NCBI GenBank assembly: GCA_963575745.1
Contig: CAUYUJ010000072.1
Coordinates: 62,001-118,738, forward strand
DNA length: 56,738 nt
Source of the DNA: Prorocentrum cordatum
Lineage: Eukaryota
Direction of reading: 5' to 3'
Positions 1-56,738 of this stretch are shown piece by piece (position 1 is the stretch's first letter; the number at the start of each line of letters is the position of its first letter). Made by a program: the position numbers and the translations under genes. The notes under the pieces were generated by a model that was not told the origin of the DNA, made no database searches, and saw nothing but the letters and a program-made list of their open reading frames with translations.

Positions 1-513
1 GCCGCGCGAGCCTTCTGCGGAGCCCCCCGTGGGGCCACGAAGCGTGCGAGGGGTGTGCCCAAATGGCCGGGGGGACGCATGCGATTCCTGTCACACAGGC
101 CTTCGGTGGAGCTCCTGATGGGGCCACACAGCGTGTGAGTGGTGCTGACCTGGACGTGCGGAGGGCGTGGACGTGCGGAGGGCAGAGGCCGGGATGGGAG
201 GAGGGAGGAGGGAGGAGGCGAGGTGCGTGACGCGGGGCGCTGTCTTCTCGAAGCGAGGACCCACCCACCACCACAGGATGGTTGGGACACGGTGGACGGA
301 GACGTTGGAGGCGAAAGGGGGCAGAGAAGCCACGGGCAGGACGAGCAGGAAGCAACAAAGGGACATGAATCACGACCGCAGCAGGAGGAGCAGTGCGGAG
401 GAGGGGGTGGTGGCGCCAGGGCGGCAGAGGCGCACGAGTGGAGGCAGCGGTGACGGGGGCGGCGACAGTGGCCTACGATACGCTGCGGTGTCATTTTGTG
501 TTGCCTGTCTACC

Positions 514-726
514 ATGATGGGCCTGTTTTCCACCACCACCACCACCATAAGTTGGAGGAGGAGGGGGTCCTCCTCCTCATCCTCATCCTCCTCCTCCTCA
601 TCCTCCTCCCCATCATCATTATCCTCATCCTTATCCTCATCCTCGTCCTTCTCCTCCTCCTCCTCCTCCTCCTCCTCCTTCTCCTCTCCAACTTATGGTG
701 GTGGTGGTGGAAAACATGTCCATCAT
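514..726. mobile_element. MITE-like unit: ~42-bp inverted repeats around a (CCT/CAT)n core
   Basis: atgatgggcctgttttccacc...ataagttggag (514-557) is the reverse complement, with 2 mismatches and one CCA indel, of ctccaacttatgg...aaaacatgtccatcat (686-726). Confidence 0.6.
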
Positions 727-974
727 ACCAGCCAGCGAACATGTTGTTTGGGACATCGAGCTGTTCAACTCCCCCCGCTGGACGGACACAGATGCTTGGC
801 ATTGTAGCTTGAGCTTGGCGGGGGGATGGCCGAACACCCCCATGCAATCGGCATAATCAGCGCCGCACGTATGTATTCTTGACGCTTCGCATATCTCCAC
901 CAGCCCATGCAGAACCAGATCGCCAGGCGAGTTGCCGTGATCAGAGCACTGTAGAAGCATGCAGTGTGACAATT

Positions 975-1570
975 GCCTTGGAAGCGTTTTCTCGGAGGTC
1001 TCCTGGGGCCATCTTGGGACTCTCTGAGGGTCATCGCGGAGCCTCTTGGGGCACTCTTGAAGCCCTTTCTGAGCTTTCTTAAGGATTTCTTAGTGTTCTC
1101 TTGGGGCTCTTTGGGGGGGTCTGAGAGACCTCTTGGGGCCGCCTTGGGCCCCATGGCTCAACGAGAGGAGGGTAATGAATTCAGCCCTCCTGGAGGCTCA
1201 AACGTGATATCGTGATGCCTTCTTGGGGCGCTCTTGGGCTCGCTTGGGGCCCTCTTGGACCCCTCTTGGGGCTCTCTTCGGTCGTCTTGGGGCCACCTTG
1301 AGGGCTCAAGCGCCCATCGGAAGCGACAAGGCGAAACGGCAACCACTATTGATGTTCCATAGGTGTCTGAAGGATGTTGGTTTCTTCAGGGGACCTTGGA
1401 GTGCCCAGAGGGCACTTGAACACTTCTTGGGGGCGTCTTGAGGGAGGCCTCTTGGATGTGTGTCGGAGGCTATCTTGACTCATCTTGGGGTATCTTGAGC
1501 CATCTTGGAGGCCATCTTGAGCTCCCTGAGGCCCTCTTGGAGCCATCCTGGGCCACCTTGGGCGCTCAAA
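975..1570 (+). repeat. Dispersed ~11-nt-periodic tcttggggcc repeat family (other copies ~42260-42760, 44360-45050; inverted ~45850-46450, 47560-47880)
   Basis: Recurrent ctcttgggg/gccatcttg units with a shared core of the type gagcgtcgggaag...aatcaatgat. Confidence 0.7.
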
Positions 1571-1599
1571 CTACCCGCCCCCCCTTCCCCCCTCCCAGG

Positions 1600-1792
1600 C
1601 CCAGGGGAGGGGGTAGGGGGAGGGGTCAAGTTACCCCCTCCCCGCCCGCAAGCCGTCTCGCTCACTCCCACCCGCCCCCCGAAAAGGACAAATCTAGCAC
1701 CCGAGTGCTGTCCCGAGCCCTCAGCATATATTCTGCAGTCGCCTTGATGGGGCACTACTGGGGCCAATCCGCCCGCCGCCGACGCCGCCTCC

Positions 1793-1824
<32 letters not shown>

Positions 1825-4800
1825 CGCCGGCCGCCGCCCGCCGCCTGCCGCCGCCTCACAGCCGGCGCCGCCGCCCCGCCGCCGCCGCCGCCGTGCGCGC
1901 CGTTGCCCCCCGCCTGCCATACCGCCGCAAAAGCCCCCCCCCGTTGCCGCTGCCGCCACCCCTCCGCCGCCCGCCGCCCCCCGCCCCCGCCGGCCCCCGC
2001 CGCCGCCGCCGCCGCCCGCAGCCGCCGCAGCCGCCGCCACCCCGCGCCGCAGGCCGCCGCCCGCCGCCAAGTGTAACCTCTGCATTGGTGGTTTGACACG
2101 GATGGGTGGGGGGGGGCGCATCGGGTTGGCTGCGCATGTTCCGACCGAATTTGGGGACAGAGTGTGTTTTGTATTGTTTTTTACAAGGGATGGTGGGGAT
2201 GTCGGCATGGACCCTGGTTGGCCCCCAGTGGCCTCGGGGAGGGGGTGTTTATTAATAGGGAACAGTGATCAAGACCCCCTCCCCGCCCGCAAGCCGTCTC
2301 GCTCACTCCAACCCGCCCTCCCAACACATACGTAGCACCCGAGCCTGGCCCGAACCGCAGCATATTCAGCAGTCGTCTTTGGATGGGCATTTACTCGGGG
2401 GGCGAATCCGCGCGCCGCCGGCCGCCGCCTCCGTCGCCGCTGCCCCTCCGCCGCCGCCGCAGCCGCGGCCGGGCCGCCGCCGCCCAGCAGCTGTCCGCCG
2501 CCGCCGCAGCCGCGCCGCCCGCCGCCCCGCCGTCCGCCGCCGCCGCCGCCGCCGCGCCGCCCGCCGCCGCCGCCGCCGCCGCAGTCGTTCCGTTGCTATC
2601 CATCGGCCAGCGCCAGCCGTTGCCGAAGCGCAGTTCGCTGCGCCACCGCGGCCAGCCGCGACCCGCCGCCGCCGACCGCCACCAGCCGCCGCCACCGCCG
2701 CCCGCCACCGCCGCCGCTTCCGCCGCAGCCGCTGCCCTCCCAGCCCGCAAGTGAGAAGCCGGCGCCCGTTCCGCCGCCGCCAGTGTACTCTGGAATTGTT
2801 GTTTGACATGGGTGGTGGGGGGAGGCCGCATCGGTTCACACTGCGGCATACTGCTCCGCATTTGGAGACAGTGTTGGTTTTGCACTTTATTCTCTTGCGC
2901 AGGGTGTCTAGAGCTCCGACCACTTTATTTCGGCGTCGTCGTCGCTCCCCCCCCAGCTGCCTTGTGCCCTTCATGTGTCGCTATATGTGTCGCTGTGTGC
3001 CTTGTGCCCTTCATGTGCCGCTATATGTGTCGCTGTGTGTCGCTATGCGTCTCCATGTGTGCGTCGCTCTGTGTCGCTATGCGTCGGTATGCGTGTGTCG
3101 ATATATGTCTCTATATGTCGCTATGTGTCGACATGTGTCGCTACGTGTCGCCCCCCAGCACCAGAGCGCACCGCCCCCTCCGCCCCAACGACTTTATTTC
3201 GGCGTCGTCGTCGCCACCCCCCCCGTCTCCCTCTCCTCAGCAGCCCAGCGCGCTGCCCCCTCCGCCCCGACCACTTTATTTCGGCGTTGTGTCGACATGT
3301 GTCGCTACGTGTCGCTCCCCAGCACCCCAGCGCACGCACCGCCCCCTCCGCCCCGACGACTTTATTTCGGCGTCGTCCTCGCCCCCCCCGCCCCCCCCCT
3401 CTCTCTCCCTCTCCTCAGCCCCCCAATCGCGCGTCCCCCCCCCCGCCCACCACTTATTTCGGCGTGTGTCGACATGTGGTCGCTAATTTGTCGCTCCCCA
3501 GACACCCCAGCGCAGCTGCCCCCTCCGCCCCGACGACGTTATTTCTGGCGTCGTCCTCGCCCCCCCCCCCCCGCCTTCCCTCTCCCTCTCCTCACACCCA
3601 GCGCGCTGCCCCCGCCGGCCACGACCACATTATTTCCGCCGTCGTCGTCGACCCCCCCCCCCCGGTCCTTTTCCCCAGCTAAATGCACTATATACAGAAT
3701 GTTAGATTAGAAATGGAAAGTAAATTCGATAAAATATAAATGCAAAAAAAAAGAAAGCCCCAGCGCACCGCCCTCTCCGCCCCGACCACTTTATTTCGGC
3801 GTCGTCGTCGCCCTATTTCGGCGTTGTGTCGACATGCGTCGCTTTCCCCAGCAGCCCAGCGCACCGCCCTCTCCGCCCCGACGACTTTATTTCGGCGTCG
3901 TCGTCGCCCTATTTCGGCGTTGTGTCGACATGTGTCGCTATGTGTCGCTCCCCAGCACCCCAGCGCACCGCCCCCTCCGCCCCGACGACTTTATTTCGGC
4001 GTCGTCGTCGCCCCCACCCCCCCTCTCCCTCTCTCTCTCTCTCTCTCCTCGCTTCTCATCTTCTCTCTCTCTCTCTCTCTTCTCCTCAGCAGCCCAGCGC
4101 GCTGCCCCCTCCGCCCCGACCACTTTATTTCGGCGTTGTGTCGGCATGTGTCGCTATGTGTCGCTCCCCAGCACCCCAGCGCACCGCCCCCTCCGCCCCG
4201 ACGACTTTATTTCGGCGTCGTCGTCGCCCCCCCTCCCCCCCCCCTCTCCCCAGCAGCCCAGCGCGCCGCCCCCTTCGCCCCGACCACTTTAATTTTTCGC
4301 GGCGTCGTCGCCACCCCCCCCTGTTCCTTTTCCCAGCAGCAGCCCAATCCCAGCGCACGCCAACCCCTCCGCCCCGACCATTTTTTTCTCTTGCACAGGG
4401 TGTCTAGAGCTCCGGCCATTTTATTTCGCGTCGCTCCCCCCCCCCCCCGCGTCCTCAGCGCCAGAGTGGGGCCCCCGCGCCGTGGCTCTCTGCCCCAAAC
4501 CCCCCAGCGTCCCCAGCGCCCCAGCGGGGGCCCCGCCCACTGCCCCCTCCGCCACGAACGCTTTATCCCGCGTCGCCCCCCCCGCCCCCCCGCGTCCCCA
4601 GCGCCAGTGTGAGGCCCACGCGCCGTGGCTTTCTGCCCCGAGCCCACCGCGTCCCCAGCGCCCCAGCGGGGGCCCCGCCCACTGCCCCCTCCGCCACGAA
4701 CGGTTTCTCCCGCGTCGCAGCTCCCCCCCCTCCCCCGCGTCTCCAGCGCCAGTGTGGGACCCCTGCGCCGTGGCTCTCTGCCCCAAGCCCCACTGCGTCC

Positions 4801-7400
4801 CCAGCGCCCCAGCGGGGCCCCCGCCCACTGCCCCCTCCGACACGGACGCTGTATTACGCGTCGCACCCCCCCCCCTCCGCGTCCCCAGCGCCAGAGTGGA
4901 ACCCCCGCGCCGCGGTTCTCTGCCCAGAGCCCCCCCGCGTCCCCAGCGCCCCAGCGGGGGCCCCGCCCACTGCCCCTTCCGCCACTAACGCTTCATCCCG
5001 CGTCGCGCCGCACACCACCTCCCCCACCTCCCTCCCCGCGTCCCCAGCGCCCCAGTGGGGACTCCGCCCCGTGCCCCCTCCGCCCCGACAATTTTACTCC
5101 GCGTCGCGACGCACGCCACCTCCCCCCCTTCCCCCCCTTTCCCCAGCGCCCCAGTTGGACCCCCGCCCCGTGGCCCTCTGCCCCAAGCCCCGCCCAGTGC
5201 CCCCTCCGCCCCGACAGTTTATTCCGCGTCGCGGCACACACCACCACCCCTCCTCTCCGCGCCCCCAGCGCCCCAGTGGGACCTCCGCCCCGTGCTCCCT
5301 CCGCTCCGAGCATTGTATTCCGCGTCGCGACGCACGCCGCCTCCCCCACCCTCCCCACCTGGGACTTGGGCCCCGTTGGACTTGGGCCCCGTTGCTGGGC
5401 CCAGAGGGCGATGCTTTGCCCCCTCTCCTCCTCCTCCTCCTCCTCCTCCTCCTCCTCCTCCTCCTCCTCCTCCTCCTCCTCCTCCTCCTCCTCCTCCTCT
5501 TCCTCCTCCTCCCCCTTCCTTGTTGTGCAAGGGCTATGGCACACGTGCCACTTGTTTTACAAGGGATGGTGGGGGAGGGGGGCCGCATTGACCCTTGTTG
5601 GCTCCCAGTCGCCCGGGGGAGGGGGTGTATACTAATAGGGAACAGTGGTCAAGTTAGCCAGCTCGAGCGAGCCAGAGGGCTCCGTCCACCCCCACCCGCC
5701 CGCCCACAACATGAGAAGCAAGTGCGTCGCGTCCGACGCTTGTCGCTCATCTCATACCGTTGGTGGCTAGACGTTCGGCGCGACACTAGCTGCGTCCTAT
5801 TCCTGCCGCGTATTGAGCAAGCCGACGAGAAACAACACCGCGCGCGATGTACGCCGCGCAACGCTCCAGCCTCTCATGTTGCATCGTCGGCGACAACATG
5901 CCCAGCGCGCGAAGTGCGCCGTGCCTCATTCCAGCCACGCGCGTTGCACCGCCAAGATTCGCAGCGCCGACGAGGAGAATGTACATGTTGGCAAGAAGAA
6001 GGTCGACGTTGCGGCGTGTTTTTGGCAGGTGGGACGGGGGGTCCCGCGTAGGGTTGGCCAGGCGTCCGCGCGCGATGTGCGCCGCACCCCATTCCCGCTA
6101 CGCGATTCGCAGCGCCGACGAGGAGAAACTACATGCTGACAAGAAAAAAAGGTCGACGCTGCTGCGTTTTCTGACAAGTAGGACGGGGGGTCCCGCGTAG
6201 GGTTGGCCAGGCGTCCGCGCGCGATGTGCGCCGCGTCCCACTTTTGTTACACTGTTCGTAGCGTCGACGACAAGAAAGTCTATGTTGACGAGGAACACGT
6301 TGACTATGCATTGTTTCGTGATGGGTGGGACGCGACCACCCGCTTAGGGCTACCCAAGCGGTGTCCATCCCGCCGCGTTCCTGCTACATTTTTCGCAACT
6401 CGACGACATGTTGGCGAGACAAAATGTGAGTTTGTATTGTTAGTTGACAGTTCGGACGGCGGGGTTGCTATCGGCCGGCTGGGTGGGGATGTGGGGGTGT
6501 TGAATCATAGGACGTAAGGATCATTACTCTCCTAGATAGTAGCCGTCTAGCTCACTTCCATCTGCACCCCCAACACATCAGTAACACCCGAGCCTCAGCA
6601 TGTTCAGAGGTCGTCTTTGGAAGGACAACGATGGGAAGCCAAAGCCGACCCAATGTGCGCGACGCTGGGGCGAGGTGCGCCACGCGTACCAAGCGCGCCA
6701 CGCGCGCCAGGCTCCCTCTGGGGCCCGAGCGTGCCAGGCACGCCTAGTGCGCCAGATGCGCTACGTGCTCCACGTGCGCCAGGTGTGCCGCATAGTGCAG
6801 CCGCGCCAGGTGCACCACATTCGGGGCACGTTCAGGATGTGTCAGGTGCGCCTGCGCATGTGACAGCACATATCGGAAAAATGTCGGTCCCCACCATCAC
6901 TGTCGAAAACCAATACAAATCATTGCGTCTGTTGGGCCTGGACACAACAGGCCATGCGCCACCACCCCCGCCGTCCCTGTCAAAAACCAATTGACGGTGA
7001 TTGCGGGGTGGCCGCGCATGATCCAAATTCAGCCGCGAGGTGCATGTTGTATGGTTTTTGACATGGATGGTGGCCCTGCGCACAGCAGTTAATATGCTGA
7101 CGCCCCCGGCGTCCCTGTCAAAAACAATACAAAGTGCCCACGGGCCTCACGAGCATGATGCAAGACTTTACCGAAGTGTATCTTGTATTGTTGTGACAGG
7201 GATGGTGGTGGTGGGGACCCGCATCGGGTTGGTTGCGCAGGCTCCGAATTTGGAGGCAGATTGTGTTTTGTATGTTTTTTTTGACAGGGATGGTTGGGGG
7301 GTGGGGAGCATAGGGTCGGCATTGTTCCTGGTTGGCTGCCGGTCGCCTGGGGGAGGGTGTGTGTATTTTTTGGGAACAGTGATCAACCGCTCCCCCGAGC
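1600..7400 (+). repeat. Composite minisatellite region: (GCC)n tracts, cgaccactttatttcggcgtcgtcgtcgc units, ~140-bp ccccagcgcc units and a recurring gggaacagtgatcaa module
   Basis: Module recurs at ~2180-2300, ~5556-5650 and ~7280-7390; tttatttcggcgt units at 2917-4230; ~140-bp units at 4420-5340. Confidence 0.75.
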
Positions 7401-8069
7401 ATGGGAAGCAGGGGGCTTTGGCATAGAGATGACAACGTTGGTTGAACAACCTACACATTGTTCATTCCTAAGTATTCGGAAGTTCTTTGATGATTTGGGG
7501 GGCCAACATCCTCTCATTTCTAATTCGTCCAGGTCCGTCCTGGACCTCTTCCTGGCCACCGGGGGGCCAGGAACAATTCGACACGAGCACAATTAGAAAT
7601 GAGCACGATTAGAGATGAACGACGTGTACGCCCAGAGGGCTGGTGGGATTCGGCAGTGGCGTTGGTCAAATGTGCTTCACGGAAGAAACCTGCAGGTGTA
7701 AAGGAATTGACAGTAAGTTTTTCACAGCTGGCAGCAACTTCGCCCAACCCCAAGTTGGTCGACTCGGAACCTCAGTTGAAGGGAATCCGAGTCGATCCAG
7801 GCCGCCCAAATAGGGTCGGACCAAGCGCCGACGCATCAGCGATGCACCGCCGACGCATTGGCGATGCTTCGCGAGCTGGAGCTTGATCGCTTTTATCCGG
7901 GCATTGCAGATGCATCGCCGATACGCCGCAATCTTCAGGCCTTATCAGCCCCTGATCACATATGAGCGGCCTCCACTAGGTCCAGGCAGTAGCACATGCA
8001 ATAATATGGTGCGGGTTTGTTTGGCAGTGGGGCAGAGCCGTCACGTTCGCATAGCGAAAACCCCGCGAG

Positions 8070-8480
8070 GTGGAGCTGTTCCGCGGCGCAGGCAGTCCGC
8101 AGCAGTGGACGGCTGTCGTGAAAGGGAGCAAAGAGGATTTAAGTTTGCTGAGATTCAACGAGCACCTGCGTGGACTCGAGGTCGAGAGTGTGGACGCCCA
8201 GAAGCTGAAAGTTGTCGCGTCTATGCCCGGCTTGTCCGAGCTCGTTGGCGGCAGAAGTTATATAAGGCTGGAGGATTTGAAGGAGGGTGATTATATAGAC
8301 GGTGTAGTAAAGTTAGTATTGCCAAACGGTGGCGCGATCATCGACGTCGGCGCGAAGGTTGATGCCCTCCTGGTGGGTTCCACCAACGTCACGAAGCTGT
8401 TATACCGGTGCGACGAGCTCCACAACATGTCGGTGCTCGAAGTGTTTCCAGAGTCACAGAAGCTCTATGTATTCTTGAAA
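8070..8480 (+). CDS. Host gene exon: tandem S1 (OB-fold) RNA-binding domain protein
   Basis: RLEDLKEGDYIDGVVKLVLPNGGAIIDVGAKVDALL...MSVLEVFPESQKLYVFLK is an S1-like repeat preceded by half of another. Acceptor cgcgag|G; putative GA donor at 8481. Confidence 0.75.
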
Positions 8481-8699
8481 GAGCCGGCCGGTGCAGGCAG
8501 TGCGTTTGATTTATTTTTGTTGTTGCAGTAATTTGCTCTGTGTTACCTGTTAAGCCTTCAAAAGACTCATCTGTTGATGTGCTTGACCTCCTCGACGGCT
8601 TTGCTCATCTGCCTCATCTGCCTCATCGGCTGCCGCCTTTACTCATATCCTCCTACTGCTGCTGCTTTCCGCATCAGTGCCCCCAGTGCTGCTCTCACG

Positions 8700-8890
8700 A
8701 TTCAGGTGGTTACTACGATTACTATCAGTCTACGACAACTACTACTGCTACTACTACTGCGATTACTATTACTACTACTACAACTATCACTACTACTATT
8801 ATTACTACTACTACTACTACTACTCCTACGACTACGATTACCACTACTACTACTTCTACTACTACTACTACTATTACTACTACTACTACG

Positions 8891-8934
<44 letters not shown>

Positions 8935-8951
8935 CACTGCTACTACTACTG

Positions 8952-9015
<64 letters not shown>

Positions 9016-9362
9016 TATTACTACGACTACTACTACCACTACCACTACCACTACCACTACCACTACCACTACCACTACGACTACGACTACGACGACGCAT
9101 ACTACTACTACTACTACTACCACTACTACCACTACTACTACTACTACTGCTACTACTACTACTACATCTACTTCTTTTACTGCTGCGACTACCACCACCT
9201 ACGATTACTACCACAATTTCTGCTACTATTACGGTTACTACGACTACGATCATTATTACAACAACAACTATTTCTACAACTACTATTATTACTACTACTT
9301 TCACGGCGACCAGTACTACGATCACTACGACTACGACTACGACTACTACTTAATCTTGAATG

Positions 9363-9438
<76 letters not shown>

Positions 9439-9498
9439 TACTACCATGACTACTACTATTACTACTACTACTACTACTACTACTATTACTACTACTAT

Positions 9499-9567
<69 letters not shown>

Positions 9568-9720
9568 GACGACTATGCGCATTTTCCTATCACGACTATT
9601 GGTACTGCTAGAACGACTACTACTACCACTTTTACTACTGCTACTACTACTACTACTACTACGACGACGACTACTGCGACAGTTGCTACTATTATGATTA
9701 CTACGAGTGCTACCTATACG
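8700..9720. repeat. (TAC)n microsatellite, degenerate
   Basis: Direct reading. Confidence 0.95.
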
Positions 9721-9759
9721 ACCACCTTTCGGGTGATAAGGAGGTTCGGGGGAGGGGAG

Positions 9760-10830
9760 GAACCAACGTCTCACTCGACCGGTCTCCCTATCGATCTTAC
9801 GATCGATCTCACTATCGGTCTCGCTCGATCGATCCCACTCGGTCGATCTCATAATCGATATCACTCGGTCTATTTCATTCGATCGATCTCACAATCGATC
9901 TGAGTATCGATTTTATCTTCGATCTCACGGTTGATCTCCACTGTCGATCTCACAGTTGATCTCGCATTCGGTCTCACGATCGATCTCATTATCGATATCA
10001 CCATTGATCTCACAATCAACGTCATCATCATCAATATCTTCGCCATCAGCGTCGTAAACATAATCATCGTCATCGGGACACCATCATCATCAGCTCATCA
10101 CCGTCATCATCCGCATCATCATCATCGGGGCACCATCATCGTCACCATCATCACCAACACCATCATCATCGGGGCACCATCATCATTATCAGTATCACAA
10201 ACATTATTTTCATCATCATCATGGGGGCACCATCATCATCGTCACCATCATCATTATCAGCATCATCATCATCATCGGGGCACCATCGTCATTATCGACA
10301 TCAGCATCATCATCATCACCATCATTGGGACACCATCCTCAAAATCACCATCATCACCTCATCATCATCCTCATCATCAACATCGTCATCATCATCGGGT
10401 TACCATCATCGTCGTCACCATCACCACCATCCCATCAACATCATCGTCATGATCGGGACACTAGCATCTCCATCATCATTATCAAGAGCACCACCATCAT
10501 CCTGATCATCATCATCGGGACACCATCATCATCATGATCATCCTCATCATCATATCACCGTCACATCATTATCAACATCATCGTGATCATCAGCATCATG
10601 ATCACTCATCATCGTCATCGTCGGGGCACCATTACCATCATCAGCAACATCATCACCACCAACATCCTCATCGTCATCGGGACACCATCATCATCACCAC
10701 TATCACCATCGTCGTGATCATTATCATCAACAACTGCGTCAACATCAGCATCATCATCATCATCGGGAAACCATCATCAGCACCACCATGATTATCACCA
10801 ACATCATCTACATCATCAGCATCATCATCA
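9760..10830. repeat. ~12-bp tcgatctcac minisatellite followed by (ATC)n with catcggg(g/a)cac units
   Basis: Direct reading. Confidence 0.85.
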
Positions 10831-11035
10831 TCATCGGGACACCGACGGGGCACCGGCGGGACACCGGCGGGGCACCGCGCGGCACCGGCCCCCGGAGAGG
10901 AATCATTTGGTCCGGCCGCGCCTCAGCCGCAGGAGACTTTCTTCTCGCCCGCCCACGCAGCTTCGCCTCGCCCGCACACACGGCACGCACGAACACGAAA
11001 CCGAAACCGATTTCCCAGTAGGAAGGCTCTCCGTT

Positions 11036-11547
<512 letters not shown>

Positions 11548-11840
11548 GCCCACCCCCCCCTCAGGGGGACCCCCGACGACCATTCTATATGGGAAATACC
11601 GTATCGAAACCAATGTTTTCCTACACCGAAATTTACACAAATTTTAACAATGCAATCGGAACCCCATGCTGCACGCGCCCCCGCGCGCACGGCCCCCTGT
11701 ACACCATCAAGTGTACTCATGTAGACCTTCACGCCCTGAAGATCTTGTTGTCGCGGCAAAACGTGATCACGTCCCCCATGGCCTTGAACCTGTCCTCCAC
11801 GCCGATCCAATGGCACCACTGCCCCTCGCGCAGCGCCGTG

Positions 11841-12485
11841 GCACCCGAAGGGTTGGGCATCGCCGCCGAAAGAGTTGGGCATTGCACCCGAAGGGTTGGG
11901 CATTGCACCCGAAGGAGTTGGGCATTGCACCCGAAGGGTTGGGCATTGCACCCGAAGGGTCGGGCATTGCACCCGAAAAGGTTGGGCATTGCACCCGACG
12001 CAGTGGGCATTGCGCCCAGAAAGGAGTTGGGCATAGCAGCAGCATAGCAGCAGCATAGCAGCATAGCAGCAGCATAGCAGCAGCATAGCAGCAGCATGCA
12101 GCATAGCATAGCAGCAGCATGCCATCATCATACCAGCAGCATAGCAGCAGCATAGCAGCAGCATAGCAGCAGCATAGCATCAGCATCGCAGCAGCATAGC
12201 AGCAGCATAGCAGCATCACCACAGGGACGGGAAGGATACACCTCTGCTCTGTATCCTTTGGAAAGCACCACAAAAAGATTATATTGGAAAGCCTCACAAT
12301 AAGAACCCTTTGGAAAATGCTACGAAGGGTTCCTATTGGAAAGCATCACAAAGGGAATCCTTTGGAAAACTCCACAAAGAAACACCCAAAAGGAAGCTCC
12401 CGCCTGAGAGGTCCCCAAAAAAACACTCAAAACGAGGCTCCCGCCTGAGAGGTCCCCAAAAAACCAAAAGAAATCCAAGAGCCAC
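11841..12485 (+). repeat. Host composite repeat unit, copy 1 (21-22-bp gggcattgcacccgaa array, 11-bp catagcagcag array, palindrome left arm); continues at 28050 after the retroelement
   Basis: Same module order as 28405-29430. Confidence 0.9.
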
Positions 12486-12590
12486 TTGTATAGTCTGATT
12501 GGTTGTAGACTGCAGGTTAAGTGGGAGGGGGTGTGGGCTCAGGTAGCCATTTTGGGTCCGTAGCGTTCGGCTCTGGCCGACGCGCGGGTG
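12486..12590 (+). repeat. Split direct repeat A1 (105 bp)
   Basis: ttgtatagtctgattgg...cgacgcgcgggtg, identical by eye to 27699-27803. Confidence 0.97.
12543..12572 (+). other. Spliced-leader-like sequence in repeat A1 (also in A2, 27756-27785)
   Basis: gtagccattttgg is 13/13 identical to positions 4-16 of dinoSL DCCGTAGCCATTTTGGCTCAAG, followed by tccgtagc (SL positions 1-8) and gttcggctc. Confidence 0.7.
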
Positions 12591-12663
12591 TTCCGGGGGG
12601 CCGCGGGGCGGCCGCAACCACAGCCGTGCTAGTCCGCGGACTAGGTAGCGCGTCTGTGGTGCC

Positions 12664-15600
12664 ATGGCTGTGGGCTTCCTGGGAGCGCACCTGATGATCT
12701 TGGTTACGGGCGGTGCTTTCACGGTCCAAGGGGCACTTGGCTGGCTGCCGTTCGGGCGCGGGGGAAATGAGGTCCCAGCGCCGACGCCGTCAGCCCTGCC
12801 CGGGCCGACAGCGCTGCCGCCAGGCGGTGGGGGGCAAGGCAAGGGGCGAGGACCGCCCGCCAAGCCCGCGCCTGCAGGGGGAAAGGGGCGAGGGCCGCAG
12901 GCCAAGCCCCCGGGGGCGCCGGGCGTCCCCGCGCCGCCGCGGTCAGGGTCGACTACTACGACCACACCCGCGGGCATCGGGCGCGTAGGTGAGGGCGAGC
13001 CCACGGGCAGCCCAGCTACGCCGGCATACGAAGGGAACAACGAGCCCACGGGCGCGCCTGGGCAGCCGTCCGCCCCGGGAAACCGGACGGGCGATGGCGA
13101 GCCTGACCCGCCGCGCGGGCTGGACGGGTATTGGGGGTGGTGTGGTTGGGTCCCGCACCTGCCCCATTGGTGGGCTGGCCGGAACGTACCCCCACCGCCG
13201 CCGCCGCCACCTACCCCGCCCCCGGAGGCGGGGCCAGGTCCCGGTTGGGGATTCGCAGCCTGGGTCTTCGAGTTCGTGGGCTACGGAGCGTGGGTGAGTT
13301 CCCCCGACCGCACGGGCACGATCCGCACGAGCGGCGGATGGATTGGATCCGCCATCGACCGCCTGGGCGTCAAGATGCTTGGGTACTGGTGGGAGACCGC
13401 GGTCCTTTGCTTCGCCCTAGGCATCTTCACGTTCGTGTTGGGTGCCCTGGCCTTCATCGTCAACACCGCAGCCCAGCCTATGCTGTGGGCAGCCGGGGGA
13501 CTCCGCTGGGCGTGGTACCAGATTACCCGGTGCTGCCAGCGACGCGGAGGCGATGGGCCCGGCGCCCATCTCCCCCACCCCCTCCGACTCCCTTGCTGGT
13601 GCGCTGGCGCGGGCCGGGCTTGGGCGGCGTGGTGGAAACGGAGTTCTACACAAAGGGGGTCCGCGGCCGGGGAACCAATCGGGCGTACAACCACGTGCTT
13701 CTGCGCAAGCACGGGCAGGTGGCCCGCATCAGCTGCAACTTCGCGGACCGGTACCGACTGGACCGCCACGGGCTCAACATCAAGATCGGGCAGGTTCTGG
13801 GGTGCACCAGTCGCAAGTGGCGGCTGAACCTCGAGGAGACAGGGAACGTGCATCTATGCCGTGCCGTCGAGTGCGCCTCCTGTCCAGTGGCGCATCCCAT
13901 GCATGTCGACCAGTACGCGGCCATTGACCACACACAGATCGTGGACTTGGCTGAGCACGGAAAGGCCACAGCCTGCCGGGCAGTCGGCGTGGGACTCCGG
14001 AAGGTATTCGGGGTCGCCAAGTGGCTGCTTTGCTCACCCTGGTCGGTACTTGGATGGCTGTGCCGGGGCCGGCCGGAGCCCCGCTACATCACCGACGCCA
14101 CGGGCTATCGCCGCCTGGACATCGATTCGGAGAGCGAGGTGGAGGCGGAGGAGCGCCCCTGCCAAGCCGCACAAGTTGGGGCGCAGCTCGCAGGTGGCGC
14201 ACGCCCCCTCCAGCCGGAGGGGTGCGGCGACCGAGGGATGCAGGAGGCGACTGTTCTGCTACAGGAGGACGCAGAGGTGTCGGACGTCCCCCGGCCGGGG
14301 CATTGCCTCAATGCACAGGTGCACCTCTGCGCCCACCATGCGCAGAAGTACCGGTCTACCCTGATCGGCCGCAAATGCAGCCTCCCCACTTGCCTCCGAA
14401 TGGCGAAGGGTAGCTGTGGGGGGGCCCCGATGTGCGGGGAACATCTCCGACGGGACGAGGGTCACACCGTGCGCGTCGAAGCGACGGTCCAACCTGGGAT
14501 CCTCGGGGGCCTGCGCCGTCGCATGCGAGCGCGGGCTCCAAGCCCCGCCAGGGCGCGCGATTGGACCGCGCATGCCGCCGATGGGGTTGGCTAGCGCCCG
14601 GGCCGGTCTACCCCCCGCCCGCTGCACCGCCACCGCCCGCCGTGGCCCCATCCGTCGATGTTGAGCCCTCGGGGGTGCAGGCCCTAGCCTCTGGGCCGCA
14701 GCCGCGTCGCACGCGCTCCGCGGAAGCAAGGGCCAGCGGACGCTCACGGTCTGCCGACCGCGGAGCCCCGGGCGACCGGATCGCCCATCACGGGTGGCTT
14801 CAGGAGCCCTTACTCGTGAAGGTCTGCCCGATACTCCCGGGCGACCCTCGGGGAGTCGAGGAGGCGGACGGCGCGCCCCCGGCGAGTCCTTGGTATTTTC
14901 TACTAAGAGAATGCGAGGGGCTCGACGCACGGGGCACTGGCGGGGACGCACGACTTATCATCGGGACTAGCCTCGAGGGCGTCAGGGTGGAGGTCCCAGC
15001 CAGCGAGGTCGCACGGCGCCCCCCTCCGCTGGAGGACGGGCGCTACCCGATAGATTGGATCAATCGGCTGCTGTACGAGGTCCCCCAAGGCGCGCGGGAA
15101 GTGGGGTTGCGTGTCATCGCCCACCACATCCCGCAGGATCTGCTGGCGATGTTACGCCAGGAGCAGTGGGGCGGTGTGGGCGTGGAAAGCGCGAGCGGCT
15201 GGAGGCGGCGCTACCTGGCGAGCACGGAGCGCCAGCAGCTGCAGCGCGACCCGGTGCGCACACTCGGCCACCATCGGCGGGGCGGCGCGCAGGGGGCGCA
15301 ACCTGTGCCCGGGATGGAGGGCTTGCCCCGCCCAGCCCCCGTGGCGGCACCGTCGCGCTTGGCAGCGGCCGCCGCCGGCGTGGGCGAGGATGCTGAGGAG
15401 CCCGACCCCCTCGAAATATTCATGGATTCCTTGCGGGCCGAGGATCTCAAAGGACGGGGGGGCCAAGCGGCGGCCCTCAGCGCATTAGGTATGACCGCGG
15501 ACCTGCTCGGGGTTCCGCTTGATCAGGCGGAACGGCAGCTGCGGCGGAGAGTCGCACAGGTGGCAGCGGCGGGCCCACTGGGGTCCGATCTGGAGCGCGC

Positions 15601-15774
15601 CCTCGCGGATTTGGAGGATGCGCAGCTGGAAGCGCGCGCGCGCGGGAGCGTGCTGCGGCCGCCGACAAGGTTCCCCTGCAGGGCAGCCTCTCACGCGAGG
15701 GGTCGCGGAGTCGCTCGGCGCGGGGACGGGATCCCAGCCCGAGGCAGGGGCCCCGACGCGAGCTCTTCGGGGCC
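12664..15774 (+). pseudogene. 5' part of the element polyprotein: hydrophobic N-terminus, Pro/Gly-rich segment, transmembrane segment(s) and Cys/His-rich region; three frameshifts
   Basis: Protein-like segments run through ORFs 12664..13827, 13131..14594 and 14432..16168 into 15775..21108, each switch a -1 shift near a C/G run (~13570, ~14585, ~15670). TM-like stretch WWETAVLCFALGIFTFVLGALAFIV; Cys/His clusters HLCAHH and CSLPTC...CGEH. Confidence 0.65.
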
Positions 15775-18700
15775 ATGCCCCCCGTCCAACCCACGGGCCC
15801 ACGACGGGGCTTGCTGGGCGATCGGGACCTACTGGCACGCGATGGACGCGGGGGGGCCGCTCGTGGGGCCAACCCGCTCCTCGACGGAGCCTCGGTCCTT
15901 GGCCACCTCACTGGCCAGACGCCCCACGGGGGTGGCCTGGGTGGGGAGCGAGCCGGGGGCCCAGACGACGCCGGGGCGGCGGGCGCCCTGGGCGGGCTTA
16001 CAGCCGAGGCCGAAGCCCAGATCATCGAGCGCCTGGATCGCCAGAACCGCCTCACCGAACGCCACGTCCTCGCCGCCGAGCGGCAGGCGCGGGCCACCGA
16101 GGGCGACAAGAAGGCCCGGGGCACCAGGGCAGGGATCGGTCGGGACGAGGAACTGGATCTTTACATAGCCAGGGGATGCAACACCTTCGTGGTTGAGGCC
16201 TGCGAGGGGATCACGGGGAAGGACTTGTTCGACTCCCTCAAGCGCATGTGTGCGCACTCCAAGAGCACGCTCAAGACGATCGGGTTTCCCTGCCTGGTTA
16301 CCAACCGTGTGGCGCACGGCTACGCGGCGCTCGCCTTCGGGACGGGCCCACACGACCTGGCGGTGGACGACTGCGTCCCCGCGCGTGACGAGGACTTCGA
16401 TGGCTACCGGCTACCTGTGGACGACAAGCTGGAGCCCCGCCAGCGGCCCGCCACCCACATGGCGACCTGGTTCAAGAGGGCCCGGTGCGAGATCCAGATG
16501 TTCGAGTCCATCGTAGGGGTCGCACACGGGGCTGAGCGTCGGCGGTCGCTAGGGTTCTTGGAGGCGGCCTTCGAGAGGGACCCCTCGGAGTTCCCAGACC
16601 ATTGGGTCAAGGATCTGTGGGAAGAGCTCCGAAGCACCTGGGTCGAGGAGCTACGGGAGCTGAGGCGTCGGCTCTGCCGAGAGCTCGACACCGAGAACCC
16701 GAGGCGGGAGGACATCAAGTACATCCTGCTCATGCCGGAGAACGGCTACGACTTGCCCCGAACGTTCGACCTCGGGGACCCGAATGCCTACTACCAGCAA
16801 GTGGTCGTGCCCCGGCGCAAGGCCGCACTCACGCGCCTCCTCAATGGGCAGCTGAACGCCCACCTCACGAAGCGACCGCCAAAGGCGGGAGGGGGCGAGG
16901 AAATGGGCGAGCCCCGGCCCACGGCGCAGGGTGATGACAGGCCCAAGGCGGGGGCTGGGCCCCAGCCGAAGGCGGGGCCCAAGGCGGGCACCGGGGCCCC
17001 AGCGGGGACAGCCCCCAAGAGGGCGTACCCAGCGGGCAAGGAACTAACACGCCCGGAGCGTACGCGATCCGTGGCGCATGCGCCCCGCAATAAGGACAAC
17101 GTCCCTATCTGCTGGGGGGCCACCACGCACATGGGCTGCTCGCGGAAGGCGTGCGACTGCCCTAACTCCCATGACCCCATCAAGTCAACGCGCGGTTTGG
17201 ACTACTCGGTAGTCATGCAGCTCACGAGGCGCGGGGGGCTCCTTGGGACGCCCCGGATCGACCCCAAGCAGGTGGATGGGATGATTGCGCAGCTACGCTC
17301 GCAAGCCAAGGCAGCCGAGGCCGAGAAGGTCGGCGAGGACACGTCCCCCCCTGCTGCCCCTGACTCCCAGAAGGAAAAGGGCCGTGGCCGCGGCAGCGGC
17401 TCGCGAGCGGCGGGCGACCCGGGCCCGGGACAGGCCCCGGACGACTACACTGCGCTTCAGCTTACCGCGATGGAATCCGACTTCCGGGAAGCGGTTAAGG
17501 GCCCCGACTTCGGATGGCTGGAAGACCACGACCGCCCGCGCGCGGCGGCCACTTGGGACGCCCAGCCCGCGGGCGATGGGCCGGAGCTTCGCCTCAAGCT
17601 CATGCAGGAGCTCGAATCCGAGGGCATCTTCGCGCCTCTGAAGGGGGCCAGCGAGTACTTGCAGAGCCACGCGCGCGGGCGCGTCTTGGGGGCGCGCCTG
17701 CGCGGGGAGCGGCTCACCGTGGAGCGGGCCCTCGAGGAAGCCGTGGACCGAGGCCATCGGGGACTCAGCAGTGAGGCTGCCGACCTGCATGAGGCGCTTA
17801 GCTGCGCCGCAGGATACGTCACCGAGGGCGGGGCCGAGGTCGGCCCGGTTGCTTGGGACGCCGACGGGCTGATGGGCCGCGGGTCCTATGCCTTCTGGGA
17901 CGGGGACACCCGCATCCAGTGGGACTTCCTCGACTACCGGGACCGCCTCAGCCCTACAGAGGAGATGGGCCAGGCGATGGGCCTGGAGGTGGGCGATGCC
18001 GAGGAGCGGCAGTGCCTGCTACTGCACGTAGCTGCTGGGGTGCTCCTGCTACGCGCGGGCGAGGGCGCGGGCGAGCCCAGCCCGGACGCGGTGCAGCAGT
18101 TGGCCGCGACGTATCGCCATGCACTATGGGAGGAGGCCCATGAGGCCCTTCGTGCCCTGGGCGACTCCCCACCGTGGATCACGGCCCTGGAGGCCGATGT
18201 CCGTTCCTACGTCCATGATGCGGTGCACCCGCACCACGACAAGGACTATCGCTGCCTGGCAGCATGCCCCGTCACCGACCTCGACGCCGTCACGCTCCAG
18301 GTGCACCGTGTCAACGGCAGTGGGCGCCTATGCGTGGACCACCTAATGGGGACGGGTGTCGGCGCGGAGGATCAAGTAATTCCGCTCCTGATCTGGCGTG
18401 GCCATATGCGCGTTTTGCGCCCACGCTCCCACACGGAGGCGGCGGCCCTAGGCCAGCGCTGGGGACACGCAGGACGCCTGTCCCGCGAGATCGTGAGTGT
18501 CGGCTGGCGCGAGATGCTCGATGAAGGCCCAGACGTTGAACCCACCGTCCCGGGCAAGAGCGCGCCCTGCACCCACTGCAAGGCAGCGGAAGGTCGGGCG
18601 GGCCGCGCAGTGGGACGCGCGCCAGCCTCGTTCGGGGAACATCCAGCCGACGTCCAGGCACGCCTCCTGGAGGCGAACGCGATGCCAATTCGACACGACC

Positions 18701-21108
18701 CCGCGTTCGCGTACGGTTTGATCGCCCAGGAGGTGTACGCCGGTTCGGGAAATTGGTCGGCTGCGCTTCGCGCCGAGGGCATCCGGGTGCTGGAGCCGAT
18801 CGAATACTACGACGACCCTCTCCGAGAGTCCGGCCCACGGCCGGATCACGACACCCTCGACCCGGCGGTTCGCGCGCGCCTACAGGAGGCCGCACGGACC
18901 CCCATGGGCCCCGATGTGGCCAACGTTTGGTGCTGGGGTACCCCGTGTGGCTCGTGCACCGACCTCGGGCTCATGACCCAGCCTGGCGGGACCCCGCAGG
19001 GAACCCGCACGTGGGAGCACCCCGAGGGGGACGGCTCCAAAGAGTTCGAGCTCGTTGGTAACAGCCACACTCAGTTCACGTGCGACACCTGCCGCATCCT
19101 ACACGACGCCGGCAAGGAGTTTCTCATCGAGTCCTCCTGCCCCTCGGGCCGCTACCCCAAGATTTGGGACCAGGCCCCGATGCACGAGCTGCGTCGAGCG
19201 ACGGGGGCCATGATCGTCCCGATCCACATGTGCGCCTGGGGTAAGGCCCCGTCCGACGCGCCAGAGAGCCGCTATCGCAAGGGCAGCTGGTGGCTCGTCA
19301 GCCCCCGGCTGTACCTGCACGCTCTGTTGCTGGCGCGACGTTGCCCCCGTGACCACCACCACGTCGAGCTGAAAGATCACGTGCCGGGCTCGGGCATTAA
19401 GCGCACCAAGGAGGCGCAGGTTTGGGCCCCCCGTCTTTGCGCTGCGTGGGCAAAGGTGTTGAAAGGGGCCTATCACCGCTGGTCGGTGAGCCAACTGCGT
19501 CGGCAGTTGGCGCCTATATGGGAGGATGGCCCGGGGGCGCCCCCCAAAATCGCCCGGGCGGAGGCGCCCGGGCGCCTGCAGGGCGTCGACTTCACTGGAA
19601 TCGAGCGCCTACAGGCTTCAGGGGACGGCTCAAAATGCAGTGGGCTTAGCCCAGCCATGCACCGAGCATTGGCGGGGCTTCCTAAGCCCCCGTTGGGCGA
19701 GACACAGGGGGAGGTGAGTGCGGGCAAGCCTCGGGCCCCTTGCGAGGACCCGGCCAGAGATATCGCGGAGGACCTCGACGGGTGCAGCCCGGCGGAGCTG
19801 GCCACGGTCTACCTGACCTTCTGCACGGAGCACCCTGAGTACGACCCCGAAGCCATGCGGACCCTGGTGGGGCTGGGGGATCGGCTCCTCCAGCGGACGG
19901 GGTCCCTGAAGGAAGCGGCCGCGCTGCTTAGGCGCGCGCGCCACGAGCGCCTGGGCAACCCCCTTCGGGGTGTCCTGGGGGACAAGGTGCGACGGTGTTT
20001 AAGCCGAGAGCACTTCGAGTACGTCCGGGAGCTGGCGGAAGGGGGGGCATCCGCTCGGCGGGGCGCGCCGCGGAGGCGCGAGCGAGCTCAGCCGTGCCCC
20101 AGCGTGCGAGCCCACATCGACGAGGCCTACCAGAAGGTATGGGCGGATGTGACCTGGGGGATCGTCTTGGTGGCTTCCCAGGCGGCAGAGGGTTTCTTGA
20201 CGGAGCTGGTGGAAGCCCCCCTGGGGAGGGCCCCAAAGCAGCTACCGGACAGAACCCTATCGTCCGAAGGGCGTATGATCCACGCGATGCTCTCGGCCAA
20301 CGCCGCCACACACAAGCGCGACCACCCGCCTGCCGTCCAGCCACGCCATCGGCAAGTGGCGAGGACGGCGGTATGGCATCGCGCGCGCCATCCCGGAGCG
20401 CGCCTCCTCTGCGCCAAGCGGGACGTCTCGCGGGCCTTCAAGTGGCTGGACATCGCCCCGGCGGACGTCGGGGACTTTGGCACCTCATTACCGGGGGCCC
20501 ACGCTGGCATCGAGGGGGACGTCAGGGTCGTTTACCTAGCCATGGTGTTTGGGTGGACGGGAGCCCCAGGCAATTACATGATGCTCGCCCTGGCGGCGCG
20601 GGAGCTCCACGAGAGCTATCGGCCTGGGGAGCCGCACTGGCACGACACCACCCACTTCCACTCGGAGTGGCTTATGGATGACCCTGTGGTGGTGGAGCCC
20701 GACATTGGGGTCCGGCCGTGGATGGCCTGCGACGCATTGGATGCATCCATACGCGAGGTATTCGGGTCCGAAGCAGTGAACGTCAGCAAGAGGGACGCCG
20801 AGGGGGAGCCCTCCACCGCTCAGATTATCTGGGGGCTCAGCATGGACTTCGAGCGCGAGCGAGTTGGACTCCCGGAGCCCAAGGCCATGAAGATGCGCTT
20901 CCTATTGGCGGAGCCGGAGCTGAGCTTCGGCTGCCGCATGGTACGGCTGCGAACCGCGAGGGAGCTAAGTGGGCTCGGCCAGTTCTGCGCCTGCGCAGCT
21001 CCAGCCCTGAGCCTGGAGCTCCCAGCGGTCCACCGGATGCTGTCGGGTGACCCAGGCCAGGCCTACGTCCACCCGCCGGGCGACCCCGAGATGGTAGAGG
21101 CTGCGTAG
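15775..21108 (+). CDS. Element polyprotein: Gag-like region + CCCH finger + OTU-like protease + C5 DNA methyltransferase + reverse transcriptase
   Basis: 1777-aa ORF whose frame is also open upstream of the ATG. Motifs: C-x8-C-x6-C-x3-H, QCLLLHVA...LIWRGHM, EVYAGSG/GTPC/FLIES, KRDVSRAF, MVFGWTGAPG, LMDD. Ends at a TAG that is followed in frame by RNase H. Confidence 0.9.
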   Translation: MPPVQPTGPRRGLLGDRDLLARDGRGGAARGANPLLDGASVLGHLTGQTPHGGGLGGERAGGPDDAGAAGALGGLTAEAEAQIIERLDRQNRLTERHVLAAERQARATEGDKKARGTRAGIGRDEELDLYIARGCNTFVVEACEGITGKDLFDSLKRMCAHSKSTLKTIGFPCLVTNRVAHGYAALAFGTGPHDLAVDDCVPARDEDFDGYRLPVDDKLEPRQRPATHMATWFKRARCEIQMFESIVGVAHGAERRRSLGFLEAAFERDPSEFPDHWVKDLWEELRSTWVEELRELRRRLCRELDTENPRREDIKYILLMPENGYDLPRTFDLGDPNAYYQQVVVPRRKAALTRLLNGQLNAHLTKRPPKAGGGEEMGEPRPTAQGDDRPKAGAGPQPKAGPKAGTGAPAGTAPKRAYPAGKELTRPERTRSVAHAPRNKDNVPICWGATTHMGCSRKACDCPNSHDPIKSTRGLDYSVVMQLTRRGGLLGTPRIDPKQVDGMIAQLRSQAKAAEAEKVGEDTSPPAAPDSQKEKGRGRGSGSRAAGDPGPGQAPDDYTALQLTAMESDFREAVKGPDFGWLEDHDRPRAAATWDAQPAGDGPELRLKLMQELESEGIFAPLKGASEYLQSHARGRVLGARLRGERLTVERALEEAVDRGHRGLSSEAADLHEALSCAAGYVTEGGAEVGPVAWDADGLMGRGSYAFWDGDTRIQWDFLDYRDRLSPTEEMGQAMGLEVGDAEERQCLLLHVAAGVLLLRAGEGAGEPSPDAVQQLAATYRHALWEEAHEALRALGDSPPWITALEADVRSYVHDAVHPHHDKDYRCLAACPVTDLDAVTLQVHRVNGSGRLCVDHLMGTGVGAEDQVIPLLIWRGHMRVLRPRSHTEAAALGQRWGHAGRLSREIVSVGWREMLDEGPDVEPTVPGKSAPCTHCKAAEGRAGRAVGRAPASFGEHPADVQARLLEANAMPIRHDPAFAYGLIAQEVYAGSGNWSAALRAEGIRVLEPIEYYDDPLRESGPRPDHDTLDPAVRARLQEAARTPMGPDVANVWCWGTPCGSCTDLGLMTQPGGTPQGTRTWEHPEGDGSKEFELVGNSHTQFTCDTCRILHDAGKEFLIESSCPSGRYPKIWDQAPMHELRRATGAMIVPIHMCAWGKAPSDAPESRYRKGSWWLVSPRLYLHALLLARRCPRDHHHVELKDHVPGSGIKRTKEAQVWAPRLCAAWAKVLKGAYHRWSVSQLRRQLAPIWEDGPGAPPKIARAEAPGRLQGVDFTGIERLQASGDGSKCSGLSPAMHRALAGLPKPPLGETQGEVSAGKPRAPCEDPARDIAEDLDGCSPAELATVYLTFCTEHPEYDPEAMRTLVGLGDRLLQRTGSLKEAAALLRRARHERLGNPLRGVLGDKVRRCLSREHFEYVRELAEGGASARRGAPRRRERAQPCPSVRAHIDEAYQKVWADVTWGIVLVASQAAEGFLTELVEAPLGRAPKQLPDRTLSSEGRMIHAMLSANAATHKRDHPPAVQPRHRQVARTAVWHRARHPGARLLCAKRDVSRAFKWLDIAPADVGDFGTSLPGAHAGIEGDVRVVYLAMVFGWTGAPGNYMMLALAARELHESYRPGEPHWHDTTHFHSEWLMDDPVVVEPDIGVRPWMACDALDASIREVFGSEAVNVSKRDAEGEPSTAQIIWGLSMDFERERVGLPEPKAMKMRFLLAEPELSFGCRMVRLRTARELSGLGQFCACAAPALSLELPAVHRMLSGDPGQAYVHPPGDPEMVEAA
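17110..17172 (+). other. CCCH zinc finger in the Gag-like region
   Basis: CWGATTHMGCSRKACDCPNSH. Confidence 0.7.
17920..18423 (+). other. OTU/papain-like cysteine protease domain (putative)
   Basis: Cys box EERQCLLLHVAAG (Cys codon 18013) and His box IPLLIWRGHMRVL (His codon 18403), 130 aa apart. Resembles OTU DGNCLFRAVA...LLYxGxHY. Confidence 0.5.
18718..19460 (+). other. C5 cytosine DNA methyltransferase domain 1 (catalytic Pro-Cys retained)
   Basis: Motif I QEVYAGSG, motif IV WGTPCGS (Cys codon 18946), motif VI FLIES (ENP/ENV variant), motif VIII HMCAWG...RKGSW, C-terminal RTKEAQVWAPRLCAAWA. Confidence 0.85.
20200..20900 (+). other. Reverse transcriptase domain (DIRS type)
   Basis: PLGRAPK...GRMIH, AKRDVSRAFKWL, MVFGWTGAPGNY, WLMDD (20671-20682), IIWGLSMD. 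Confidence 0.92.
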
Positions 21109-24100
21109 GACGATTGGCACCAGACCCTGGATTGGCTGCGCGTCTGCTTTGAGATGCCTGTCGAGGGTAACTTCGAGACCTCCTTCGAGGGCCTGCTAGG
21201 CCTTCGCGAGGCCCTCGCACTCCCTGGGGCGCTCGGCAAGCTGCGCTGGCTGGGAGGCGATGCCACCCTGGATCGGATCGGTGCGCTGGACTGGTCCTCG
21301 CGCGAGTACATCGTGGCGGAGGCGGCTCCCTACCTGGAGACGCTCCGCTCCGCCCCCGGGGTCACCTGGCAGGGGGAGGGGGAGATCATCGCGGTGGTCG
21401 AACTCCTCTGCCTGATAGCCTTGGCGGCCGAGAAGGGCCCGGACTGGTTCCAGCTTCTATTGCCGTACGTCACTGACAACAGTAATGTCAGCCGCTGGCT
21501 GCGACGCCGCCGGGCACGGAACGCGGTGGCGCGCCACCTGCTTCGAGTCCTGGCCATGCTGGAGCTACGGTACAAGTTCCGGGTCCTGGACGGGCTCTAC
21601 TTACGGACTTGCCACAACGAGCTGGCCGACTTCGTTACTCGTGCCACGGTGGAGGAGGTACGCCAGCGGATGACGGAGGCTGGATGGACCGAGCTGTCGC
21701 CGGCAGCACTGTGGGGCGAGCTGGTGGAGGAGGCCGCCCAGCGCGAGCTGCGGATGCCAGGAGACGACGGGCCCTGGCGCGCGGCTGCACTCCAAGTCAA
21801 GGGAGCCCGGGAGGCCCTACCACGCTACGCCCCCCTGCAGGTCGAGGGGGCGCGGCTGCTGGAGGTGGGAACCGCGTGGCCCCCCTTCGGGGAGGCATGG
21901 GAGAGCCTCGGCGGGTCGGCGCTGCTAGCGCCGTGGGATGTCGGTGACCGATGGGACCCGGACGACGGCGACCGCCCCAAGGACCCCACTGGGGCCCCGC
22001 GGATCCGCTGGCTGTGCGCGTCACTATCGGAGGACCCCGGTGGACGCGAGGCGACGGGCCTGGAGCGGCTACTGATCACCACTCGGCCACTGGCCGTGTT
22101 GCTCGACGCCCCCGTCAACTACGCCGCAGTGCGGCTAGGGGCGCGCTTGCGGCGCCTCGGCTATGTGGCACTCTCCCCGGAGACGCGCCTTCTGTGCACA
22201 CACTTCGGCGACGTCACGGCGCGCGCGCGGGCGGTCCAGGTTTGGGGTTGCGGAAAACGGGTTCGGGCGCCGAGCCTCATACCCCCCCTGGGGCAGCCCT
22301 GCGTGGAGCCACGCGGCCTCTGCCAGCTCTGGAAAGAGGCAGGGCGGCCACCGCTGGATGAGCTCCGCCTGGACCTCAACAACGGCACCTTGCTCGTGGA
22401 CCCTCGGATCTCGACGACGGGGGATCGCATGATGCCCTGGCCGCGCGGCACATGGCAGCCCGCGGGAGGCGGGCGGGCCCAGCGCGTGGTGATTCATGAT
22501 CCGCGCGGGCCCTGCCATACGGCACGGGCGAAGCCCGACCCGTTGAAGGGCTATGCGAACACCCTGATCCTGGAAGGGTCCGAGGGCGGCTGGACCGCGC
22601 GAGCCCTGCACCCGAAAGAAATCTGGTGCGCCCAGGGGGGCACGGCGGAGCTGTGGGATGTCCTGGGCCTTGGAGGTATGCCGATCGCCGAGCGCATGCG
22701 GCAGGCCGCCCGTGCACTCCCGCGCCGCACGGCCCGCTGGGTGCTCCAGTGGGCGGAGCGCCTGCTGAGGCAGGCCGTAGAGGCAGCAAGCGCAGGCGAG
22801 GCACCCGGGGCGCGCGCTGGCGTCGGACCCGACCACGACCGACTCGCTAACGACGAGATGGTTAAGCTGTGGCTAAAGGCCTGGCTTCAGGCCCCCGACC
22901 GCCCAAGCGGGCCATTCGAGGCTGCGCTGGAGGCGGGGAAGACGACGGACGACGCCGCTCGGTTGGCGGACCAGCTCGACCCCCCTGCTACCGCGCGGTC
23001 CACCGCAGCAGGGGAGGACGGGGCAGGCGGGGAGCGGGTCGGGGCGGTGACCTTCGCTGTTCCGGAAGGCGCGGGGATGCCCAGGCCAAGCGCCACGGAC
23101 GGCGCGGGCGGCGAGGCACGCCCCCCGCGCAAGACCCGCCGGCGTACCCGCAGTGCCCCTGCCCCCGCGCTGGTGAAGCCCGCCGCCTGGCGGTACGCCG
23201 GCGGGGGCGCCCCGAAAGGGGTTCAGGGGGAACTCACCGACCCTCGCGAGCTGGATGCGACCGCCACCGAGGCGATGCTGGCCAAGCTTGCCGAAGGGAC
23301 GCGGGCCAACTACAGCGCCGGGTGGCGTAACTGGGTACTCTGGCGGAGGCTCCGAGGCCGGAGCCCGTACCTGCAGGGGGAGACTCGGGACGCCCGCCAT
23401 ACGGATGAGGATGACCTCATCCGGCATGTCGTGTACCTGTACAAGGTGATGAAGAGGCGGGCCACGACCATCCGCCAGCGCCTGTTCGCCATTCGATATG
23501 TCCACACCCTGGCAGGGTTTGGGGATGTGACTTCCGATCGGCGCCGGCTCTGGACCACGATCGAGGGACTCCGCCGCTGGGACGGAAAGGCGAAACGGAA
23601 GCTGCCGGCCACGCCCCGGATGTTGCGCTGGCTCCGCGAGTACTTGTTCGCCCACGGAACGGCCACGCGCCGAGAGGCGACCATCCTATGGGCGGCGCTT
23701 ATGACGGGGTACTTCTTCATGCTCCGCGCGTCGGAGTATTTGGTCCAAGAGGACCGCTCCTGGAGCATGGGACGGGTGGTGCGTGGGCAGGACGTGCAGG
23801 GGCTGCGCGGGGGTACACCCAGCGCATGGCTCAGCGACTGCGACGAGGTAGCGCTGACGATCACGTCGTCCAAGACGGACCAGTTTAACGCAGGTTGCGT
23901 ACGCAACCATTACCGCTCGGGGGTGGAGTTGCGTGTCGTAGACGCACTCGCCGACCTCCAGAGGGAGCTGCCGGACCGGTTTGGACGAGGAACCGAGGCG
24001 GGGCTCCCCCTGTTCCGCCGGCCCGATGGCCACCCGATTATGCGGGAGGAGGTGCAGGGGCTCCTCCAACTCGCGGCTGCCGCCTGCGGCGTGGACGCAG

Positions 24101-25455
24101 GCCAGATGGGATCCCACTCCCTGCGCATCGGGGGCGCGACGGCGTTGTACCACGCCTGTCGCGACCTGGAAGCGGTCAAGAGGTTCGGGAGGTGGTCCAC
24201 GGACGCCTTCCACGGATACCTCTGGGAGGACCATCGGCGTCAGGCTCCATTCGCCCGAGGCATGGCGGAGGGCCACGCCCTACTGGCCCCGGACGCCCGC
24301 GGCGATGACGGCCTCGCGGCCGACGCCCGCCCCGACCGGTTGGCCGGGAGCGACCCGCCCCCGTTTGGGAGCGACCTGAGGCCCTCGGAACGCCCGGCCT
24401 GGGCGCCCGGGCGCCCCCCCTGGGCGCGCCCTTCGGCGCGAGCAGGGTCAAATATGGAGGGGGAAGGAGAGGGGGGGCCGGTGAGATACGAGCCAGGGCG
24501 AGGAGTTAACGGGCGTGTTGGGAAGCAGCAGGCGGGTCCCACAGGTGTTCATGTCGGGGCGGGGGCTTCGCGTTGCGGGGGTATCCCGGTGGACCTCTCG
24601 CCCTCGACCCCCCTTTCGCTTCCGCCCCCGATCGCCCCAGGCACGCCCACCTCCTCTTGGTCCTCTCATCCGCAGCCATCTCCCACTCCAGAGCGAGGCA
24701 CGCGAGCAGCGCGCGCACCCCAGCCTCGCGCGCCAGCCGCGCCTCCGCCCCGCGCTCCGGCAGCGTGCATCATGGGATTCCTGGTGGGCCTGGTGGCCCC
24801 GGACCAGAGCAAGGCGCGCGGCCATGACTACAGCATCATGGCGGTGAACCCCCTCGGCGTCGTCGTCTCGGGGGCCGCGCTGTCGGACGAGCTCCGGAGT
24901 GCCGCCCACAACATCCTGTACGGTGGTGGACGAGCTGGACAGCGAGGACCTCGTCGAGGTGGTCAACCACGACCACGAAGCAGCCCCGTGCATCGCGGCG
25001 GCTTGCCTGGCCGCGGGGGCGAGCGAGGACCACGGCCAGCTGGTGATCGTCGACGGCAAGCGGGGCGCGTGGGGAGTGGGCGCGGGGCCGAATATCAAGG
25101 TCCAGCGCCAGGCGGCCAAGCTGGCGCTCGCCCTGGCCCAGTTCCAGGGGCAGCCCATGCCGGAGCTCCGCGAGCTCTGCAAGCACAACAGGGGGCTGCT
25201 CGACATGATGCGCACGGTGGACGCGGAGGCGGTCGTGGAGCTCACCGACGTGGACGACGCCTCGAGCAGGGGCGAGGGGAGGTCGACCCCAGCCCCGGTC
25301 CTCGAGCCGGGCGAGGACGCCGTCACCGCGGCGCTGGCGCGTGCGGCCATCCAGGCTGCAGCGCGGCGCCAGAGCAAAGGCGCTCCAGCGGAGCGCCCGC
25401 GGCCCCCGCGGTCCCCGGGCCAGGAGCGCCTCGCCGAGGAGGTCCGCAAGCGTGA
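21109..25455 (+). CDS. In-frame continuation of the polyprotein: RNase H + inactive C5-MTase fold + tyrosine recombinase + linker
   Basis: Same frame as 15775..21108 after one TAG (EAA*DDWHQ). RNase H: GGDAT, IAVVELL, VTDNSNV, HNELADFVTR. YR: FFMLRASEY, SKTDQ, HSLRIGGA, GRWS, HGY. The protein-like reading leaves this frame at ~24920. Confidence 0.9.
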   Translation, partial: DDWHQTLDWLRVCFEMPVEGNFETSFEGLLGLREALALPGALGKLRWLGGDATLDRIGALDWSSREYIVAEAAPYLETLRSAPGVTWQGEGEIIAVVELLCLIALAAEKGPDWFQLLLPYVTDNSNVSRWLRRRRARNAVARHLLRVLAMLELRYKFRVLDGLYLRTCHNELADFVTRATVEEVRQRMTEAGWTELSPAALWGELVEEAAQRELRMPGDDGPWRAAALQVKGAREALPRYAPLQVEGARLLEVGTAWPPFGEAWESLGGSALLAPWDVGDRWDPDDGDRPKDPTGAPRIRWLCASLSEDPGGREATGLERLLITTRPLAVLLDAPVNYAAVRLGARLRRLGYVALSPETRLLCTHFGDVTARARAVQVWGCGKRVRAPSLIPPLGQPCVEPRGLCQLWKEAGRPPLDELRLDLNNGTLLVDPRISTTGDRMMPWPRGTWQPAGGGRAQRVVIHDPRGPCHTARAKPDPLKGYANTLILEGSEGGWTARALHPKEIWCAQGGTAELWDVLGLGGMPIAERMRQAARALPRRTARWVLQWAERLLRQAVEAASAGEAPGARAGVGPDHDRLANDEMVKLWLKAWLQAPDRPSGPFEAALEAGKTTDDAARLADQLDPPATARSTAAGEDGAGGERVGAVTFAVPEGAGMPRPSATDGAGGEARPPRKTRRRTRSAPAPALVKPAAWRYAGGGAPKGVQGELTDPRELDATATEAMLAKLAEGTRANYSAGWRNWVLWRRLRGRSPYLQGETRDARHTDEDDLIRHVVYLYKVMKRRATTIRQRLFAIRYVHTLAGFGDVTSDRRRLWTTIEGLRRWDGKAKRKLPATPRMLRWLREYLFAHGTATRREATILWAALMTGYFFMLRASEYLVQEDRSWSMGRVVRGQDVQGLRGGTPSAWLSDCDEVALTITSSKTDQFNAGCVRNHYRSGVELRVVDALADLQRELPDRFGRGTEAGLPLFRRPDGHPIMREEVQGLLQLAAAACGVDAGQMGSHSLRIGGATALYHACRDLEAVKRFGRWSTDAFHGYLWEDHRRQAPFARGMAEGHALLAPDARGDDGLAADARPDRLAGSDPPPFGSDLRPSERPAWAPGRPPWARPSARAGSNMEGEGEGGPVRYEPGRGVNGRVGKQQAGPTGVHVGAGASRCGGIPVDLSPSTPLSLPPPIAPGTPTSSWSSHPQPSPTPERGTRAARAPQPRAPAAPPPRAPAACIMGFLVGLVAPDQSKARGHDYSIMAVNPLGVVVSGAALSDELRSAAHNILYGGGRAGQRGPRRGGQPRPRSSPVHRGGLPGRGGERGPRPAGDRRRQAGRVGSGRGAEYQGPAPGGQAGARPGPVPGAAHAGAPRALQAQQGAARHDAHGGRGGGRGAHRRGRRLEQGRGEVDPSPGPRAGRGRRHRGAGACGHPGCSAAPEQRRSSGAPAAPAVPGPGAPRRGGPQA
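21241..21645 (+). other. RNase H domain (DIRS type)
   Basis: Catalytic D-E-D-D pattern: LGGDAT, VVELL, VTDNS, NELADF. Confidence 0.88.
21853..22750 (+). other. Second, degenerate C5-MTase fold (no Pro-Cys, no ENV)
   Basis: RPLAVLLDAP (motif VI-like), LRRLGY (VII), LCTHFGDVTARARAVQV (VIII), RALHPKEIWCAQG (IX) and RQAARALPRRTARWV (X) occur in canonical order. Confidence 0.65.
23281..24230 (+). other. Tyrosine recombinase (core-binding + catalytic domain)
   Basis: TRANYSAGWRNW and TIRQRLFAIRYVH core-binding helices; catalytic R (23725), K (SKTD), HSLR (24115-24126), GRW and Y (24217) are all intact. Confidence 0.95.
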
Positions 25456-26971
25456 GAGGCGCCCTGCGCCCTTGCGCTCGCCCTCGCGCGCGAGGCGCCG
25501 CGATCGCGAGCGCGATGAGCCTCGCGATCGCGGGCGCAGGGGACGGGAGGAGGAGGCCGTCTTGAAGCCCAAGACGGGCGGCGCCCCCCCGAAGGCCGAC
25601 ATCGTGAAGCGTGAGGCCGTCCTGAAGCCCAAGAGCGGGGGGGCGCCGCCGCGGTCCTTCGAGGTGAAGACTGAGGTGGAGGAGACGGCGGCGCCAGGCG
25701 CGGGGGGCGGTCCGCCCCAGCGCCAGCCGCGCTCGAGGAGCCGCCGTAGGCGCAAAGAGGAGCAGCGCCAGGGCGCCCAGCAGCAGCCCAGTGACCAGCA
25801 CGACGAGGGCGAGTCCATCATCCGCATCGAGCGGGTACCGCACCACGTCGACGCCGAGGTGGTCAGGCAGGTGGTCGTGCCCTTTGGGGTCGTCAAACAC
25901 ATCGCCTTCCTGTGCGACCACCGCCACAAGCGGGAGCCGTGTGTGCTCGTGGAGTTCCAGCGCCGCGCTGATGCAAAGCGCGCGCGGGAGTGCATGAGGT
26001 CGAACTATCGGTTCTACAAGACGGACCCGTGCACAGCGGTCACGGAGTGGGCGAGTCGACCTCGCGGCCCTGACCCAGGCAGCGACGGGGAGGATGGCCC
26101 GACCATCCAGCCGCCTGCCTGCCCGACGTGCGCTGTCAAGATGCGCTGGAGCTCCTTCGACCCGGGAGACGGTTGGGGTTGCGAAATGTGCCCCGCGGGC
26201 GGAGCTAACAGCGGAGCCCTGCGGTGGCACTGTAAGGGGTGCGACGTGAGCTACTGCGAGGCTTGCCGCGTCGCCTTCGGCAAACCCAAGACGGCGGTGG
26301 AGAAGGCCCGGCAGAGCGGCCACACCGTGCGGGAGGCGCCGGGCCCCAGTGCCGGCCACGGAGAGCGCCCCAGCACGGGTGCCACGGGTGCGGGGGCTGA
26401 GGGGGACCGCCCGCCAGGCGACCTCAGCTGGCCCAAGCGTGAGAGGTCGCCCAGCCGCAACCGGCCCAAGCGCGAGAGGTCGCCCAGCCGCAGTCTGGCG
26501 CGGGACCCAGCGTGGGCGCGGCGCGGCGACACCCCTCCCGGCCGCACGCGGCGCAAGACCGGGAAGCACGCTGGGCAGCTTCGCGCTCCTCGCGGCGGCT
26601 GGCACGAGCAGGAGAAAAAGCGGCGGCGCGCTGCCGCTGCGGAGGCTGCCGCGGGCGGGGGTGGGATCCCAGCCTGGCGTGGCAAGGGCGCGGGCGACAA
26701 GGGCGGCAAGGGCGGCAAGGTCAAGGGCAAGTACTCCGGCAAGGCCGCCAAGGGCACCAAGAGTGGCGGCAAGGGCGACAAGAGCGGCAAGGGCGGCCAC
26801 TCCAAGGGCGACCAGGGCAGCCGCGGCCGGAGTGAGCGTGACCGGCCCAGCGCGGGCGGTCGCGCGTCGAGGGGCGGCGATGGCGGCAGCCCCCGGGACC
26901 ACAGTGAGCGCGGCGGAGACCGCAGCGGAGACGAGAGCCGCGATCGCCAGGGGAACACGCCATCCATCTAG
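24772..26971 (+). CDS. Element 3' accessory region: dsRBD-like + RRM + ZZ-like zinc finger + RS/KG-rich tail (one frameshift at ~24920)
   Basis: ORF 24899..26971 contains WGVGAGPNIKVQRQAAKLALALA, IRIERVPHHVDAEVVRQVVVPFGVVKHI...CVLVEF, CEMC...RWHCKGCDVSYCEAC, RERSPSR repeats and KGGKG repeats. N-terminal MGFLVG...AAHNIL is in the YR frame. Confidence 0.75.
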
Positions 26972-27060
26972 GCGTGGAGCTCCCCATATCCCGACGCCAG
27001 CGCCCGCGGCATCGCGGGCTGCGGGCTGAAGGCGGCGGCCTGTGAGTGAGCCGGCTTTCC

Positions 27061-27184
27061 TTTCAGCCTACCGTGCGCAGGTGGCGCCTGCGATCTTTTC
27101 AGCCTACGGTACGCAGGTTGCGCCTGCGATCCTCTTTCCTTTAGCCTACGGTACGCAGGTGGCGCCTGCGATCCTTTTTCTTTT
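27061..27184 (+). repeat. Three tandem 36-42 bp units, each with a cgcagg-N5-cctgcg hairpin and a pyrimidine tail
   Basis: agcctac starts at 27065, 27101 and 27143; each is followed by cgcaggt(g/t)gcgcctgcgatc and a T/C tract. Confidence 0.85.
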
Positions 27185-27488
27185 GAGGAGTTTGAACGTT
27201 GCGCGCACGTCGCGCGCTTCCTGGACCCGGCCGCGCCGCGCGCCCTGCGCGCCGTGCGGTCGGGGCCACACTTGCGCTCTGCGCCCGGCGCATCATGCGC
27301 CGCTCTTTTCTGTTCTTTTGCGCGCTTCGCGCACGCGCCGCGCCCGCGCTCTGGGTTCGCGGGGCGCGGAAGGCCTCAAGGTTGCAGGCAAGTGGCCGCG
27401 CGCGCGAGGCTCTTGCAGCCTCAGGATCCGCCCTCGCACTTCGGGCCGGGCGTTCCCGCGCGCGCGGCTGCGCTTTCTCTTTCCTCAT

Positions 27489-27698
27489 GGCCAAGCGGCC
27501 GCAGGCGTGCCAGAGCGCGAGCGCGCGGGCCGTCAGGGCCCACGCGCTCGCGTTGGGCGTGGGCCATCAGGGCCCACGCCCAGGCGGAGATGCGCGTCGC
27601 CACGCTGCCATGAAAATACCATCGCCCTGTCCTGGTCCCTCTCTCGTCCCCTCCTCTCCTCCTCTCCCTCCGTTGAGTGCACGCGTATCTCACTTAAC
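27489..27698 (+). repeat. Split direct repeat B1 (210 bp)
   Basis: ggccaagcggccgcagg...tctcacttaac; matches 27840-28049 with 6 substitutions counted by eye. Confidence 0.97.
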
Positions 27699-27803
27699 TT
27701 GTATAGTCTGATTGGTTGTAGACTGCAGGTTAAGTGGGAGGGGGTGTGGGCTCAGGTAGCCATTTTGGGTCCGTAGCGTTCGGCTCTGGCCGACGCGCGG
27801 GTG
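27699..27803 (+). repeat. Split direct repeat A2 (105 bp), abutting B1
   Basis: Identical to A1. The B1|A2 junction reproduces the expected circular-intermediate junction cacttaAC-ttgtatag. Confidence 0.97.
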
Positions 27804-27839
27804 CCCACCCACCCCGCTTTGCTCCCAGACGCCTGCGCG

Positions 27840-28049
27840 GGCCAAGCGGCCGCAGGCGTGCCAGAGCGCGAGCGCGCGGGCCGCCAGGGCCCACGCGCTC
27901 GCGTCGGGCGTGGGCCGTCAGGGCCCACGCCCAGGTGGAGATGCGCGTCGCCACGCTGCCATGAACATACCATCGCCCTGTCCTGGTCCCTCTCTCGTCC
28001 CCTCCTCTCCTCCTCTCCCTCCGTTGAGTGCGCGCGTATCTCACTTAAC
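27840..28049 (+). repeat. Split direct repeat B2 (210 bp), right end of the element
   Basis: Copy of B1 ending tctcacttaac, followed directly by host sequence ccctctcatccctgtaac. Confidence 0.97.
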
Positions 28050-29940
<1,891 letters not shown>

Positions 29941-30087
29941 TCCTCCTCCTCCTCCTCCCTCCGCCTTCCTCCTCTGATAGAATTCTCCTCACCCCCCATC
30001 TTTTGGGGAAGAGGAGTGGGGCAACGAGAGCGGTTCCTCTTAGCCGTGGGGTTTGGTGGGGGTCCCCTCGAGGGGGGGGGGGACTCT

Positions 30088-34503
<4,416 letters not shown>

Positions 34504-34698
34504 ATAGATTTTTCATTACTACTAGTATCCACACTGTGGATGGTACCACAATTATTGCCACCACGACTAGTTTCCTTTTTATCCCAACGAATATATGTGG
34601 TATTATTGTTAAAGCTGTTTTTAGTCTCATTCCTCTGATCCGTAACAGTTTCACCCTCCGCCGCCCGCTCCCTCCCTCGGAGTACTGGGGTATGCAAG

Positions 34699-34730
34699 GA
34701 CTTTGTTGTGAGGGTTGGCGCCGTCGCGAA
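34699..34730 (+). CDS. Putative small exon of the S1-domain gene (DFVVRVGAVAK...); 3' end uncertain (34730-34763)
   Basis: Acceptor tgcaag|G in phase 0. LK|DFVVRVG aligns with the other repeat ends MPGLSELVG and IRDLARKVQ. Several phase-2 GC/GA donors are possible. Confidence 0.45.
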
Positions 34731-37232
34731 GCAGCGCCAGAAAGCCGAACGGGAGCAATTGGAGATATGAGCGCGCCGAAACCTATCAACATCTTAAAGC
34801 AACGCGCAGATGTTGGCCTCTTGGACCCTTCCTGTGGGTGCTCTTGGAGCTCTCTCTCTGGGGCCTCTAGGGAGCCTCTTGTGTCGTATTGGGACCATCC
34901 TGGGCGCCTTGGAGCACCCTTGAGCCGTTTCCGGAGACTTGTTGTGATGCTGGGGGGGCTTTGGTAAAGTACTAAGTATTCTACAAAAGGGTTTCTTAAC
35001 TGGGGGACGTGAGTGAGTTATAATTTGCCAGGGATTGCGGTTTCGGCGGGCACGTACTGCACCATTTACGAACGAGTCTTGCCTCGGAGACGCGAGCACT
35101 GCGTAAACTGCAGGGGGTTACGGTATCGGGAGCGCGAGTGCGGAATACTTGGCGTTGCATGTTTGTTCTTATTGTGTAATGTACAAGGCATTCTGGCTTC
35201 AGGGGTGCGAGTATGGCGTAGTTGACAACAGATTTTGGTTTTCGGGCGCGCGAACGTCGTGAATTTTCACGTGTCCCACTACCCTCATTGAAATTTCGAG
35301 AAGAAGCCGGGGTGCGGGTTACCAGGGCCCTTTTCGGCTCCACTCCACCTTGCGCAGGTTTCATCCATTCACAGTAGAAGCAGGACACAGAATTGTGAAA
35401 CTGGAAGCTGGAATTAGAGCAGGGACGAGCAAGCCTAATCCGCGGAGCCGGATGACCCCGCACGGGGGCCGGTTGAGCTTTGCTACCGTTAGTTGGTTAC
35501 GATCAGTATAGGTCCAATTACCATCACCGCCCACTAGTGCTACTACTACCACGGCTACTACTACTATCATTATTACGACTATTTTGCTATTAAGTCGTTA
35601 CCATACGCTCCCTGCCGCCGTTTCTGTAAATATACAGCGTTATACGAACATGGACTTGATCCGAAGGTGTTTTGGATCGGAAGACTAGAAAAGGACCCGC
35701 GCGCGTGCCGCGCGCTTCCCCTCTCTCATTATATATTTTCTTACCATTTTGCTTAACGGACACCCAAACCTTACTTTCCGGCTGCCATATCCTTGGTTCC
35801 GCTACTATGGACCCCAAGTCTACGACCAGTACAACCTGATGATATTGGCCCTGTTGGGCTGAAGTTGGGTAACGATGGGCTATCAGCCGAAAAAGCTCCA
35901 TTCCAAGGAAGACCGACAATGTCGGTCATCTTGGGCCAAGTAAGATCATCTTCTCAAAAGACGAAGGACATGTGGGAAGTGACCTTGGCCCTAGAAAGCC
36001 AGGAACGTATGAGGTTCAAGTCGTCTGACTGAAGCAACCGACTTCTCAAGGCATCCAAGAACCAGAAGAGACGGTACTGGGAAATTCCACCGCGCCCACA
36101 CGTCAGTTTTCCCCTATCGAGCGGGACAACAACGTCATCCTTCAGATGGTTTCATGGAGTCCTTACGCTCCCATTCGTCGTCCATCCCCTGCCGGCGACT
36201 CGATGCGAAACGATGGCGCCCCTGTCAACCGTGGGAGGCCAGATACGCCTCTTCCCGACGATGAATTGGACGAGGAAGAGGAATGGCATGGAGGCGAAGG
36301 TCGCCCACGCAACCCATTACCTGACGATGTCGCGCAAGCCTACGTCGTGAACTCCAGCTCGTCCGGCGAGGAAGGCGATGTGAAGACTCCGACCAATAAG
36401 AAGGATACCAACTCCATTTCGAGCTCACTGGAGATTCTTGAGACGTCAACCCTCGACAGCACGCCGACGAGGCAGATCACGGACCATGCCCGACGCACGG
36501 CAGACAACGCGAGCCCCGACGACGACGATGCTCACCCTGAGGATCCAGGGGCCTCATCCGGTGGGGCCGCGACAGAAGCACGACATGGAATGACCCCGAG
36601 AGAGGATCCGGCAAATGTCAAGCTACCCCCATACGAAAGGTGCCTAAAGACTGAACCTGGCGGATCGGGCATCCATGACGAACCCCATCCAGTCCCTCGT
36701 GCCAGATCTCGCGGGAGACAGCTCTTTGATTCACCGAGCTTGATCTTCCGGAGGTCGCGCTCGGGAAAGGGCTATACGCGCCCATTTCGCAGGGCCTAGC
36801 AGGCGTGGCACTTCCTCGACACCAGAAGGGGGTGCGCAGGGGGTGGTCTCTCTATACGCGCCCATTTCGCAGGGCCTAGCAGGCGTGGCGCTTTCCCGAC
36901 GCCGTATGGGGTGCGCAGGAAGTGGTCCGTCAGCGCGGCCGTCATCCGATTCGGTCGTTCAAGGCATAGCAAGAGTGGCACTTTCCCGACACCGTAAGGG
37001 GTGCGCAGGGGGTGGCCGCTGAGAGCGGCCGTTATCCGAGCATGTTTCGTGGGGTTTTGGTTTTCTTCCCTGCCGCGTCGTCCTGGCGTCTCAACATTCT
37101 GGGTCGTCATAGGCCGAGCTCCCAGCACGATTTGGTAACACCTCCGGGTCGTCAGCGTGGCACGCTTGCGTGGCGCGCTGTCGATGGGCGCGTTTTGCGC
37201 TGCAACAGTGGGTCGCCGAGGCGGTATGGGAA

Positions 37233-37580
37233 TGTTGTCGGCCCAGCGGGCTTGCAGAGCAGCCAGTCGGTTCGGTTGCTTGATGGCTGCCGCAGCGTAT
37301 CGGAGACCTCGATGCCAAATCGGGGCATCCTGGTTAGTATATCAATGGCGAGGGTGCGAGGAGGAGGAGAAGGAGGCTATCATCACTCCAGCCATAATAT
37401 AAGTATGTGGGTTTCCTCGGTAGCGTAATCTTGATGTTGTAGTGAAGACGTAGCTTGCCTAGCTCAGGTCTCCGTGCTTGCATTAGGTATGATACATCTA
37501 GTTCGTATAGCTTGATGCGTGTGCAGAGCGATTAGTTTATCCCTACTGTTTGTGGCCCTCCAAACTTACCCCTCTCAACA
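37233..37580 (+). mobile_element. Possible 348-bp LTR (TGTTG...CAACA)
   Basis: 5-bp inverted termini, weakly purine-rich sequence immediately upstream, AT-richer interior; no second copy in the window. Confidence 0.3.
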
Positions 37581-37739
37581 GGGTAAGGGCCCTTTAATTG
37601 TTAAACAGTAGTGGCAGCGTCTCGATTGTGTGGTCAGGAAGCCAGGCGTCTGTATTGGCGAGCTTTCGTGTCCTGCACATCGCGTCCTCCGACTGGGCTG
37701 GGGCCCTCCGGAACAAGATCGCTCTCCAGTCGCAGCCAG

Positions 37740-37768
37740 GGCCATCACTTCGAAGGAGGTGAAGATAG
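37740..37768 (+). CDS. Putative 29-nt micro-exon of the S1-domain gene (AITSKEVKIG)
   Basis: ccag|G acceptor and ATAG|gc donor. The phase-1 end completes Gly with the GC starting the 43003 exon; the peptide parallels IRLEDLKEG. Confidence 0.55.
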
Positions 37769-38438
37769 GCCATCCCGCGGGAGAGGAGCGAGGAGGAAAA
37801 GGTACCCACACCGCCGCTACCATTCCCTCGTCTTCCCTTTTTGGGGCCTCCTGGGAGGCCCTCGTCGCCTCCCCACAGGGGAGTAGCAGTATCGGTTTCT
37901 TGTGGTTTCCTCAGTCCCACGGGAGAGGAGCGAAGGAGGAATGATCAGTATGAGGACGAAATTGGGTATGATGGCTGGAGAGGATGATGCGTTGCTAAAG
38001 GACGAGGAAAGCGATCCAGAAGAGGAATCTCATGAGGATGACAATGGAGGATGGAGGAGGAGGAGGGCGAGAGGAAGGAGCGAGGAGGAGCGATAAGGAT
38101 ATCGGGAGGGATCAGTAGTGGCAAGGTGCGGGGAGCGAGGGAGAAGAAGGAATACAGGCAGCCAGGCGTTTCAGAACCCTCCAGAGTCCCTCTCCGCGTA
38201 TCATGTTCCCCCTATCCTCCCCCTCCTGCTACAGGACCCCTGGTCGCCGCCCGAGGCTTCCCGGGGGCGCATCGCTGATGCCATCTCCCCCCCCTCCTGC
38301 TCTCGTTCCTCCACCCTCCTCCCTCGGCACCTCCTGCTTCTCCCCTGTCCCGCCTCCCCCTTCCTCTCCTCCTCTTCCCCCTTGTTGAATCTTCTTTCTC
38401 GTCCAGACATCGAGCGTCACCCCAGTGAGCAGCCACAA

Positions 38439-38529
<91 letters not shown>

Positions 38530-38915
38530 CGATGCTGACGATGATGATGATGACGATGATGCTGATGCTGATGCTGACGCTGATGCTGATGCTGATGCTG
38601 ATGCTCATGATGATGATGCTGATGCTGATGCTGATGATGATGATGATGATGATGATGATGGTGATGGTGATGCTGATGATGGTGGTGACGATAATGATGC
38701 TGCTGCTGCTGATGATGGTGCTGATGATGATGATGATGCTCAAGGTGATGATGGCATTCTGAGTGATGGAGAGGTCGCAGAGCAGTATGATAACGATGTG
38801 TCACTTGGGGCTGGGACCAAGATCAGGAGCGATTGCATACCCGTGCAATGTCAGCGCCACGTTTGGACCCGCGCAGGTAGTGAACTCCGCCTGATACCCT
38901 TCGTGGACGTTCGGG
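38439..38915 (-). repeat. (GAT)n tract plus a ~130-bp dispersed repeat; second copy at 41736-42151
   Basis: tcagcgccacgt...cgcgc(a/g)ggtag(t/c)gaactcc(g/a)cctgat...gtggacgttcgg follows a (GAT)n array in both copies. Confidence 0.65.
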
Positions 38916-39392
38916 GAGATCGGTTGCGCTACAGGTGATGTTTTATGTCAGCGCATGTCTTTGGCAATACTAGCCGCCCATAGTGGCAATGTCGCTTGAG
39001 ACAACCTCACAAAATAGACATACCGCAGGATCGTATTTAAAGCGTCGTTCATTGAATACGAATCTCGCGCTGCGAACATTCTCGACCCATCGAGATGCTG
39101 GCATCGCTCGCGAAGTCTTGGTGTATTCGAATGTGGGCATTCGCGCAGCGCATCCTCGAAAACATGGACATCCTCAATACGTACGTTCGGAAGAGTCTTC
39201 GGATTTGTTATGTCACGATGAAGGTGTCTCAGGCGATGCGCCTTTGATGATGATGGCGGTGGTGATGGTGATAGAGATCGTGTTGGCCGTGTTGGTGATG
39301 ATGGTGATGATGGTGGTGTTGTTGTTGATGTTGATGAGGGTTCTGATAATGGTGGTCATTGTGATGATGGTGTCCATGTCGGTGTCGATGGC

Positions 39393-39434
<42 letters not shown>

Positions 39435-39489
39435 CATGATCATGATCATGATGGTGATGATGATGACGACAGCAGACAGAGACAGCCAG

Positions 39490-40204
39490 ACAGGCAGATA
39501 GACAGAAACCATCAACCGAAGTCTTGCGACAATACACAGATAACGCGACGGCACATCGATCGCGAACATTGCATCTCGGCCCTTGCGAGCTCTGTACTGC
39601 GCATGATCTAAAAGTTGCCAGGTGGTCCTGAACATATTTGAGTAGGCAGGGCATGTCGTAGCCCCTGCTGGGATCACGGACGCCACTGGTTCCCGATGGC
39701 CGCGAACTTCATTCTGTGCGTAGCGACGGCTTTGCTGCTACTGCAAGGTTTGTCACGCTCCATGCACGGAACTGTAAGAGGATCTGTGGAGTCGTCGGCA
39801 AAAGACGCCGATGCCAGCGTACTGTCACGGGCGGGACGTTTTAATTTCCACCAGTCGGTGGCTATAAATTCTGTCCATGCGGCTGCTCCTCTTATGAGCT
39901 TGGGTTCCCGAACGCATCTAGGTCGCGCCGGGCTGGCGGCGGCGCGAGCCCGGGAATCGCCTGGTGGTCGGCGAGAATTCGTCGAGACCACTGTGAGGGA
40001 GAGGCCGAGTGGGGCAGGAGGAGGGCTTGCAGCGCAGGGAAGGGCTTGTAGATCAGGATGGATATGTGTATCAGGCGGCGCCGCCTGAGTATATTGTCAA
40101 TGGAGGGAAGCTGGAATTTATGTACAAGTGCAAGCTCGCTTAGGCGGGGCTTCGCAGGGATCGGGGAACGGTTCTCATGGGCGACCCTGTGCACGGCGCA
40201 TATA

Positions 40205-40238
<34 letters not shown>

Positions 40239-41730
40239 TATATATGTATATATATATACACATATCTATATATACATATGTGTGTGTGTGGGTGCAGCCA
40301 TTGTATGTGCGTGCGCGAAGGCGTCCACAGATAAGAGTTATAGAACAGCACTGAAGGACGAGGGACTGCAAAAGTCGCTGCCTGAGATGCACGCTCATGT
40401 GTTGCACTGCGAAGACCTGCCGCACCAGGTTGTGATACACCGCGGATGCTTTCCGCAGGCGCGCACGTATGTCCAGGGCAGTAGACGCGACCCCAGACTG
40501 CATGGATCCTGAATGCTTATACTCGCTCACCGCGAGACACTCGATGCCTGGGACTCCAGTTAGGTCCAAGGCAAGGCGCTCGCCAATCATTGCCTCTGCC
40601 TAGGCGGCCCGTGCGCCCTTACCCATCAACATGATGAGGGCCTCTGACTTGCCAGGATTCCAATCAAGCTGCATGCCGTGCCTCGCCATGGTGGTGTGAG
40701 CCGGTTCGGCTACCAGGGCGACGTGGCTTCCCCAACTGGCACAGTGTAGCGTGCGTGGGGAAGGCGCTGGGCCGGTGGGCCCATGGCGGGCGGCTGGTTG
40801 AGTTCGTGAAGCGCTGTTCGAAGCTACCCCGGGGCCACGCTATCAACAGTGTTGAAAATCAAGGCGCCGAATCGGAAGCCTTGGCGTGAGCTCCTCGTCG
40901 TCCAGATGACCCTGCCCTCTGGGGGGAGCGCGAACCAGGTGTACTTGTGCAGGTCGGCCACTAAGCTGATGAGGTGCTCGGGGAATTCGATCTGCTGTGA
41001 GATGCCACCGTGCTGCATGGGGTAGTTGGCCAGGTGCGAGGCTGCCGTGTCGTCAACTCCCACTTGCTGGACCTGCGCGGTCAGGTCCGCCTGGGTGGTG
41101 GAGCCAGCTTCAAGGTGAAAGGCCATTTCGCGTACAAGCTTGTCGAAAGCCTCGTGAGGCCAAATAATAGAATGGTTGCGGGCCTCTTCTTGATGGCGGT
41201 CCTCTCGACGAAGCTCGACACGACGTGGTGGCCACGATTGGCTCCAGAGCACGCCACCCCACCGCACTGCTGCGAAGCTAGTGCTTCCTCAACTCGGCGT
41301 TGAGCAGAAGGGCACACGACGCCTGCGAAGATTTTCGAATTTTGATCGCCCACCAGGAGCCCTCGGTATATGTCGCACTCTGCCGTGTCGCCCTTTCCTG
41401 TGAAAAGTGTGGCGGACCTTCCCACGCGCCATGCCTCTGGGACGCCATTGGTCTGGATGGCGTCCTCGATGATTTCTGCTATGGGTCGGCTGCAAGGTCA
41501 CCGGCGGCCTTCCACACCTCGATCGCCAGGCCGTCGGGGCCTGTGTTCGCGATCAGCGACCAGCGCCTTTGCCTCATCGGCTTGGGCGAGACGTCGGTCG
41601 GTAGTCCTGCCTCGTCGTGCTGACCACATCCATGTGGAATTCGGCCACTGTCTCGCGCAGGCGCGCGCCCGACTCGCTCTCCCGGTCACGTGAAGAAGCC
41701 TCCATGCCTGGCGAAGCGAAAGGACCATAC
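39490..41730 (-). mobile_element. Decayed non-LTR retrotransposon (LINE) RT fragment
   Basis: Minus-strand fragments LFTGKGDTAECDIYRGLLV, QQCGG, AFDKLVRE, TRSSRQGFRFGALIFN, EYKHSGS...DIRARLRKA. Many frameshifts; a (TA)n tract interrupts at ~40200-40290. Confidence 0.85.
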
Positions 41731-41781
41731 CAGGAGGATGGTGATGATGGTGATGGTGATGAAGATGATGATGAAGATGGA

Positions 41782-41893
<112 letters not shown>

Positions 41894-43002
41894 TTGATGA
41901 TGTTGATGATGTTGATGATGTTGATGATGTTGATGATGCTGATGCTGATGATGATGATGACCATGATCATGATGATCATGATGATGACGATGAGAAGGAG
42001 GATGCGGATGAGGACGAGGACCAAGAGCAGCATGATAACGAATTGCAGGAGGGGGATACACCAGACGTGGTTTAACACCCGCGCCATTTCAGCGCCACGT
42101 GTGAACTCGCGCGGGTAGCGAACTCCACCTGATGCCTTTTGTGGACGTTCGGTGCAAGCGTTTGCGTTACAGTTGAGCTTCATCGAATGGCTTTGGGCCC
42201 ATCCCGCCGCCATGTTTGGGTTTTGGGTATGCGGCGTATTGGATGTTCGTTGGGATCTCGTGGGAGGCCTCTCGTGGGCCTCTCGGAGGCAGTTATCAGG
42301 CCTCTTGGGAGCGGTTTTGGGGCCTCCTAGTGCATCTTTGGGGTCTCTTAGGGTGCCTCTTGGAGGCCTCTTAGGGCCTCTTGGTCGCCTCTTGGGGCCT
42401 CCTGGGGACCTCTTGGGGCGAAAGGCTTGGATGTTCGGTTCGTTTTCCCTCTCTTGGGTCTCTCTTGGGGCTGTCTTATTGCTTTCTTGGGTCGTCTTGG
42501 GCCGTCTTGGGGCGCTCTTAGGCCGCCTTAGGGCAGTCTTAGAGGCCTCATGGGCCATCTTGGGGCGGTATTGGGGGCCTATTGGGCTCTTGGCCCGTCT
42601 TGGAGCGTCGGGAAGAAGAAAAGGCGAGAACGCCCAAATTCTTCAAACACCAAAGGACAATCAATGATGTTTGCTCTTTGGGACCTCTTGGGAGGCCTCT
42701 TGGGGCGTATTGGAGGCCTCTTGGGCCATCTTGGGGCCATCTTGGGCGTCTTGGAAATTGTCCGCCCGCTCCCCTCCTTACCCTCCCCGTCACCAACGCT
42801 GTCGTCGTCATCCGCCGCCTTGTCGACGCCATCATCCTTCACATCTTTCCCCCCGTACCAGCCCAATTGGCAAAATTGGCGCTTCCCGTTCTTGTCCGAT
42901 CAGGTTCGCCCCTCAAATTACATATCAATTGATTCCGAATGCCCGATTCGATACTGACCGATCTTGACCCTGCCTCGGACTTGCCCCCCCCGCCCCCGCG
43001 AG

Positions 43003-43130
43003 GCAGCGTGATCCGCCGTGGCAGGGTGATAGATAGGCAGCCCATCGGCGTGTGGGTAGACATCCACGCCGAGAGGTGGGCGTTTCTGGACGAGCCCCCC
43101 GAGCTCGCCTTCCGGCTCGATTACCGCGAG
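43003..43130 (+). CDS. Host S1-domain gene exon (GSVIRRGRVIDRQPIGVWVDIHAERWAFLDEPPELAFRLDYRE)
   Basis: cgcgag|G acceptor, GAG|ga donor; N-terminal half of an S1 repeat (GxV...GVWVDI...AFL). Confidence 0.75.
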
Positions 43131-43868
43131 GACCAGTCGAAGAACCAAGCGTCGGGGGCGTCGAGGGGGGTGGGGACTAGGATTCTGCGGATATCGTGGC
43201 CGGGACAATGAGATTTGCCAAATGTCATGGCCCCCTTTCCTTGTTCTTTCAACACGTTTCCTGGCACCCCCTCGTCCGCGCACATTTGCCTCGGGCCATG
43301 ATGCGCCAACTGCCCTCTTCGTGGCCTTTCTCTTCGGCGCACCCGAACCACTATTTGAACATAACATTCGGTGGTCCGTGAGGATTTTTCGGATTCGCAC
43401 TGTCCCCCCCCCCCCCCGCGGCGCTTCCGACGCCGCCCCTGGCAAGCTCCGCGCCCGCGCGCCAGGGGGCGTATCTAGCGGCGCCGATCCAAGGAATCCG
43501 CGCGGACCTTCGAAGTTGTTTTTCACATGTTGTGTTGCTTCTCGACTTTCCTGTGGGTGGTCCTTAGTTAAGAGGGTTAGCACCATGCGTGCGTGTGTGT
43601 GTGTGTGTTGTGTGTGGGTGTCCCCCCGCTCAGCTCCACCGACAGCACGCGGCCTGTGCTGTTCCTCGTGTGACCGCCTGCATCGTGTTGAACGTTTTTG
43701 TTCCACAACCACACGGTGGCGCCAACACACGTCCTGAGGATCCTCGATTACCTCCTCCTTCTATGTAATTGCTACTCTCCCTTATTCCCCTTCATTCGCA
43801 TCTTCCCTCCTGTTTCCTCCTCCATCCTTTCTTCTTTCCTCTTCCCGCTCCTCACCTGGTCCTGCTCT

Positions 43869-43890
43869 TCCGGTGCGATTTTGGCTCAAG
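43869..43890 (+). other. Relict dinoflagellate spliced leader
   Basis: tccggtgcgattttggctcaag is 19/22 identical to TCCGTAGCCATTTTGGCTCAAG. Confidence 0.85.
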
Positions 43891-44054
43891 TGCGATCAGG
43901 GGCGATTGCGCGCCAGCGGGCAGCTCACTTCAGTGGGCATTTCGGGTGTCGTGCCCGAACGGATCTCACTTCGCCTCTTTTTCTTCGTTGCTCCACCCGC
44001 CCGCATCGCTTTGTTGCGCCATGGCCTTCGCTGCTGAAACGATGGAGAAAGGCA

Positions 44055-44097
<43 letters not shown>

Positions 44098-45150
44098 GTA
44101 CATACATATATATATATACAAGACTGCAGTGGCGCTTCGCGCCATGCACCTTGGTCCTTGCAGTTTGGAATGCAGGCGGAATGGCAGGAAGGTCAAGCCG
44201 ACAATTTAGCGATAACTCCTGGTTGCCTTTTCCGGCATCGCCGCTATAATGATGTTTTTCGTTATCCTTCCTCCATGCTTATTGTTCCGTATGTTCGCCA
44301 TACCCTGCGCATTCTCCCCATCCTCCTCAGCTCTTTTTTGCGGAGGTTCCTCCTTGGAGAGCCTCTAGGGGCCTCACAAAAGTTGTTTCGGGCTTTCTTA
44401 AGGCCTTCTGGAGGCCTCCTGGGCGTATTCTGGGGGCCTCCGGGGGCTTCCTCGGGCCACCCTGCCTCCAATCGCGGTCTCCCCGAACGACCGAATCACG
44501 ATTTGGAATTCTTCGGAGGGTGTCTTTGGGCCATCTTTGGCCGCCATGGGGCTCTCTGAGGGCCATCTTGGACCCGTGTTGTGCCTTTTGGGGGCTCTCT
44601 TGGACTGCCTGGAAGCCCTTTCGGATGGTTGTGGGGCGATTTGGGAGCCTCCCAGGCGGCTTCGGACGCTCAGAAGACCGCTGTCTTGGAGCGTCGGGAA
44701 GCCGAAAAGAGGATAACCCCAAAAGTCATCAAACACCCACAGAAAATCAATGATTGTTGCCTCGGGGGGCCTTCTTGGGAGTGCTCTTGGAGGTCTCTTT
44801 GGGGCCGTCCTGGAGGCCTCTTGGGCCATCTTGAGGTCACGTCGGTCACTCTTGGAGCGCTCTTGTGCTGTCGTGGGGGTCTCTGGGACGTCTCGGATGA
44901 CCCCCCTGATCGCCTTAAGTGTGCTGGGAAGGCTTGGCAAAACGCCTTGCGAGGCCCGGTGGCCGCTTCGAGGCCCGTCTGGAGGGCCCCAAAACACCAG
45001 GTCCAGGGAGTCCGGTTTGGGGGGGGGGAAACGGGCTTTCCCCCCGCTTGGGCTTATGCCAAGTGTTTGTCACGCCTTTGTTAGCCAATGTCTCGGGGAT
45101 GGGCCGCCTTGGGGTTGCACGTGATCTCTGTATCACGACGGATCTGTCTA

Positions 45151-45172
45151 TCCGTGACCCTGTTGGCTCAAG
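45151..45172 (+). other. Relict dinoflagellate spliced leader upstream of the gag-like fragment
   Basis: tccgtgaccctgttggctcaag is 18/22 identical to dinoSL. Confidence 0.75.
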
Positions 45173-45515
45173 CGAGAGCACGGTTCGATGCTGAACCGTG
45201 CGACCGATTGGCTCGGAGCGGGCGTCATCTCCTAGCTCAGTCGTTGCCCCGCCGCGCCCTCCTGCCCAGAGTGCCCGCCATACACCTGCCAGCTGACGTG
45301 CCCAGCGGCGCCGAGCTGCCCAGCGTGCCCAGGGGCGCCTACGCCAGTGCAGGCGACCTGCCCTGAGCCTCCGGCTTGTCCGACGCTCGAGGCGCCGGCT
45401 GCCGCGGGGCGTCTCTGGGGCCTCCTCGCTGGCGCTCTCGCGTCCATCACGGCCTCGGGCTTCCTCATCGCGATCGGCTGGTGCGGCACCCTGAGCCTCG
45501 GGACCACTCGCCGCC

Positions 45516-45840
45516 ATGGCGTCAGGAGTCGTCCAGCTCTGGGCATGGATCCTGCACAGCGGGGAACGAGAATGGCAGCAGCGACGGGTCTTGGGCCACT
45601 TGCAGCCGCCGGGAGCGACTCCGGTCAATGACCTTCTGATCGTGTGCGCGACGCCGGACGCCGACGTCTACTTCGAGCTGGTGGACGGCACGAGCCCGGA
45701 CTACCAGGCTGTGAGGTTCTCGCCGGATCGGCGCACCATCCCCCCAGGGATTGCGCGTGGTCAGACCTACCGTTTCAGGAGACAGCCCACAGCTGCGGAG
45801 CTCGGCGCGTTCATGGGTCAGGCCCGACAGGAGGCCATGA
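45516..45840 (+). pseudogene. Truncated N-terminal gag-like ORF of a second DIRS-like element
   Basis: EWQQRRVLG...VCATPDADVYFE...PPG...YRF resembles, from recall, the WHER...TPDxDxY N-terminus of dinoflagellate YR-element ORFs. Cut at ~45840 by the dispersed ccaagagg repeat. Confidence 0.45.
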
Positions 45841-47380
45841 TTTTGTTAAGGGTTTCAGCGTTTTCGCCTTTTCGGAGCCTCGACGCTCCGAGCTGGCCCC
45901 AGGGCGCCCAAGGTCGCGCAAAGATGGCCCAAGAGGCCACGTAGAGAGCTCCCAGACAGACCAAGAGGCCCGCAAGACGGCCCAAGAGGCCCCAAGGCGG
46001 CCCAAGACGACCCCAAGAGGGCCACACGAACTCGAAGTAGCAGTTCGCGCCCTCCGTTCCAGGATGATCCCAGAAACGGCCAGCAGGCCCCCAAGAGGCC
46101 CCCCAGACGCCCCAGAAGGCCCCAAAGTGCTGGAAGACGGCCCAAGACGGCCCCGATCGCCCCCGGACGCGTCAGGAGCGCCCCATGAGGGCCCCTATGA
46201 TGGCCCAAGACGGCCCCAGGACGGACGGCCCAAGACGGCGCAAGAGTCACCTGAGGCAGCCCCAAGGGCGGCCAAAGACGGCCCCCAATACAGCCCAAAG
46301 ACAGCCCCAGGGGCGTCCAAGACAGCTCCAGACGGCCCCAAGACGGCCCAAGGGGCACCCAAGACGGCCTAAGAGGGTACCAAGAAGCCCCCAGGAGGCC
46401 GAAAAGAAACCCCGAAAGGCCCCCAAACGGTTCCCAAGGAGAAGGGAGCGCCCGCCATCAGTGGCCGCATAGGGAGCGTTGCCCTCCTCCGTGGGTGCGG
46501 GCGCGAGTGAAAGAGCGCCGAATAATACATAGCAACATGGGCACTACTTCCCTTTGATATTGCCTCCCAGCTCCAAGGCGTCCTTCGCCGCTGCCGCCCA
46601 AGTGAGTCGAGATACACCAGAGGCCTCCAGTGAGCGCAGTCCCCAACGCAGTCTCACCCAGAGGGGCGCGGAGACGGCGCCCAAAAGGACGTGCCTCCCT
46701 GCGCGTCCACAGTGAGCCCCCATGCACAGCCCACCGTGCGACATTTTGAGCGCCCTGGGGCAGCATCGATCTCTCTCGTGGGCACGAAGCAGACAGCAGC
46801 AGCGGCGGCACACAGCAGCAGCAAGCAGCGACATGCAGCGGGTAGAAGCACGCACCAAGCGGAACTGGCCATCAGCAACAACCTGCAGCCACAAGCAGCA
46901 AGAACACGCAGCAGCGGCCTCAAGCACTACCAAGAGTACAAGAAAACGGTAGCAAGCAGCAGCACGCAGTGGCATGCGCGGAATGTGAGGCCGGGCCCCG
47001 CAATCAGATGCCAGTTCGTGCAGATTTCGTGGACGGAGTCCACGGGTCAGTCCTACCGACGTCGCCAGCCTCCTTCCGGTGCCCACAACCCACGACGACG
47101 ACCACCACCACCACCACCACCACGATAACGACGCCGACTACGACGGGTACGACGGCGGCCTCGCGGCGGCGACGACAACGACGCCGACGATGACGGCGAC
47201 GGCGGCGGCCCCGCGACGGCCAAACAGCTGGAGCGCTGCTAGAGCTCGGACACGAAGACGCGGTCTCGCTGCCGCCGCCCCAGCTGCCGCCGTGCTTTTA
47301 GGCTGTCGGCTAAATCTCTGCCGTTCCTCCGAGAACCATTCCAGAAAGATGTCGTAGACGGAGTCCACGGGTCGGCCCCA

Positions 47381-47485
47381 GTCAACTACAGCACGGGCAT
47401 CAGCGCGTGCGGGAAGGGCGGGCAGTGGCAGTGGGCTCTGGCGCTGCTCAGCGAGGTGCAGGCGAAGCTGGAACCCGACGTCGTC
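47381..47485 (+). pseudogene. Isolated pentatricopeptide repeat (PPR) motif relic
   Basis: Translates as VNYSTGISACGKGGQWQWALALLSEVQAKLEPDVV, a PPR-consensus-like 35-mer. Confidence 0.8.
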
Positions 47486-48591
47486 TGCCCTGCACTGCAG
47501 GAGCAGGCGCACGCGAGACGGGCCTGGGACCCGACTCGCCTTTTTTGGGCCCCCCTCGGTGGCTCCCGGAGGCGCCCAGAGGCCCCACGAAAGCCACATC
47601 TGCTTCACGCGAGCGCCACGACGCCACCAGGTGCCCCTGAGACGACTCGCCATGGCCCCTAAGAGCCTCAGAGGGCACGAAGACGCCCCAATATGCTTCC
47701 GAAGGATCCCCAAGAGGGCATCCAGACGCAAGAACGTGTGATTTCCACATGGGTTAGGACGTGTTTTCTTATGCTGGCTGTTTCGGGCCTCAGGTCGCCG
47801 GGGACGGCCCAAGAGGTTCCCGAAACCGCCCGAAGACGACCCCGGAGGCCCCGATGAGGGCTCCAAGACACCCCAAGAGGCCAACCAGCAACAACAAGTT
47901 GCAGCGACCATCAGCAACGGCCCAATGCCATCAAGAACAACAAGCAGCAAACCACGCAGCAGCGGCAAGCGGTAGCGGCTGGCAGCAGCAGCAGCAGCAC
48001 GCAGCCCCAGCACGTAGCAGCAAGCAACACCAATCAAGCACGATTGACCAGCACCAAGCAGCAGCACGCGGCAGGACAGAGTCGCAGTAATCAGCGGCAC
48101 GCGCTAGCAGACACCAGCCAGAGGCGGCAAGACATACTAGTTAACAACGAGTGGTAGCAAGCACGCAGCAGCAAACAACATGAAGCAGCAGCAAGCATCA
48201 GCAACGGGCGAGAACGCAAAGCGAGCAGTCCACGAGCTGTCAAGCCACCAGGCAAGCGATCTCGCAAGTGGAGGGCGAGCACCGGTCGTGAAGCAGGCAA
48301 ATGGCGGCCACCCTTGCGCGCGAGATTCGGCTTCTTGGTGGCCGCTGGGAGGGCCCCGATCCGATCAGACCTCCCGCCGTGCATCCAGTCCTCAGGGCCC
48401 ACCCTGATCGGCTACAGTCAACGCGCCCAGGAATGACGCGCGCCTTCGTCCAGGGTACCCTTGTGTCCTTGCCTCTGCGGCCCGTTCTTTGCCCTTTTCA
48501 CCGGTCGCCCACCGCCCAGAAAATCCTAATGGCATTGCGTCCTTACCACCCGTCCTCACTACACGTTTTCACTGTACGGCGCCAGGATGGC

Positions 48592-48815
48592 GCATGCGAG
48601 GGAGAAGAGCAGTGGCAGCGGGCCGCACTGCCGCTGTTTTAGATGATGCGGGAGTGGAAAATCCGAAGCCGGCTGCCGCGGGCCACTGTGCGGCGGCGGG
48701 CGGTTACGAGGAGAATCGGCAGCGGCTTTCGTCGCTGCTCTTCGAGCCGCTGGAGGCAGGGGCGGAGCCAACCACTGTCGCCCAGAGCGCCACAGTTCGA
48801 GCCCCTGTCGACGGC
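48592..48815 (+). pseudogene. Degenerate PPR relics
   Basis: ACEGEEQWQRAALPLF and YEENRQRLSSLLFEPLEAGAEPTTVAQSATV in different frames. Confidence 0.5.
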
Positions 48816-48859
48816 ATGCTCGGCGACGGGTCGCCCGAGGCCGACTCTGGTTGTCATGA

Positions 48860-49510
48860 GCTCCTCCTCCGCCTCCTCCTCTCCTCGCCCTCCTCCTCCT
48901 CCTCCTCCTCCTCCTCCTCCTCCTCTTCTCCTTCGCCTCCGCCTCCTCCTCCTCCTCCCCTCCTCCCCTCCCTCCCCCCTCCTCCTCCCTCCTCCTCCTC
49001 CCTCCTCCTCCTCCTCACCTGCCCCCTCCTCTTCGCTCCTCACTCCTCCTCCTCCTCCTCCTCCTCTTCCTCCCCTCCTCCTCCCTCCCCCTCACTCACT
49101 CCTCCTCCTCCTCCTCCTCCTCCGTCCTCCTCCTCCTCCGCCTCCCCCTCCCTCCTCCTCCCCTCCTCCTCCTCTCCCTCCCCTCCTCCTCCTCCTCCTC
49201 CTCCTTCCGTCCCCCTCCCACCTCCTCCTCCTCCTCCTCCTCCTCCTCCTCCTCTTCCTCCTCCTCCTCCTCCCCCTCCTCCTCCTTCTCCTCCTCCTCT
49301 TCCTCCTCCTCCTCCTCCTCCTCCGTGCGAGCCAGCTGAGAAGGTGCAGCGGGATCTGCGCTGCTCGGCCCTGTGCGCCCTCGGGAGGACTGCAGGGATT
49401 ACTGGCATCACAAGAGTGACGAGCGCGCCCGCGGGGGGAGGAGGAGTCGAGGAAGAGGAGGAGGAGGAGGAGGAGGAGTAGGAGGAGGAGGTGGAGGAGG
49501 AGGAGGAACT
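48860..49510. repeat. (CCT)n/(AGG)n microsatellites (also 5423-5515, 50350-50597, 55427-55835)
   Basis: Direct reading. Confidence 0.9.
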
Positions 49511-49542
49511 GGGAGGAGAGCGAGGAGGCGCCCCCGCGGCAG

Positions 49543-49634
49543 GAGGTGATGGACGTTGTTGTCGAGGGCGTCAACCGCAACACCGGCGTCGCGGACGTGA
49601 AGATCCGCGATCTGGCGCGCAAGGTGCAGGGGAG
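49543..49634 (+). CDS. Host S1-domain gene exon (EVMDVVVEGVNRNTGVADVKIRDLARKVQGR)
   Basis: ggcag|G acceptor in phase 0 matching the 43130 donor; AG|gc donor; C-terminal half of the same S1 repeat. Confidence 0.7.
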
Positions 49635-50452
49635 GCCCGAGCCCGTCGACGGGCCCTCGCCTCCGCGGGCCCTGCCCTCGTCGCAGGCTGCGGCCAGGGG
49701 CCCGGCCTCCTCGGGGGGGGGGGGGGCACGGCGAGTGGTGGAATCGGGGAGGGGGGGGGACAGAACGGGGGGGACGGGGGGCGGGGGATGGGGAGCGGCG
49801 AGGAAAGGGAACAGGGGGGAAAAGAGGGAGGGAAGAAGGAGGGAGCAGGGGCCATTCGTATCCGGGGGCCGACAGGGTGGGAGGGGGGGAAGGTGGGGGA
49901 CCAACGCAAGGAGGAGACAAGAGGAGGAGGAGCAGGAGGAGGAGGAGGGAGGAGGGGAGGGGGGAGGGAGGATGGGCAGGAAGGAAAGAAGGGACGAGGA
50001 GGAGGGAGGATGGGAGGGGGAGGAGGGAGGGATTCCAGGAAGGGGGCTGGCATATAGGACTTGCGGTTGGAACTCCGGTCCTTCAGCCGCACTCCCACCA
50101 CGGCGTGGACGAGCAACCGCCCCGCTGGGCCCACGGCAGCCACGCCAGGTGTGCTGGAAGTTACCGCACAGCGGTCCGTTCCTCCCAGGGGAGGGGGAGT
50201 AGGAGAAGGTATGTTGGGCGCAGGTGAGTATGGGGGGAGGATGGGGCGGGATCGGGGGAGACAGTGGGGAGGGAAGGGGCGGGACAGAAGGGAGGAAGGG
50301 TGGGAGGGAAGAGGGAGGATAAAAGCGAGAGCCAATGTACGCGGAAGGGGAGGAGGAGGAGGAGGAGAAGGAGGAGGAGGAGGAGCAACAGCAGCAGAAG
50401 GAGGAGTCGGAGGAGGAGGAGGAGGAGGAGGACGAGGAGGAGAGACGCCAGC

Positions 50453-50484
<32 letters not shown>

Positions 50485-50599
50485 CTCCTCCTCCTCCTCC
50501 TCCTCCTCCTCCTCCTCCTCATCCTGCTCATCCTTCTCCTCCTCCTCGTCCTCTTGTTCCTCCTCCTCCTCCTCCTCCTCCTCCTTTTCCTCCTCCTGC

Positions 50600-53392
50600 G
50601 AGCAATACCAGGTCTGGCCACATCAGATTTTGATCACCATCGGCACCCTGCTCCCAAGAAGGTGCAAGGGGACAGGGTGATCGGCCTTCTTTTCTCTTTT
50701 TGGACGGACCTGGTCCAAGGTCCGCGAGAGTCATGTCAGATACTGGACCGACCATTGCGAGGCGCAATGGGACGCTGCTATTCGTGGCAACGCGGCCGTC
50801 CATGAGGTGTTCCTCAAGGCGGTCGACGAGGAAGTTGTTGGCAGGCTCTATTTTGCACATGGACATGGGCTGCTAGATTTTGCTCAGTTCTACGACCGTG
50901 TCGGATGACATCGTATTGGAGCGGCAGCATTACGTCTAGGATTTCCTCCAGGGATCCTCGGCCTGGAACTGCAGCAATGCATGGCCGCAAGATGTGTGCG
51001 GCAGGCTGGCGCCTGTCCCCCTTTCAACCCCACACGGTCCATCGTGGAAGGGCTACGAGGAGGAACCCGATTCGGCAAATGCGCCACACACTTCATTATG
51101 GCCAAGATCACTGAAGCTCACGTCAATATGTCACAGGCGCTGCTGGGGTGGATGATTTGAGCCAATCAGCTCGAGGATCCAGCAAATCAATGTGTCAACA
51201 GATGTTCTTATGTCTTAAGGATACGGTTCTGTGCATGAATGATGCTGGACTCAAGATATCCCCCCAGAGCGTCATCCCATGCAGGAGGCCCGCGGTATTT
51301 CCAGACGGCCGGCGGCGCGCGGGCACCAGGCCAAGGCGGTCAGCGGCATATCTCGGAGCGGACCTCAGCGGAGGACGACGACGATGTCGGTCCACCAGAG
51401 TCGCGCGCGCCGCCAAGCACGCCAGGATGTCAACCAAGATCGGCAGCTACGGGCGCACTCTCCGACGCCATCGACTCACGGCGCGCCTGGGGCAGCAAGG
51501 CGCCGCGCCAGCAGGGCTTCGTGGGCATCAACTGCACGGCGTTTTCGGTGTCCAGCTGGCCGCAGTACGACGACGACAGGCGTCAGTTGCGGCCCCCGGC
51601 CCACTGGGCGCTGTGCTACTACCCTCCTCGACCTTGTCACTCCGAACAGAGATCCAGCGTGCCGTCTCCCATGCGAGACCCTGCGGGCGTGGATTGGTGC
51701 GTGGATCTCGGAACCGCGCATTCGAGGAGGTATCGAGCGCACTGGGCCTTGGCTAGTTCGGGAGTTGTCCTCAAGACCCAGGGCCCAAAAGTTGTTGACG
51801 AGTGCGAGGACCTCCTGCCGCTGTCATCACCTGCCTACTCCAGGCAGGCTGGGAACCTGAACAACAGCCTGGGGCATTCCAGATCTTACTAGTGGGCGGG
51901 TGTTTCAGACGGATTTCTTGACAGGCCGCGCGGCCACAGACGTCCCCAACGATTTCTTCCACGAATCTCAGAGTACCAGCCAGGCAGATTTATGGCGCAA
52001 GGCGGCCTTGTACTTTGGAGGCGCTGGGTCGGAAGACGGTGCATGCAACGACAGTTACCGACAGCTGCTCAAGCAGCTCGAACGAGCTCCTGGCGGCAGA
52101 AGGCTCACTGGCTTGATGCTCGCAGTTGCGACGGGCGCTTCCTGGCCTCGGGCTAGGCGACAAGCTCGTTGCAAGCGGCAGCACTCGACCGCGTGTGCAA
52201 GATGCCGACATGAGGTGGAGACTAGTTTTCATCGCGCGTGGGGCTGTTCAGCTAAGTCCAGCAGCCCCGTGTATCAACTCAGGGAGCAGTATGCGATCAA
52301 GGCCTACACTCAGGCTGAGGCCGACGAGTGTTTTTGGACCAGGGGACTCATTCCAGCCAAGCGGGTCGAGGCCCAACCACCACCTGCAGCAGAGTGCGGG
52401 GTCTTTCAAGACGAGGCGACCACTGCAGATCTGGTTCCAGGGTCCGAGGCGACACCCTGTTTCTGTTTTGGTCATGCAAGTGGAGGCAAGGACACGTTGT
52501 CTCCCAGACTACGCCGCGCGGGCATGGGCCTGGCGGTGTTTGTTCTACATCGCGGACTATGCAGCGGTCTGCACAGGCTGGCACGAGCAGAAGTGGAGGG
52601 TGCCCTACAGGTAACGACGACCTGTGGCATTCCATCGGGCTGGCGCTGAAGGACCGAGAGGAGGCATCAGTTTTCTTCGTCAACTCCCACCTCGAGCTGC
52701 ACCAGGCCTCCGCCCAGAACCCGAGGTACTTCAGCATGGGCAATCCAGAGGCCGATCGCCTGGCCGCCCTAGGCGCCGAGGCGGCGCGCCTGACTGAGGC
52801 TACCCGTGCTAGAGTAAAACAAGTCGAATGCATGGCCTTCGCGGTCAGGATGAGGATCCTCAAGAGTTCCCTCGAGGCCATTCGCGCCTAGGAATGTCTC
52901 GAGAGAGAGGACCGTCAGAATGGCCGTGGGCGACGAAGAGCTACGGTCGTTGTGACGCCTCCCGCTCCAAGCATTTGTGCAGCCTTTGCCTCCCGCCATC
53001 AGTTGGGTGAGAATGGTCGTTCGTGCACTAAGTGTCGTAGTTCGGCTTCACCTGCTAGGAAAACAAGGTGTGGCTGGACTCGCCATGTTTTGACTGAGTC
53101 AATGTGGGCGGCGAGGTATATGAACCTCCTCCTGGGGCCGAGGTGCACATTTCAGGGGGTCTTGCTCGCCACTCGCACGCACTCAGGTTTCACCAGAGGG
53201 TCGGGGTGTGGTTCTGTAGTGTCTGTGGGTGTTTTCGCAGCCGAACAGCTCGCGAAACTGAGCGAACAGTGTTCAGGCCGCCTAGACGGTAAGCGAATTA
53301 ATTACCGTAAACGTACCTACCAGGGTCTTTGGCCCAAGGCCTTCAGCAAGGTCGAGCTCGCCAGGAGAGCTGTCAAGCAGAAGCCAGCGTAG
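50600..53392 (+). mobile_element. Decayed LINE 3' half: RT, zf-RVT-like knuckle, RNase H and C-terminal Cys/His motif
   Basis: GVDDLSQ, AGLKIS, YLGADLSGGRRR, CARCRHEVETSFHRAWGC, CFWTRGLIP, FGHASGG...RRAG, VNSH...GNPEADRLA, WFCSVCG; broken by stops and frameshifts. Confidence 0.8.
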
Positions 53393-56300
53393 GAACCTTT
53401 CAACGACCCAGTCGCCCAATCCAGATGCTCCAGATGCTCCTCCTCCTCCTCCTCCTCCTCCTTCTCTCTCCGTTTCATCTCCTCCTCCCTCCTCGTCACC
53501 TGTCCGCGGCTGTGCGCGCCGGGCCGACCTGTGGATCTCAGGCCTCCGGCGCTTTGGGCACATGACGAACACTACGCAAACCCTTTCCACCAAGAAAATT
53601 GCCCAGGCCCCACGGATAGAGGCGCGTGGATCGAGGCGTTGGTGTTTGTTTGAGGCCCTGGTGGCCTCCACGAGGCTCCTCGCGGCCACGGTTTATTTCT
53701 GGTCGGGGCGCCGCCCGCGAGAGGTCAAGGGCTAGTTCACTCACCCGTGGGCTCAGACCCCCTCGCGTCTAGGAGCGTTCCTGGCGGACGGTATTCGGTG
53801 GATGTCGGCCGCCCCCCCAGAGCCGTCGCCGTCCCCCCACTGTCGTCAAGCATGGCCGGGAACGCGGGGTCCAGACTTGCGATGACGTGCCGACGTCGGG
53901 GACATTGGTCGGCCCATATTCCGCCTAGTCATGGATAAGTCGCGACGGGAGGTTTCGGCAAACGTTCGACCTCCAGGACCCCTTACATCGGCCTAGGGAC
54001 CGTGAGAAAGTCGCCCGGCGAAGCGCCAGCACTGGGGCAATGGTCAGGGTCTCCAGGAGCCCATACTTCAAGAGGTAGAAGTCAACACGGACACGACGAA
54101 CCGTCGGTTCTTATTAGATATATAGGAGGAGTGGGAAGTGGATGGGAAGACGAGGCTCCCGAACATACGGAAAATTCAGTGAAACCAGGGTCTTCTTTTG
54201 ACTATGTATAAGTTTGCGTGTGTGTCCCTGGCCCACATCACGGGGTTGAGAATTCACAACGTCTGAGGTCCGGGATCGGACGTGTTCCGCCGCTCGTGGC
54301 CTCCGGGTGCTGTCTCTCTCGGGCCTGGGGGGGGGGGAGCGGAAGAGCCGATCTGGAAGCGAGTGGCCTGAGTTGCGGACAGTTGGGGGCTCCTTTGTCA
54401 AAAGGTTTGGGTGCACCTAAGGAGTGGCCCTGCGCCAGGGTGACCTTCGATGCGGGTTCACTCACAGGGCCCCCATCCCCCCAGTAGCACTGCCCTGCGC
54501 GCTTGATTTTGGCCTACCCGCGGCCTGTCTGAGCCGCGCACCATACCTCACCCTTGCCTAGGGTCACTCTTGCATATATATATACACTATACACATATGT
54601 CTAGTCGAGAGGTGCGCATGGCGCGGCGTAGAAACAAAACCAGGCTTGTACGGTGCTACTGAGGCGGCGACTGGGGACGGCAGGATGAACTGCAGCATTG
54701 GATGGCACGTCGCTCCGCCAGTTCTGGCCCACCACGCTTCGGCGCGACACGTTCTCCACTGTCTGTTTCCGACGTGTCAACGTCCCGAGTTTTCCCCAGG
54801 GCGGGCTTTTCATCGTTAGCCGTGTTTTGACGCTCCTGGGGCCCTGTGCGAGCACCCGGAGCCTGAAAACAACAAACATTTCCCGTCTAGACTTCTCCAC
54901 GACGCGAGCGTGTTTTGGTCCCCGCTCCTCATCGTCCGCCGCCTCCCTCGAGCAGACGTAAGAGTGACCCTTCGCAGGACTGACCTTTGGTGCGGGCTCA
55001 TCGGAGCCACCTCGCGATAGCTGAGCGCGATGCGATAGCGGCTGCTTGCGCGCCTGGATTTGGTCACTCTCGCCCAGGGTCCTTTTTTCGAGCCAGACGA
55101 AAGGGGGGGATAGGGAAAAAGGGGGGGTACGAAATCTGCTGCATGCAGCTGGTTTCAGCCCCACCGAGGGGCCCATTCCTCGATACATGGCCGCCTCCGG
55201 CGCCGGGAAAATCAGCTGCGTGAGCTGATTCTCAAACCCCCCGATTGCTATCACCCCCTTCCGCCTGGCCCGACTTTTGCGCGTGGCCGAGAGCACGCCG
55301 TGGCCCCCGAAGACGGGGGCGCTCCCGCGGCGGCGGGGGCCCGCCCCATGGTGCTGCCGGCGGCCAAGAGGAGGTGGGCGCGGGCGCAACAGGTGCCGGC
55401 GGTTCAAAGATGGGGCCCAGAGGGATCCTCCTCCTCCTCCTCCTCCTCCTCCTCCTCCTCCTCCTCCTCCTCCTCCTCTTCCTCCTCAAAAAGTCAGGCT
55501 GATACAGAGCCATTCTACCGTGCAGCTTGCAACACGAGTAGCCAATCCGTTGACGACAGGTGGGTCCGACTCATTTTTTGTTTTGTCTTGCTATCCTCCT
55601 CCTCCTCCTCCTCCTCCTCCTCCTCCTCCTCCACCACTCTTCCTCCTCCTCCTCTCCCCCCTACTCTTCCTCCTCCCCCTCTTACTCTCCGGCCTCCTCC
55701 TCCTTCCTACTCCTCCTTCCTCTCCTTATCCTGTTACCTACTCTTCCTCCTCCCCCTCTTCCTCCTCCTCTTCCTCCTCCCCCTCTATTCCTCCTCCTCC
55801 TCCTCCTCCTCCTCCTCTTCATCCTCCTCCTCATCCTGATCCAGTTCCCTCCCTGCCTCCTTCCCTTCTCTAAGGCCCTGAAGGATGCTCGGGCTGGACG
55901 AAAGGGTAGGGTGGGAAAAGGGGGAGGCACGGAATCTGCTGCATTCAGCAGGTTTCCGTCCCACCGCCGGGCCCATTTCTCGATGCATAGGCGCCTCCTG
56001 GCGCCAGAAGGCGCCAGGACAGCCAGCCTACACTTTCGTTCCCCCGAGATGCGCGGGCAAGGTTTCGATTCATGCCCATTGCGTCTTGGACTTTTTGGGG
56101 AGGTGCACCAAAAGGCCGAGGCGCAATCGGTATGGATGAAAATCGAACTTCTAGGGGTAAGAGGTTTTCCCACATCATCTGCGCCTCGGAAGTCTGGGGG
56201 GGAGTCTTGCACGCAGGATTGGGTGCTACAACTAATTTTCCCCCTGGCGATAATAGGCGTGACCTGAGGGGGAGGGGCGGGAGGGGGCCAGTAACGACAC

Positions 56301-56738
56301 GATTCGTGCCATCCTTGTTTGGGAATGCTTGAGAATGGCTGATTCCCAGACGGCGCTGGCGCGAATCGTGACGTGACCAGTGGGGGAGTGGGGTGGGGCT
56401 GGTCACGGGCGTTATCGAATGGCCTTTCATCCACCCCGCCACCGTGTCTGGTTTGTGAGTGGGAGGCCTCTTAGATGTTCGTTCGGATCTCCTTGGAGGC
56501 TTCTCGGGGGCCTCCTGGAAACAGTTTTGAAGCCTCTGGGGAGCTGTGTTGGGACCTCTTTCGGGCCTTAGCGGTGGTCCTCCTTGACTGTGCCTCCCAC
56601 CGTGTCCCTCCTCCGCCGCGGCCCAAGTTTGAACGTCCGAAACTTTCTAAACATGCCCGTGAGACTTGAAAGCTCAGTCGTGCCCTGAGTAAGTCGCAGC
56701 ACAAGATCCCGAATCCTCACCGCCCATTTTGGCAGTGC

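What the first reader, a model, noticed from the sequence alone, without database searches (positions are those of the whole stretch)
12536..12576. Spliced-leader mimic inside the element's terminal repeat A
Seen: both A copies contain ggctcag-GTAGCCATTTTGG-g-TCCGTAGC-gttcggctc, i.e. 13 consecutive nt of dinoSL including ATTTTGG, then a second degenerate SL, about 110 nt upstream of the first ATG. Known: dinoflagellate mRNAs receive the 22-nt SL by trans-splicing, and the Sm-type motif AUUUUGG lies in the SL exon. Inference: trans-splicing would remove the 5' A repeat needed for replication, so a genome-encoded SL mimic could allow translation or Sm binding without it. Alternatively it is a fossil of past trans-splicing and reverse transcription.
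Basis: partly seen in the sequence, partly recalled or inferred. Interest (0 to 1): 0.8.

Follow-up and report, generated by a model that had tools for sequence, protein, structure and literature searches.

The report
Relict spliced leaders inside retrotransposon repeat
A 15.6-kb tyrosine-recombinase retrotransposon of a dinoflagellate carries worn copies of the host's spliced-leader sequence inside both copies of its terminal repeat, most likely a footprint of copying its own trans-spliced RNA back into DNA rather than a purpose-built mimic.

Summary
Both copies of repeat A (12486-12590 and 27699-27803, 100% identical) contain GGCTCAG-GTAGCCATTTTGG-G-TCCGTAGC-GTTCGGCTC. This aligns to three tandem DinoSL units. 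About 0.01-0.02 exact 13-mers are expected by chance in the window.

The host element (12486-28049) has the order A-coding-B-A-B. It has a reverse-transcriptase fold and a tyrosine recombinase, as described for Symbiodinium DIRS-like elements.

The SL-like block sits at the 3' edge of A, 91-121 nt before the polyprotein ATG. I found distant relatives in metagenomes (31-46% Pol identity). An SL-like unit lies in the same place in L002, L004 and L006 (empirical p 0.0008-0.0097). It is weak in L003/L001 (about 0.04) and absent in L012. The rest of A shows no BLAST-detectable similarity between families.

Best reading: these are relict DinoSLs, captured when trans-spliced element RNA was reverse-transcribed, then kept or renewed in A. 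DinoSL relicts are a known phenomenon; this location is a new variant.

The "translation/Sm mimic" idea is not supported. ATTTTGG is not conserved, and the block is not at a 5' end. The internal A2 copy also removes the supposed conflict with trans-splicing. No RNA data were available, so the splice site and any present function remain inferred.

The parts
12486..12590 (+). Repeat A1, the left terminal repeat (105 nt)
   Evidence: 12484-12590 = 27697-27803, 100% identical. I set the boundary at 12486 by comparing the left flank with the B1/A2 junction.
12536..12576 (+). SL-derived block in A1. Unit 1 is GGCTCAG. Unit 2 is GTAGCCATTTTGG (13/13). A single G follows. Unit 3 is TCCGTAGC--GTTCGGCTCtgG (about 16/22). 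AG dinucleotides end at 12542, 12546 and 12563.
12591..12663 (+). Rest of the 5' UTR, containing the palindrome CTAGTCCGCGGACTAG
   Evidence: No ATG lies between 12486 and 12664.
12664..25455 (+). Polyprotein coding region, broken in this copy by frame changes and by a TAG at 21106-21108. It includes the RT domain (about 19723-21105) and the tyrosine recombinase (about 23701-24702).

collinear with the single 4809-aa ORF of L002, in different frames.

21107 A>G in 514.6 of 532.3 depth, so the stop is private to this copy.

RT.

YR.
24848..26971 (+). Overlapping open frame with an RRM_1 match
   Evidence: PF00076, E = 8.3e-5, 22.8 bits against a cut-off of 20.7.
27489..27698 (+). Repeat B1 (210 nt)
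   Evidence: 27489-27698 = 27840-28049, 97.1% identical.
27699..27803 (+). Repeat A2, the internal copy of A, with the same SL-derived block at 27749-27789
27804..27839 (+). 36-nt spacer between A2 and B2. It begins CCCACCC, as does the spacer after A2 in L002.
27840..28049 (+). Repeat B2, the right end of the element

Best explanation
The block is a short array of relict dinoflagellate spliced leaders (DinoSL). It has become a heritable part of repeat A of a DIRS-like (A-coding-B-A-B) tyrosine-recombinase retrotransposon.

Proposed course of events:

1. The element's RNA, like other dinoflagellate mRNAs, receives the 22-nt DinoSL by trans-splicing at an AG in the 3' half of A1 (inferred).

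2. The element's reverse transcriptase copies that RNA to its SL-bearing 5' end (inferred; an RT fold is shown).

3. The part of A1 lost with the outron is rebuilt from the complete internal copy A2. In this step a copy of the leader is left at the seam (inferred).

4. Because A1 is remade from A2 or together with it, both A copies carry the same block (identity shown, cause inferred).

5. Repeated rounds leave several partial units: a degenerate, 5'-complete older unit downstream and a fresher one upstream.

The block therefore marks where the RNA's 5' end lay. That is why it sits at the 3' edge of A, just ahead of the polyprotein's 5' UTR.

Its likeliest present role is passive or modest. 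It supplies AG acceptor sites and forms part of the 5' UTR. It is not a substitute for trans-splicing.
For: Shown:

- The block is SL-derived beyond chance.

- It is present in both A copies, which are 100% identical, while B1 and B2 differ at 6 of 210 positions. In L002 the same holds: A1 = A2 at 100% over 95 nt, and B at 99.1% over 108 nt.

- The element has the DIRS-type repeat order.

- It encodes an RT. The model has pLDDT 77. Foldseek's top matches are the RTs of foamy virus, HIV-1, MMLV and Ty3, from E = 5e-6, with 67 matches at E <= 0.001. The ESM Atlas neighbours carry RVT_1.

- It encodes a tyrosine recombinase. PF00589 scores E = 0.001-0.0025, below the cut-off. Six of 11 aligned proteins (ten relatives plus the window's own Pol segment P0001, which matched nothing) hit it, best 1.1e-5. 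The Atlas neighbours carry Phage_integrase.

- The block lies at the 3' edge of A in 2 of 2 complete elements: 14-17 nt before the end of A in the window and 4 nt before it in L002.

- In a test fixed in advance, I took the best single-SL alignment within 150 nt upstream of the long-ORF ATG on the + strand, and compared it with same-length windows of all held DNA. The empirical fractions were W 0.0018, L002 0.0097, L004 0.0032, L006 0.0008, L003 0.045, L001 0.038 (same family as L003) and L012 0.98.

- These relatives share only 31-46% Pol identity with the window. Their A and B repeats show no nucleotide similarity to the window's by blastn-short.

- Each of W, L002, L004 and L006 has one unit that starts at or near SL position 1 (TCCG.. 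or CCTTAG..). That is what a copy of a trans-spliced RNA 5' end should leave.

- In the window the upstream unit is intact (13/13) and the downstream unit is worn (about 16/22). This matches the published rule that younger relicts lie 5' (PMC6050394, passages).

- In L002 an out-of-frame ATG at 107 lies inside the block. This fits an mRNA 5' end at or after it.

Background:

- DinoSL relicts arise by re-integration of trans-spliced transcripts (PMC7245778, passages).

- Relict-bearing Symbiodinium genes are enriched for the GO term 'RNA-dependent DNA replication' (PMC5585692, passages).

- Ordinary relicts occur elsewhere in this window, at 43878-43890 and 45163-45172.
Against: - There is no transcript evidence. 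No RNA run holds the stretch, so trans-splicing of this element, its acceptor site and the transcription start are all inferred.

- The units in the window do not have the classical recycled form, a 5'-truncated CCATTTTGGCTCAAG after CTCAAG. Unit 2 lacks its 3' CTCAAG and is followed by G plus a 5'-complete unit. The simple 'new SL spliced onto the AG of the old relict' scheme does not produce this.

- L012 has no block, and L003/L001 are only marginal.

- L002 is not significant under the three-tandem-SL model (p = 0.12 by shuffles, 8.3% empirically) or by k-mer cover (7.6%). It is significant only with the relict model and the single-unit model.

- Only 6 independent 5' ends were available.

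- Persistence of SL-likeness, and a shared CTCA(A)G|GTAGCC junction in the window and in L006 (31% Pol identity), could instead mean purifying selection for a function. The fossil reading does not require this.

- The replication scheme for split-repeat elements is itself a model recalled from the literature. It was not tested here.
Confidence: 0.7

Rival explanations
1. Landing pad (R-like) function. The SL relict inside the internal copy A2 is kept by selection because it is homologous to the leader that trans-splicing puts on the RNA's 5' end. The cDNA end, complementary to the SL, anneals to the relict in A2 and copies the upstream part of A. This rebuilds the left end that trans-splicing removed. 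The host leader would then act like the R region of a retrovirus.
For: - The block lies at the 3' edge of A in 2 of 2 complete elements.
- A1 = A2 at 100% in both, while the B copies differ.
- SL-likeness is retained across families whose repeats otherwise show no nucleotide similarity by blastn-short.
- In the window and in L004 the junction reads ..TTGG-G-TCCG.. This is a 5'-complete unit preceded by one G and fused to a 3'-truncated unit, as an imprecise template switch with 'TC' microhomology would leave. The microhomology reading is my inference.
Against: - Nothing here shows a template switch.
- The homology is short and degenerate: L002 has about 17-18 of 22 matches with three gaps.
- L012 lacks the block, and L003/L001 are weak.
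- The sequences after A1 and after A2 differ immediately beyond A, and I could not derive the full A-coding-B-A-B order from this scheme.
Confidence: 0.15
2. Promoter function. The relict's TTT(T/G) motif serves as the element's core promoter, as proposed for dinoflagellate retrogenes. Transcription would start a few tens of nt downstream, near the A/5'UTR boundary.
For: - PMC5585692 and PMC6050394 (passages) propose that relict TTTT/TTTG motifs act as promoters, and that relicts 50-100 nt before the start codon are the best conserved.
- A T-run followed by GG is the part common to the units of W, L004, L006 and L002.
- The block lies 91-121 nt (W), about 110-150 nt (L002), 42-70 nt (L004) and 14-33 nt (L006) before the ATG.
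Against: - The promoter idea is itself unproven in the cited papers.
- Distances to the ATG vary from 14 to about 150 nt.
- L006 leaves only 14 nt between the unit and the ATG, too short for a downstream start with a normal 5' UTR.
- No transcription start data exist for this element.
Confidence: 0.12
3. SL mimic. The genome-encoded leader lets an unspliced full-length RNA be translated or bound by Sm proteins without trans-splicing.
For: - The intact AUUUUGG in the window copy.
- Precedents for retroelement genomic RNAs that escape trans-splicing. The 8-kb C. elegans Cer1 RNA is not SL1-spliced (PMC3315495, passages). T. cruzi L1Tc transcripts from Pr77 are unspliced and translated (PMC1874656, abstract and passages).
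Against: - ATTTTGG is not conserved in L002, L004 or L006.
- The block is 50 nt inside A and is broken into partial units, not a cap-adjacent 22-mer.
- The fold energy is unremarkable (z = -0.87) and there is no Rfam family match.
- A2 makes the supposed conflict with replication unnecessary.
- Sm binding to the SL exon motif is itself disputed (PMC6616646, passages).
Confidence: 0.05
4. Captured fragment of an SL RNA gene or an SL-like (tandem-SL) gene. The sequence would have been picked up as DNA or as unspliced SL RNA, not from a trans-spliced element transcript.
For: - Tandem-SL genes and SL-like pseudo-genes with several partial SLs exist in Fugacium kawagutii, and SL introns start with GU or GC (PMC6616646, passages).
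- In the window and in L006 an SL 3' end is followed by GT (CTCA(A)G|GTAGCC).
Against: - The 'GT' is simply SL positions 4-5 of the next unit.
- L002 and L004 have no GT/GC after CTCAAG.
- No intron-like sequence follows.
- The position, always just before the polyprotein 5' UTR on the coding strand, is what a transcript 5' end predicts.
Confidence: 0.03
5. Chance resemblance in GC-rich repeat DNA.
For: Scores of 12-13 on a simple scale occur about once per 10-20 kb in these sequences. Low-complexity T-runs inflate k-mer tests.
Against: - About 0.01-0.02 exact 13-mers are expected per window.
- 0 of 2000 shuffles reach the observed score.
- The same place is SL-like in three further families.
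Confidence: 0.01

Closest known systems
Relict DinoSL sequences upstream of dinoflagellate retrogenes. Sources: Song et al. 2017, PMC5585692; Stephens et al. 2020, PMC7245778; first described by Slamovits and Keeling 2008, which I know only as cited in those texts.
   Same: The block is a DNA-encoded remnant of the 22-nt leader, on the coding strand, at 5'-UTR distance from an ATG, in tandem partial units. The T-run/GG part is the best kept. It is explained by reverse transcription of a trans-spliced RNA.
   Different: - It lies inside a transposon's own terminal repeat and is present twice per element (A1 and A2).
- About 50 nt of repeat precede it, so it is not at the 5' end of the retrocopy.
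- The units in the window are 3'-truncated or 5'-complete, rather than the classical 5'-truncated CCATTTTGGCTCAAG.
- It recurs at the same place in families with 31-46% Pol identity.
SymbioDIRS elements, the DIRS-like retrotransposons of Symbiodinium (de Mendoza et al. 2018, PMC5890265; passages read)
   Same: - Repeat order A-coding-B-A-B.
- A tyrosine recombinase.
- A reverse transcriptase too divergent for Pfam. The paper says so, and I found the same.
- Dinoflagellate host.
   Different: - No DNMT domain was detected by Pfam in this copy or in the 10 aligned relatives. It is therefore not shown to be a SymbioDIRS-Dnmt3.
- The paper's main text has 0 occurrences of 'spliced leader' or 'splice leader'.
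- I did not look at its supplements, which may hold consensus repeats.
Tandem-SL and SL-like genes of Fugacium kawagutii (PMC6616646, passages)
   Same: Genomic loci with several full or partial SL units. Some lack a functional donor.
   Different: Those are short, stand-alone transcribed loci with sequence downstream that acts as an intron. Here the units are embedded in a transposon repeat, directly ahead of a polyprotein.
Retroelements in other trans-splicing organisms: C. elegans Cer1 (PMC3315495) and T. cruzi L1Tc with its Pr77 promoter (PMC1874656)
   Same: They face the same problem: a retroelement whose RNA is exposed to SL trans-splicing, which removes 5' sequence.
   Different: In those cases the genomic RNA escapes trans-splicing. 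Here the sequence suggests the opposite, that spliced RNA has been used as a template. None of those elements is reported, in the passages I read, to carry the leader in its repeat.
The R region of retroviruses and LTR retrotransposons (textbook knowledge, recalled)
   Same: Under the novel reading, a short sequence present at the RNA's 5' end and again near its 3' end guides a template switch.
   Different: Here the 5' copy would be supplied by the host's trans-splicing machinery, not transcribed from the element. No template switch is shown.

Membership tests
DinoSL relict | Similarity to the 22-nt DinoSL beyond chance | tested here: met
   13/13 exact match plus an adjacent 8/8 match. 0 of 2000 shuffles reach the score. 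Empirical fraction 0.04%. Expectation 0.01-0.02 per window.
DinoSL relict | On the coding strand, upstream of an ORF at 5'-UTR distance | tested here: met
   + strand, 91-121 nt before ATG 12664, which opens the frame homologous to the L002 polyprotein.
DinoSL relict | Classical recycled form: a unit starting at CCA (after the AG of CCGTAG), directly behind a CTCAAG | tested here: not met
   The window has CTCAG|GTAGCC and TTGG-G-TCCGTAGC. L002 comes closest, with GCTCAAG|CTTTTCTGGGTCAAG. PMC6616646 notes that genomic relicts are often longer and keep CCGTAG.
DinoSL relict | Transcripts of the locus carry a fresh SL spliced upstream of or within the relict | not testable with these tools
   No RNA run holds the stretch. 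The one run laid was kept as contigs of unrecorded kind.
DIRS-like / split-direct-repeat tyrosine-recombinase retrotransposon (SymbioDIRS type) | Repeat order A - coding - B - A - B | tested here: met
   A1 12486-12590, B1 27489-27698, A2 27699-27803, B2 27840-28049. The same order holds in L002.
DIRS-like / split-direct-repeat tyrosine-recombinase retrotransposon (SymbioDIRS type) | Reverse transcriptase | tested here: met
   - Pfam finds nothing.
- The motifs D..AF, FGW.GAP and LMDD are invariant in 11 and in 18 aligned proteins.
- AlphaFold2 model pLDDT 77.2.
- Foldseek top hits are retroviral and Ty3 RTs, from E = 5e-6, with TM only 0.3-0.4.
- Atlas neighbours carry RVT_1 in 26-33% of members.
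DIRS-like / split-direct-repeat tyrosine-recombinase retrotransposon (SymbioDIRS type) | Tyrosine recombinase (Phage_integrase) instead of a DDE integrase | tested here: met
   - PF00589 E = 0.0025 and 0.00099, at 18-19 bits, below the 27.1-bit cut-off.
- 6 of 11 aligned proteins hit it, best 1.1e-5.
- Atlas neighbours carry Phage_integrase/DUF3504.
- XerD in the PDB scores only E = 0.37.
- I call this met on combined evidence; no single test is strong.
DIRS-like / split-direct-repeat tyrosine-recombinase retrotransposon (SymbioDIRS type) | No target-site duplication | tested here: met
   The flanks are ..AGAGCCAC | element | CCCTCTCATCC.. with no duplicated bases. That this defines the class is recalled.
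SymbioDIRS-Dnmt3 (de Mendoza 2018) | Cytosine DNA methyltransferase domain in Pol | tested here: not met
   No DNMT family appears at E <= 0.01 in the 6 window ORFs or in the 11 aligned proteins. A divergent domain could be missed.
SL RNA gene / SL-like gene | Complete SL exon followed by a GU/GC donor and intron | tested here: not met
   No complete 22-nt unit is present. GT follows CTCA(A)G only in W and L006, where it is SL position 4-5 of the next unit. It does not follow in L002 or L004. There is no Rfam match.

The most novel reading that the evidence does not exclude
The host's spliced leader has been co-opted as the element's terminal redundancy. Trans-splicing puts the DinoSL on the 5' end of the retrotransposon RNA. 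The SL relict kept at the 3' edge of the internal repeat copy A2 is its partner. Together they guide the template switch that rebuilds the left end. A trans-spliced mRNA would then be a fully competent replication template. This would also point to DIRS-like reverse transcriptases as enzymes that routinely copy SL-capped RNAs to their very 5' ends. That would make them candidates for the still unidentified activity behind the mass retroposition of dinoflagellate genes.
Probability: 0.15. Interest if true: 0.8.

Novelty: new variant of a known kind. Interest (0 to 1): 0.45.

Why it matters
DinoSL relicts are the standard marker of retroposition in dinoflagellates, yet which reverse transcriptase makes retrogenes is stated to be unknown (PMC5585692 and PMC6050394).

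Here the relict sits inside both copies of a DIRS-like element's own repeat, at the repeat's 3' edge, and in several deeply diverged families. That is sequence evidence that these elements replicate through trans-spliced RNA. It also shows how a retroelement can live with universal trans-splicing: the internal A copy preserves what splicing removes.

It gives a concrete, cheap test: long-read cDNA and a survey of complete elements in published Symbiodiniaceae assemblies.

In my searches and in the main text of the paper that described these elements I found no statement of this. The library does not hold most subscription journals, and I did not open supplements.

Tried and rejected
- **Whole-genome search:** no genome is held for this window. 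Genome-wide enrichment of relicts at element ends could not be tested.

- **RNA evidence:** no RNA holder was listed for 12486-16000.

- **The single listed run, X1:** it is of unrecorded kind and kept as contigs. I laid it on 12380-27696.
  - It covers the whole element with 8,993 contigs at 85-100% likeness, so this is a multi-copy family.
  - It shows the B-to-A junction.
  - It cannot show RNA ends, and the table shown listed no variant inside A. Only 40 of 141 variants were shown, so that says nothing.

- **Protein-guided locus searches:**
  - The single protein P0001 found nothing in viral contigs or metagenome contigs.
  - The alignment A1 found nothing in genome contigs or viral contigs.
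  - It found 12 loci in metagenome contigs.

- **Earlier findings of this scan:** nothing by place, sequence or words.

- **MAFFT alignment of four 5' regions:** too diverged to trust, so not used as evidence.

- **Pairwise alignment of A regions against shuffles:** W-L002 p = 0.28, W-L004 p = 0.03, L002-L004 p = 0.04, W-L003 p = 0.54. There is no solid homology outside the SL-like part.

- **k-mer cover test:** it supports W (0.02%) and L004 (0.2% at k = 5, 3% at k = 6). It does not support L002 (7.6% and 5.4%) or L003 (11% and 16%).

- **Simple-gap Smith-Waterman scan:** background scores of 12-13 are common, so that scale was dropped.

- **Sequence searches for RT:** Pfam found none. PDB sequence searches gave only XerD at E = 0.37 and noise.

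- **First structure job:** interrupted and re-sent.

- **'GGG' spelling:** I considered that the family-specific spelling (TGGGCTCA / TGGGTCA instead of TGGCTCA) marks common descent of the unit. By my reading it holds in about 6 of 11 family units. One ordinary site in the window (1303) also has it. I dropped it as evidence.

- **L007 3' tail (15075-15135):** it has three tandem SL-like units (score 124, top 0.06%). It is not repeated within the contig, so it cannot be assigned to an A repeat.

- **L003 17040-17140:** it has a run of SL-3'-like units of unclear meaning.

- **Replication scheme:** I tried to derive the A-coding-B-A-B order from an LTR-like two-jump scheme with the SL as R. It fails, because the sequences after A1 and after A2 differ.
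Full report
**What is there.** The window reads GGCTCAGGTAGCCATTTTGGGTCCGTAGCGTTCGGCTCTGG at 12536-12576. The 13-mer GTAGCCATTTTGG occurs exactly twice, at 12543 and 27756, both on the + strand. A self-BLAST shows that both sites lie in a direct repeat, 12484-12590 = 27697-27803, 100% identical. A second repeat pair, 27489-27698 = 27840-28049, is 97.1% identical.

The order is A1 (12486-12590), about 14.9 kb of coding sequence, B1, A2, a 36-nt spacer, then B2 (ending at 28049). The published DinoSL is (D)CCGTAGCCATTTTGGCTCAAG (PMC5585692, figure legend; PMC7245778, passage). So the 13-mer is SL positions 4-16 and TCCGTAGC is positions 1-8.

**Is it more than chance?** The expected number of exact SL 13-mers in 56.7 kb, both strands, is 0.010-0.017. 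An adjacent TCCGTAGC has p = 2e-5 per position.

Aligned to three tandem leaders, the block reads GGCTC-AG---GTAGCCATTTTGG-----GTCCGTAGC--GTTCGGCTC. It scores 128 against a shuffle mean of 56.8 (sd 10.8), and 0 of 2000 shuffles reach it. Among 11,938 windows of 110 nt from the window and the 12 related loci, 0.04% score as high, and the top-scoring windows listed all overlap A1 or A2.

Ordinary relicts occur elsewhere in the window: ATTTTGGCTCAAG at 43878, TTGGCTCAAG at 45163 and CCATTTTGGC at 56724.

**What the element is.** The + strand holds a chain of long open frames from ATG 12664 to 25455.

- Pfam gives only a sub-threshold Phage_integrase match (E = 0.0025 and 0.00099) and an RRM in an overlapping frame.
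- Relatives in the protein collection are 39-59% identical over the C-terminal 482 residues of the first Pol segment. One is named from Polarella glacialis.
- Six of the 11 aligned proteins (ten relatives plus the window's own Pol segment P0001, which matched nothing) match Phage_integrase, best E = 1.1e-5.
- The alignment has invariant D..AF, FGW.GAP and LMDD motifs.
- An AlphaFold2 model of residues 1401-1861 has pLDDT 77.2. Its best Foldseek matches in the PDB are the reverse transcriptases of foamy virus, HIV-1, MMLV and Ty3. E-values start at 5e-6, 67 matches have E <= 0.001, and TM-scores are only 0.3-0.4.
- ESM Atlas neighbours carry RVT_1 for this part and Phage_integrase for the recombinase part.

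This matches the DIRS-like elements of Symbiodinium described by de Mendoza et al. 2018. [quoted passage not shown] I found no DNMT domain, so I do not file the element under their Dnmt3-bearing subgroup. That paper's main text never mentions the spliced leader.

**State of this copy.** It is damaged. Compared with the single 4809-aa ORF of relative L002, it is collinear but in changing frames. Its TAG at 21106-21108 is TGG in 514.6 of 532.3 units of contig depth in the one sequencing run that holds the family.

**Relatives.** A profile search of metagenome contigs returned 12 loci with 31-46% Pol identity.

- **L002** is a complete element. A1 (45-139) equals A2 (15540-15634) at 100%. B1 is at 15339-15539, and B2 is cut by the contig end. 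There is one ORF, 247-14676.
- **L004** has its polyprotein ATG at 285.
- **L006** has it at 37.
- **L003 and L001**, one family, have it at 5188 and 124.
- **L012** has it at 247, behind AT-rich DNA.

**The test across families.** I fixed the test in advance. It takes the best local alignment to one 22-nt leader within 150 nt upstream of that ATG on the coding strand. This is compared with same-length windows from all held DNA on both strands. The fractions scoring at least as high were:

| Element | Fraction |
|---|---|
| W | 0.0018 |
| L002 | 0.0097 |
| L004 | 0.0032 |
| L006 (only 36 nt available) | 0.0008 |
| L003 | 0.045 |
| L001 | 0.038 |
| L012 | 0.98 |

The units are:

- W: TCCGTAGC--GTTCGGCTC, plus GTAGCCATTTTGGgTC
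- L002: TCCGctcAAGCTTTTCTGGgTCAAG
- L004: TCCGGCTATGATTTGGGCTCAAG
- L006: CCtTAG---TTTTGGGCTCAAG

Other tests were less kind to L002. It gave p = 0.12 against three tandem leaders and 0.0015 against the leader-plus-truncated-relicts model. Empirically these were 8.3% and 0.29%, and k-mer cover gave 7.6%.

The A and B repeats of the window and of L002, and the 5' region of L004, show no nucleotide similarity between families by blastn-short. Pairwise alignments of the A regions are at best marginal (p = 0.03-0.54).

By eye, the window and L002 do share three short motifs:

- TTGTATA near the start of A
- CTCACTTA near the end of B
- CCCACCC immediately after A2

**Anatomy that bears on mechanism.**

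- In both complete elements the block sits at the 3' edge of A. It ends 14-17 nt before the end of A in the window and 4 nt before it in L002.
- In both, the A copies are identical while the B copies differ (6 of 210 positions, and 1 of 108).
- Each of W, L002, L004 and L006 has a unit that begins at or next to SL position 1.
- In the window the upstream unit is perfect over 13 nt, and the downstream, 5'-complete unit is worn.
- In the window and L004 the seam reads TTGG-G-TCCG.
- In the window and L006 another seam reads CTCA(A)G|GTAGCC.
- AG dinucleotides that could accept a new leader end at 12542, 12546 and 12563.
- In L002 an out-of-frame ATG at 107 lies inside the block. This would hinder polyprotein translation unless the mRNA begins after it.

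**Interpretation.** The simplest account uses only known processes. Dinoflagellate mRNAs are trans-spliced. Re-integration of such transcripts leaves relict leaders. Relict-bearing genes in Symbiodinium are enriched for 'RNA-dependent DNA replication'.

A retrotransposon copies its own mRNA every cycle, so it is the most exposed of all genes to picking up the leader. In an A-coding-B-A-B element the RNA still contains a complete A (A2) after trans-splicing has removed the 5' part of A1. The left end can therefore be rebuilt, and the leader copy ends up at the seam, which is the 3' edge of A. Remaking A1 from A2 would also explain why the A copies are identical while the B copies are not.

These last steps are inference. 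The replication scheme for split-repeat elements is a literature model that I recall and did not test.

The idea was an encoded mimic that spares the RNA from trans-splicing. It loses its motive once A2 is taken into account. It is also contradicted by three results: the non-conservation of ATTTTGG, the internal and fragmented state of the block, and the lack of any special fold (z = -0.87) or Rfam match.

**What remains open.** The units in the window are not of the classical recycled form. SL-likeness persists at one place across families whose repeats otherwise show no detectable nucleotide similarity. Both points leave room for selection.

Two functional readings fit. One is the published but unproven proposal that the relict T-run is a core promoter. 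The other, bolder one is that the relict in A2 pairs with the spliced-on leader to guide the template switch, as the R region does in retroviruses. I give these 0.12 and 0.15.

Retroelements in other trans-splicing organisms are reported to keep their genomic RNA unspliced (Cer1; L1Tc). Use of spliced RNA as a template would therefore be a contrast worth testing.

**Limits.**

- No RNA run was found, and no host genome was available.
- Only six independent 5' ends could be examined.
- The metagenome loci are unnamed contigs. That they come from dinoflagellates is inferred from the homology.
- My literature searches cover open-access texts only. I read passages, not whole papers, and no supplements.

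**Verdict.** This is a real, SL-derived feature. The phenomenon, DinoSL relicts, is known. The setting is new: both copies of a DIRS-like element's split repeat, at the repeat's 3' edge, and family-wide. Interest is moderate, and the feature can be tested directly with long-read cDNA.

Noticed in passing
window 21106-21108, and frame changes near 13545-13599, about 14590 and about 15523: This copy's polyprotein is broken. A TAG stop reads TGG in 514.6 of 532.3 depth of run X1. The frames change relative to the single 4809-aa ORF of L002. X1 contigs also show an inserted A after 14591 (81.5 of 156.8 depth). Yet A1 and A2 are 100% identical.
   Followed up: partly
window 27804-27810 and L002 15635-15641; window 12486-12493 and L002 about 52-60; window 27687-27694 and L002 about 15493-15500: Three short motifs are shared by the window element and L002 (39% Pol identity): CCCACCC immediately after A2, TTGTATA near the start of A, and CTCACTTA near the end of B. 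They may be recombination or priming signals.
   Followed up: no
window 12630-12645; L002 about 167-198: Perfect palindromes lie in the 5' UTR just after A1. The window has CTAGTCCGCGGACTAG. L002 has CGGAAACCCCCGGAG-GT-CTCCGGGGGTTCCG.
   Followed up: no
window 11841-12485 vs 28485-29157 (direct, 92%); 12376-12485 vs 28225-28334 (inverted, 93%): The element sits in a block of repeats. Its left flank recurs in direct orientation about 440 nt beyond its right end, and in inverted orientation about 175 nt beyond it. Tandem 11- and 21-22-nt repeats lie on both sides.
   Followed up: no
window 27199-27696 (bin): Summed contig depth over the B1 region is 4155, against about 400-700 over the coding part and 1030 over the A1 bin. 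B-like sequence may therefore be far more abundant than full elements, as solo repeats or in other families.
   Followed up: no
window 43878-43890, 45163-45172, 56724-56733: Ordinary DinoSL relicts on the + strand outside the element: ATTTTGGCTCAAG, TTGGCTCAAG and CCATTTTGGC. I did not identify the genes behind them.
   Followed up: partly
window 24848-26971 (+): An open frame overlapping the end of the recombinase frame has an RRM_1 match (E = 8.3e-5) and a weak B-box match. Three of the 10 aligned relatives carry a DnaJ domain instead.
   Followed up: no
L007 15075-15135 and 4500-4570; L003 17040-17140: Further SL-like tandem units occur in related contigs. There are three near-full units about 190 nt after the recombinase ORF stop of L007, two SL-3'-like units about 4 kb upstream of its RT, and a run of about five SL-3'-like units about 450 nt after the polyprotein stop of L003. 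None could be assigned to a repeat.
   Followed up: partly
window 8685-9500, 10040-10830, 29426-29640, 38350-38880: Long microsatellite-like arrays ((CTA)n-type 9-12-nt periods, (CAT)n-rich units, (GT)n) flank the element.
   Followed up: no
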